Shown: one piece after another, positions 1-64,000 of the stretch
Layout: every line of letters starts with the position of its first letter
Numbering within the stretch: the stretch's first letter is position 1
Assembly (NCBI RefSeq): GCF_006345805.1
Contig: NC_042997.1
Span: 44,702,001-44,766,000 of the forward strand
Direction: 5' to 3'
Origin: Octopus sinensis
Taxonomy: Eukaryota
Length of the DNA: 64,000 nucleotides
Translations under genes and position numbers: made by a program
The notes under the pieces: generated by a model
Seen by the model: the letters and a program-made list of their open reading frames with translations, nothing else
Told to the model about the DNA's origin: nothing
Databases searched by the model: none

Positions 1-262
1 ACTCCGTTGGGACACTTGCGAATGACTAAGCCTTGTGAGTTCTTTGGCACCACATCTTTACAAAAAGAAATAACGATGAAATAAGTTTTATCCTTCTAAA
101 GAAATCCAAAAGGGCTCTAACAAGAGCACTACATATCCTCTTCCAAAGCTTCCCAGAATGTTAAAGGAATGCATATATGTCTTATCCATGAAGGAGGTAG
201 TAGAGCAGATGCTAAAAATTATAGACATGTCTCTCTAACCTCATATTTCTGCAAAGCATTGT
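1..262 (+). pseudogene. Degenerate CR1/L2-type LINE reverse transcriptase fragment
   Basis: About 184-258 translates to IHEGGSRADAKNYRHVSLTSYFCKA, matching the conserved PIxKxGxxxxxxNYRPISLTS motif just upstream of LINE RT domains; surrounding frame is broken. Confidence 0.6.
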
Positions 263-869
263 CAGGGGGAAACTGATTGGTTTTCCCTATACATTCCACT
301 CTGACTTTGACATCTGTAACAACGAGTTTCAGTTACTTTGGATCAGAGTCTCTCACCTCTACTTCTGCTTCTATATGCATATGCTTCCTTTGCCACTCTC
401 CGAACTCCATCAACAATCAATAATTCTTCAACCATATATTTTCATACATAGAGGACATCTATCTCATTTCACCTCTACTCGAAGTCATAATTCCATGACC
501 TTCAACATTTACAACTCTTCCTGATTCTCTCACTCACCTCATATTAATGCCGCCAGTGCAAAAACTAAAATTCTCACCACTGTACATAAGTTAAATCCCT
601 AACCCATATCCCTGACTGACACACAGACACTTTCTTTTGAGCCCTCTAACTCAACCATTGCCAAACTAACACCATTTCTGCAATTTCCGGTCGTCTGACT
701 TATCTTATCACGACTCTCCAGCATCAACCAGTATTGTTTATCAACAAAACGTTATAGCACCTAGTCTTTTGGGGACCTTATAATAATTCAAAATCAGCTG
801 AATAGTCAGAACTCTGCCAGTTCCATGCTCTCTTTGATGGCACATGCTTCTGGTTCATCACCAAAAAAG

Positions 870-2130
870 TAGGTGGTTGAAAACATCTTAGGAATGTCTC
901 TCCACATCTTACACATAACCAAAACACACAACTTCAAAACTTACAAGCAGTTCAGTCATATCTGAACCATAGCAGTTTAGCCTACATGCTCGGAAAAGGT
1001 CAACCATTTCTACAAGCAGTTTTTATCTAGTGTCGTTTGTCTTGCAAGATTATAATCCGAACTGTGGAGAATGCTTCCGTGCGTCGTACAACCCATAAAC
1101 ATTTCCTCTTTTGGTTTCTTGTTAAAAGACTTTCCACCACAAACTTCGTGGAATCCTTTTATTTCTATAGTTTCCAACCATAATGGTGGAGCAATATTCT
1201 CCTGAAGAAAGCCACCATATTTGCTGCCTGTCTTGCATTCATACTGCACACATTAAACAACGTGTCATATTTTCAAGAAGGCACTTCCAACACCTTAAAA
1301 CTTTTGAAGACTACTTCAAACAACAATCTTCTCCAACTCTTTGAATCTTCCACCTTAATATCCACTAGCACCATTTTCATAATGCCAAACCACTGGAAAC
1401 CATCAGCAGACTATTAGTCCGTACTTGGCAGAACTGGACACCATTCTCAATTCTCTTGTCTTCTGGATCGGTGCTTTCTGTCAGCTCACACCATTCAGTA
1501 TGAACTGATGGAGCACTTATTAACGCGCGTTGTGCCTAAGGATCGCCTTTGTTCTCACATAACTCAACGACCTAATTCTCGTCTCCTCTGACGACGCATA
1601 CAACTACGTAGGTGATACAACCCTTCATCACGCGCTAATCTTTTGGCACCTAGGCACCACAGACATCGAAAAAAAATCAACTTAAATGGTATCAGTCTTG
1701 TTTCCTTCACCAGCACAAAGATACGGTCACTGCACATATGAAAAAATATGTTCCCATGTCTCCCTGGACCAATGGCGTAGTGTGGGATGTACGGTCCACA
1801 TAGGGTAACCACTTTGAATACGTTTGTTTACTGTTGTCGAAGGTGTATTCCATTTAAAGAAACAGGCAGTTTGTCTACTGCACAAGGCGGTCAGGACCCA
1901 CGCTATGTTACTGCCGCAAATATGAATCGCATGCAACAAGGACCTTCAATATGGTAATAAATACTAGATATCGACGTCGTCGATCATTTCTCCTTGTGAA
2001 CGCACATCCTCAATTTCATTGTTAACTCTCACCTGACTGACAGCATCCTTGTTCCAGAAAGACGTTGGTCAGAAATCCATCAAACTGATATACCATGTTA
2101 TGAGAACAAGATTAGAATTGGACTTCAATT
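870..2130 (-). mobile_element. Possible highly decayed LINE RT remnant (RTE-like)
   Basis: Coding-like composition on the minus strand with a frameshifted VRQGDPL-like motif near 1540-1562; no continuous ORF. Confidence 0.25.
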
Positions 2131-2147
2131 TATTTGGGAATGAATTA

Positions 2148-2548
2148 GTGCAGGAGTGGCTGTGTGGTAAGTAGCTTGCCTACCAACCACATGGTTCCGG
2201 GTTCAGTCCCACTGCGTGGCACCTTGGGCAAGTGTCTTCTACTATAGCCTCGGGCCGACCAAAGCCTTGTGAGTGGATTTGGTAGACGGAAACTGAAAGA
2301 AGCCCGTCGTATATATGTATATATATATGTATGTTTGTGTGTCTGTGTCTGTCCCCCTAGCATTGCTTGACAACCGATGCTGGTTTGTTTATGTCCCCGT
2401 CACTTAGCGGTTCGGCAAAAAGAGACCGATAGAATAAGTACTGGGCTTACAAAGAATAAGTCCCGGGGTCGAGTTGCTCAACTAAAGGCGGTGCTCCAGC
2501 ATGGCCGCAGTCAAATGACTGAAACAAGTAAAAGAGTAAAAAGAGAGA
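2148..2548 (+). mobile_element. tRNA-derived SINE, family A (full length)
   Basis: Head GCAGGAGTGGCTGTGTGGT..GGTTCAGTCCC (A/B-box-like), CORE-like CACCTTGGGCAAGT, internal (TA)/(TG) tract, tail AAAAGAGTAAAA; many near-identical copies in the window. Confidence 0.85.
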
Positions 2549-3125
2549 GTGTAGTAGATGAGAGTGAAGTTTGTGCCAAGATTGAGTATCACCGCTTTCC
2601 TCACTCCTTAGGAAGATAACTTACAGGAGAAATTCTTACCGAAGAGCATTTCTCTACGTTTGCATTCCACACACAGACACACACACATACACACTCACAC
2701 ACACGCACACATTTAAATAATTACAACCACAATTTATTCTCTTATCTTCTATGGATAGCTTGTAGAATTCTATTTCAATTATTGAGAATTAATTTAATAA
2801 CTATTATTATATCAGACTATTTTAAATTAAGCAGTGGAAGCAAGTTCTAGCAGAATTCCCTGCTGTATTCAAATGAAATTGTTAAGCGGTGAATAAGTTT
2901 GTGTGTCCCTTGAGTATAATTAGGCATAGTTTTACATTCCTTAATTCGCTAAGCTGGCACTATAGATTTCTTGTGGCAATGCACCAGGCCAGTTATCGTA
3001 GTATATTGATTCCTTACAATGAGATAACATTTCGTTGAGGAAGAAAGAGCATTGTAGTTGAAACCAACTCCCGTAGTCAGCTGGCAATTACAATGTAAGG
3101 AAAGATGAGGTTTTCTGCGTTTATA

Positions 3126-3512
3126 TCTTTATATATAAAAGTGAGGTTGTGTGTCTGACTCCTACGATTTAGATTCCTAACTACTCCCACATTTTGCGGT
3201 GCAGTTTAACCAAAACCGGGTATCTTATAGTCGTGATTCATATCGAGCCCTTCTGGGTATTAGCGCGCGTCTACGATTAAAAAAAAAATTACCATCATTT
3301 TTTCCCATTTTTAATGCATTTTTTTTTGCTATTATATAAGGGAAGTAACTCTCTAAAATGTATTATTAAATCTCAGAACGTAAAAAGCTACAGTAACCCC
3401 CCCCCCCTTTGTGGTTAGCCATATTGAGATGGCTATTATACTTTACATCTCTAAAAATGCTTATATAGTTATTTCCCTTACAAACCCGAGCAACGCCGGT
3501 CGATACTGCTAG
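3126..3512 (+). mobile_element. Non-autonomous Helitron
   Basis: Starts TC after an A, ends with hairpin CCCGAGCAACGCCGG then CTAG followed by T (A^T insertion, no TSD); homologous copies at 7878, 42607, 46737. Confidence 0.75.
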
Positions 3513-3805
3513 TTTGCAGATAAAGGCTTAAACAAATACCCACAAAGCATTTAGTCAAGTACTCGAGCATTTATATTCACTTGGCACTCCCACTTTGATA
3601 CATTTTGTATTGTTTCACCCAAACCCCACGATAATAGGAAGTAACATTTCTCTCTGGACTTGGATGAAATTAGTTTCTTTGCGAGAGTCGACTCTTCGAT
3701 TAAAATTGTTTTCCTCTCCAGTCAATGCTGTGTATAATCAGTTTTCAACAATTCATAGGATTTCACAACGTTTTCTGGTTCATGAAGACGGTTTTGCATT
3801 TTGTT

Positions 3806-3895
3806 TTTTTTTCTTCTTTCTTTCTTTCTTTCTTTCTTCTTTCTTTCTTTCTTCTTCTTCTTCTTCTTCTTCTTCTTCTTCTTCTTTTTTCTTTT
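3806..3895. repeat. (CTTT)n/(CTT)n compound microsatellite
   Basis: Direct inspection. Confidence 0.95.
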
Positions 3896-3939
3896 TGGCA
3901 AGTGCCGTAGAATAAAAACTAATCATCTTGATGTTGTTT

Positions 3940-4156
3940 GGCGGCGAGCTGGCAGAAACGTTAGCACACCGGGCGAAATGCGTAGCCGTTACGTTCCGCG
4001 TTCAAATTCCGCCGAGGTCGACTTTGCCTTTCATCCTTTCGGGGTCGATAAATTATGTACCAGTTATGCACTGGGGTCGATGTAATCGACTTAATCCGTA
4101 TGTCTGTCCTTGTTTGTTCCCTTTGTGTTTAGCCCCTTGTGGGTAGTAAAGAAGTA
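3940..4156 (+). mobile_element. tRNA-derived SINE, family B
   Basis: GGCGGCGAGCTGGCAGAA head, GTTCAAATTCC B-box, GGTCGACTTTGCCTTTCATCCTTTCGGGGTCGATAAA central domain (resembles the MetaSINE domain, from memory), CCCCTTGTGGGTAGTAAAGAA tail. Confidence 0.85.
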
Positions 4157-4662
4157 GATATTGTTTGGTCTTCCATCTGTATATAATATATGTCTCCTTA
4201 TGATGCTATTGTCCTTCGATTAGATATATATCTTTCAATATTCCTTTTCGTTTCTACTGTCAATCAGTAGATACGATCCTCTATTAATGGATATCAATAA
4301 TAAGGAGAACAGTTAAGAACCTGTTAAACGTTTGCAGGAGTGTTGTCGGCTATTTATTTTATTGACCCTCGAGGGGGAAAGAAAAGAAATTCAACCTCAG
4401 CAGGATTTTAAATCAGAACCGACAAAGACTAAGCTGAAGAACCTAAAGCTTTAAATTGTTTTTTCTATAGGGAGAGTGGCTGTTAATCGTGTAGAAAAGA
4501 CATCAAACATTGAGGGTATGAATCACCAACGTCTGTCTTTAGCTAAAACATCTTTCGCTAGTTTTGACCTTCTTGCTGAGAAAAAGAGATTAGCGTACAT
4601 ATTTGTAGCATGATGGTCTAGTTTCTCCAATGTTGTCTATTTTGAGTTAGGTATTCTATTTT

Positions 4663-5075
4663 ACTCTTTTACTTGTTTCAGTCATTTGACTGCGGCCATG
4701 CTGGAACACCGCCTTTAGTTGAGCAAATCGACCCCGGGACTTATTCTTTTGTAAGCCCAGTACTTATTCTATCGGTCTCTTTTGCCGAACCGCTAAGTAA
4801 CGGGAACATAAACACACCAGCATTGGTTGTCAAGTAATGCTAGGGGACAAACACAGACACACGCATATATATATATATATATATATAATATATATATATA
4901 TATACATATATACGACGGGCTTCTTTCAGTTTCCATCTACCAAATCCACTCACAAGGCTTTGGTCGGCCCGAGGCTATAGTAGAAGACACTTGCCCAAGG
5001 TGCCACGCAGTGGGACTGAACCCGGAACCATGTGGTTGGTAGACAAGCTACTTACCACACAGCCACTCCTGCGCC
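4663..5075 (-). mobile_element. SINE family A with TSD
   Basis: Full-length reverse copy; TAGGTATTCTATTTT occurs on both sides (4648-4662 and 5081-5095). Confidence 0.85.
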
Positions 5076-6348
5076 TATTCTAGGTATTCTATTTTTATCA
5101 AAGTCTTCTATTTTAGAATAAACGCTCTGTTTCCATCAAGGATACTCTAGTTCCAACCAAGTGGTCTATGTATGTTCAACATGGTTGTCTATTTTCAGCA
5201 AAGTGCCTCTTTTCAGTGATGTGGTCTGTTTTGTGCTCGGTGATTTATTTTCGACGAAGTGGTCTATTTTCAGCTAGGTAGTGTATTTTCAGTAATGTGG
5301 CCGAGGTATATAACTCATGACTGAATGCGGCTAATGCGTGGAATAATCAATGCTTTATTTGCGTGAGCTTTCAATTCGTTTATGGAAAGGGCTTCTCCCT
5401 GAGAGAAAGAAGGTTCATGCTTTTCTCGAAGAGCTTAGGCAGCCTAAGTAAACTAAAATTATTTCCAATGGAAACTGATATCCGATCGTGGAGTCAGCTT
5501 ACCAATTGCTTACATCTCCTCATACAGAAGAAAATTTGTTTAGTGCCGTTTAATTCATCAAGGAATCCCTCGGCAAGGGGTTCAAGATATCCTCTTGATA
5601 TCTACTCATGATGAAGTTTCAAACACCAAATGCCACATACAGCAAATAATTAGAATCAAGGTGCGCATTAAATGTAAATGCTGAACAAAACGATTAGAAA
5701 ACTTGTCCGACAGCCTCTGCAGGAAGGAATTCCTTACAATAATTGTAAACAAATGAAGCACTCGTTAACTATAGAGTGTTTTCTTGTTTCTTTTTATAGT
5801 CAAGTATCTATGAAGTTGTAAACAGCGTTTACAAACGCAAGCGTCAAGAATTTATATGTTGCAGAGAAGTGGGGGATAAAAGTGAAGAGTAATATCAAAA
5901 GGAATGATTCTTGTCTGAGATTTGAAAATATTTATCTCTCTATAAAAATGACATTGTATATTCTGAACCGCCATTGGCTCAGTGTGAAAGATTGAATTTG
6001 GTAAAGTTTACATGCTTGCTGATAATGTGTGTGTGTGAGTTAATGTAAGGGTGATAATAGCATTCAACAAGTTCTTACAAGCAGGTGTGTAACCAGATTC
6101 TAAAGTTAGGGGGAGCGAGCACATAAAAAAGGGGCCGTGACACATACAAAACAATTTTTAAATCATTACTTTTATATTACGCGAAATATATTACTAGATG
6201 TTCTACATTCATTAATTTCATGTTTCAGAAAAAAACGTAATTGTCTATAAAACTGTTGAAAAGGCGCCAATTTTAAAAAATGTGGTCGCAGGGAACGGTT
6301 GCCCGCCCCCACCCGCTTCCCCATTTGCTACACCACTGCCTACTGGAC

Positions 6349-6581
6349 GGCGGCGAGCTGGCAGAGTGGTTAGCACGCCGGGCGAAATGCGTAGCCGTAT
6401 TTCGTCTGTCGTTACGTTCTGAGTTCAAATTCCGCCGAGGTCGACTTTGCCTTTCATCCTTTCGGGGTCGATAAATTAAGTACCATTTACGCGCTGGGGT
6501 CGATGTAATCGACTTAATTCGTGTGTCTGTCCTTGTTTGTCCCCTCTATGTTTAACCCCTTGTGGGTAATAAAGAAATAGG
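6349..6581 (+). mobile_element. SINE family B (full length)
   Basis: Same head, central domain and tail as the other B copies. Confidence 0.85.
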
Positions 6582-7037
6582 TATGTGTGTACGTATTAAC
6601 AATACGTCAAGGTCGGTCATTGTTGTCGCAAATGGTTTTGATTATTGTTGCTTGCTGTCGAGTAACCATGGCAGCTGTTGTCTCAAGGCAAGCGTTTAAA
6701 TGCTTCAGATGAATTCTTTCGAAAGCTGGGCAACGTCTGCCGAGTGACCTCGCCCGAGTAATTAATCTTTGAAGCATGAGTTATGGACAGTGGAGGTGAC
6801 ACTTCTGACTGGTCGAAAGAAGGGAGTAAATATTTATTCTGTTGCTATTTTAATATAAACCTAAATTTTAAAAACGTTACTTGTAATGTATTAAATTACT
6901 TCCTTTTAATTGTAAGTTTACTTGTTACTAATTGATTAATTTAACCAATGATATTTTAATTAGATATTCAGCACAAGTTAGTCCAGTAATGGCCGCCTAA
7001 TCAAAAAACCACAAGTAAAGCTTCTTCATTTTAGCTA

Positions 7038-7860
7038 TCAGGCTGAGTAAAAAGCAAGCAACGTTTTGAAACATGAAATTCACCTCAGTATATTTGATGC
7101 GGAAATTTTATTCATCAAAGTACGTACCATTACACTCAACACATTTTTGCCAACGAGTTACAAGTTTGTTTATTCCGGTAACATAAAAATGTGGAGTTCC
7201 GGCGCTGATGAACTCTTTGAAAGCACTTTTGATTTTTGAAATCCTTCTCCTGCAGGAAACCATTAAGGTGCTTGAAAAAGTGGTAGTCGGTAGGAGAAGG
7301 GTCTGGGGAAGAAGCTGGATGGGGATGAACTTCGTAGTCAAATTCACTCAACTTCTGGATCGTTATTAGTGAAACATGTGGTCGAGCATTGTCATGAAGA
7401 ATGATTGGCCCTCTTCTGTTGACCAACCACTCTGGGGCGGAGGAGGAGTAGCAATTTTCGTTCATTTTTGGCAATTTCATGCCAATATGTTTCTGCAGAA
7501 ATGGTTTTTCCAGATTTTAAGAAGTTTTTGTAGATGAGTCCAGCAGTACACCACCAAACAGTCACCATAACCTTCCTTTTGAAGAGCTCGGATTTAGGGA
7601 AGGTTTTCGGTGCTTCATTTTGGTCCAACCACTGCGAAGAACTTTTTTTTTTTTTTGTTATTGTACAGAATCCATTTTTCATCGCAAGTTTCAATACGGT
7701 CGAGAAATGGATCGATCTGGTTACGGAGAAGAAGCGACGAGCAAATTTCATATCTGCGTATTTTTTGATTTTCATTCAAATCGTGTGGTACTCATTTGCC
7801 GAGCTTTCTTGATTTTCCAATTGCATGCAAATGGTTGCAGGTAGTTTTCTGGCTAAGTTG
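7038..7860 (-). pseudogene. Decayed Tc1/mariner (mariner) transposase, C-terminal part with one element end
   Basis: Frameshifted pieces contain VMVTVWW, IILHDNARPH and SPDPSPTDYHFFKHL (mariner DD34D motifs); candidate terminus TA|TCAGGCTGAGT at 7036-7048; interrupted at ~7878 by a Helitron. Confidence 0.85.
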
Positions 7861-7877
7861 AAGTTCTTATAATTAAA

Positions 7878-8068
7878 CTAGCAGTATCGCCCGGCGTTGC
7901 TCGGGTTTGTAAGGGAAATAACTATATAAGCATTTATAGAGAGTTACTTCCCTTATATAAACCAAGCGAAAATGCATTAAAAATGCGGAAAAATTATGGT
8001 AGATTTTTTTTTGAAATCGTAGACTCATCGTCGACGCGAGTTACTTCCCTTATATAATAGCAAAAAAA
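7878..8068 (-). mobile_element. Non-autonomous Helitron, 3' portion
   Basis: Reverse complement of the CTAG-plus-hairpin end seen at 3480-3512. Confidence 0.7.
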
Positions 8069-8615
8069 AATCAGTTTTACGGTTATAAGCAGGAAGAAAT
8101 AGCCATCATCAATGAAACCATATTCGGATTTCCATAATAAAGTTGTATATCATAACTGACTGTTTTCAAAAGCCTTTGAATCGCCCAGAAGTGAAACAGG
8201 CATTTTAAGAAGCAAGCGGAGCCAGAAATGTACGGTTTTGCTCTGGCACGAATCCAACAATTGAAGAAGCAATATATGCTAAATTCAGAGCAGGCAACAC
8301 TAAGAATCATTACTACTGCGTAAGATATAAAAAAACATCATTGGTCAAATGTTGATATTGCTATATTCTCAGCTTACGACTATGACTACACAGATAATGT
8401 AGGCTATTTCCCCAAATTTGCTAAGTAATGCAATTTAGGGATCAAGCCAGTTTTACGGTTATAAACAGGAAGAATTCAATCTTTGCCAAATATAGAAATT
8501 TAGATATTCTGATTTCAGATAATGATTCACAATTATCTTCTGAAAGATTTTAAAATTTTGTCAAAACGTGGGACTTTCACATCCAGCATACGATTCCCAA
8601 AATTAAATGTATTAA

Positions 8616-9184
8616 GGGGCTAAACACAGAGGGGACAAACAAGGACAGACAAACGGATCAAGTCGATTACATCGACCCCAGTGCGTAACTGGTACTTAAT
8701 TTATCGTTCTGAGTTCAAATTCCACCGAGGTCGACTTTGCCTTTCATCCTTTCGGGGTCGATAAATTAAGTACCTATTTCTTTACTACCCACAAGGGGCT
8801 AAACACAGAGGGGACAAACAAGGACAGACAAACGGATCAAGTCGATTACATCGACCCCAGTGCGTAACTGGTACTTAATTTATCGTTCTGAGTTCAAATT
8901 CCACCGAGGTCGACTTTGCCTTTCATCCTTTCGGGGTCGATAAATTAAGTACCAGTTACGCACTGGGTTCGATGTAATCGACTTAATCCGTTTGTCTGTC
9001 CTTGTTTGTCCTCTCTGTGTTTGGCCCCTTGTGGGTAGTAAAGAAATAGGTACTTAATTTATCGACCCCGAAAGGATGAAAGGCAAAGTCGACCTCGGCG
9101 GAATTTGAACTCAGAACGTAACGGCAGACGAAATACGGCTATGCATTTCGCCTGGTGTGCTAAAGTTTCTGCCAGCTCGCCGCC
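8616..9184 (-). mobile_element. Rearranged SINE B complex (alternating inverted segments)
   Basis: Five consecutive SINE B segments in alternating orientation, ending in an intact minus-strand head at 9184. Confidence 0.8.
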
Positions 9185-9879
9185 TTCTCCCACAATTAAA
9201 TAGATAAGCCTAAGTTGTAGTGAAAGTCATGTAACCGCTGATTAAGAAACAGAAAAGAGAGGAAATCAAGGACTCTTGCCAAGCATTTTATAGACTTCAG
9301 AAATACTTCAGTTGACAAGGTTGGTGAATAACTGGCACAACCCTTTATGAGTTGTTGTTTGGGGACATTACTACTTATTATAGCATGTCAGCTACTGTAG
9401 CCTCGTGCAGAAAATCTATCGGATGTTCAGGATAGACATGCTGAGCGCAAGAAGGCTGATATAGAAATATTAAAACCAATACGCAAGAAAGCCACTCACG
9501 TCGTTGGAAGCTGGTAATCATGTATGAGTACAAGTAAATGACAAAACAAGCAACACATGGTCGAGACGACAACAGGAAAGAAATACAGGAAAAACCTCAA
9601 AAGAGGTTGATAGTCAATTGAAACAGAGAACAACCCACCTGTCTTAGAAAACGAAAGAAGGTGAGCTGGAGGCAAGAAAGAGAAAGAAAGCGGTAAACTG
9701 GGCATTGTTTGCTTTCTTTCTCAATTAATACTATGTCGGGTTTCCTATTCTCTATTTCATGGTCGCGTTGAATCATAAAATCCCACAGGATCTTTGCGTT
9801 ATCATTTTCGATGACGCCTTCAGGTTTATGTTCGTACCACTTTTTTGATCTGTCAAGTCCGGCAATCCTTGCTATATAG

Positions 9880-10117
9880 TGTTGTTGTTATATATATATG
9901 ATGTATTGAGTATTAAAGGAAGTAGTGAGTACTTAGTATGAAAGATTAAGAAAATGAGAGAGACTGAAACAACGTGTTAACGATACAAGATACTTTATTC
10001 GACTGCCGTTGTTGTACAAGTTAATTGTTTTGGCGGGAAACAAAGTGAAAGTCCTTTTATCAAGGGAGACAATGGGCGACGTTGATTGCTCATGTTTGTT
10101 GTGATGATTATATAACA
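9880..10117 (-). repeat. 3' LTR (238 bp)
   Basis: Differs from the 5' LTR by 3 substitutions and 1 indel (manual comparison); minus-strand AATAAA at 9994-9999; polypurine tract at 10118-10140. Confidence 0.95.
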
Positions 10118-10155
10118 TCTTCCTTTTTTTTTTTTTTTTTAAATTTTTTTTTATA

Positions 10156-11316
10156 TCATCTGTATCTACAGGGAATAATTATTCGTCGTCCACTTTTTGT
10201 GGTTTTATTATTTTGTAGTGTTGAATTCTGTAGTTGTGCTGTTTTTGTTTTTTCATGCGTGTTTGTTGACTTTGGAAATATATTTTCATAATCTAATTCT
10301 TCTGTTATGCGAACGTGTTCGTTTGTTTTAAGAATATGTTGTCTATTTCGTTTGACTGTATTTCCTTCCTCTGTTATTACTAAGTATGAACGAGGTTGCT
10401 CTAGTTTTTTAATTATTTTGCCCCTTCTAAACCAATTGTTGTTAAACTTAATTCTAACCGTGTCGTGTGGTTTTAACTCTGGGAGTTCTGTTGTAATGTT
10501 TGATTTCTTCTTTTCGTGAGGCCTGATACCAATTTTGTCGTGTAATATGTTTGGGAGATTTGTTCGCAATGTTCTATTCATTATTTGATTTGCAGGGGAT
10601 GGTGCACCATTTTGTAATTTAGTCGTGCGTAATGCTAAGAGCGCTAACTGAGGTTCTTCGTCACTTTTGAATGCCTTTTTTAGCGTCTTTTTTATTGTCT
10701 GTATATTTCTCTCAACCATGCCATTCGCTTGATGATAATGCGGGCTTGTCTTCGTGTGATGAAAATGCCAATTTTTTGCAAATTTTTTGAATTCAGCCGA
10801 ATTGAATTCTGGACCATTGTCACTTACAACTGTTTGCGGAATTCCGAATTTAGCAAAAGTTTCTTTTAATTTTTTGATTACGGTTTTTGACTGGCAATCA
10901 TTTATTTCGTGTAGATCAAAAAATCTTGTTGTATAGTCAATAATTGTGACATACGAATTTCCAGACAGGTGAAATACGTCTGTACCCACTTTGGTCCATG
11001 GTGTAGTAGGTATTTCATGATTTATTAGTGGTTCGGCTGCTTGTTGATTTTTGTAGTCAATGCAGTATGAGCATGTGTTAATCATGTCTTTGATTTGAGC
11101 GTTAATGCCGGGCCAGTATATACATTCCTTCGCTCTCTCTATGCATTTTTCGATACCCATGTGTCCGGTATGTATTTCCTGTAGAGCTTCTCTACGTAAT
11201 GACTTAGGTACAATTATTCTTGAACCTTTTAGAACGAGACCATTGACGATTGATATTTCATCACGAACGGATACGAATGGTTTGATGTTTATTGGTATTT
11301 GTCTTTTGGGGGCCAT
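10156..11316 (-). CDS. Gypsy integrase (HHCC zinc finger, DDE core, GPY/F-like C-terminus)
   Basis: HTGHMGIEKC..C..C, VGTDVF, VSDNGPEF, NGMVER motifs. Confidence 0.9.
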   Translation of the reverse strand: MAPKRQIPINIKPFVSVRDEISIVNGLVLKGSRIIVPKSLRREALQEIHTGHMGIEKCIERAKECIYWPGINAQIKDMINTCSYCIDYKNQQAAEPLINHEIPTTPWTKVGTDVFHLSGNSYVTIIDYTTRFFDLHEINDCQSKTVIKKLKETFAKFGIPQTVVSDNGPEFNSAEFKKFAKNWHFHHTKTSPHYHQANGMVERNIQTIKKTLKKAFKSDEEPQLALLALRTTKLQNGAPSPANQIMNRTLRTNLPNILHDKIGIRPHEKKKSNITTELPELKPHDTVRIKFNNNWFRRGKIIKKLEQPRSYLVITEEGNTVKRNRQHILKTNEHVRITEELDYENIFPKSTNTHEKTKTAQLQNSTLQNNKTTKSGRRIIIPCRYR

Positions 11317-11437
11317 TCTGTTCTTGTATATGTGACGAGTGTCTGTAGAGACGGGTCGTCTGCAGTGGCTTCTTTATACTCTTTTAATTTAGTGTCGGTT
11401 ATGGGGTAATTTTTTATTACTGCATGAATGTGCGATT

Positions 11438-12650
11438 TCATATCTTCGTCTGTACTTCTGGAGTATTTTGCTCAAGGTATGCACGTGATAGGGTATCTGC
11501 AACAATTGATTCTTTACCAGGTATGTGGTTTAGGTCAAAATCATATCTTTGTAATGTTAGTAGAAATCTTTGGATTCTGGGGGGGGGGGGGCATTTAGTG
11601 ATCGATTTTTTGAATATTTGCTTCAACGGTTTATGGTCATTTTCGATTCTGAAATGAGTTCCGTATATAAACTGATGAAATTTCTTGCATGCGAAAACTA
11701 TACTGAGAGCTTCGCTCTCTATCGGACAGTAGTTTTGTTCCGCTTGAGTTGTTGCACGAGATGCAAACGAAACAGGTAGCCATCTTTCGTTGTGTTTCTG
11801 CTCAAGTATCGCTCTGAGCCCATGCTTACTAGCATCTGTAGTTATTTTTATTGGTAGATCTGGATTATAAAATTGTAGCACTGGTTTTCTGGTAATCATT
11901 TCTTTTAGCTTTTTTATTGCTTCGATTTGTGGTTTGTCGAATGACCATAACGTGTCACTCTGTAGAAGCTGGCGCAATGGTGCTGTGACTTCGGAGTAAT
12001 TAGATAAAAATTTACATAGGTAATTTGTCATACCTAGGAATCTTTGTAATTCTTTTTTACTTGTTTGCAGTGGCATGTGAATGATTGCTTGTACTTTGGT
12101 TGGATCTTGTTTTATCCCTTCGCTGGTTAATATATGCCCAAGGTACTTGATTTGTAATTCATAGAAGATACACTTTGATTTATTTAACTTTAATCCGTGC
12201 TTTCGGATTCGATCGAAAACTTGTTGTAGTCTATTTGTGTGTTCTTCTAAAGTGTTGGACCAGATTATGATGTCATCCTGTGAATTTCTTGCTCCTTCTA
12301 TGCCCTCTATTATTTTTGAAATTTCTTTTTGGAAAACTTCACTGGCGCTGTGAATTCCAAAGGGTAGTCGTGTGAAGCGATACCTTCCAAAAGGTGTGTT
12401 GAACGTTAAAAGATGGGAGCTTTCTTCGTCAACTGGAATTTGCCAGTATCCATTAGATGCATCGAGTTTTGAAAAATATTTAGGGTTATGCATTTGTGCA
12501 AAAATGTCCTCCGCTGTAGGGAGTTTGAAATGTTGCCTTTTTATGGCTTTGTTTAGATTCTTGGGGTCTAAACAGAGTCGGAGTTTTCCGTTGGCTTTTT
12601 CAACGATGACTAGGGAATTTACCCAGTCTGTAGGTTCACTAACAGTTTTA
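11438..12650 (-). CDS. Gypsy reverse transcriptase and RNase H (frameshifted near its 5' end)
   Basis: KLDASNGYWQIP, RLPFGI, SQDDII (YxDD equivalent), TDASKHG, ENDHKPL, ADTLSR motifs in ORF 11438-12493; the RT N-terminus lies in another frame up to ~12650. Confidence 0.9.
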
Positions 12651-13215
12651 TGATATCTAATTCTGTCATTCTTTTTAATTCTTTGTTGAGTTTTTCTTTT
12701 ATAGAAAAAGGAACCGATCTTGGTGGATGAATTACAGGAGTTATTTGTGGATCCACTGTGATATGATGTGTTATTGACAAAGTGCCGATTTCTCCGAAAC
12801 AGTCTTCATATTTTTCTAATATGTCGTTTGTGTTCGACGAATTTATTTTTGAAATTCTCTGAATCAGGTTCAGATCTTTAGCTGTCTTTGCATCTATAAC
12901 TGCGTGCGAGTTTGTTTTTGCAACAATGAATTTTATTTGCTTTGATAATTCTTTGTATTTAATGACTGCTGTGCATTTTCCTAGCACTTTTATAGCTGTG
13001 TTATTATAAGCTGATAATCGAGTTGAAGTTTTTTGCAGTTGTGGTTTTGGAATTATATTTCTATATTCTCTGAATGGCAGTACGGTTACGTCTGCTCCTG
13101 TATCTATTTTGAATGTTACATTCGAGTTGTTCACTTTTAGTTCGACCGTCCAAATGTCTTTTGGAGTCTTGAACTTTTCGATTTTGTGCACGCGGGAATT
13201 ATTTGCAGTGATCAT
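12619..13215 (-). CDS. Gypsy aspartic protease and linker
   Basis: FKIDTGADVT active-site motif. Confidence 0.9.
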   Translation of the reverse strand: MITANNSRVHKIEKFKTPKDIWTVELKVNNSNVTFKIDTGADVTVLPFREYRNIIPKPQLQKTSTRLSAYNNTAIKVLGKCTAVIKYKELSKQIKFIVAKTNSHAVIDAKTAKDLNLIQRISKINSSNTNDILEKYEDCFGEIGTLSITHHITVDPQITPVIHPPRSVPFSIKEKLNKELKRMTELDIIKLLVNLQTG

Positions 13216-13242
13216 TTCGAGTGCATGTGTATCGTCATCTGA

Positions 13243-14123
13243 TTATCGTCGGTATGTATCTCTACTTATGTACAAATTTTCTTGATTTGCACATTTTTGC
13301 ATAGTGTCCTTGTTTCTTGCATTTTTCACATGTCTTGTGAAATGCTGGGCATTTATTTCTTTTGTGATTATAACCACAATAGTGACAGTTAGTGACGTAG
13401 TGTTGACTTGGCGCTTGAAACTTCGCGGGCTTTCTGTCACTTCCGCCTTGTTCGTTTTGATGTCTGGATTGCATATGGCGGGTTATTTGAGTTTTGGCGC
13501 CTTTTCTGTCGTGTTGACTATATACCCTCGAGATTTCGTTATCTCTTGTTTCGGATGTGGCATTTAGCATCCTTGATTGGAGTCGTGTTTGCTCTGCACT
13601 CTGACCTGCTTGAATTGTTTTTTGTAGGTCTAAATTTGGTTCTCTCAATAATCTTTCTCTTAATCTCATGTCTCTGATTCCACATATCAGAATCTTTGGT
13701 GAGACTGTCTGTGAGGTTGCCGAATTCGCACTGTTGTGCCTTTTGGCGCAACTCTACTAGGTACTCATCGAATTTGTGATGTTCCGCTTGTCCACATGTG
13801 AAGAATTTGTGTCTTAGGAAAGTTATGTTTTTCCTGGGTTCACAATATGCATCGAATTTTTCGATTACTGTCTGAAGGTTCATTTCTTCGTCGGGTGAAT
13901 CGAAATCCAGTGTGGAATGGATATCTCGGCCTTTAGAACCGATGCAAGTTAAAAACATTGAAGTTTTTACTTTGTCTGGCTTCATGTCACTTTCTGTTGC
14001 TATCAAAAAGAGATTGAATTCTTTTTTCCACTTTTTCCATGCTGCGGCTAGATTTTCCTGATTAAAGTCTAGGTCTTTTGGATGCGGTAAATTTTCCATT
14101 TCGTCTTTGAAGTATGATTTCAA
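13243..14123 (-). CDS. Gypsy Gag, broken by frameshifts
   Basis: WKKWKKEFNLFLIA..FLTCIG N-terminus typical of Mag-like Gag; paired zinc knuckles CHYCGYNHKRNKC and CEKCKKQGHYAKMC in ORF 13262-13669. Confidence 0.85.
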
Positions 14124-14166
14124 CTTCTTTTTTCCTTTGGTTTCTGTATTTTGGGTTCTTTTAGTA

Positions 14167-14177
14167 TTCTGACACCA
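14167..14177 (-). promoter_or_regulatory. Primer-binding site, tRNA-Leu-like
   Basis: TGGTGTCAGAA directly inside the 5' LTR is complementary to the 3' end (TTCTGACA-CCA) of eukaryotic tRNA-Leu(CAA). Confidence 0.75.
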
Positions 14178-14416
14178 TGTTGTTGTTATATATATATAAT
14201 GTATTGAGTATTAAAGGAAGTAGTGAGTACTTAGTATGAAAGATTAAGAAAATGAGAGAGACTGAAACAACGTGTTAACGATACAAGATACTTTATTCGA
14301 CTGTCGTTGTTGTACAAGTTAATTGTTTTTGGCGGGAAACAAAGTGAAAGTCCTTTTATCAAGGGAGACAATGGGCGACGTTGATTGTTCATGTTTGTTG
14401 TGATGATTATATAACA
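14178..14416 (-). repeat. 5' LTR (239 bp)
   Basis: TG..CA ends; ~98% identical to 9880-10117. Confidence 0.95.
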
Positions 14417-14835
14417 TATAGTACATTGAATGAGCGCAAGGGTGCTGTATCTGAATGAAATAATGATTTATGATATAGGCACAAAGCACAATTTGTTGGG
14501 TGGAGAAGGGAAAAATGCAGTGACGGCACTTCGTCTCTTAGTGAAAATTACAAAAAGACTAAACCCAGAAAAATATACATACATGCGTCATACATAAATA
14601 CATTCAAAAATGCACACATACAGGTATATGAAGAAGCATACATACATTTACACATACATATGTGCATGCATCCATCTACCCAGCCAACCATATATACATA
14701 TGTACACACCCATTGTCTTTCGGTTCATGACTTTCCTGATTGACTTCCTGTGTCAATGTCCACGAAGCATTAATTGTATATAGGTGCGCACACGCTCAAA
14801 AACAGATACGCGTACAAAGATACGTATTATACATG

Positions 14836-14977
14836 GTGTATATATATATGTGTATATATATATGTGTATGTATGTATGTATGTATGTATGTATGTATGTA
14901 TGTGTGTGTGTGTGTGTATGTATGTGTGTATGTATGTATGTATGTATGTATGTATATGTTTGTGTGTGTGTGTGTAA
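14836..14977. repeat. (TA)/(TATG)/(TG) compound microsatellite
   Basis: Direct inspection. Confidence 0.9.
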
Positions 14978-15211
14978 ATGCTTACATTTTTCTTGTAAAC
15001 ATTACAATGGGTGTGTCGCAGATTAACTTTCAATAGGAATAAACTTTCTACGTATGTGATATGGCTTAATTGAATGAAAAATCAATGACACTGAAAGAAA
15101 GACGTGTGTGTGGGTGCGTATACATACATACGTATATGTGTGTGTCTGTATGTGTGTTTTTATGTTTGTGTATATATGCATATAAATATGTATATACATA
15201 CGTATTTATGT

Positions 15212-15348
15212 ATAGCTTACCTACCAACCCGATGGTTCCGGGTTCAGTCCCACTGTGTGGCACCTTAGGCAAGTGTCTTCTACTATAGCCTCGGACCGAC
15301 CAAAGCCTTGTCAGTGGATATGGTAGACGGAAACTGAAAGAAGCTTGT

Positions 15349-15415
<67 letters not shown>

Positions 15416-15835
15416 GTATGTAGGTATGTATGTATGCATGTATGTATGTATGTATGTATATATATATATATATGTATGTATGTATGTATGTATATATATA
15501 TATATATATATACAACTGGTAGCGGAGAATTTTTTCTAGAATTATTTTGCTACCCTTATATTTATTAATATATATATATATACATGTATGTATGTATGTA
15601 TATATATATATCTGTGTGTGTGTTTGCGTGTCTGTGTTTGTCCCCGCCCCCAGCATTGCTTGATAATCGTTGTTGGTGTGTTTGTGTCTCCGTAACATAG
15701 CGGTTCGACAAAAGAAACCGATAGAATAATTACTAGGCTTACAAAGAATAAGTTCTGGAGTTGGTTTGCTCGACTAAAGGCGGTGCTCCAGCATGGCCGC
15801 AGTCAAAATGGCTGAAACAAGTAAACGAATAAAAG
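15212..15835 (+). mobile_element. SINE family A with expanded internal microsatellite
   Basis: 5' half at 15212-15345 and 3' half at 15611-15835, separated by ~260 bp of (TA)/(TATG) repeats. Confidence 0.8.
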
Positions 15836-15857
15836 AATATATGCATATATTTGTAAA

Positions 15858-16239
15858 TCTCTCTCTATATAAACGGCAGTTTGTCTGTGCGTGTTTCTGT
15901 GTGTCTGTTTTCTCGTACCCTCACCCTGACCACGGCTTTCAAACGATTCTGATGAAACTTGACACACACATAGCCCAATGTCATAATTCAAAACTAACGC
16001 AGCGAAAATTTTGAAAAGTTCCTCCAGTTCTGAAAAAAATCGATAAATTCGACATGGGGTCGAGAATCAGAAACACAAACCGCAAACTGTCTAGGGGACG
16101 CAACTCCACCTTCTTTAACTAAAAAAAAATTTACCATCATTTTTTTCCATTTTTTTGTTATTTTTTGGCTATAACTCTCTAAAAATGCTTTATAGTTATT
16201 TCCCTTACAAACATGAGCAACGCCGGGCGATACTGCTAG
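15858..16239 (+). mobile_element. Non-autonomous Helitron, second 5' type
   Basis: A^TC start, hairpin plus CTAG^T end shared with 3126-3512, but a different 5' 250 bp. Confidence 0.7.
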
Positions 16240-16308
16240 TATATTTATATATGTATGTATGCGCGAGTGTATATGAGTGTGATTGTGTGTGTATGTGTAT
16301 ATATACAT

Positions 16309-16381
<73 letters not shown>

Positions 16382-16470
16382 AATGATATTAGGGAATAAA
16401 TCCAAACTTACAGGGAAAAATTAGATTTAGGATTAGATCCAATTTTACAGTGGTTTTATCTCTAATTTAA

Positions 16471-16502
<32 letters not shown>

Positions 16503-16506
<4 letters not shown>

Positions 16507-17396
16507 AAACAAGTCAAGATAGAAAATGCTAAAATAATTTTATAAAGAACATTTCAGTACCGGTTTCGGTCATTTGAGACCTTTTCAGCTGTAACAATTA
16601 AATAATTGAATTTAGAAAAATTAAAAGAAATGTTTTTTTAAAAGAATATTTGTATAGTGTTCAAATATAAGTGGCATTCTCCTTGTTTCTGCCTTTCTCT
16701 GTCTCTCTTGTTTACTCTTGTGGGTTCAAGGTCCATGTGAATTGGTAGGGAAGAAGAAGAAGGAGGAGGAGGAGGAGGGGGGAGAAGGGAAGGAAGAATT
16801 TGGGATTGCCTTGATTGTCGTTGGTCAGTGGTGGCTAGAAGTTCCTGCTGTTCAATTCATGAAAATATTTCTATTGAAAGGTTTGTTTATAGAATTTGCT
16901 TAGGTGTTATACTAAAAAGCATTAGTGATAAAGTTAGGAAGAGGAGAAGAAAAAGAAGAAGAAGAAGAAAGAGAAGGGAGAATATGAATGTGTGGAAGTA
17001 GTGGGATGTTGGATGACTTAAAGTTGGCACGCTGTGGGTTATAGCTGTGATTGGGGCTGATTTTTAATGGATTCTTAGGAATGTAATATTTGCGTGTGTA
17101 TCTGTGTTATTCTAAAGCTGAGGTGGATATATCGTTTGTCGTAGATGCGTTCAGAAGGGGCCTGTATTTTGTAATAAAGAGAGTTTCTTTACTTGTTCGC
17201 TGGCTCGAGGTTGTATCGTCTCTGAATTGGTAGAGGGGGAAAATCCTGAAGCTTGGAGTTTTGTTGTTGGCGCAAGTATCTATGTGTTGGCTGAATGCTA
17301 TTTTTCTGTTTTAGGGAATTTTTATCTGGGATCTGTGCAGGGCCATTCTTTTACGTAAACTAATTTTTGTTTGGCCTATGTATTGCTCTTGACACC
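16503..17396 (-). mobile_element. Penelope-like element 3' remnant (GIY-YIG C-terminus and 3' region)
   Basis: CQEQYIGQTKISLRKRMALHRSQI then AFSQHIDTC..FRIFPLYQF..R..KETLFITKYRPLLN; bounded on both sides by (TA)n. Confidence 0.75.
16552..16594 (-). ncRNA. Type I minimal hammerhead-ribozyme-like motif (core variant)
   Basis: TTACAG-CTGAAAA-GGTC tcaaat GACC-GAAACCGGT-A-CTGAAA: stems I and II, palindromic stem III and a GUA cleavage triplet; the core has A at G8. Confidence 0.6.
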
Positions 17397-17397
17397 A

Positions 17398-17456
<59 letters not shown>

Positions 17457-17627
17457 GCACACATACACATATTTGTGGGTGGTGGGGAGGCATACACAAT
17501 GTCAATAGTGACATCCAATTTCATTTATGTCGGAAATTATTCTAATGATATTAAATGGCCTCACACTTGAGAAATTATAATTTTTATTTTTTATTACTTT
17601 TTAAAACAATTCTTTTGCTTTTACTTT

Positions 17628-17667
<40 letters not shown>

Positions 17668-17969
17668 GTCTTCAAAGGGCGTTCCACCAACTGCATGTGG
17701 GTGTGTATGAGTATACAAATGATATTTTAATAATCAACACCGACACTTCAGGGGAAGGTTTTTTTCCGATTGTTATACGTCTCAACAGCAAAGCACTAGT
17801 TTTCTGTTTACAATGACCGGCTTGTTGTCTCCAAGTCTAGATATAAAATAAGACTTTGTTTATATATTTCTCTCCCGCCAATTATCTTCATTGTGTTTTT
17901 CATAAAGTGATACATCAGCATTTCTAATTACAGAAGTCGTAAAATATAGAGTATTAAGAATGCTATATA

Positions 17970-18130
17970 ATGGTTTCAAATTTAGTCATAAGTCCAAGCA
18001 GATTTGACGGGCGAAACTTAGACGATATTATCGACTCCAGTGTTTGCCCTGGGACATCATTTTTCCGACTACGGAGGATTGAAAGTCAGTATTGAATTAA
18101 GCGGGATTTGAATTTAAAACGTAGGTTAAC
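17970..18130 (-). mobile_element. Degenerate SINE B variant
   Basis: Similarity to the B central domain and the alternative tail. Confidence 0.5.
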
Positions 18131-19500
18131 ATGCTGTTACGTATCGTAAAAAAGTGAAAGTAAATTGCCAGAAAGATCTGAAGTGACGACAGTGCAATTC
18201 CATTGTTCCATCATATTTATATAAAATGGAAGCGATGTATAGAACACACACATAGCTTTTTCACAGTCTTTGAACCTATTTCCTTACATTTGTTCATACA
18301 AATACAATGCTAATAAAGCATCACTCGTTCTGTGAGTTTCTCATTGGTGAATATCCACCGCCCTTCGATAATCTGTGTATGGATGTTCTCATCGTTGGAA
18401 CAACAAAATTTACAAAAGTGGTTCACAACTTCACATCTATATTTGTGCATTCTATCGGATTTCAAAACACGTTCCTGAAGCTTTTTACTAGTGTTTGTTG
18501 TTTGGTAATTTGCATGCATACATGTATGTATGTATGTATGTATGTATGTATGCATGTATGCATGTATGTATGTATGTATGCATGTATTAAGAGAAAAGGA
18601 GATAGTCAGGATTTGGGTAAAAATAATTTATTTAGCGCTTTCCTTTCTTTTGAGAGACTCATCATAAATGATGTATTTACAGAAAATCTATATCGTTTAT
18701 ATATACGTTATTCGAAAATATCTAGAGCGGAGAGTTTGGGGAAAAGGAAGTTTTGATAGTGGTTAAGATGTTCATTGTTAGTTTGAATCTATGTGTGTGT
18801 GTATATTATTGTGTATTATATGTGTGTGGTAAGTTTTTGGAGGCTTGGTTAGAAAGAGAAAAAGAAAAACAGGAAGAAAGAAAGGGGGTGGTTTTTTGGG
18901 ATTGAGAGGTCAAAAAGGTATAAAAAATATATTATTAAGCACATGAGAGATCCTTATTTAAAAAATTAGTCTTCCAGACAAACCATATTAGATTACCACT
19001 CGATATTATTATTATTAATGTTCTCATTACTGAAACTAAAATAATTGGAAAAATTAACTTCAGCAACCAACACACACGCACTCTTTCAAACACATATGTT
19101 TACACACACACACCTTCAAAATTTTTCCAAAACAATTTGATAGATTCTGTTTCCTGGGTAACATGACAACTAACCAAAAATGCCGTCAGTCGCATAATGA
19201 CTAAAAGAAATTTGACGTATCTCAGAAAAGTACCTTTTTTATTCATTCATATTGAAGACAATATTGCTTATGTAAACTCAATTACCATTGTGACGACTCG
19301 GTACTCACGTTAACGTTATCTATTAGTATTTCAGATTGGTTTCATATACTTTTGGATGGATTCATTCTTTCTAATGGTTAAGATACGTAACACCGACACC
19401 ACAGAACAGGAAATAGAGAGTGATCCAGTCAATGAGGAGAAAAAAAAACAACAAATGAACAGATAGAAGAGCAAACTTATTACACGAACACACACGATTT

Positions 19501-19547
<47 letters not shown>

Positions 19548-19700
19548 ATATATATATGTATATAGATCAATAAATGTTGGGGTTGTGTTGACCGCACGTG
19601 GAGAAATGATAAGCAAGGAAAAATTGTAAAAATGCAGAATGCTCGATTGAAAGAAAATTTTAATGAAATGAGAAAATGAAAAAATATATAAATATATATT

Positions 19701-19742
19701 TATTCAAACCGGTTTTCGTCATAGTTTGACTTATCAAGAATA
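19701..19742 (-). ncRNA. Degenerate hammerhead-ribozyme-like motif
   Basis: TATTC-TTGATAA-GTCA aacta TGAC-GAAAACCGGT-T-TGAATA; same architecture as 16552-16594 but with several core changes. Confidence 0.4.
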
Positions 19743-20342
19743 GTTAGGTGAAAAGGTTTTTTAAAAATGAGAAAGGGGAAAAAAGTTGCATTGTTTTTTG
19801 CAAAAGAATAATAATAAATATGTATAAAAATTAAAAAATAAGTACTCCGAAACATTGTTAGTTCGTTGTGTATCTTGAGTTTAATGATTGTTCACGAAAA
19901 AATTACCTTGAGGTATTAGGATCCAATGGGATTAAGGCCATGTGTTGTTTGGTTTAATTTAGGATGTTGGCAAAACAGGAAGTAGTAGTAATTGTGGTTC
20001 TTCAGTTCCTGTGTTAGGAAGTAGTAGTAATTGTGGTTCTTCAGTTCCTGTGTTGTGAATAAGGGGAGACAACTCTTTTGAGTTCTTCAATAAAGGTTGC
20101 TGATAAAACCCAAATTATAAAATTGTCATTTTAGCTTCATTTGCATTATCTTTTTTATATAATTGTTTGTTAATTTAACTTTCAGATTTTAACACTTTAT
20201 TTATATTATTTTCTAATTATATAAATTTGCATAGACAATTGCATTTCAGATTGTTATATCATAAATAATAAAGATGATGGTAATAACAACAATAGTAAAA
20301 ATGATATTTAAAGAATATAAGTTTTTGCTTGAAGTGATGAAT

Positions 20343-21185
20343 CTATGGTATCCTTATATATTTGTGTGAGTCCATCCATGAAGAATGAGGTAGAAAAGGG
20401 AAGTTTGGGCAACGAGGAGTTTGTATATTAAGTTGTGTTTGGAATTTTTCAATAAAGAGATACTCCTTGTTAATTCTCTCCTGTGTGGTGATGCCGTCTT
20501 TACATTGGTAGAAGGGGAATATATAGAATTTGGGGTTTAAGTCTTTAGCGCATGAGTCTATGTGGTCACTCAGTGGAATTTGTCGGTATTCCGGGAGATT
20601 TATTTGTTCTTTATGCACCGCTACTCGTTTACGTAACGGGAGACTCGTTTGTCCAACATAATTATGTTGGCAACCAGCGCATGTGAGAACGTAGATAAGA
20701 TTCTCGGAGGCACAGGAGAAGTTAGTCTTGATTTTAAACTTCGTACCTTGTTTGAAGGTAAATTCAGAACCTTCAAGTAGGAGGGGGCATGTCCCACAGT
20801 TTGGGCGTGCACATTTTTTTACTGCTGGGGGTGGATGTGGTGTGTGAAGTTTGGCATTTGTCAAGAGTTTTTTTAAAGATTTGTGTTGCCTTTTACATTT
20901 GAGGATTTTGTGTGTATTTATAATGTTTTTCATTTTTGGGTCTGTTGACAGTAGACTGAGGTTTTGTATGATTGTGGTGTATGCTTCAATATTTTTGGGG
21001 TTGTGGGTGGAAATGTATGGAAGTATTTTGAGGTTGTGTGTGGTGTTAGGTTGGGTAGTTTTCAGTGTAATGTTATCTAGTTCTTTGGCGCGTTTTATTC
21101 CATACTCTATAAGGGTGGAGGGATATTGGCGTTGTAATAGTGTTTTTTTGAGGTCTTGAAGGCGTATTTCTCGTGTTTTTGGATC
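20343..21185 (-). CDS. Penelope RT-thumb, linker and GIY-YIG endonuclease fragment
   Basis: KKCARPNCGTC, FSCASENLIYVLTCAGCQHNYVGQT..LRKRVAVH, R..KE..FI..FQTQLN motifs. The first ~16 codons of the listed ORF lie outside the homologous region. Confidence 0.85.
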   Translation of the reverse strand, partial: DPKTREIRLQDLKKTLLQRQYPSTLIEYGIKRAKELDNITLKTTQPNTTHNLKILPYISTHNPKNIEAYTTIIQNLSLLSTDPKMKNIINTHKILKCKRQHKSLKKLLTNAKLHTPHPPPAVKKCARPNCGTCPLLLEGSEFTFKQGTKFKIKTNFSCASENLIYVLTCAGCQHNYVGQTSLPLRKRVAVHKEQINLPEYRQIPLSDHIDSCAKDLNPKFYIFPFYQCKDGITTQERINKEYLFIEKFQTQLNIQTPRCPNFPFLPHSSWMDSHKYIRIP

Positions 21186-21591
21186 CACTACCACCACCAC
21201 CTCCCAGCAATCAGGTCTGAAGAGGCTCTTCAAAAAAAAAAAAAATCAAAGGTATTTTGACTTTTTAAAAAATGTAATGGATTCCCTTATGAAAAATAAC
21301 CAGAGTTTGCCACTTTAGAGACACTAAATAATTCAATTAAAAAACAGTTTATATTCAGTCTAAAAGCACTTACAATTCTCAACGGAATTGTAGCTACTTT
21401 TGGGAAAACAGAGAAAAGGGAAACAACTCCTGAGAATGTATGTATGTATGTATGTATGTATGTATGTATGTATGTATGTATGTATGTATGTATGCATGTA
21501 TGTATGTATGTATGTACAGTAAATTTAGGGTGAATACTTGATAAGTGTAAGCACCTGTGTATGCCAGATAGTGGCAGAGGTGAGAGAGAAT

Positions 21592-22069
21592 ATATCAAAT
21601 AAAATTAAAAACAGAACACCAAGGATATCGCGGTACATGTGTTTCAAGCTTTATAAACAATCCGTTATTACATCAGTGTATTATTGATTTCTTTCTATCT
21701 TATTTTCCTTCCTATCTTATACAAGAGAATTAAATAAGAACTCATTCCAATCTATTTAACATTCATTCTATGTTGACTGGGGATACAGTATGGGCAGATT
21801 TTCGAAATCAGTTAGGAAATTTTACAAATACACTTTTTCAAGGAGATATGATAAACCTATTATAAACCTATTATAAACCTATTATTACATGTACTTCTCA
21901 TATTTTTTATATTGTGATGTAATTTTTTGGACTAACAATGTTTGCGGCTGAAGAGAGCTTTAAACCATCTTTTATATCAATAATACACTGATGTAATAAC
22001 GGATTGTTTATAAAGCTTGAAACACGTGCACCGCGATATCCTTTGTGTTCTATTTTTTAATTTTATTTG

Positions 22070-22073
<4 letters not shown>
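21592..22073. mobile_element. MITE-like element with ~97-bp terminal inverted repeats
   Basis: 21592-21688 is the reverse complement of 21977-22073 with a few mismatches. Confidence 0.75.
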
Positions 22074-22100
<27 letters not shown>

Positions 22101-23114
22101 TGTGTGTGTGTATGTATGTATGTGTGAATGTATGCATGTATATGTGAGTGTATGTGTGTGCATGTGTAAGTATGAATGTATATAAAGATAAAGAGATTGA
22201 CAGAAAAATGTTATTGTCTCTAGGCCAAATTCCTTCTTTCAACGCGTGATTGAGCTTGACCTTAACTTGACCAATAGCAGTTAAAGGCGCGCGCTCACGC
22301 ACGCACACACACACGCACGCACACACACACATACACACACACACATTTCTACTTCTAAATTTATTTCAGCGAGGCATTGAAAACTGGTCTTATTTTATGA
22401 AGCAAGTAAGTAAAGAAAACTTTTGAATTTAGTTTTGATTATAGAATCCACATCTCTCAACAACTAAAAGCATTCTTTTTCGGCTTAAGAATTATTGCAT
22501 GTATATTCAAATGTTTTATCAAATCGAACCTTTTTTCTTTCTTATATTTTCATATATTTTTCGTCATCCTGTCAAACACTTGGAATTACTATATGGAAAT
22601 GGGGCAAAAGTGGTTACTGGGTCAAAATGAATAATTTCTGACTTCTTGTTATTTACTCTCATTTTGTACCATTGCATCATCTTTGAGAGTAAAATTTGGT
22701 CAGCATAGGTTACATAGTTGGGAATGGAAATTAGTCAGTATAGTTTGTACCGTTGTTGCTGAAACTTTCAAACATGGGTGACAGGTACTATTTTCAAGAA
22801 AAGTTTCCTTAAATTCGATCCGATTATAATTGAGGTAGCTAATAAAATATCTGGATAGTTTTTGGTGAAAAAGCTATAGTGAAGAAGCTATAAAGAATAT
22901 GTTACGTTGAGTTTTTAGAGTGCTTAAGGACTATGTGAAGAAAATTTTGTGTCAGGGATAAGTGAATAGATTATATCTTATTAAACTGAATCCAATTCAA
23001 TAAATTAAACGTTATTAGATGAGTCAAGGAGAGTCGTGCGTTAAAGTCGCTGAGAGAAGAGAGATTTGAGTGATTATATTAAAAAATGTAAGATTCTATT
23101 TTAATGTAAAGGTA

Positions 23115-23516
23115 GGCGCAGGAGTGGCTGTGTGGTAAGTAGCTTGCTTACCAACCACATGGTTCCGGGTTCAATCCCACTGCATGGCATCTTGGGCAAG
23201 TGTCTTCTGCTATAGCCCCGGGCCGACCAATGCCTTGTGAGTGGATTTGGTAGACGGAAACTGAAAGAAACCTGTCGTATATATTTATATATATATGTAT
23301 GTGTGTGTGTTTGTGTGTCCGTGTTTGTTCCCCTAGCATTGCTTGACAACCGATGCTGGTGTGTTTATGTCCCCGTCACTTAGCGGTTCGGCAAAAAAGA
23401 AACCGATAGAATAAGTACTGGGCTTACAAAAAGAATAAGTCCCGGAGTCGAGTTGCTCGACTAAAGGCGGTGCTCCAGCATAGCCGCAGTCAAATGACTG
23501 AAACAAGTAAAAGAGT
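23115..23516 (+). mobile_element. SINE family A (full length)
   Basis: As at 2148. Confidence 0.85.
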
Positions 23517-23635
23517 ATGAAGTAGATATATATGATTCTTAACACATTACATGTCTTGTGTACAGAAGCTATTTCCCTGATGTCCCTGCCGTCCATTCGT
23601 CAGATATGATACACATTCCCAATCTTTCTGGATCT

Positions 23636-24159
23636 CTTCACTTTCGCTCACAGATTTTTTAATTATCTTTTTTAGCTAAACAGTTTGAAACTTCGTATAC
23701 TGGTATAATTTCTCACGTTCAACAGGGTTTACTTTCAACATTTTTGACAAAATTTTGCATTTTAGACGTTATTTCGTGATTAAGCTGTATTTAGGTAATT
23801 TTAACCAATCAACGATGAGTAGTTAGCTGAAGAAAGCTTCTGCTGTTTACGATAGTAATCGAAGAGGAACAACTTCCGGGTCATCTCTGCTAAGTGTCAC
23901 CACCCTGTTCTATTTTATTTTTGTTTACTGCCTGTGTTGCATAATAAACACATTTTATTTGCTTTTCGATCGCCTCTTTGATTGGTTAAAATTATCCAAA
24001 TACGACAACTTTAACACGAAATAACTTCTACAATACGAAATTTTGTCAAAAACGTTGAAAGTAAATCGTGTTCAACGTGAGAAATTACACCAATATACGA
24101 AGTTTCAAACTGTTTAGTTTAAAATAAAAAAATTTTTTAATCTGTGAGCGAAACTGAAA
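23636..24159. mobile_element. Fold-back MITE with ~180-bp diverged arms
   Basis: TTTCGCTCACAGATT (23642) / AATCTGTGAGCGAAA (24139); arms share AAACTTCGTATA and AATTTTAACCAATC motifs. Confidence 0.7.
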
Positions 24160-24389
24160 AATTCATCTTTTTCTTCAACCAATAGAGTAACTGGGGACTG
24201 ACGAAAGGAAAGTTTTATGTTACTTGCAGCGTAACAAAGTCTAACTAAAAGTTTAGGACAAACTTATGAAAATGCTTTGACAGATAAAGGGTTAATCTTG
24301 AGTGTTAAAGTAATGTCTGAAATTAATTAAATGAACGGGTATGAAAGGTATTTGAATTGTTTCTAACATAAGCTCAAGGAGAGCAATTT

Positions 24390-24565
24390 TGGAGGTTAAG
24401 GGTTAATCGATTATATCGTTTCCAAATCTTGACTGCTACTTTAATTTATCGAACCCGTAAAAATGAAAAGTAAAGTTAGCATCGGCGGGATTTGAATTCA
24501 GAACGTAAAAAGCTGGAATAAATATTTCGTGACATTTTCTTGGCACTAACGATTTTGCCAGTCAC
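24390..24565 (-). mobile_element. Degenerate SINE B variant
   Basis: Reverse-strand B head and central domain. Confidence 0.55.
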
Positions 24566-24629
24566 CACTTTCCACTTATGCACACGTGTATGTGTGTGTG
24601 TGTAGATGTGTGTGAGTACGCGCGTGTTT

Positions 24630-24650
24630 TCAGGGAGAGAGAGAAAGGGA

Positions 24651-24713
<63 letters not shown>
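24630..24713. repeat. (GA)n microsatellite
   Basis: Direct inspection. Confidence 0.95.
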
Positions 24714-24717
<4 letters not shown>

Positions 24718-24853
24718 AATAAAACCTACTGGTATTGAAACTTACATTTAGAAAAACAACTATAAAAATTTCATCGACTCCCAATCCCTCTCTGTATTTG
24801 AGATGTTTTTTTCGTAATCTTTCTGTGACGTATTTCATTACTAGATATTCTAG

Positions 24854-25220
24854 ATGGTTCCGGGTTCAGTCCCACTGCGTGGCACCTTGGACAAGTGTCT
24901 TCTGCTATTGTCCCGGGCCGACCAATGCCTTGTGAGTGGATTTGGTAGACGGAAACTGAAAGAAGCCCGTCGTATATATGTATATATATATAAGTGTGTG
25001 TGTATATGTTTGTGTGTCTGTGTTTGTCCCCCTAGCATTGCTTGACAACCGATGCTGGTGTGTTTACGCCCCCGTTACTTAGCGGTTCGGCAAAAGAGAC
25101 CGATAGAATAAGTACTGGGCTTACAAAAGAATAAGTCCCGGGGTCGAGTTGCTCGATTAAAGGCGGTGCTCCAGCATGGCCGCAGTCAAATGACTGAAAC
25201 AAGTAAATGAGTAAAAGAGT
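24854..25220 (+). mobile_element. SINE family A, 5'-truncated
   Basis: Starts at ATGGTTCCGGG and ends in an AAAAGAGT tail. Confidence 0.85.
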
Positions 25221-25480
25221 ATAAGTGTTAAGATGCAAAATTATGCACAAGGGGGTATCGGATAATTTTGTTCATTTAACGTGTTTTGGCTTGCATTTTG
25301 TGATATAAGAAGTTGGTTAAAATTTTTCAAATTTTTTATTAGTTAAATGAAAGAGTTGATATTACGGCCATATAAATATGCGTTACTAACTAAGAGTCGC
25401 AGACATGAGAATATAATACAAATGTGAGTTAGTCTAGGTCAGTGTTTCTTAAAGCATATTTCTGTTTCATTCACTTTACC

Positions 25481-25596
25481 ATCTCTCCTTCTTGATTTCT
25501 TTCCACATACTTGTCCACTTTATCTCTCCTTCTTGATTTCTTTCCACATACTTGTCCACTTTATCTCTCCTTCTTGATTTCTTTCCACAAACTTGT
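25481..25596. repeat. 41-bp minisatellite, ~2.8 copies
   Basis: Unit TTTATCTCTCCTTCTTGATTTCTTTCCACATACTTGTCCAC starts at 25519 and 25560. Confidence 0.9.
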
Positions 25597-25744
25597 AAGA
25601 AACAAGTAGACTTGTTCAAAAAAAGAAGAAAACGAATAAAACAAAAAAAATATTGTTTAATCCATTTAATATTTGTTCTTTTATTTGTTCCAGTCATGTT
25701 AGAGCACCGTCTTAAAGGGGTTTTTAGCTGAACCCCCACCCCAC

Positions 25745-26122
25745 ACTTCAGGACTTACTCTTTGTAAAGCTAGTACTTATTCTACTGCCTTTTTTTTGCC
25801 GAGCCGCTAAGTTATGGGGACGTAAACACATCGACATCGGTTGCCAAGCGATGGTGGCGGGGACAAACACATATTTCTGTGGTATTCAACTGCCGTACCA
25901 GTGAATTGGATGTTTTACACCCCTTTGAAGGAATCCTCTTTTCCTTCGTTAGTCATAATACACACACACACACACATATACACGACGGGCTTCTTTCAGT
26001 TTCCATCTGCCAAATCCACTCACAAGGCTTTGATCGTCCCGAGGATAGAGTAGAAGACCCTTGCCCAAAGGTCTACGCTGTGGAACCTTACCCGGAACCA
26101 TGTGTTTGTGAAGCAAGCTTCT
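25745..26122 (-). mobile_element. Degenerate SINE family A
   Basis: Both halves are recognisable on the minus strand. Confidence 0.65.
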
Positions 26123-26269
26123 TTATTTCATTAAATTGGCCACACCGGCCGTACAAAGATGAGACGAACAAAGCATAAAAGGTGAAGAAGCTGCTTTAAT
26201 TAAAAGTTAATGTCCGAATGAATGATGATAGCAAAAAATGACATAATTATAATGCAATTAAAAATATTC

Positions 26270-26801
26270 GATGACTGGCGTTCGTGCTAGCGGGGCGCAA
26301 AGAGCACCATATGAGTGTGATCGTTGACAGAGCGGCTAACCGGCTTCCGTGCCAGTGGCACATAAAAGGCACCATTCGAGTGTGATCGTTACCAGCGTCG
26401 TCTTACTGGCACTCGAACCCCGTGCTAGTAGGGTGTTAAGAGCACCATCCGAGCGTGATCGTTGCCAGAGCGGCTATCTGGCCTCCGTGCCGGTGGCACG
26501 TAAAACACACCATTCGAGCGTGATCGTTACCAGCATCGCCTTACTGGCACCTCTGCCGGTGGCATGTGTAAAAGATTCGAGCGAGGTCGTTGCCAGTACT
26601 GCCTGACTGGCCCCGTGCCGGTGGCACGTAAAAGCACCCACTACACTCTCGGAGTGGTTGGCGTTAGGAAGGGCATTCAGCTGTAGAAACTTTGCCAGAT
26701 CAAGATTGAAGCTTGGTGCAGCCATCTGGTTCGCCAACCCTCAGTCAAATCGTCCAACCCATGCTAGCATGGAAGGCGGACGTTAAACGATGATGATGAT
26801 G
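26270..26801 (+). mobile_element. Retroposon 3' cassette (family D) with internal tandem units and a (GAT)n tail
   Basis: Repeated GCACCATTCGAGCGTGATCGTT and GTGCCGGTGGCAC modules, then GGCGTTAGGAAGGGCAT..CGTTAAACGATGATGATG. A short-repeat tail of this kind suggests an RTE-type LINE end or an RTE-mobilised SINE. Confidence 0.7.
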
Positions 26802-27239
26802 AATATAATTATTATTGCAATATGCAATAATTCATGGCATCCAGCCATCTGGGTAGAACCTTCACTTGTTACCACTGACCCCCAGCATACACATAGATAT
26901 GAACATATAACAGTTTACAAAGCATTGCTTACCCATGCTTTTCAATTGAACTGAATTAAGCTTTGTAAGTGTTTGACGAAACATGCTTATTGGGAAATTT
27001 GTAAGTTCGAGTAAATTTCTTTTTTTAAGTATCACCATTCTAGGTATTTATAGTCCGGTGGAATTGAGAAATCAACTCGTAAATAAGCGAAACCTTCGAA
27101 TTCATCACTGTGCGTACACACACACACACACACACACAACACACACACACACACACTCACACTCTCACACACACACACACACACACACTCAGAGTCACAT
27201 ATCTATGTATGTATTTTATGTATGTTTGTAAATAATCAA

Positions 27240-27396
27240 ACCAAATGTTCATCATTTCAAGCCACTCACCCAAAGAGTATTTCTGCCAAATTTGGTGAAA
27301 ATCCGTTCAGCCGTTTTCCTGTAATTTTATAAACCCACAGACAAACAGACAAAGATGAGTGATTCCAATACCCTGCTTTCGCTTACGCGCAGGGTA
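27240..27396 (+). mobile_element. Helentron-associated (HINE/DINE-1-like) 3' end
   Basis: CCAAATTTGGTGAAAATCCGTTCAGCCG, an ACAGACAAACAGAC repeat and terminal hairpin TACCCTGC..GCAGGGTA (27369-27396). Confidence 0.5.
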
Positions 27397-27759
27397 GCTA
27401 TGTTATGTATTGTTCTTAAATCGTACACAGGTGGCTAACATTTAGTAACTTGAAGCTCCATTTCCTTCTTCAGGCTAAGAAGCGGTTTTAAGATGGTTCC
27501 AGTTTCAGAATAACAAAACAAGAATATATTCCACAACAGAAACAGCAACAGAAACCATTTATATATTTATAGAGTAGCGTTTATGCCTCCATTATCCTCG
27601 CTGTATCCTTTCCTTATTCATTATACCTGAGTAGAGACATGAAGGAGGTTTGGTTGTTATTTACAGCTCGTCAACTGACCACGTAGAATTGGCATTCTTG
27701 ACCTGTATATTTGGAGGATCTTATATTTAATATTGGTTTCAAATTTTGACACAAGGCCA

Positions 27760-27895
27760 GCAATTTCGAAGGAGAGGGCGTTTTAATTATATCCTCAAAA
27801 GAATAAAAGTCTAAATCGACCTCGTCAGAATTTGAACTCAGAACATAAAGCCGGACGAACTGCGTGCTAATGATTCTGCCAGATTGCCGCCTTTA
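27760..27895 (-). mobile_element. SINE B variant with the alternative tail
   Basis: Reverse head ..GATTGCCGCC and tail GGTTTCAAATTTTGACACAAGGCCAGC. Confidence 0.6.
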
Positions 27896-29214
27896 AAGGT
27901 ATTATAATTTTTATATATAAAGGAATCCACAGTGGCTGACGTGTTTTCGCCGCTCCTGACCTGTCAGCGGCCAAAGACACAGAAGACACAGAATAACAAA
28001 TACAACCCAGCAGGATTACTGATAAACAACTGTAATTACTGGAAGATCTACTACTTTCTGTGAGTAATTTGAATTTCCCTCAAAATAAGTTAAAGAATTC
28101 CAAACCTACAGTTTGGGACAAAAATTTTAGAATCATAAATATCTCCATTTTTTGTGTGAACATTTTGCCGTCACCTCTTCCTTGAGTATCAGATTATGTA
28201 AAATGCCTTTATTGTAACAACACAATTAAATGCACGCTAAAAGTATGACACCACAATTAAATGCACGCTAAAAGTATGGACGTAAACACCAGCTAACCTT
28301 TATCTTCTTCTTGACATACCTTTTATTGCAATCGCATTATTAAACACGTGGAGAATAAGAAGAAAAAAAAGAAAAAGAAAAGAAAAAATACTATTTATAG
28401 TTTCGCTCTGCTCGTACATGACTCTATTCACAAGTACTGTTTATAGTCGGCCCCTCCTTTGATTTTTCTCAAAGTCAAGGTCACTGTTTCACAAGTTCCA
28501 TCAACACTGTTGCGGTCAATTTGAACTCTATTTGACCGACCGTTCTTCATCTCACTTTATGAGCTATTACTACTGCTGCTATCAGAATTTACTGCAGTTA
28601 CTACTATCGCTACAATTAGAAACATTCAAGTTGACGATGACACCGAAATGTCTTTCCCCGTGTCTGAATTATACCGGTGGCACCAACGAAAAATTCCTTT
28701 CTTTCTCTGTGCTGGGAGAAAAGAGAATTTACTATAAAAACAAACCCCCAGCCCTCCCTCCAACGTATAATTTACTTTAAAAAGAAATACTTTAAAAGGG
28801 AAAAACCTGAGAAAAAAAAGAAAAATTAATAATCTAATTTAACGATAGACAAAAACATGTGCCTTCTCGCACATAAACACAGTATTCACACATGCGCAGA
28901 TGCAATTATTGAAGTACTAAATGGCACGTCAAATGATATTTAATCGTGTGGAACATGTTACATGCATATCAATATTCTAAAGTTTGGACATACTATCCCT
29001 TATCCTAAAGCTGCTTCAGACAATTAGGAAGGGTTCCCGACTCGTTGCACCGTCTGCTTTCAATCTTGGATTGTGATTCGGCTCAGCCCAAACTCTCTCA
29101 GATTTTGTCTGCTGTTGCCTACTCCTACAAGGATTGCACCTGTTTTTTTGTTCCTGATTTAACCCCGATTTGTCCTAGAGCCCATAGAAGATTGTTTTTA
29201 GTCAACCATCCATC

Positions 29215-30673
29215 ATGTCAGCTACCTACGCATCGAAACTGAGATCTGCAAGTAGGGCTTCTCATCAAGATGATGGTCCTACCAATAGTCATCTCAACGA
29301 GCAGTTGCTGTTGCTCAAACAAGAGGTTGAGCACCTAAAGTCTGTTGTTGCTCTCTTACTGAATAAACAGTCTCCTGTTGACGCAGAGTCACCCTTGATT
29401 TCTTCCCTGGAGACGTCCAAACCGAAGGGAACAAAATCGAAGCGGCCAAAGAAGGCGAAGGAACCGGCGGTCGTTTCTGCACATGATCGTTCCCGTGCGG
29501 ATTCTTCCTCATCTGCCTTTTCGGTCCCGGAGGTTCCCCAACCTAATTTGAGGAGCGTAGACTCAAACCCACCTGAAGACCGTTGTTCTCCCCAAAAGAG
29601 GAAACGTCGTCAAAACTCCAGTGGGGCGGATTTAGCTATGAAACCTGACCACGATAAACGGTCTCCTGTTGACGCAGTCACCCTTGATTTCTTCCCTGGA
29701 GACGTCCAAACCGAAGGGAACAAAATCGAAGCGGCCAAAGAAGGCGAAGGAACCGGCGGTCGTTCCTGCACATGATCGTTCCTGTGCGGATTCTTCCTCA
29801 TCTGCCTTTTCGGTCCCAGAGGTTCCCCAACCTAGTTTGAGGAGCGTAGACTCAAACCCACCTGAAGACCGTTGTTCTCCCCAAAAGAAGAAACGTAGTC
29901 AAAACTCCAGAGGGGCAGATTTGGCTATGAAACCTGATCACGATAAAATCTGTTTGGATTCTCCTTCACTTGTCCTTCACATTAATGCCATTGCTCAACC
30001 AATTCTGAACGATCTCGATGTGAGTTCATCTGGGGAGTGGTGCTCCCCCAAACCGAAGAAGAGGCAGTGCAGTTCCAAACCAGGCGGGAAAATTATGACC
30101 ACTAAATCCATTCCGATCGACCCCACAGGCCGACATAAGTCCGATGGCTATGAAACCACCTTTTCGAAATCCTCCAATGAAGAATCGAATACCGCAGCTC
30201 ATAGTAGAGAACTTTTTGCCCACTCAAGATCAGCAATAATATATGGCAAAGCTGAATCCACCTGTGATACAGGCATGAACCGCCTAAAAGATGACATTAA
30301 TTTTGTTTCCATTTTGGTTGGAGAATTGTTCTCTGTGAACGAAAATGTCAGTGTTCTTAAGGTCGCTCGGCTAGGAAGATTCCAAGCGAACCCAACCGCA
30401 GATACTAGACCACGCCCAATAAGGGTAATCTTTTCTTCTGATCGGGAGGCTTCAGTCTTTCTGAACAGAGCTCAGACGCATGCCTGGGAGGACCCCAATA
30501 TGGGTTTTCGCGAGGAATACTCAATAAGAGAGAGAATTCGCCGGAGGAACCTGATATCCGAACTAAAGATGAGGAAACAAATGGGATAGAAGGGTTTACG
30601 AATCCAAGATGGACAGATAATCAAGTCCTACCTCTGGTCCCATGCTGTAGTGCTGACAGGGAAAGTGATGTGA
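29215..30673 (+). CDS. LINE ORF1 (coiled coil, S/K-rich duplicated region, RRM-like domain), disrupted
   Basis: LLLLKQEVEHLK coiled coil; IIYGKAES..VARLGRF..RPRPIRVIF RRM-like motifs; frameshift near 29677 and an in-frame TAG at 30587. Confidence 0.8.
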
Positions 30674-30685
30674 GGGCAAATCGAA

Positions 30686-33558
30686 GTGAAGTTGATACCC
30701 CCCGTCAACGATGCTATCTCTGATGCCCTTTATTCTGCTTGTTCCCCAACTCCCGCCCCTCAGACTTCACAGCTCAGCATCGTCTACACCAACTCGTGCT
30801 CCTTATTCCCAAAGTTCAGTGAACTATTTACACTGGCCATACGTGACTCCCCTGATGTGATAGCTATCACCGAGACTTGGCTGACTCCAGCAGTAAAGGA
30901 CTCAGAAATCCACCTGCAGGGCTACGTCCTTTTCAGATGTGACAGAGGAAAAAGGCGAAGTGGAAGTGTTGTTGTGTATGTTAAGTCTGAGCACAAACCG
31001 TCCTGCGGTATTCTACCCACAAATGCTCAACCTACAACAAAATTCGATGCCGTCTATTGCAAGCTGAGCCTATCTGAGTTTTGCCTGCCCGTGTTGGCTG
31101 TCTACAGGCCGCCTCTAGCCAACCCCCAGGACGATGCTCATCTACTCGAAGCGATAAGATTCGTTTCAGCTTCGCATGACTGCTTGGTACTAGGCGACTT
31201 CAACGCTCCCACGATCGATTGGCCCGCATCAATTTGTACAACATCTTCCCGGTTCGGCCAGGCCCTTCTTGACGTGGCTGAAGATTGTTTTCTATCGCAA
31301 CATGTTGAATATCCGACAAGGCATCGGTTTGGGCAGCAGCCATCTATGCTAGATCTGGTATTCTCCCGCTATCCAAGATCAGTGTCAGACGTATCTGTGT
31401 GCGCCCCTCTTGCCAAGAGTGATCATGCGGTCCTGAAGTTCGTCATGCACACACTTTTTCTACACCCACGATTACTTCGCTGCCACGTAGAGTCTTCTCT
31501 GCAATTAATCTTGAAATTCTAACTGAGGCTTCCGCGCTTCTGGACTGGCGATCCCTGATGACGTTGTCCTCAGTTGACGAACTATGGTCATCCCTCAAAG
31601 CATATGTAATCTGTTTGACTGACCAGGCAGTTCCCGTTGGGCTTTCCAAGAGGAAGAAACACAAGCCCTGGGTGACGAAGAAGGTTAAACGAGAACGTCG
31701 ACTCAGAGATATTGCTTGGGCTGAATTCAAAAATCTGGATTCGACTGCAGCTTTTGAGGTGTACAAAACTCAACGAGACCGAGCCGTGAAAATTGGAAAG
31801 AAAGAACGCTTCAGTTATGAATACAAAATCGCGGCAAATGCCAGTAGCAATCCAAAAACCTTCTTTGCCCATGTCCAGCGGAATTCCCGCTTGAACAACC
31901 AGATTGCAACGTTGGTAGACTCAACAGGCGTATCGATTGAGGACCCTTATCAACAGAGTCAATTATTTGCCGAGGCTTTTTCAACTATTTTCAAACAAGA
32001 TGATGGTCGTGAACCCCCTCCATTTGATAGATCGGTACCTCCAATGCTTCGATTGGTCATCACGCGGGACGAAGTCAAACGTGTTATTCAAGGCCTCGAT
32101 GTCAACAAGGGTCACGGCCCTGACGGCATACACCCACGGGTTATCAAAGCGTTGGCTCCGGTCATCTGCGAGCCCTTAACACGACTATTCAATATGTCAT
32201 TGGCGACGGGTGTTATACCTGCAGACTGGAGAACAGCGATAATCTGCCCAATTTTCAAGAAAGGGAGCCGCGAAGACCCGCTTAACTACCGACCGGTTTC
32301 CCTTACATCAATAATCAGCAAGATGTTCGAAACCATCCTTAAGAAAAGTATGATGCTCCACCTCCTAAACACAGCCTCGATCACTGATTCCCAACACGGC
32401 TTCGTGCCGAAGAGATCATGCTTGACCAACTTACTAGTAATGGAAGAATTGGTGACGCGCATCCTCGATGATAGTGATGCTGTTGACATCGTTTTATTGG
32501 ACTTTGCCAAAGCTTTTGATTCGGTAAACCACCGCCTACTACTTGTCAAGCTTCAAGCATATAGTTTCCATCTGGATATTGTACGATGGGTTGGTGCCTT
32601 CCTCTCAGATCGCTCCTTCCAAGTTCAAGTTAATGGTTCGCGGTCCGACGTCTCCAGTGCGAGCAGTGGCGTGCCTCAAGGTTCAGTGCTTGGGCCCTTG
32701 TTGTTCTTAGTCTTCATAAATGACTTGCCCGACGACCTCACGCAACACACCCTTCTATTTGCCGACGATATCAAACTGGTCGCTCCTCGCGGTAGTATAG
32801 AGGATCTTCGTCGATGCCTCCACCAAATTTGGAAGTGGTCTAACGATTGGGACCTGTGTCTGAACGTGTCAAACTACTGTCATCTGCCTGTCGGCTCTAC
32901 TCCTGCAACTCAGCTTGATTTCGAGCCGGGTCGTCTGCTGCTGGAGAGGACCGATCAGGTAAAGGACCTGGGTATCTTGGTGGATTCCTCCTTTTCGCCT
33001 TCGGCCCAGTGCGTCCATGCTGCCAACAAAGCGCGCGGAATTCTGTTTTTGATTCGACGGTCATTCGGAATGCTCACAGCAGCCATATTCCTACCACTCT
33101 ATGTCACGCTGGTGAGACCCATATTGGAGTATGGGATTCAAGCCTCTTCTCCTTATCTCCTCAAAGACATACAGCATCTCGAAAGAGTCCAGAGGCTGGC
33201 TACCCGCATGGTTCATGGTCTCAAAAATTTGTCCTACGAAGAAAGGCTGAGGACGCTCGACCTTTATTCTCTTGAAAAACGCCGCCGCCGTGGTGATCTC
33301 ATTCTCGCCCACAACATCATAAGCGGGAAGTGTAACCTCTCGAAAGAGCTGTTCTTCACTCCTGCTCCGGAGCGTCGGCTGCGGGGTCATTCCGAAAAGT
33401 TCTACCTGCGACGATTTCATCTCAATCGAAGGAGAGGAGCTTTCTCCGTCCGGGTTGCGGATCTGTGGAACAAGCTGCCAGACGAGATAGTGAAGATGCC
33501 GACGACCGCTTTGTTCAAAGCCTCCCTGGACCTCAAGTGGCCTGAACTCTTTACATGA
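30686..33558 (+). CDS. LINE ORF2 (APE endonuclease and reverse transcriptase), one frameshift near 31465
   Basis: VYTNSCSL, ITETWL, YRPP, GDFNAP, LDLVF, SDH (endonuclease); NYRPVSLTS, LDFAKAFD, GVPQGSVLGP, FADD, RRRGDLI, LRGH (RT and C-terminus). Confidence 0.92.
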
Positions 33559-33856
33559 ACACCACCCTGTACTTAACTCCATGTCCCCCTACATGGCCTT
33601 GCTATTTGCTTTTGAGCCAAATTAACTAACTAACTTTCCAAAGACAATTCATTGATTTCCAAATTATCTATATACCTAGAGTTCAAACTTCCGTATGTTT
33701 TATTGTCATACAACAGTTTATTTCTTCAATCACATTCAGCACTATACTTCAATGGCTTGTCCATTTATCAATGAAAAAGTCGAGATCTCTATTGTTGGGC
33801 TATTTTGTCTCTGACAGGCTTTCCTCTGTGGCACCTACAACAGTATAATAATAATA

Positions 33857-36800
33857 ATGATAATAATAACACAGGAGCTGGACGTACCCCACAACCGGAA
33901 TATTCCAACAGACGGCCATCCATGCTCGTCACCAAATAATCAAAAGAAAAAGAAGGAAAAATGGTCTAGGGAAGATAATAAAGAAGTTCTTGCGGCCTTC
34001 TACCATGCCATATATTTCCCCACAGATAAGTCTAGCACTGTACAAACATACAAAAACTGGAGACAGAAACACCCTGAAGCAAGACCCTACATAGACAGTA
34101 ACAAGCTTGCCAATGTTAGAAGAAACATTATAAAAAAGAAATTACTGACTGAAGTAGAGATTGATCAAGTTAGACAAGCAATATCGGATAAAATGAACGA
34201 AGCTGCAGCTAGAGAAGATAATACAGAGGAAATGATTATAGACCAGCCCAGGGCGGATAAAAACGAAGTAAGGATTGAAAGAGTTAGTATAAGTGATAGG
34301 CAAAGTGAAATACTCCCTGAACCAATCATAAACACTAAGACAGATGAACATCAAATAGATAAAGAATGTCACACAAATATTAACCCAACAGAACTACATG
34401 AGCTAAAAAATCAAATCATGATTGAATGGGTGAAAATTAAAGAAACCAGTATGGATGAACGCGATACACTCCCTAAAATCCGCAACTCTAACCAAAACAT
34501 GAAAATAATTGGTAAAACCCGGCTTGCACTTAAGGATATAATTTCAGCTAATGATGTTGATATCACAAACCTCAACCACCTATACTATGCATCCGCGAAA
34601 ATCTCAACGATCCTATGTGGTGTGAAGATTAGAAAACGGCAACATTCCCACAAAAAGCCTTCTTGGCAAGAGCGTTTGCAACAACAAATTAAACTATTTA
34701 GATCTGACATTGAATATTTGAAAAACCTTAAGGTTCATAAGAGTACCAAACCTACAAAAACCCCCAAATTAATGAAAAAATATAATATGAAAACTATACT
34801 TGATATTGATGCCACCATAGAAACCATCAAGCAAAAGGTATCTGCTAAAGCTGCCTGCATAGCGAGGTATGAAAAGCGTGTTAGATTTTTTAAGGACAAC
34901 AACATGTTCAAAAATAACCCCAAAAATTTTTACAGGAAGATAGGAAAAACAGCAGTTACTGTAAGGTCTGTACCATCAAAAGAAGAAGTGCAGGGATTTT
35001 GGAATAAAATTTGGGCAGAAGAAAAGGCCCCCTGGATTGATAGAATATCTAAAGAATTGGACTCCTTAGAATAGCAAAAGTGGGAAGGTGTCACGGTAGA
35101 AGATATAAGATCTGCTCTCAAGAGGTCAAGCAAATGGAAGTCTCCAGGAAAGGATAAAATTCCTAACTTCTGGTTGAATGCCTTCCCAGAGAGCCATGAA
35201 CTGCTAACAGAATTTTACAATGATGTTTTGCAACACCCTAGTAGGATGCCTCCTTGGCTAGTTAATGGGTTAACATTTCTGCTTCCAAAAAGTGAAGAAA
35301 CAAACGAACCAAAAAACTATAGACCCATAACAGCTATGTATAAAACGCTAACATCTGTCCTGACGGAATATACTTATAGTTTTTTAACAGACAGCAGCAT
35401 ATTCCCTAATGAACAGAAAGGATGTAAACGTGGATCCTACGGTTGTAAAGATCAACTACTCATCAATAAGATGATCTTAGAAGATTGTCACAAACGACAC
35501 AAAAACTTATCAATAGCCTGGATAGACTATAAAAAGGCTTTTGATAGCATACCACATAGCTGGATTAAGAAATGCCTGGAAATGTATAAGATAGCACCTA
35601 CTATGCGAAACTTTTTGACTGTAAGTATGAGATCATGGAGAACCACACTAACTTTGAACAGTGACAATGAATCTCTAAATGCTGGTGATGTAAAAATTTC
35701 ATGTGGCATTTTCCAGGGTGACTCACTATCACCACTCCTCTTTTGTTTAGCCTTAATACCTCTCTCAAAACTGATCAATGACGCGCAGTACGGATATAAA
35801 ATGTTTGATAAAAATATAAATCATCTCATTTACATGGATGATTTAAAGCTTTTTGCAAAAAAATGACCAACGACTCAAGGGCTTACTAGCGATAGTGAAA
35901 CAATTCAGTGATGACATCAGAATGCAATTTGGCCTCGATAAATGTGCAAAAGCTACCTTTATCAAAGGAAAAATGACAGAAACATCTAACGTTAACCTTG
36001 ACCAGCAGAATGTCATAAAAGAATTAGACCCAGCGGAGAACTACAAGTACCTAGGGGTAATTAAAGGGGACGGAATAAGGCATTCAGAGATGAAGGAAAG
36101 GATCAAGAGAGAATATTATCGAAGAGTGAGAGCAATACTCAAGACAGAGCTGAATGCGAGAAACAGGATCGAAGCGATCAATGCATTAGCCATACCAGTC
36201 GTGACTTACAGTTTCAATATCGTTAATGGTCAATTACTGAAATATGTCAGCTTGACAGAAAAATACGAAAACTGTTGACAATGCATAGAATGCACCACCC
36301 TAACAGATACAGAACGACTTTATCTGCCAAGAAAAGAGGGAGGCCATGGTCTTTTATAACTGGCAATAATAATGAAGATTGCTATAATTGGCCTAGACAC
36401 CTACCTGAAAAACTCTGAGGACTGGATGTTAAAACTTGTCTCAAAACATGAAAACAAGAAAGCATCATACTCAGTAACAAAACAGGCAAAGGAATATCTA
36501 AGTGAATTCCGAATACAACAAATTTCGGAATTAGAGATAGACATACAAGAAACAGGCACAGACAAAGCTAAGCGCATGAAAACCCGTGCTAAAACTACTG
36601 CCTTAGATATTCTGAATGATAAATGGCAAAAAAAACCTCTCTATGGCAAATACCCAAAGAGAGCAAATAATGCAGATGTTGACAAAGCCCTGACCCATCA
36701 ATGGCTAATGGCCTCTGGCTTAAAATCTGAAACAGAGGGGTTTATCATAGCAGCTCAAGATCAATGCCTACCAACAAGAAACTACCAGGCCAGCATATTA

Positions 36801-37715
36801 AAGATTAGAAGCAGTCCAACGTGTCGTGTCTGCCAGCAACAAAATGAAACCATTGACCATGTGGTCTCCAAGTGCAGTCTTCTAGCGCCTACAGAGTATC
36901 TCAACAGACACGATAGAGCTGCACAATATATTCACTGGGTAATCTGCAAAAACCTGGATTGCCCCATGAAAAAAACTGGTGGGAACACAAACCACCTCCA
37001 GTACTTGAAAATGACCACATCTCACTCCTCTGGAACTTCACCATTCAAACTGACAGAAAGATAGATGCAAATAGGCCAGACATCATATTGAAAGACTTCA
37101 GACAAAGAACATGCCTCCTCATTGATATGACTGTCCCAATCGATATAAACGTATCTGTCAAGACCTACCAAAAACTGAGCAAATATAAAGATCTTGAAAT
37201 AGAAATCAGCAAAATGTGGAACCTGAAGACTAAAACAATACCTGTTGTCATAGGTGCCCTGGGAATGATAGCGAAAGGGGCTGATTGCTACCTAACTCAG
37301 ATACCAGGAAACCCCAAAATGGCAGAAATTCAAAAGATAGTGCTCATGGAAACTGCTCATATCCTACGCAAAATACTCTCTATGTAATCCCAAGGTTTAA
37401 AACAAACAATTTTTAAAAAAAATATTTATTAGACATTCACTAGTACACTCCCCCCCCCCAATATATGGCACACTAGGCATAACAACAACGTGAACTTCCA
37501 ACCTGTTGTCACTCTCTATGTAATCCCAAGGTTTAAAACAAACTTTTTAATTTTTTTTATTTATTTTTTTTTATGTATTAGACATTTACTAGTACAACAC
37601 CAAAAAAAAAAAAAACCCAAATATATGGCACAGAACTTCCAACCTGTTGTCTCTTGAGGTCTCTGGGTGAGACTTGGAGCCAACTTGTACAGACATAAAG
37701 CAAAAGTCAAACATA

Positions 37716-37756
<41 letters not shown>

Positions 37757-37757
37757 T
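33857..37757 (+). mobile_element. R4/Dong-clade non-LTR retrotransposon (RT and restriction-like endonuclease), pseudogenised
   Basis: N-terminal KWSREDNKEV; RT motifs EQKGC, WIDYKKAFDSIPH, GIFQGDSLSP, YMDDLKL; CRVC..ETIDHVVSKC zinc knuckle, RHD, RPDI, IDMTVP, K..KY (RLE); flanked by (TAA)n at 33845-33869 and 37716-37757; one stop and about four frameshifts. Confidence 0.9.
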
Positions 37758-37759
37758 TG

Positions 37760-38220
37760 ATAACTGTGTGCGGTGTGTTTCCCTTCAGATGGTCTGCCTA
37801 ATGTATAGAAATAGGTGTATATTATTTCTGTATACTCCTCTCATGTCTATTTGATCCTCTTACATTTTTCTTTCTCTGGCGGGTGTGACGGTGGACTTGG
37901 AGGGTTCGAGTTGGGGTAGTTCTCGTTCAAGTGACCATCCAGCTTCGTATTCAGTGAAGAGCTAGCGCCAGAGGATGACTTTTCGATCCTGGGCTGGCTC
38001 TCTCCTGGGCGACGCGCTTCCAGATTAATAATAGGACAAGCGATTTGGTGTGCTGTCGTAGTTCTCCTTTCTGTTCCGTTGAGCATATTTGTGCTACATT
38101 TAGATTATTGGTATCGAACCCTGTATTGAGGAAGATTTGGAGACGGTTGTAGCCACTGTTACTATTGTCGACTCCGTCATTAATACTGTTACGGTTACTT
38201 TAACCTTGCTATTATAAGCA
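37760..38220 (-). pseudogene. 5' fragment of a second R4/Dong-like element, opposite orientation
   Basis: Minus strand 37860-37780 reads KRIK*T*EEYTEIIYTYFYTLGRPSEG, a decayed version of the KWT/SREE/D motif found at the start of the adjacent R4 ORF. Confidence 0.5.
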
Positions 38221-38226
38221 TTGCTC

Positions 38227-38543
38227 GTGGAGGCGCAATGGTCCAGTGGTTAAGGCAGCGAACTCGTATTCGGAGGATCGCGGTTTCGATTCCCAGACCG
38301 GGCGTTGTGTGTGTTTATTGAGCGAAAACACCTAAAGCTCCACGAGGCTCCGGCACGGGGTGGTGGCGACCCCTGTTGTACTCTTTCGCTCCAACTTTCT
38401 CTCACTCTCTCTTGTTTCTTGAGTAACGCTGCGATGGACTGGAGTCCCGTCCAGCTGGGCTGGAACACATGCGCCACAGAAACCGGGAAAACGGGCCCTT
38501 GGGCCTGGCTAGGCTTGAAAAGGGCGCATAAATAAATAAATAA
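38227..38543 (+). mobile_element. tRNA-derived SINE family C, alternative 3' half
   Basis: GTGGAGGCGCAATGG..GGTTTCGATTCCC head; 3' half GCGATGGACTGG..GTCCAG..AGAAACCGGG and an (TAAA)n tail differ from the other C copies. Confidence 0.8.
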
Positions 38544-38979
38544 ATTACCGCCAATAGTGCCTTGATTTGTAGCCATGGCAACAGTATAACCATTATTAAT
38601 TAAAACCTGCCGTCTTTGCTCCAACAACTGTGTGGTATGATTAAATGTTGTTTAGTTTCGACTTTTGCCTTGTACTTGAGATAATCATAAATATGTAAGG
38701 ATTGAAATAGTAAGCGGAAGGGAAGCAGCTTGGTGAATAGACCAAATTCCACAGGTCTGTAAATAGGTTCGGCAGGGGAGAAGGAGATCATCAATAGGCC
38801 TTCGCATTCCTGTGAAATAAGGAGACAACAGAAGCCTCACGCTATTGGTGGGGTCAGCAGAGGTCGAATGTGTTTACTACTACTACTACTACTACTACTA
38901 CCGATCAATGAGATCGTTCTTGAGAAGAACCAGTTCACCTTGTTCTATTTTTAATTACTGATAGAAAAAATATTAATAC

Positions 38980-39019
<40 letters not shown>

Positions 39020-39116
39020 CCATACTGATGTTCACATCGTTGAATTTTTTAATTTCTGAATCTTTAAAAAAAAATTTTGAAATTTTCTTTTTTTTCTTTA
39101 TAAGTTTTGCTGTGGT

Positions 39117-39302
39117 TTAAGTTTTCGTAATTGCGCAGTTTCTATATATTGGGAGGAGATATTTACCTCCTAAATTTTTATCGTGCATTTAATTGTGTTG
39201 TTGCAATAAAAGGTATGCTTACATATTCGAGTAGTCAGGGAGAAAAGAAAGGTAAAATGTTTACAGAAGGTCGTTGATATTAAAGTTTTTCAGTTTTGTA
39301 AA
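39117..39302 (-). repeat. Dispersed repeat family E fragment
   Basis: Reverse complement of ~48467-48652; related pieces at ~28205-28280 and ~57705-57790. Confidence 0.65.
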
Positions 39303-39493
39303 GTTGATTGTTCGGGTACTTGTCAATTGCCGTGGTCCCGGTTTTGCACACGCGAATTCGCGCGCGCGCGCGCGTCAGACGTAGGTACTCGATACTCGAG
39401 ATCCTACGAGGTGACTTGCGCATGCGCAGTGCAGAATTCGCGCGTGCGCGTTAAACCCCCCCCCTAAAAAAAAGGTGTTGGATTTCACTAAAA

Positions 39494-39536
<43 letters not shown>

Positions 39537-39828
39537 ACATTTTCAATTTTACACAAAAAAATTACATAGTCGCTTTCCTCGCGGATTTACAGAGAAATGA
39601 ATTAATTACTATTTTACAGAATAAAATTAATGAATTAATTATATAAATTAAATAATTCTTGAAAATTAATTAATATTAATAATATTTTTTGAACAAAGTA
39701 AATAATTTATAAAACTTGGTTAATAATTTTTTTTACACAAACGCGAACGCGAACGTATATAATTTGTGAAACTTTTTTTTTTTTTACAGACGTATATAAT
39801 TTGGTAAACTTAATGAATTAATTTCTTC

Positions 39829-40250
39829 TCATCATCATCATCGTTTAACGTCCGTTCTCCATGCCAGCATGGGTTGGACGGTTCGACCGGGGATCTGGGA
39901 AGCCAGAAGGCTGCACCAGACTCCAGTCTTATCTGGCAATGTTTCTACAGCTGGATGCCCTTCCTAACGCCAACCACTCCGAGAGTGTAGTGGGTGCTTT
40001 TTACATGCCACCCGCACAGGTGCCAGGCGAGGCTGGCAACGGCCACGGTCGGATTGGTGCCAGTCGAGGCGGCTCTGGCATCGGCCACGATTCGGATAGT
40101 GCTTTTTACGTACCACCAGTCCAGGGGTCCTGGCATTTGCCGGGTGCCACACTTGCCCCAACATGTCTTCGCAAGCAAAGGGGGTTGGCATGGGTGCCTG
40201 TCGTGGGATGAGGTTCGATATCAACTTCGCTTGCCTCAACAGGTCTTTGT
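39829..40250 (-). mobile_element. Family D retroposon cassette inside the left arm
   Basis: CATCATCATC tail plus homology to 26620-26801. Confidence 0.8.
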
Positions 40251-40688
40251 GTATAAATGTATAAATTTTTCGCACTAAATTCTTTCCGTAGAATTTATCA
40301 AAAAACGCGCAAAATTATTCCGTAGACTTTATCAAATTAAAAAACGCAAAATTAATATATTTTTTGAAATTGCAAATTATTTAGAATATAAAACAAATTA
40401 AGTTAAATTTTAAAAATAAATGTCATATACTTATACTCTGTAAGGTGCTGTGTTCACACTTCAATTTACTATTTTCTAGAAATGTTGCTTTTCTAATTGA
40501 AACAATTTTTCTCAATCTCCATTTAAAAGTCCATAATGCCTCTTGAGCCATATCAAAATGAACAACTTTGAATTACCCGGTGGTGGTGGTGGTGTGAGGT
40601 TCTAATTTTTTTTCTGATCTCTCTTTGCCCCCCCCCCTAGATGGAGGTGTGGTGGGGAGACAGATGAAAGATGTTTCATTCTCTACTA

Positions 40689-40719
<31 letters not shown>

Positions 40720-41298
40720 TTCTTAAACCTACACGATATAGTCTATAAATTTGGGATGTTTTTGAAAGATAATATATTTTGTCATCAGAATATATATACT
40801 TTCTCACACTACAATTAAGATATATTTATTTTAAATCGTTCATCTTTTCCCGCGACAACAAAAATTGGGCGCGAAAATTTTTCTAAATATTAGCTGAATG
40901 AACAACTGAGATAAAGAGGGGGCAAAGAGAGATCAGAAAAAAAATTAGAACCTCACACCACCACCACCACCGGGTAATTCAAAGTTGTTCATTTTGATAT
41001 GGCTCAAGAGGCATTATGGACTTTTAAATGGAGATTGAGAAAAATTGTTTCAATTAGAAAAGCAACATTTCTAGAAAATAGTAAATTGAAGTGTGAACAC
41101 AGCACCTTACAGAGTATAAGTATATGACATTTATTTTTAAAATTTAACTTAATTTGTTTTATATTCTAAATAATTTGCAATTTCAAAAAATATATTAATT
41201 TTGCGTTTTTTAATTTGATAAAGTCTACGGAATAATTTTGCGCGTTTTTTGATAAATTCTACGGAAAGAATTTAGTGCGAAAAATTTATACATTTATA

Positions 41299-41720
41299 CA
41301 CAAAGACCTGTTGAGGCAAGCGAAGTTGATATCGAACCTCATCCCACGACAGGCACCCATGCCAACCCCCTTTGCTTGCGAAGACATGTTGGGGCAAGTG
41401 TGGCACCCGGCAAATGCCAGGACCCCTGGACTGGTGGTACGTAAAAAGCACTATCCGAATCGTGGCCGATGCCAGAGCCGCCTCGACTGGCACCAATCCG
41501 ACCGTGGCCGTTGCCAGCCTCGCCTGGCACCTGTGCGGGTGGCATGTAAAAAGCACCCACTACACTCTCGGAGTGGTTGGCGTTAGGAAGGGCATCCAGC
41601 TGTAGAAACATTGCCAGATAAGACTGGAGTCTGGTGCAGCCTTCTGGCTTCCCAGATCCCCGGTCGAACCGTCCAACCCATGCTGGCATGGAGAACGGAC
41701 GTTAAACGATGATGATGATG
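41299..41720 (+). mobile_element. Family D retroposon cassette inside the right arm
   Basis: Mirror copy of 39829-40250; the six-frame ORF translations of the two copies are identical. Confidence 0.8.
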
Positions 41721-42012
41721 AGAAGAAATTAATTCATTAAGTTTACCAAATTATATACGTCTGTAAAAAAAAAAAAGTTTCACAAATTATATACGTTCGC
41801 GTTCGCGTTTGTGTAAAAAAAATTATTAACCAAGTTTTATAAATTATTTACTTTGTTCAAAAAATATTATTAATATTAATTAATTTTCAAGAATTATTTA
41901 ATTTATATAATTAATTCATTAATTTTATTCTGTAAAATAGTAATTAATTCATTTCTCTGTAAATCCGCGAGGAAAGCGACTATGTAATTTTTTTGTGTAA
42001 AATTGAAAATGT

Positions 42013-42053
<41 letters not shown>

Positions 42054-42606
42054 TTTTAGTGAAATCCAACACCTTTTTTTTTAGGGGGGGGGTTTAACGC
42101 GCACGCGCGAATTCTGCACTGCGCATGCGCAAGTCACCTCGTAGGATCTCGAGTATCGAGTACCTACGTCTGACGCGCGCGCGCGCGCGAATTCGCGTGT
42201 GCAAAACCGGGACCACGGCAATTGACAAGTACCGATTGTTCGTATGTCCGATCAGAGAAACTGTAGTATTTTTAGAATAAAAAGGATGTGTTCATTTCCA
42301 TTATTCAGACTAACGATTCTACCAGATTATTGCCTTGCCGTCATATAATATAATAAAACAATATATTGAATAATTAACAATGCGTCGAATAGCTATTCGA
42401 TTCATTAGTAGTCATTCACATAGCTGACTATCCTCTTGAAAAGCTCCATCAATTTCTGGCATCGTGTCTATGTTAGAAATCATTAATATCAATCCAAGAG
42501 AGAATACGCGGTGTTAACGCTCTATTTCAGTCTACAGGGATTATATTCATCTTTCGGGCAATCAGAGCCACGTGTGCTTTCATAATCAATCTATCTGTAT
42601 TAAATA

Positions 42607-43203
42607 CTAGCAGTATCACCCGGCGTTGCTCGGGTTTGTAAGGGAAATAACTATATAAGCATTTTTAGAGAGTTATAGCCAAAAACTAGCAAAAAAACGC
42701 ATTAAAATGGAAAAAAAAATGATGGTAAATTTTTTAAAAATCGTTGATTCATCGTAGACATTTTTAGAGAGTTACTTCCCTTATATAATAGCGAAAAAAT
42801 GCATTAAAATGGAAAAAAATGATGGTAAATTTTTTTAAAAATCGTTGATTCATCGTAGACATTTTTAGAGAGTTACTTCCCTTATATAATAGCGAAAAAA
42901 TGCATTAAAATGGAAAAAAATGATGGTAAATTTTTTTAAAAATCGTTGACTCATCGTAGACATTTTTAGAGAGTTACTTCCCTTATATAATAGCGAAAAA
43001 ATGCATTAAAATGGAAAAAATGATGGTAAATTTTTTTTTAAATCGTAGACTCATCATAGACGCGTGCTAATACACAGAAGGGCTCGATATGAATCACGAC
43101 TATAAGATACCCGGTTTTGGTTAAACTGCACCGCAAAATGTGGGAGTAGTTAGGAATCTAAATCGTAGGAGACAGACACACAACTTCAGTTTTATATATA
43201 AAG

Positions 43204-43204
<1 letters not shown>
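42607..43204 (-). mobile_element. Non-autonomous Helitron with an internal ~101-bp tandem expansion
   Basis: TC..CTAG ends with A^T insertion; ATCG/ATAGAC anchor at 42751, 42852, 42953 and 43053. Confidence 0.8.
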
Positions 43205-43243
<39 letters not shown>

Positions 43244-43423
43244 TGTGTGTGTGTGTGTTATATGTCGTATGTTAAGAAGACTAGAAATCACGTCTCAAAT
43301 GAGTAAAGTCAGTATCGATGGCCGTTGTTGCCAAGAAAGAGAAGGGAAAGACCTTGAAAGTTGAATATAACTAAAAAAAATAACGAGACCCATTGAGTTT
43401 GTTCCTTGGTGAGTACAGTGACA

Positions 43424-43466
43424 ACTCCGATCATGTTTCGGTCATGTCAAACCTCATCAGCGAAGC
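43424..43466 (-). ncRNA. Type I minimal hammerhead-ribozyme-like motif
   Basis: GCTTCG-CTGATGA-GGT ttgacatg ACC-GAAACATG-A-T-CGGAGT: perfect CUGAUGA and GAAA, 6-bp stem I; U16.1 is replaced by A. Confidence 0.6.
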
Positions 43467-43496
43467 ATAGTCTAATACAGTCAACACCCTAAAACA

Positions 43497-43767
43497 TGTA
43501 AGCCACAATGTATTCTAACAAGTTGCCATTGAATTTTCAAAATTCATCTTAACTAAGTCACAATCTATTAACGAGACATATTTGAGTTTTTAAAATTCGT
43601 TTTAACTAAGCCACAATCTGTTCTAACAAAACGCTTTCGAATTTTTAAAATTCGTCTTAACTAAGCCACACATTATTTTAACAAGGTACTTTAGAGTTTT
43701 TAAAAATTGTCTTAAGACACAGTTTATTCTAACAAGTCGCTTTTGAGTTTTTAAATTTCGTCTTAAC
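43497..43767. repeat. Degenerate ~54-bp tandem repeat, ~5 units
   Basis: TTAA(CTAA)G anchor recurs at 43549, 43602, 43657, 43712 and 43763. Confidence 0.7.
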
Positions 43768-43850
43768 TCTGTATTCCACAATAAAGAAGCAGAAGGAGTT
43801 GGAGGTGAGAACTGGGTGCTTTGGGGTTGTTGATGCAAAATTTATATGGG

Positions 43851-44236
43851 GATGGAAGCACTCCGTCGGTTACGACGATGAGGGTTCCGGTTGATCCGAA
43901 TCAACGGAACAGCCTGCTTCGTGAAATTAACGTGTAAGTGGCTGATCACTCCACAGACACGTGTACCCTTAATGTAGTTCTCGGGGATATTCAGCGTGAC
44001 ACAGAGAGTGACAAGGCCGGCCCCTTGAAATACAGGTACAACAGAAACAGGAAGTAAGAGTGAGAGAAAGTTGTGGTGAAAGAATGCAGCAGGGATCACT
44101 ATCATCCCCTGCCGGAGCCTCGTGGAGCTTTAGGTGTTTTCGCTCAATAAACACTCACAACGCCCGGTCTGGGAATCGAAACCGCGATCCTATGACCGCG
44201 AGTCCGCTGCCCTAACCACTGGGCCATTGCGCCTCC
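43851..44236 (-). mobile_element. SINE family C (full length)
   Basis: Reverse complement of 45306-45692. Confidence 0.85.
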
Positions 44237-44914
44237 TCTCAAAATTTATATATAACCACAATAAAGTCCGTAAGCATGTGAGTTCATGGTCCAACATTTC
44301 TAAATGTTATACACACATACGTATATCTCTTCAAACTGAACATTGACCGTATGAACATAAATCGTACCAAATATTTTTTGACTCTTCAAAAATTGCACAG
44401 CTGTTATATGGAAGGCTAACTCTTTTATAGAGAGACAAGTCTGGAATTTATCTTTTTTTAAGCCATAAACTGGTGAAAATTACATTACTTTTTTTTTGAA
44501 TGAACTTCATTGTTGAAAGGTACTAATTTAGATATTGCTATCGTTTATTTAGCAGAAGAGGTGGTGGTGCAATTTTTATTAACTAATTTCTTTTCTCCGT
44601 TACTTAGCCCATCTGTAACGCTTTCACATGATTAGTTGAAGGGAAGGTGAAGAGCGACAGAAAAAGGGGAGAGAAAAAGAGGGTAAGGCGAAGAGTGAGA
44701 ATGAAAGAGGGAGAGTGCTGTGTATTAAAGTCTATAAAATTGTGCATAAAATAAAGTGTATATATAAAATGCATTAAGTAATCATTGTATTCCAATTTTC
44801 TTCACTTTTCAATGATTAGCAGATGTATCTTTTGATACAGACATAACACAGGCTACGCTCTCAGGTGTTTTGGATAAAGTTTTCATAATTAACCCAATAA
44901 GTTTATCATTAATT

Positions 44915-44941
44915 CCGTGAAATATTCACGGGTCCCGCTAG
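44915..44941 (+). mobile_element. Helitron-type 3' terminus (different family)
   Basis: Hairpin CCGTGA aatat TCACGG followed by CTAG^T; 5' end not located. Confidence 0.45.
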
Positions 44942-45305
44942 TGTAATATAAATGTGTATAACGTGAAGCTAGGTAAATTCACATTTTTAAAAATTGTGAA
45001 TAAGAAATTTACAATAAATATTTGCAGAGTGAAGTTTAGATAAACACTAGAGATTTGAATTCATTTCTGTTGGTTGTTTTAAGGGGTTCCTCAGACAATA
45101 GGCTGTTTATGAAATTTTACATAGTTGTACGAAATCTGAGTTACCATATTCCTGCATTGGAAAATACCAAAAGTCTATTGTTTAGGTAGCTATTAAGTTC
45201 GTGACGGTATTTCTGTTTGCTTACTTCTATTTCAAGTTTCTTGCATAAGGAGGAAATTTATCACGCATTTCTTGTGTGTGTATATGTATGTGTTTGTGTG
45301 TGTCA

Positions 45306-45691
45306 GTGGAGGCGCAATGACCCAGTGGTTAGGGCAGCGGACTCGCGGTCATAGGATCGCGGTTTCGATTCCCAGACCGGGCGTTGTGAGTGTTTATTGA
45401 GCGGAAACACCTGAAGCTCCACGAGGCTCCGGCAGGGGATGGCGGTGATCCCTGTTGTACTCTTTCACCACAACTTTCTCTCACTCTTACTTCCTGTTTC
45501 TGTTGTACCTGTATTTCAAGGGGCCGGCCTTGTCACTCTCTGTGTCACGCTGAATATCCCCGAGAACTACGTTAAGGGTACACGTGTCTGTGGAGTGCTC
45601 AGCCACTTACACGTTAATTTCACGAGCAGGCTGTTCCGTTGATTCGGATCAACCGGAACCCTCGTCGTCGTAACCGACGGAGTGCTTCCAT

Positions 45692-45692
<1 letters not shown>
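45306..45692 (+). mobile_element. SINE family C (full length)
   Basis: tRNA-like head with A/B boxes; followed by (TG)n. Confidence 0.85.
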
Positions 45693-45759
<67 letters not shown>

Positions 45760-46736
45760 CACATACGTATAATACAAACATGCATATATACATATATATG
45801 AGTATGTATACATATACACATATATGCACTGTGGCATATGCACATACATATATATTATATCTTTATACATCATGATCGTCACCATTGTTATCGATATCGT
45901 TTTCACGTCTGCTTTTCTGTGCTCAGATTGGCTGATCGAAACTTTTCCACGCCTCTTATAACATAGAGATATGGCACACCTATTCTGGAAACGAGGTCAC
46001 ACACAGCAAAAATATGTATATGTGTGTGTGACTTGTTCCCGCCCACAAAATTCCAGACCGTGTGCCTATAATAGAAAGGATTATTATCGTCATTCGCCTG
46101 GGTCAACTTTGCTTTTCGCCCTTTCGTGATCAATAGAATAAATTACCAGTCAGGTACTGAAGCTATAGGGGTGGTGGTGAAGTAACATACTTAAAATACT
46201 AAATTTTACTTATAATAGTAATTATATTATACATGATAAATCTAGTAATGGTTATTACAATAGAATGAGATCTCATCAGACACAGAAAAGTCATTAACTT
46301 GCAATGTATAAAATAAATTGAAATTTCTTTATTATTTAATTATTTCACTGTTAAAAGCTTAGGTTTTTAACCTTTTTACTGCCACGCCTCACCTAGAAAT
46401 TTGTTCTTCTTTCCATGCTCCCTTTGCATCTATGAATAAAATTCCCTCCCAGACTTTAAATAACATCTAAAATATGTTTTTAGTCTTTTTATTGAATATG
46501 AATTAGTCACATTATACAAAATATGTATAATTTTATATATAATCACATTATACAAAAAGTGGGAGACTTGACACTGCTTCTTAGCAAAAAGAAATTCTTT
46601 TTATTGAATATGAATTAGTCACATTAGTTGCTTCTTAGCTACAAGATCTTGAACGCGTGGTTGAATGCCAGAGAGTGCACGACATAAGTTCCTTTCAATG
46701 TTCAACCTGTTTCTGTACTTGGTCATGACAACAGCA

Positions 46737-46875
46737 AGATTAAAAAAAAAAATTACCATCATTTTTTCCACATTTTTAATGCATTTTTTTGCTATTTTTT
46801 TGGCTATAACTCTCTAAAAATGCTCATATAGTTATTTCCCTTACAAACCCGAGCAACGCCGGCCGATACTGCTAG
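46737..46875 (+). mobile_element. Helitron 3' fragment
   Basis: Same hairpin and CTAG^T end as 3512. Confidence 0.7.
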
Positions 46876-46914
46876 TAATATATAAATTTTACTCTAGAAG
46901 TGGATTGTATAAGC

Positions 46915-47268
46915 CAGTGGTTCTTAACTTGGGGAGCGTCAGCAATTTCCAAGGGGGATGGAGCGAGCCCTTGAGAAAAAAAACCCAGAAATTTCTCTAA
47001 TTATATTTGTTAGTCTCTTAACGAGAGCATGGTCAAATAATGAGAAGTTTATGAAAAAATGCAAAAGTATCGCCTTATAACTTTAGCTTTCTTCTTCTAC
47101 TACCTTAGCGTCACTTACCATTTTCAGTACTTATTGCCTCCCCACCCACCCACTTCGTATCCCTCAAAACCCTCACTAATTCTCAACTGTAGCGTTAACA
47201 TTTACCTTTATTTGGTAATTTTTTTTTGTTTTTGTTTTTTGTTACAAGACTCAGGTTAAGAACTACTG
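46915..47268. mobile_element. hAT (Charlie-like) MITE
   Basis: TIRs CAGTGGTTCTTAAC / GTTAAGAACTACTG; 8-bp TSD GTATAAGC (46907-46914) versus GTATAAAGC after the element. Confidence 0.75.
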
Positions 47269-47518
47269 GTATAAAGCTTAGATATTATTATCGTGTAAAG
47301 ACAACCATCTTTTTCAGTTAATAGATTATAAACAAGTTTGATCCACAGTTTTCATATATATGAAATAATGTGATTCTTAAAAATCAAGAGACCTGCTGAA
47401 ACATTATCAAATCATTATAGTAACATACTAAGAAATATTAACTTAATTTTAAAAATTGAAAACTATTTTTAAATTATAGCAAGATGAAAAGTACGATATA
47501 TTTAAAAATAGGAAATAA

Positions 47519-47614
47519 ACCTATTTCTTTACTACCCACAAGGGGCTAAACACAGAGAGAACAAACAAGGACAGACAAACGGATTAAGTCGATTATATCG
47601 ACCCCAGTGCGTAA
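47519..47614 (-). mobile_element. SINE B 3' fragment
   Basis: Reverse B tail. Confidence 0.75.
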
Positions 47615-47920
47615 ACCAAAGAGTATGTAATAGGTTCTACTATAAAGACTCAAAAAAGAATTAAAACAGATTGGAAACATTTTTTAAAATAACAATAAAA
47701 ACCAAAATTTTTAATATTAAATGATTATGTTAAAAATATAGTAAATTTTTTTGTAATAAGAAATTATAATATAAAGCCAAATGTTAAACTAAAATTCAGA
47801 TTTAAATATTACAGAAAGTACTAGGTAAAACTAAAAGCTATGCAAAATCTTTTCATTTTTTAAGAAACCGTTTTTATATTTTCGTACAAATAAATACAAT
47901 ATTTTATTGTACAAAACTCT

Positions 47921-48012
47921 GCCAGATCAGAATGGAGCCTGGTGCAGCTTCCTGGCTTCCCAGACCCCAGTCGATCCGTCCAACCCATGCTAGCATGGAA
48001 AACAGACGTTAA

Positions 48013-48043
<31 letters not shown>

Positions 48044-48060
48044 TGACGATGATGATGATG
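47921..48060 (+). mobile_element. Family D 3' tail with (GAC/GAT)n
   Basis: CCAACCCATGCTAGCATGG..CGTTAAACG tail. Confidence 0.75.
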
Positions 48061-48094
48061 TACGGATTCAAAACTAGGCACAAGATTTGGACTG

Positions 48095-48395
48095 ATTGAT
48101 CTTATAGGAGTTCAATCCTCATTTTAGGCACATACTTACCTGCCTCTTTTACCAAGAAGATGACCCGGCCAAAGCTATTCCGTTGGCATCACTGTAGAAA
48201 CAGTTGCTAAATCATTGCTAGATTTCTTGACATAGCACTCATGGGGTCTATCAGAATTGATCGAGTCACTCTTATTCAAGAAATTTCCACAATTGGCTGA
48301 CTGCATTTGAACTCGTGTTACTGCTTATCATTTAGTTGCAAACAGTGTGGTGGAACGTTTCTACCGCCAGTTTAAATCAGTTCTTAAAAGCCAAA
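48095..48395 (+). pseudogene. Decayed Ty3/Gypsy integrase core fragment
   Basis: Frameshifted W/PxAIPL..ITVETVAKSL and RVTAYHLVANSVVERFYRQFKSVL, matching the TTAYHPxxNGxVERFHRQLK integrase motif. Confidence 0.7.
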
Positions 48396-48693
48396 GCCCA
48401 ATATGTTGTTCAAACCGGCAAACAATAAATTTTAGCGTAAAATATATTTAGATGAATTGCATACGGATTTACAAAACTGAAAAACTTTAATATCAACAAT
48501 CTTCTGTAAACATTTTACCTTTCTTTTCTCCCTGACTACTCGAATATGTCAACATACCTTTTATTGCAACAACACAATTACATGCACGATAAAAATTAAG
48601 GAGGTAAATACCTCCCAATATATAGAAACTGCGCAATTACGAAAACTTAAATGCACTCCAGTAGAAATTGCCTTACTGTACCTCCATCAAGTT

Positions 48694-49021
48694 AACAGGC
48701 TAGGATGTACATCCCCTTGTGGGCAATAAAGAAACAGGCTAGGATGTACATCCCCTTGTGGGCAATAAAGAAACAGGCTAGGATGTACATCCCCTTGTGG
48801 GCAATAAAGAAACAGGCTAGGATGTACATCCCCTTGTGGGCAATAAAGAAACAGGCTAGGATGTACATCCCCTTGTGGGCAATAAAGAAACAGGCTAGGA
48901 TGTACATCCCCTTGTGGGCAATAAAGAAACAGGCTAGGATGTACATCCCCTTGTGGGCAATAAAGAAACAGGCTAGGATGTACATCCCCTTGTGGGCAAT
49001 AAAGAAACAGGCTAGGATGTA
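48694..49021. repeat. Perfect 39-bp tandem array, ~8.4 units
   Basis: Unit ACAGGCTAGGATGTACATCCCCTTGTGGGCAATAAAGAA with no variant units and no spacers. Confidence 0.95.
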
Positions 49022-49461
49022 TATATTATATTGTGTTACAGCTTCCAAAATATATCATAAATTTTTAAAAATTATTTCGTTTTTGGATTTGGTTTGCAAG
49101 ATTCTTTATATGAGTTGGTGTGTTGAAGCATATTCTGTTGTGTCTGGGGAGAGTCATTCTCTTTTTGTGCCTTATCACTGGTAAAATTTCCACTTATTTC
49201 TTATTTTCTTGCAACCTTTTCAATAGTCTTGACTGTCCCTTATTTACACTGCGTTCCCTTTTGTTTGTTCGTGCGTACGTGTGGGGGTCAGTGTGTGTGT
49301 GTGAGTGTGAGTGTTCCTATACATGCATGCATGTACGTATGTATATATGTGTATGCATATATGTATGTATGTGTGTGCATCTGTGTGTATGTATGTATCC
49401 TGCGTATTTATGTGCTTGCATGTCTGTTTGCGTATTTTCTATGTATGTGTGTGTGTGCGCA

Positions 49462-49493
<32 letters not shown>

Positions 49494-49544
49494 CGTGTGC
49501 GTGTGCGTGTGCGTGATGCAACTATGTACCTAGAAAATACAGAA

Positions 49545-51746
49545 TCACAGCTCTTCATGGCAGCGAATGCAGACGACATTGGAATGTTTGTTCTTGGCAA
49601 ACATGGAGATTACAATTCTTACATGTAGTACGAGTTTTCCTGTTTTGGGTGGGGGCACACAAAGAACATCTTCCTTTTTTTCTTTGGCTGAGGAATCTCA
49701 AAATGAGGTTGACGTTTGTGTTCTTTTCTTGTTTGGTTGAGAAATGTTAGCGGAACTAGAAGACTGTTTGTCTTGTTCTTGTTTAGCATTAACTCCAGCA
49801 AGTTCCTTTCCTAACTGAATTAGGTTCTCACTTCTTTTATCTTTGAAACTTTGCAAGTGAATCTGTTTAGCAACAATGAAAACATTCACTGCACTTATAT
49901 CAGTCATGTTGTAGAATATAACCACATGCCATCTTCGAGTCATTCTTTTGCAAGTGTATGTCCTTACCATCTTATCTAGGGTATCTACTCCTCCTTTTGT
50001 TTTGTTGTAACATGTAGTAACTTCAAGTTTCTTTTCAGCACTTTTTGAATCAATCGAAGGCTGAGAGTGCATTGTACTCATAAATATGACGACATAATTT
50101 TTCTTGGGACAATAAGATAGGATCATAGAATCCTTTCGAAATCCAAATATTGTGTTGTTGATTTCTTTTCCATTTGTGGAAGCACTTGGAAGTTCAACTC
50201 TGTTCTTTCTAATTGTTCCACCTAAAACAGTTTTCTTGCTAAGCAGCTCTCGAGCCAATCCTAGACTTGTAAAAAAATTATCACAAGTTATATTGCGACC
50301 AATAATTTCAAGTTCTTTTACTAGGTCTCCCCCACCCTTTACTGGGTCTTTTCTAGTGTAGATTTGCATTTTCCAGGTATAAGATGTTTCACTATCACAT
50401 GTTGCCCAAATTTTAATTCTATATTTCCCTAGTTTTGAAGGAATATATACCCAGAGTGGACAATGTCCTCTGAATGAAACTAATTGTTCATCAACTGTCA
50501 TGCATGAACTTGGAGCATATCCATCTTGCAAATTATGATTCCACATTTCAAATACTTCTCTTATGGACTCCAATTTATCATCACTTCTCTTTTTTTCTTC
50601 TTGCACTAGCATCATCAAAACATAATACTTGTAAAATCTGTTGAAATCTTCCCCAGCTCATAATTTTGTTGAATATTAGGCGGCCATCTTCTTGACTCCA
50701 TAACTGTGTGACATTTTCATGTTTAGATTTATAAAAACCAATAAGAATGATCAGTCCAATAAATTTCTTTAGCTCAGAGTGATCAATTTCCTAAACAACC
50801 TGACCTTCAACATTTGTCCATTTACGAATTACTTCAAGAAGATTCCGGCGCATAAAGATAGTAAAACACGCTTCAATGCTATCGCAAAACCTTTTAGCAA
50901 AGTGGGATGGTCCACATTCTTGGCGCACAGTATTCCAAGATGAAGTTCTTACTGCTGCTTGAGTAAGAGGATTAGAATGCCAAACATCTTGTCTGTCTCT
51001 AGAAACATATTGCTCATTCATAATTGTGTTTATCTTCGTCTGATGACACAGAACCCAAACTGTCCAGCATGCAACCACTTTCACCATTATTTTCAGAGCA
51101 ATGGAAGGAATCACTATCCTCTTCACTTTCTTCATCGAATTTTAATAACCTTTTCGATATTTGGTCTTCACGCAAGTTTTCACGTCTAGGCATATTGGAA
51201 AGCACCACTGAACTATATGAAACTTGATAGCAGACTAAAGGCAGATATTGCTCTCCCACATAGTTATACTCTCCTGAAAGTTGATGCATTATATTGTAAG
51301 AATTACGTCATTACATAGAAATATTGCATCACCCCATAACCTAGCAGATTGAAGGTGATGCATTACCACACAAATTTACAGGAATATTTTCATAATTTTC
51401 CCTATTTTCTCTGAAATTCAGCAAATAGATTGAATACAATTTTATCTATTTTATATCCGATAAATAGCTAGGAAAATAATATTTTATACTGCTTTTATTC
51501 TGTTTAGAATGACAAGAGTATTGTCTGAATCTAATTCGAGAGTCCAATGGACCCCTACGGTAATTAATGTAGAAAGTGAAATTTTCTAACTTTTATAATC
51601 ATATGGAAAATTTCCCATTTGACAAATAAAAAAAAGAGTCGAGAAAAAAATAAGTATCACAAGAAATCAGCAGAATCAAATAATATAAACAGTAGGAAAA
51701 AGCAACTGAAAACCTGAAATGGGTCCATTGAACCCATTTCAGAAGG
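49545..51746 (-). mobile_element. Decayed piggyBac (PGBD4-like) element with one end
   Basis: DEQLVSFRG, DNFFTS and YNKTKGGVD DDD motifs; acidic N-terminus; frameshifted Cys-rich C-terminus (CSLC..TTCKNC..HVC..H..VCIRC); GG|TTAA terminus at 51746-51750; other end not found. Confidence 0.85.
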
Positions 51747-52317
51747 TTAAGCCAGAACGTTGCCCCTTGTGTAAACAAAGGATAGGGTTCTGAGAAACTT
51801 GCTTCTTGCAATTACATCATTTACACAACGCCAGCATTAATAGTATTATTGTCTGGTGAATTCATATCAATCAGTGAGGAACTCTCGCAAACAGATACTC
51901 ACTCGCAAGTATATGCATTTTAACTTTTGCATACTTTAACGAAAAAGAAATTATCTAGGAATTTTATTTCTGTATATTTCTTATGATGTTCTGTCTTACT
52001 TGGCTATCCCAACGCGCATTCTCGAACACGACTCACTGAATTTTATTGCATTCAGTTAAGTTACAGTTTGTGAACTTGCTTGCATTGCATCTAGACATGG
52101 TTATAAAATCTGGTTTCACCACACATTTCATGTTTGGCATTTATTATTGTCATCATCTAGCAGAAATTTTTACATTATCATTCTGCCTGAAAATGGTTCG
52201 CACTATTTACCGCTAGTGGCTCCTTTGATAAACATGTTTGACCATTTAATCAGAAACCTAAAAAAATTAACACGTTACTATGAAATAAAGATTTAGAAAT
52301 TCCCTTTCCTGTATGTA

Positions 52318-52364
<47 letters not shown>

Positions 52365-52893
52365 GCTGAATTACGCTCTTGCTTGAAGCATAGGAGAATA
52401 ACACTACAACATAATTAGCAGGTGTTCTTTATGAAGTATTAATCACTCAGTTACAAATTACATTTGTAAGAATTAAACGTGGTTTCTGGTTGTAATTTCT
52501 GAAATATATGCTTTGCAATTAATCACGGTAGATATTTTTCTTTCCTTTTTTTCAAAATTTCCATTCATCTATCATCATTATAGACGAGCCTGAAATTAGA
52601 AAATAGCAGCATAATGTCCTTCAAACGGCACCATACTGTCTTAAACAAAAACCCATTGGACGATGTAGCTCTACATTTCAAGACAGATAGAATGGTTACA
52701 AAAAAAAAATGTTTTTGATATGTCTACTTGACCAGGGCTAATCCAGGCTTAAATAACAACAAAATAAAATTCAATTGGCAACCAAATTGCTCATCAATGT
52801 ATTTAAACGGGAAATTATGAACTGTTAGATCCAGTCTTCCTAGATTTGATACTTATGTTCATAAACCTTACAATATATATTTTTTCTTCACAT

Positions 52894-55425
52894 CTAACCA
52901 TCCAGCTCCCAACAGTTGTTTTCTATGTATGGAACTTCACTGGAAATGGTGTCCCAAAAACCTGACAAAGAGAAGACGTCTGTTATTACGAAATCGCTTT
53001 CATTTTCGATACTTGATGTTTCAATTGTAGGGGCAGAGATTGTAAAGCAATCATTAACCTCTTTATTAGAGTTAAATGTTGAACTATCGTTCATAACACA
53101 AAACGGTTCATAATAACGATTGCTGTTACTGACAAGGTCGAAATTATCATTTCTGTCATATATCAAAGATGACTGTATGATGTTAGGCAATTCAGAATCC
53201 TCATTTGCTTGTAATATTTCAAAACCATCGCTATCAATACTGTTTAATATATTAAACGAATGGTTTGGCAATGTATGAATTTTAATAAAACAGTTGTCTG
53301 ATGATAATGATGTAGCAGCATAAGGACTGGAATTTCTGATATGATGCTTGCAGTTAATGCATTCTGTATAACCTTTAAGGAAATCAATCAAACCATCAGA
53401 TTTATAGTGAATATAATTATACGTATGATTATCTGCATTATTTTTCTCATTCAATTGGCAATCATTGCTGCAAGTTTTGTGACAGGTTTTCAGTTTCTTT
53501 TTGCAAGGTTTTGTTGAAACAGTTTTCAGCGTTCTCGTTGCCTCTTTGGAATTCCTTGTTCGATGACGTCTGCATTCTGTAGAATTTTTATACGTTTTGC
53601 TAGTGTCTGTCTTGGAAGCTGAAAAAGTAGCTTGGCATATTTTGTGTCGAGAAACATTACGAACGTTCAATAATTTCTCATTCAGACTTTTTATCTTTTC
53701 ATGTTTTACGTTATCAAACACTTCATCTGTCGGAATATTTTTATCAGAGAGATTTTGATCTTTTGATAAAATCCGAGTTCTTGACACACCGTGTAAATTT
53801 CTATGTTCTAACGCATTTAAATTATTCCTACGGTTTATCGGTTTCTTTGTTTTTGCTTTATTCCTTTGCACACCGTCTACGTTTTCGGCAAATAATTTGC
53901 TTGGACAAGAAAAACGATTATTTTGTTTAGGGATGTCACTTACTTTTTTCCTGTATTTGGATTTTGATTTCTTGTCTTTTCCTTGTGCAACCATCTTTTT
54001 ATCTGCTGTTGTCGATTTTTGCAAGGCCTTGTAATTTCTCTCCACTAGTTTCTTTGAAACTGGTTTTGCCGTTTTAGTCCATAAATCGGGTAGAGCACTT
54101 TTCACTTGCTGAACACCACAAGAGTAGATGTTCTTTACAGGACTCTCTTTAAATAATTGCGTAACTTTAACGGATTTTGATTCTTCCAGATAGTGTGACG
54201 GACATATATTTCGTACTGGTAATATCGATTCAAAACTACATCCGCTCTCCGGGTGTGCTTTTCCATTTAATTCCGGTATTTTGTTACATCTGAAGTCTGT
54301 ATGAAAACATTGCTTCGTCTCTTTCAGAGAATTAATTTTTTCCCTGGTGTTGTAAGATTCACTCATTGTTTCATCCTTGTCGCGTTTTGACTGACTTTCA
54401 ATATTTAAAGATTCCTGATCGATATTTTCATCAGGTTGATTAAGAAATTGAGCGTCTTGAAATGATCTCACCTCGTCTTGGGAAATCAAATTTGTTCCAT
54501 TGCTTGCAACAGATAGCTTCATATCTACTTCCAAAGAACTGACAGGTTTATTCATTCTGTCTAAAGCGTTTGCATCAAACGGAAGAGTATATGCAATGCT
54601 ACAGTTTGGCAACTGCAAATTATACAGATTAAATGAATCACCCGAATTAAATTCTTTATTTAAAATGCTATTTGGAATATCTGTCATTGGTATTGGATTC
54701 GTAGAACCACAAGTTTCGCCTATTTCTGTCGAATTATCATTAACTCTCTCTGATTTGGACAAGTTTAGTGGCAGAGAATTTGGTTCATGCAAGATATTTT
54801 CAAAATTTCTTTCGTTGAGGAACGAGTCTCTTTTGGTTAATTCTTTATCGTGAGAATAAACATTCGAATTATAAGATACTGTGTTACGATCATCACAAAT
54901 TAACAATTGCTCGGCCTGCAGTGGAATACCTTTTTCGTTTAGACTACAGGTGTATCTGAATTCAGAAGGAATCTCATTATTCCTCATAGAATAAAAATCC
55001 CATCCACTTGGTTTTGAATCATTATGAGAAAATATCACTGAAGAACTTGTTGGGCATAATTCATTCAAATGGGATTCTTTCATAAGAGGCACAGAATCTT
55101 TAACCTCCAAATCTCCAGATTGCTCATAAGAAATATGAACTTGACTGGATGTCTGAGTGTCTTGAACAGACGGGTAGCCAGTAATTAAAGGGACGGGGTC
55201 CACTAAAAACATAGCGAACTTGTTATTGGCAACTGCTTCATTTGGAAAACTCAGATTAATTCCTTGCGGAAAAGAGTTAAAAACATAACTGTTCGGCATT
55301 ATATTCAACATATCACAGGAATTAGAATCAGTTCCAATGTGTTCTAAGTTTTTAGTATAATAATCAAAGAGAACTTGTCGATCATCAACCATACTTAAAT
55401 TGTTGGTAACAAAACTTACACTCAT
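52894..55425 (-). CDS. Uncharacterised 843-aa single-exon ORF (probable lineage-specific host gene exon)
   Basis: 2.5 kb stop-free frame in AT-rich DNA with no transposon motifs. The ATG at 55425 directly follows a polypyrimidine tract and AG (TTTTACTATTTTTCAG|ATG). Ser/Asn-rich with a Lys/Arg-rich central block. No domain recognised. Confidence 0.7.
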   Translation of the reverse strand: MSVSFVTNNLSMVDDRQVLFDYYTKNLEHIGTDSNSCDMLNIMPNSYVFNSFPQGINLSFPNEAVANNKFAMFLVDPVPLITGYPSVQDTQTSSQVHISYEQSGDLEVKDSVPLMKESHLNELCPTSSSVIFSHNDSKPSGWDFYSMRNNEIPSEFRYTCSLNEKGIPLQAEQLLICDDRNTVSYNSNVYSHDKELTKRDSFLNERNFENILHEPNSLPLNLSKSERVNDNSTEIGETCGSTNPIPMTDIPNSILNKEFNSGDSFNLYNLQLPNCSIAYTLPFDANALDRMNKPVSSLEVDMKLSVASNGTNLISQDEVRSFQDAQFLNQPDENIDQESLNIESQSKRDKDETMSESYNTREKINSLKETKQCFHTDFRCNKIPELNGKAHPESGCSFESILPVRNICPSHYLEESKSVKVTQLFKESPVKNIYSCGVQQVKSALPDLWTKTAKPVSKKLVERNYKALQKSTTADKKMVAQGKDKKSKSKYRKKVSDIPKQNNRFSCPSKLFAENVDGVQRNKAKTKKPINRRNNLNALEHRNLHGVSRTRILSKDQNLSDKNIPTDEVFDNVKHEKIKSLNEKLLNVRNVSRHKICQATFSASKTDTSKTYKNSTECRRHRTRNSKEATRTLKTVSTKPCKKKLKTCHKTCSNDCQLNEKNNADNHTYNYIHYKSDGLIDFLKGYTECINCKHHIRNSSPYAATSLSSDNCFIKIHTLPNHSFNILNSIDSDGFEILQANEDSELPNIIQSSLIYDRNDNFDLVSNSNRYYEPFCVMNDSSTFNSNKEVNDCFTISAPTIETSSIENESDFVITDVFSLSGFWDTISSEVPYIENNCWELDG

Positions 55426-56292
55426 CTGAAAAATAGTAAAACGTTTAAAAATTAATTTTTTAAAATTACAAATCATTCAAATGCTTTTCTTTATTCTTCA
55501 GATTTAAGTATACCAACAACCAGAAATTTGTCGGACATACACGATTAAACAGCAGTATTTTACTCCTATTTCATTTTTGTCAAAAGAATAAGTGTAAAGA
55601 CGACCCCGGTGAAGTAGGAACTTAGAAAGCAAAGAGCCAGAATAAATATAGCAAAGCGTTTTGTCTAAATCTCAATATAGCACAGCTTACCGTTTTAAAT
55701 AACACAGCTTATATAATTCGACTATTAAAAAGACTGGAATATCCTTGATCCCAAGATTTATTCGACTAGGATTGACCTGAAGAGAAGTAAAAAGAAAAAT
55801 AGAACTAGTAAAATTCTTCGAAGACATTTAACTTGAAGGTAGAAAATATAAAACTCAGTTATAGCTTATTCTGAAACAGCATTGATTTGCTCCAAGTCTG
55901 CTCAGATAAACAGACCCATGGCATGCTGCCCAATCACTCAAACATCTAGGTATGGATCACAAAAGAATCGATTTCCCACCGTTCGACCGGTGTTCCAGGT
56001 GCATCTACTCCACCTTACAAAAAATCTGTGAATCATAAACATTTACATTACGTAGTAATAAAAGTAGCAGCAACCTATAACATATGTAAGAGCGTAAATT
56101 CAATTTCTTTAAATAGCAGCGAATTTCGAAAATTCTTTATAGTAGTCACGTAACTATTGGGATTTGAACTATAAGTTAATTCGTCATGTAACGTGTTAAA
56201 AAATAATACCGTAAAATGTATATTACTTGTCGACTAACTAAAATGTTTCTTGCAACTGAAGTTCAATTCCTGATTGTAGTTATTTCGCTTAC

Positions 56293-56399
56293 CAAATACT
56301 CTTAGGAAAGACAAGAATATAACCACCTATTTTTCCCCTTCGAAATCCATTGGGCTGAACCATACATCTATGCATGATATGAATGGAAAATTGTTTCTC
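56293..56399 (-). other. Candidate upstream exon (107 nt)
   Basis: Acceptor CTTTTGCGTTAG| at 56400 and donor |GTAAG at 56292; no transcript evidence. Confidence 0.35.
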
Positions 56400-56593
56400 C
56401 TAACGCAAAAGTTACGGTAAAAAGTGAAAAAAAAAATTATTTTTGTTGAAGTGTAAGTAACTATAAAATAGTTTCGGGTTAATGGTTTCAAAGAAAATTT
56501 AGAAATACATCCAAAATTTCTGATGAATCGTGAAATGGTCTGAGTTAGATTTAGCTGGTGTCGAGTATTATTGGTGTATCATTTTACACTGAA

Positions 56594-56790
56594 GGCGGCG
56601 AGCTGGCGAGCTTAGCGGTATTTCGTCTGTCTTTACGTTCTGAGTTCAAATTCCGCCGAGGTCGACTTTACCTTTCATCCTTTCGGGGTCGATAAATTAA
56701 GTTCCAGTTGCGTATTGGGGTCGATCTAATCGACTGGCCCCTCCCCCAAAATTTCAGGCCTTGTGCCTAGAGCAGAAAAGATTCTACATA
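56594..56790 (+). mobile_element. SINE B variant with the alternative tail
   Basis: B head and central domain followed by GGCCTTGTGCC. Confidence 0.7.
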
Positions 56791-57334
56791 GAAGCCCTGT
56801 TGATAGATTAAGGTACAGTCACTACATCGTTTCCAATAAAATTCCTTGCGAAGTACCACATTTTTTCAGAATAGTTTCATTGTAGCATATCTACCAAACA
56901 GCTCGCAAGACAATATCTAAATTCCACAGTAATTTTCGTTTTTAAATATAATTATAGCCAGCATGAAGTATCCAGACATGACCGTTTTCCGACATTACTC
57001 ACGGTTTTGAGACACTGGGTTCTGATGATCTGAAAGAATGCTTCAGGACTGTAATTTGTCTTTTTTTTTTTTCTTAAAAAGTCTTCGTAAATATCTTCGT
57101 TTGATTTCGTATACTTTAAAATACAGTTTTGCTACAATTCTTTTAGCTTTTAGAATTTTCAGCTTCAATTTAAAGTACTTCGTATAAATCTACACGTACA
57201 ATTCCAGTGATTAGCCGTGTGGCTTATATATATATATATATATATATAGAATGGTTGTATACTGTCAATCTAACAAGAACGTGACAGTAGGGGGTACACC
57301 ACCGCTGTATAGCCCTAGGAAGCATCGAACGCCT

Positions 57335-57375
<41 letters not shown>

Positions 57376-57959
57376 ATTTTAATAATATTTAATTTAATCT
57401 TTTTTCATTAAATGATTTAAAGTATGATGATGATTATTATTCTCAGACATTAAAGGGAAACATGTAAACTGAGAAGCTTTCCTGTCTTGTTTTGTTTTTT
57501 TCTTTGCTCCCCTTAATCCAACATCATAACCGATGGCTATTGCAACACAGCAGAAACAACGCTTAAAGCAGGCAGATTTTCAAAATTTTCCAGTAACTTT
57601 TAGAATACAAATCATATAGTTTTTTCTTCATTAGTATAATAGTATTCCTTCCTCATATTCATCAAAATAAACAAAACACGACCAATACTATAGCCAATTT
57701 TCTTGGGTTCAAACCGGCAAACAATAAATTTTAGCGTAAAATATATTTAAATGAATTGCATACGGATTTCTTTACAAAAAAATTAAACTTTTAAAAGAAA
57801 AAAACAAATGACTCATAACTCTCTTTTCTTTCTCATGCATGATTTATTTCCATGCAGACACAAAAGTCAATAAATTTGAAACTTAGGTAATTCATTTATA
57901 TTAGTTCAAGTCCTAATAGATTATATGAGAATTATTTTTATTTATGTATTCTCAGCTAT

Positions 57960-58191
57960 AAGGCGGCGAGCTGGCAGAATCGTTAGCATGCCGGGCGAAA
58001 TGCGTAGCCGTATTTCGTCTGCCGTTACGTTCGGAGTTCAAATTCCACCGAGGTCGACTTTGCCTTTCATCCTTTCGGGGGTCGATTAAATAAGTACCAG
58101 TTATACACTGGGGTCGATGTAATCGACTTAATCCGTTTGTCTGTCCTTGTTTGCCCTCTCTGTGTTTAGCCCCTTGTGGGTAGTAAAGAAA
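57960..58191 (+). mobile_element. SINE family B with a 17-bp TSD
   Basis: TATGTATTCTCAGCTAT at 57943-57959 and 58192-58208. Confidence 0.9.
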
Positions 58192-58399
58192 TATGTATTC
58201 TCAGCTATCATTTAGGAAGTGTTCATTTCATGGAAAGGGTTAAGTTGGTTAAATTGAGTAAGTAACTTATTTGTATTGTTAAGTTGCTTTTGGACAGAAG
58301 ACTTGCGGTGTTTAATATTCAAATGTAACTTTTCAGAATCCTCATTGATATTAACACAACATTGATGCTAATTATAAGATTGGAATATGAAATCAGTAA

Positions 58400-58540
58400 A
58401 AATTCCACCGAGGTCGACTTTGCTTTTCATCCTTTCAGGGTCGATTAAATAAGTACTAGTTAAACACTGAGGATCGATGTAATCGACTTACCCCTTTCCC
58501 CTTAAATTACTGGCCTTGTGCCAAAATTTGAAACCACTAT
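58400..58540 (+). mobile_element. SINE B variant, 5'-truncated
   Basis: Central domain plus a GGCCTTGTGCCAAAATTTGAAACC tail. Confidence 0.7.
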
Positions 58541-59402
58541 TAAATTAGTGAGATTTTTGAAACGAGTCCATTGTAAACTAGTTTTAATGGTTTGAACGTG
58601 AAAAGCTGAGTTCAAATTCACGAGAAAGTAGAAAGTGCTAGTTTGTGTCTAAATTATTGTACCCTTTAAAAGTTGGTACGGTACTCCAGTAATATCTGAA
58701 ACTCACAGAGAAACAGTTTTTGCTCTCGAGTGGAAGGTAAATGTAATAAATAATAATAAAATCAAGATATCTAATAAAGTCGTGCCCTTTAAAAGAGCAA
58801 CGATTAAATATAGTTAAATACGATTTCAAATTCACTGTCAACAATCAAGAAAGAAAATTGGATAAAAAAAATCTGAACTTCTATAACTATCGCTTATACA
58901 TATGTGTTTGTTTGTTTGTCTTATTAATTTAAAACCAAATACTGCATAAGCCTCATATACAGGCTTATGAATTATAAGGTTAAATGTACTCTTTATGTAT
59001 ATATAAATAAAATACTTTTCATATGATAGGAAGTTTAAATAAGACCTACATTGAAAGAATTCTGCTTTCCAAATTACCAGCTTACTTCTGTCCGCTGCAT
59101 TTTCTACGTTGAAATAATAATAAGTGAAATAATACTGAAATCCTAAATTTATAATTCTTTTTTTTTTTTTTTTTTTCTTTTTGAATACCAACTACTGTTC
59201 AATCTGAATTTAATACATACTTGGTATTTAACTGGGAGTTTTGGGTAGCAATAAACATTGGTAGGCTGGTTTTACTTTCTTTAAATGAGCCAATAGTTAA
59301 ATTCAATAATTGTTAACACCAAATGCTGACTTGAAGGATATGTCTTTTTCTTTTTTTTCTTTTTCAAATATAAGTTGTCTTACTAATATATTTGACTGTC
59401 TT

Positions 59403-59982
59403 GTCTGCAGTTACGTTCTGAGTTCAAAATCCGCCGAGGTCGACTTTGCCTTTCGGGGCCGATTAAATAAGTACCAGTTACGCACTGGGGTCGTTGTAAT
59501 CGACTTAATCCCTTTGTCTGTCCTTGTTTATCCACTACTATGTTTAGCCCCCTGTGGGCAATAAATAAATAAATAAATAAATATATTTGACTGTCTTAAG
59601 GCGGCGAGTTGGCAGAATCGTTAGCACGCCGGGCGAAATGCTTCGCGATATTTCGTCTGCCGTTACGTTGTGAGTTCAAATTCCGCCGAGGACTTTGCCT
59701 TTCATCCTTTCGGGGTCGATAAATTAAGTACCAGTTACGCACTGGGGTCGATGTAATCGACTTAATCCCTTTGTCTGTCCTTGTTTGTCCCCTCTGTGTT
59801 TAGCCCCTTGTGGGTAGTAAAGAAATAGGTATTTCGTCTACCGTTGCGTTCTGAGTTCAAATTCCGCCGAAGTCGACTTTGCCTTTCATCCTTTCCGGGT
59901 CGATAAAATAAGTACCATTTGAGTAATCAACTTACACCCTTATTCAAAATTGCTGGCCTTGAACCAAAATTTGAAATCAATG
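59403..59982 (+). mobile_element. Stack of three SINE B units
   Basis: Truncated B at 59403-59580, full B at 59598-59828 and truncated B variant at 59829-59982. Confidence 0.85.
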
Positions 59983-60114
59983 TATTTGACTGTCTTATTT
60001 ACATTCAACAAATATGAGATTTGTGAAACAGCTGAAACAACATAAACACTTAACAAATAACTAAGCATCAACATTCTAGACAGATAATTGTTGTTTATTG
60101 TTCCTGTTGATACT

Positions 60115-60365
60115 CTTTACTCTTTACTCTTTTACTTGTTTCAGTCATTTGACTGCGGCCATGCTGGAGCACCGCCTTTAATCGAGCAACTCAACCCCGG
60201 GACTTATTCTTTTGTAAGCCCAGTACTTATTCTATCGGTCTCTTTTGCCGAACCGCTAAGTAACGGGGACATAAGCACACCAGCATCGGTTGTCAAGCAA
60301 TGCTAGGGGGACAAATACAGACACACAAACACACACACGCACATATATATATACACATATATACG
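60115..60365 (-). mobile_element. SINE family A 3' half
   Basis: Reverse A tail up to the internal microsatellite. Confidence 0.8.
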
Positions 60366-60915
60366 TCAATTTATTTCTCTTGTCTCCATTTTGGTCATTC
60401 GCTCCGCTGCTTTAGTTTTGCACCGAAAGACAAGGAGGACATTTTGCAAAACGAACGGTTTCAATTGACTTGACGCCAGAAGTGAACAACTGACCGTTTC
60501 GAATATTTTTTGGTCAACAGCATTAACCTCCATATATTATTTCTCTACAAAGTAGGACGATTTTACTCTCTTACTCGTTTCAGCCATGCGGCTGCGCAAA
60601 ATTGAGAAATAAAATTTAATAAGGCGCGCCGAACAAACTAGATATTGGATTACTGATTTAAAAGCATACCAAGTAAAAATGATTAGTCATCTTACTATTC
60701 AATGACAGTATCGTAGACCTCTGAGTGGGTACGGTACAACACCAAATAAGGAAGTGCTCTTTCGCCTGTGAGCTTCGGGCTATATGGCTGTGGGTTAAGA
60801 AGTTTGTTTCCCAACCACATTGTTTCTAGTTCAATCCCACTGCGTGGAAACTTGGGCACGTGTTTTCTGTTATAAGCTCGGGGGATCTTTTCCTTTTGAA
60901 CGGCACTTTGTAACA

Positions 60916-61519
60916 TAATTTCTAGGTAACTATAAAGTTTTAAACTTCGTATACTGGTAGAATGTGATTATAAAACATCATTTTCTCTTGGTTTTATTGA
61001 GAAAATTCTATAGTTTGTAAGATATTTCGTCTGAAATTTCGAGCATTTCGGCAATTTTAACCAATCGATTACCTCCATTGAGCTAAAATCATTTGCTGCG
61101 TCTAAAACTGAGATAACATCCTCTCACTAACCCTAAACCTCCCCCTAACCCTAACCCTAATTTTTTTTTCTTAATTGTTAAATCAATTTAATTGTTACGC
61201 GTGTAAAAAAAAAACGAAAGCAATGGAAAATAATTTAAACAATTAACAAACAAAATAATTCTATAATTTTATACACACGCTTTCCGTGTTAGGGTTAGGG
61301 GGAGGTTTAGGGTTAGTGACAGGATGTTGTCTCAGTTTTAGACGCAGCAAATGATTTTAGCTCAATTAGAGGCAATTGATTGGTTAAAATTCTAAAAATT
61401 AAACTACGTTAAACAAACGAATTACAATTTTATCAAGAAAGCCAAGAGAAAAAATGTTTTATTTTGACACATTCTACCAGTATAAGAAGTTTTAAAGTAT
61501 TTAGTTAACTAGAAATTGT
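60916..61519. mobile_element. Fold-back MITE with inverted telomere-like repeats
   Basis: Arms ~60916-61160 and ~61289-61519; inner ends CTAACCCTAAACCTCCCCCTAACCCTAACCCTAA / TTAGGGTTAGGGGGAGGTTTAGGGTTAG. Confidence 0.75.
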
Positions 61520-62051
61520 CTGCCGTTCAAAAGGAAAAGATCGGGCTCGGGCCGAGTAAAGCTTTGTTTCTGGATTTGATATACGGGGACTGAAAGAAAA
61601 CCGTCGCGCGCACGCGCGCGTGTGTGTGTGTGTGCGTGCGCGTGTATATGTGTGTGAGTGAGTGTGTATATAAATATGTGTGTATGTATATATATATATA
61701 TATGAATATGTATGTGTGTGAGTGCGACTTTGAGACTGCCCCCTCTCATCACCATTTGACAATCAATGTTGGGTTGTTTACGTCCCTGAAACATAGCGGT
61801 TTGGAATCAGAAATCGCTAGAATAAATACCATGGTTTAAAAGAAATATAGGGGCGATTCGTCCGATTAAAACACTCCGATGCGTTGTCCCAGTATGGTTG
61901 CTGTCCAATGACTATAACAGGTAAATCGTAAAAAGTAACCCAGGTCTTGCTGAAATAGGGAATTCTGGTTGCGGAGTGTGCACGCTGGTTCTGGTAATCT
62001 TTTTAAATACTTACAATCTAGAAACAGTAGAGTGAGGTAATTAACCTCTTA

Positions 62052-62478
62052 ATACATTATGGACACATTGAAACTCCGACGTCTGGCAGCTGACTTGGCA
62101 GACACCCATACAATTATCAACCATCGCACAAACAATAACTCTGAGCACCTTTTCAAACTCCACCCATCTAACACCCGTGGACATATTTACAAAGTCAGAA
62201 AACAGCACAGCTCCCATGACTTCAGGAAACATTTTTCCACGCTGAGAGTTGCTGAAGCATGGAACAAACTGCCGGCATCAGTTGTTAGTTGTCGGAGCAC
62301 TGCATCCTTCAAAACTTCCATGCTTTCTGAGATTCGCCAACACTACACCTGATTTTCTCCCCTCCATACACACACAAGCATGTATCTGACTCATACATTG
62401 TTCGCTTTCCAGACATTTGTACATTACTGCATATACTCTGACAAGTTGTGGTGCACCTGAGCACTGTATACAATAATT

Positions 62479-62518
<40 letters not shown>
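62052..62518 (+). mobile_element. 5'-truncated CR1-type LINE 3' end with an (ATT)n tail
   Basis: LKLRRLAADL..TRGHIYK..RVAEAWNKLPASVV..FK C-terminal motifs; (ATT)n at 62481-62518. Confidence 0.85.
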
Positions 62519-63601
62519 CTCGTATATCTCCGTTCAGAGATGTCTAGTAAATATATTTTTGAACGAAAATATACGTTCACTGTACTCTGAGATGTTTGTA
62601 ACTTATTTCTAACCCGAAATACTTCGTTTATGGTGTTATTCCCGTTTTCTATCATTAACTACAAAGGGCACAAAAAAAAAAGAAGAAAAACCTTTTTTGT
62701 CTGCTACCCGGACAAATGGTGCTGTACTAAACTAAATCGAGTACGCTGATTCCAAATCTGAACTCAGAATTACTGTAACACGTCAGGATTTTGAGTTAGG
62801 CGCATAATTATATATTAATACTACATTAGTATCGGGAATGGTTAAGTTCAAGGTAAAAAATTATCATAATAGTATACTAGTACTGTATATAGTATATTTA
62901 TGTTCAAGGCAAATATTATTATAATATAATGGTACATAGTAGGAGTGGCTGTGTGGTAAGTAGCTTGCTTCCGCACATGCGCGTCAGGTCGACTTCTTGC
63001 CAGTGAACAGTGAGGACGTGAGCTTTGAGCTCCGTCCTAGAAAGAAAAAAGAACAAAAACAGAGAAGGTTGTCGAGGCAAGTGATTTTGTTTTATCTGAG
63101 TTGGGTGTAATTTGTTATATTGTAATTTTTTGTTAACAAATTTCGCCCATTGCTGGGACAATTTCGCCTGCTCTCGGAGGCTGCTGTTTTGTGAATTTAG
63201 TGTGAATTTTTTGGATTCATTTTAAAAAAACAGTGGAGGGGTGTATCCTCGGCCGAATGATTAGAACCTGTTACAGTTGCTGTTGCAGTTACCGTTGGCT
63301 GTGACCAGTTTTGTGTTTGGATTTATTGGAGTTCTTTTACCAATTACGGGAAAAAACGATTCATACCAAGGAACCTATATGCATTTGACCGGGAATACCT
63401 GTGGGCCAGGAAATTGGAGTTTTGCTGAGTGAATTGTTTTCCTTTTTTCCGTCTACCCTTCCTGTTTTGTTTTAACTGTTTAATTATTTTTTGGACTTTA
63501 TTATATTTTTTGCTGTTTCTGTTAACTTTTGTGTACCAGTTTTGGACTTATTCTGTGACCTTTGAACTTTCTTTGAACTTTCAAGACTTTCTTTTTTGCA
63601 C

Positions 63602-64000
63602 ATGGCAAAAATAAACGGTGTCGCTGCTTTGGAGTGGGAGGTGGTCCCACCCAAACAGTGGATTAAAGATCTTGAGAAGAGGACGGTGGTGCTACGGACC
63701 TATTCTAGGTCGCGTGGTGCCATCACCCTCTTCGACAAGAGCATAAATGAGAGAGAGAGTTGGCAGACTACCTGCCAACTATAAAATTTATTTCACGGGG
63801 GACCAAATTTGCAACGGTCTGGTTGCTGTTTGGTACCCCCGAGGAAGCTGGCAAATTTGCCAGCGAGCCCCTTGAGGGGAATGAAATTTTGTTCTCCCCC
63901 ACGTATTGTGGGAGGAAGATAAGAATAGCCTGGGTATGCGGGCTGCCCCCGGGCACGGAAGCGGGATGGATCGAAGATACCATCCGGCGAGGCCTGGGGG
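63602..64000 (+). mobile_element. Probable ORF1 start of an L1/Tx1-like LINE, running off the window end
   Basis: GC-richer coding-like segment MAKING..RTVVLRTY and a later frame PTYCGRKIRIAWVCGLPPG resembling the xVRVxGIPP motif of Tx1 ORF1; preceded by a T-rich putative 5' UTR from ~62980. Confidence 0.4.

What the first reader, a model, noticed from the sequence alone, without database searches (positions are those of the whole stretch)
39306..42242. 2.9-kb fold-back transposon: ~1.32-kb near-identical arms and a perfect 9-bp TSD
Seen: 39315-40632 and 40918-42233 are reverse complements around a 285-bp spacer, flanked by GATTGTTCG on both sides. At the sites I checked, the arms differ only in homopolymer or dinucleotide length (C8/G9, T13/A12, (TG)13/(CA)12). 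There is no transposase. Known: long TIRs with 9-11 bp TSDs characterise Mutator/MULE (Foldback-type) elements. Inference: a young non-autonomous MULE-like family that is about 90% TIR. If transcribed it would form a >1.3 kb almost perfect hairpin, a strong ADAR/Dicer substrate in a lineage known for heavy A-to-I editing.
Basis: partly seen in the sequence, partly recalled or inferred. Interest (0 to 1): 0.8.

Follow-up and report, generated by a model that had tools for sequence, protein, structure and literature searches.

The report
Foldback DNA transposon insertion in octopus
This is a real 2.9-kb non-coding "foldback" jumping-gene insertion in an octopus genome, with two almost identical 1.3-kb inverted arms and a perfect 9-bp target duplication; it is a clean example of a known kind of element, not a new kind.

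Summary
Arms 39315-40632 and 40918-42233 are reverse complements with 0 substitutions and 3 slippage indels. They surround a 285-bp loop and are flanked by an exact GATTGTTCG on each side. The host is an octopus of the Octopus vulgaris group.

The element has no coding capacity and no second copy in about 86 kb of octopus DNA I could read. I read it as a non-autonomous class II (TIR) transposon of foldback architecture, moved in trans by a DDE transposase that makes a 9-bp staggered cut.

Merlin elements also have 5'-GG termini and 8-9 bp TSDs. Foldback shape is polyphyletic; Galileo, a P-superfamily element, is one example. The arms are not built of tandem subrepeats as in Drosophila FB or nematode Tm1.

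Each arm carries a copy of an independently dispersed SINE-like repeat. So the long arms arose by inverted duplication or conversion after that sequence was acquired.

"Young" and "family" are not shown. The empty-site and genome-wide copy tests could not be run: the reachable O. vulgaris locus stops short of the site. Transcription, editing and small RNAs are untested.

Verdict: new member of a known kind, modest interest.

The parts
39306..39314 (.). Left target-site duplication, GATTGTTCG
   Evidence: Exact 9-mer abutting the left arm and identical to 42234-42242.
39315..40632 (+). Left arm (long terminal inverted repeat), 1318 nt, beginning 5'-GGTACTTGTCAATTGCCGTGG
   Evidence: Reverse complement of 40918-42233, with 0 substitutions and 3 slippage indels.
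39315..39456 (+). Terminal module: GC 59%, CpG observed/expected 1.86. It holds a local sub-palindrome, two GAATTCGCGCG motifs 80 nt apart, and the palindromic motif TGCGCATGCGCA at 39417-39428. It is the likely transposase-recognition end.
   Evidence: D10; local fold -72.9 kcal/mol for the 171-nt stretch 39315-39485. The role as a binding site is inferred.
39829..40117 (+). Copy of an independently dispersed SINE-like repeat inside the left arm, beginning with (CAT)n
   Evidence: By BLAST, 39829-40054 matches window 26802-26575 at 84% and 39829-39944 matches 48028-47914 at 86%. Local alignments extend the first match to 39811-40117 vs 26822-26492 (75% over 335 columns). No tRNA or Rfam match.
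40633..40917 (.). Unique 285-bp AT-rich loop with a (TA)16 microsatellite
   Evidence: It has no coding signal.
40918..42233 (-). Right arm, 1316 nt
41433..41721 (-). Mirror copy of the SINE-like repeat in the right arm
   Evidence: Lies inside the 859-nt stretch of 100% complementarity. Coordinates were mapped.
42092..42233 (-). Right terminal module, including TGCGCATGCGCA at 42120-42131
   Evidence: (I3, 159 nt at 100%).
42234..42242 (.). Right target-site duplication, GATTGTTCG

Best explanation
This is one insertion of a non-autonomous class II (terminal-inverted-repeat) transposon with foldback architecture, in a genome of the Octopus vulgaris group. Proposed mechanism: a DDE transposase encoded elsewhere binds the two identical CpG-rich terminal modules. 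It excises the 2919-bp unit and inserts it at a 9-bp staggered cut, and repair of that cut produced the two GATTGTTCG copies. A 9-bp stagger points most strongly to a Mutator-like (MULE/Phantom) enzyme. That group has many more recently active families in O. vulgaris than Merlin, the other superfamily that fits. The 1.3-kb arms are not an ancestral TIR. One half of a progenitor, already carrying a SINE-like repeat, was copied in inverted orientation over the other half, by template switching during gap repair or by arm-to-arm conversion. Only 285 bp was left unique. The arms are identical either because this happened recently or because conversion continues. Shown here: the anatomy, the TSD, the absence of coding capacity, the repeat copy in both arms and the host. 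Inferred: trans-mobilisation, which superfamily, and the order of events.
For: - The inverted arms and the 9-bp direct repeat are exact and end precisely.
- It is an outlier among inverted repeats in the window.
- No Pfam domain is found in any arm or loop ORF.
- The only DDE transposase fragment in the window is piggyBac-type. piggyBac elements insert at TTAA (established knowledge), so it is not the partner.
- Each arm contains a repeat that also occurs independently at 26.5 kb and 47.9 kb of the window at 84-86% identity, while the two arm copies are 100% identical.
- The arms show 0 differences in 1316 bp (95% upper bound 0.23%), against 0.92% substitution divergence between the window and the O. 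vulgaris reference.
- 9-bp TSDs are typical of MULE/Phantom/Foldback elements (PMC3169594).
- O. vulgaris has 21 recently active Mutator families (115 insertions) against 2 Merlin families (11 insertions), plus 49 unclassified TIR families (PMC13282606).
- Non-autonomous '2TIR' copies made almost wholly of TIR, and TIR growth by recruiting internal sequence, are documented for Galileo (PMC3573991).
Against: - Only one copy was seen, so mobility as a family is not demonstrated.
- No empty site could be obtained. The O. vulgaris locus I could fetch ends at about window 43.9-45.3 kb, and there is no paralogous empty site.
- No transposase with matching ends was found, and none could be searched for.
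- A 5'-GG terminus with a 9-bp TSD fits Merlin equally well (PMC8101967).
- The arms lack the tandem subrepeats of classical FB and Tm1 elements.
- All three arm differences lie in homopolymer or dinucleotide runs. These could be consensus errors in the assembly rather than real mutations.
Confidence: 0.6

Rival explanations
1. The same kind of element and mechanism, but a non-autonomous member of the Merlin superfamily, moved by an IS1016/IS1595-like DDE transposase.
For: Merlin elements have a conserved terminal 5'-GG and 8- or 9-bp TSDs (PMC8101967). This element starts with GG and has a 9-bp TSD. Merlin families have been recently active in O. vulgaris: 2 families and 11 insertions (PMC13282606).
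Against: Reported Merlin TIRs are 24-462 bp, far shorter than 1.3 kb, although TIR length is a poor classifier. Merlin is about ten times rarer than Mutator among recent octopus insertions.
Confidence: 0.15
2. An ordinary short-TIR element inserted here and made the TSD, and only afterwards became a palindrome in situ, by intra-element inverted duplication or conversion. On this reading the 2.9-kb foldback has never transposed as such and there is no foldback family.
For: In-situ conversion would leave the TSD intact. Only one copy is seen. Both arms carry the same SINE-like copy, so a duplication or conversion step certainly took place at some point. TIR expansion by recruiting internal sequence is documented (PMC3573991).
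Against: It needs two rare events at one locus. Nothing in the sequence separates it from transposition of an element that was already palindromic. 2TIR/foldback copies do transpose in other systems.
Confidence: 0.12
3. An assembly artefact: a chimeric palindromic long read (for example a missed hairpin adapter) or a mis-join produced the inverted duplication.
For: The arms differ only in homopolymer or dinucleotide runs, as long-read consensus errors would. The local score is 15, reached by 1.6% of random 430-nt segments of the window.
Against: An artefact palindrome would keep mirroring into the flank. Here the flanks are unrelated to each other and carry an exact 9-bp direct repeat exactly at the arm ends. 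The loop is 285 bp of ordinary AT-rich sequence with a microsatellite, not a 45-nt adapter. The structure lies in the middle of a contig, with tens of kb of normal sequence on both sides.
Confidence: 0.05
4. The palindrome is, in addition, a functional hairpin-RNA locus: a source of endogenous siRNA or a hyper-edited ADAR substrate with a host role, transcribed from its CpG-rich ends or from a host transcript.
For: Either strand is predicted to form a hairpin of about 1315 bp. A-to-I editing in metazoans mainly targets dsRNA formed by young repeats (PMC9989829). The terminal modules are CpG-rich and carry TGCGCATGCGCA, which by my recollection resembles an NRF1-type site.
Against: There are no expression data. 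It is a single locus with no evidence of conservation. Nothing here separates function from a by-product.
Confidence: 0.04

Closest known systems
Mutator/Phantom-type foldback elements (Drosophila FB; Tm1 of Meloidogyne)
   Same: They have 9-bp target-site duplications, long inverted termini, and many members with no coding capacity that are moved in trans (PMC3169594).
   Different: FB and Tm1 TIRs are composite arrays of 13-15 bp (or 10-31 bp) tandem motifs whose number varies between the two ends, with a mean TIR identity of about 93%. Here the arms are complex non-tandem sequence with a SINE-like insert and no substitutions between arms. No MULE/FLYWCH transposase partner is known for this element.
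Galileo '2TIR' copies (P superfamily, Drosophila)
   Same: These are non-autonomous copies of 1.7-2.2 kb made almost entirely of TIR, with TIRs up to about 1.25 kb. Their TIRs lengthen by recruiting internal sequence in inverted orientation (PMC3573991). This is the closest structural analogue.
   Different: Galileo makes 7-bp TSDs, not 9-bp. The host phylum is different, and the longest Galileo TIR pair is 95% identical.
Merlin superfamily non-autonomous elements
   Same: Terminal 5'-GG and 8-9 bp TSDs (PMC8101967).
   Different: Described TIRs are 24-462 bp, and no IS1595-type transposase could be linked to this element.
Inverted-repeat hairpin RNA sources and ADAR substrates formed by young repeats
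   Same: A long, almost perfect intramolecular duplex is predicted for any transcript that crosses the element. Young repeats are the main editing substrate in metazoans (PMC9989829).
   Different: No transcription, editing or small RNA has been shown for this locus.

Membership tests
Class II TIR transposon (non-autonomous) | Terminal inverted repeats that end exactly at the element boundary | tested here: met
   The arms are exact from base 1, and the inverted repeat cannot be extended outward.
Class II TIR transposon (non-autonomous) | Target-site duplication of fixed length directly flanking the TIRs | tested here: met
   GATTGTTCG on both sides, 9/9 identical.
Class II TIR transposon (non-autonomous) | Several dispersed copies with different flanks, and empty sites | not testable with these tools
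   There is no other copy in the window or in 22.5 kb of O. vulgaris. No octopus genome could be searched as DNA. The metagenome scan found 0. Protein-based routes failed.
Mutator / MULE (including Phantom and Foldback) | TSD of about 9 bp (8-10) | tested here: met
   9 bp; criterion from PMC3169594.
Mutator / MULE (including Phantom and Foldback) | An autonomous relative with the same termini encodes a MULE DDE transposase | not testable with these tools
   No transposase lies in the element and no MULE domain was found among the 10 window ORFs of 198-860 aa scanned (of 17 ORFs of at least 150 aa). A genome-wide search was not possible.
Classical foldback structure (Drosophila FB, Tm1) | TIRs composed of tandem arrays of short subrepeats, variable in number between the ends | tested here: not met
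   TRF finds only (TG)n and (TA)n microsatellites in the element. The arms are complex sequence and include a SINE-like copy.
Merlin | Terminal 5'-GG and an 8- or 9-bp TSD | tested here: met
   GGTAC... and 9 bp; criterion from PMC8101967.
Merlin | Partner with a DDE_Tnp_IS1595-type transposase | not testable with these tools
   Same limits as for MULE.
P superfamily / Galileo | 7-bp (7-8 bp) TSD | tested here: not met
   The TSD is 9 bp; Galileo's 7-bp value is from PMC3573991.
piggyBac (the only transposase fragment in the window) | TTAA target duplication | tested here: not met
   The TSD is GATTGTTCG. The piggyBac domain lies at 49698-50618. The TTAA rule is established knowledge.
hAT | 8-bp TSD (established knowledge) | tested here: not met
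   The TSD is 9 bp and cannot be read as 8 bp without breaking the inverted repeat.
Hairpin-RNA / ADAR substrate locus | Transcribed, with edited or diced products | not testable with these tools
   Only the in-silico fold is available.

The most novel reading that the evidence does not exclude
The element belongs to a foldback lineage with no transposase of a known superfamily, or is transcribed from its CpG-rich terminal modules as a lineage-specific long hairpin RNA. In the second case it would be an ADAR 'sponge' or endo-siRNA source with a host role in an animal with exceptionally heavy RNA editing.
Probability: 0.06. Interest if true: 0.6.

Novelty: new member of a known kind. Interest (0 to 1): 0.3.

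Why it matters
- If other copies exist, this is a clean, probably recent DNA-transposon insertion in an octopus genome. DNA transposons of several superfamilies are reported to be recently active in this group (PMC13282606).
- A presence/absence polymorphism at this site would be direct evidence of ongoing cut-and-paste activity.
- The SINE-like copy mirrored in both arms shows how long TIRs grow by inverted duplication. It also warns that automatic repeat annotation may split such an element into 'SINE' plus 'unknown'.
- A 1.3-kb perfect palindrome is a potential site of DNA fragility. If transcribed, it would be a strong dsRNA source in a lineage noted for A-to-I editing.
- None of this is unexpected for a specialist.

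Tried and rejected
**Empty-site test**
- I fetched the O. vulgaris orthologue through the neighbouring 860-aa ORF. The locus L001 is colinear with window 49.3-64 kb. It is then rearranged and ends near window 43.9-45.3 kb, short of the site.
- Further anchors failed. The LINE ORF has no homologue on record.
- A chimeric query of the piggyBac C-terminus plus flank and arm ORFs returned only distant piggyBac proteins.
- Exact look-ups of flank, arm and LINE ORFs and of the O. bimaculoides proteins found nothing.

**Paralogous empty site**
- The left flank 39116-39302 is a repeat with copies at window 48651-48468 and at L001 16586-16772. Similarity stops 3 bp before the TSD.
- The continuation does not match the right flank better than shuffles do.

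**Other copies**
- None were found by terminus search in the window or L001.
- An exact 24-mer scan of JGI metagenomes gave 0.
- A HMMER scan of 1.84 billion representative proteins with the arm ORFs gave only 2 marginal hits.

**RNA genes**
- Rfam gave only microsatellite-type miRNA false positives below the gathering score. No tRNA was found.

**Nested SINE with its own TSD**
- The far boundary of the SINE-like copy could not be fixed from the two other copies, and no clear TSD was found.

**Adapter artefact**
- There is only weak low-complexity similarity to the SMRTbell adapter. I rejected this as an explanation.

**Literature**
- No paper in the library combines foldback elements with octopus. 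Papers on molluscs mention foldback elements only in passing.
Full report
**1. The observation**

The sequence at 39200-42350 and the repeat finder show three gapless blocks of inverted complementarity: 159 nt, 293 nt and 859 nt, at 99-100%. Together they form two arms, 39315-40632 and 40918-42233.

A global alignment of the left arm with the reverse complement of the right arm gives 1318 vs 1316 nt. There are no substitutions, and there are three indel sites, all in simple runs:
- A8 vs T9 at 39466.
- One TG unit at 39503-39504.
- T13 vs A12 at 39773.

That run is C9/G9, and the neighbouring A/T run is the one that differs.

The loop is 285 bp (40633-40917), AT-rich, with a (TA)16 microsatellite. 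GATTGTTCG abuts both ends. Neither the inverted repeat nor the direct repeat can be extended by a single base. The chance of an exact flanking 9-mer is about 4e-6.

The 27-nt terminus occurs nowhere else in the window, with 0 expected from shuffles. The structure is by far the longest and most perfect inverted repeat in the 64 kb.

**2. Host and neighbourhood**

An 860-aa ORF at 52894-55476 (-) is 99% identical to an Octopus vulgaris hypothetical protein and 87% identical to O. bimaculoides LOC106880642.

The O. vulgaris locus L001 (OX597814.1) aligns to window 49.3-64 kb. Substitution divergence is 0.92% over 14.9 kb. So the window comes from the O. vulgaris species group.

The window is dense with transposable elements:
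- Ty3/gypsy-type pol genes at 10.1-13.2 kb.
- A GIY-YIG (Penelope-type) ORF at 20.3-21.2 kb.
- A LINE with endonuclease and an intact 666-aa RT ORF at 30.7-33.6 kb.
- A second, frameshifted RT at 35.2-35.9 kb.
- A piggyBac-type DDE fragment at 49.7-50.6 kb.

None of these fits a 9-bp TSD element.

**3. Anatomy of the arm**

From the outside inward:
- A 142-nt CpG-rich terminal module (GC 59%, CpG o/e 1.86). It forms a local hairpin, carries two GAATTCGCGCG motifs 80 nt apart, and contains the palindrome TGCGCATGCGCA.
- C9, A8 and (TG)13 runs.
- 290 nt of 19% GC sequence with three 22-nt direct repeats.
- A GC-rich segment at 39829-40117 that starts with (CAT)n. It is a copy of a dispersed repeat also present at window 26492-26822 and 47914-48028 (84-86% identity in the best blocks).
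- A further 145 nt of GC-rich sequence found nowhere else in the window.
- 370 nt of AT-rich sequence with a 26-nt direct repeat.

The dispersed repeat has no tRNA or Rfam signature, so I call it SINE-like only. Unclassified SINEs are very abundant in O. vulgaris (PMC13282606).

No ORF of the arms or loop matches Pfam. Tandem Repeats Finder reports only microsatellites inside the element.

**4. What it is**

Exact TIRs, an exact TSD and no coding capacity together are the signature of a non-autonomous cut-and-paste transposon. With 90% of its length in the arms, it has foldback architecture.

The SINE-like copy is the most informative detail:
- It is 100% identical between the two arms.
- It is only 84-86% identical to its relatives elsewhere in the window.
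- So the two arm copies are not independent insertions. One arm was copied onto the other after this sequence had been acquired.

The long arms are therefore a secondary inverted duplication or conversion tract, not an ancestral TIR. Galileo's non-autonomous '2TIR' copies lengthen their TIRs in the same way, by recruiting internal sequence (PMC3573991).

With 0 differences in 1316 bp, the 95% upper bound on arm divergence is 0.23%. That is about a quarter of the divergence between this genome and the O. vulgaris reference. So the arms last shared a template well after those two genomes separated, either through recent origin or through continuing conversion. The sequence alone cannot separate these two.

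**5. Which superfamily**

- A 9-bp TSD is the usual product of MULE-domain transposases. It is shared by Drosophila FB and by the Phantom-type foldback family Tm1 (PMC3169594).
- The same paper stresses that FB-like structure is polyphyletic. [quoted passage not shown]
- Merlin elements are defined by a terminal 5'-GG and 8-9 bp TSDs (PMC8101967). This element meets both.
- hAT (8 bp), P/Galileo (7 bp) and piggyBac (TTAA) are excluded by the TSD.
- In O. vulgaris, recently active insertions include 21 Mutator families (115 insertions), 2 Merlin families (11 insertions) and 49 unclassified TIR families (871 insertions) (PMC13282606).

On these priors I favour MULE over Merlin by roughly four to one. 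The defining test, a transposase-bearing copy with the same ends, could not be run.

In the strict structural sense the element is not an FB/Tm1-type foldback, because its arms are not tandem subrepeat arrays.

**6. What could not be done**

- The tools hold no searchable octopus genome DNA.
- The orthologous O. vulgaris stretch I could fetch ends about 1.6-6 kb short of the insertion site. It is also rearranged relative to the window beyond 48.3 kb.
- All other anchors and exact-protein look-ups failed.
- There is no paralogous empty site.
- There is no second copy in 86 kb of octopus DNA, none in JGI metagenomes, and no trace among predicted proteins.

So 'family', 'young insertion' and 'empty site' remain predictions.

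**7. Artefact check**

All arm differences lie in simple runs, as consensus errors would. The loop edges have weak similarity to the SMRTbell adapter, at a score reached by 1.6% of random segments.

A chimeric-read palindrome would keep mirroring into the flank and would have an adapter-sized centre. Here the flanks are unrelated to each other and the TSD sits exactly at the arm ends. The centre is 285 bp of ordinary sequence. I put the artefact at about 5%.

**8. Consequences**

Either strand, if transcribed across the element, is predicted to fold into one hairpin. It would have 1315 arm-to-arm pairs and an uninterrupted helix of 847 bp, at about -2520 kcal/mol. Young repeats that form such duplexes are the main A-to-I editing substrate across metazoans (PMC9989829).

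Whether this locus is transcribed is unknown. The element lies 10.6 kb downstream of the nearest annotated coding sequence. The CpG-rich ends are only a hint of promoter potential.

**9. Verdict**

The interpretation as a non-autonomous, TSD-flanked foldback transposon is supported. The MULE label, the 'family' and the 'young' age are plausible but untested, and Merlin is a live alternative. This is a new member of a known kind, of modest interest.

Noticed in passing
window 39116-39302: The 187 bp just left of the insertion is a copy of a repeat also found at window 48651-48468 (95%) and at O. vulgaris L001 16586-16772 (97%). The repeat ends 3 bp before the TSD, so the element landed at the very edge of another repeat.
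   Followed up: yes
window 42687-43061: A 101-bp tandem repeat (3.7 copies, 96% matches) lies 445 bp right of the element. Related units occur at about 3.1-3.5, 7.9-8.1, 16.1-16.2 and 46.7-46.9 kb of the window and in L001.
   Followed up: partly
window 43851-44265 / 45268-45692: A second inverted pair, about 415-425 nt and about 96% identical, with a 1-kb spacer and no TSD. It is probably two copies of a dispersed repeat in opposite orientation. A further copy lies at 38229-38413.
   Followed up: partly
window 45.3-48.4 kb vs L001 16.9-22.5 kb: The window and the O. vulgaris reference are not colinear here. Window 46744-47915 is inverted relative to O. vulgaris. About 2 kb of L001 (19000-20997) has no counterpart of at least 150 bp in the window. 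This is either a structural polymorphism or an assembly difference, a few kb from the palindrome.
   Followed up: partly
window 39417-39428 and 42120-42131: Each CpG-rich terminal module (GC 59%, CpG o/e 1.86) contains the palindrome TGCGCATGCGCA. By my recollection this resembles an NRF1-type site, so the ends may have promoter activity.
   Followed up: no
window 30686-33558 (+): A LINE with an endonuclease ORF (278 aa) and an intact 666-aa reverse-transcriptase ORF. It is preceded by two overlapping ORFs (29215-30589) that share a duplicated serine/proline-rich segment. It may be a young copy.
   Followed up: partly
window 10156-14123 (-): A Ty3/gypsy-type retrotransposon interior, with integrase, RT-RNase H, aspartic protease and gag-like ORFs in separate frames.
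   Followed up: partly
window 20343-21233 (-): A 296-aa ORF with a weak GIY-YIG match (E 3.5e-4, 21.2 bits, just under the 22.6-bit cut-off), which suggests a Penelope-like element.
   Followed up: partly
window 48705-49184 (+): A 39-bp minisatellite that reads as an ORF repeating MYIPLWAIKKQAR eight times. The array length differs from O. vulgaris, where the region aligns at only 91%.
   Followed up: no
window 49698-50618 (-): A piggyBac-type transposase fragment (DDE_Tnp_1_7, E 6e-47). Its O. vulgaris orthologue, which carries an in-frame stop, is annotated as a spliced 259-aa gene.
   Followed up: partly
window 52894-55476 (-): An 860-aa single-exon ORF with no Pfam domain. Homologues were found only in octopods: O. 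vulgaris 99%, O. bimaculoides 87%, and one Logan contig at 68%. It is an octopod-restricted protein of unknown function.
   Followed up: partly
window 8705-8885 / 8938-9118: A small hairpin-like inverted repeat, with 181-nt arms at 97% and a 52-nt spacer. It is built from a repeat that also occurs at about 4.0-4.2, 6.3-6.6 and 59.4-59.9 kb. No TSD was seen.
   Followed up: partly
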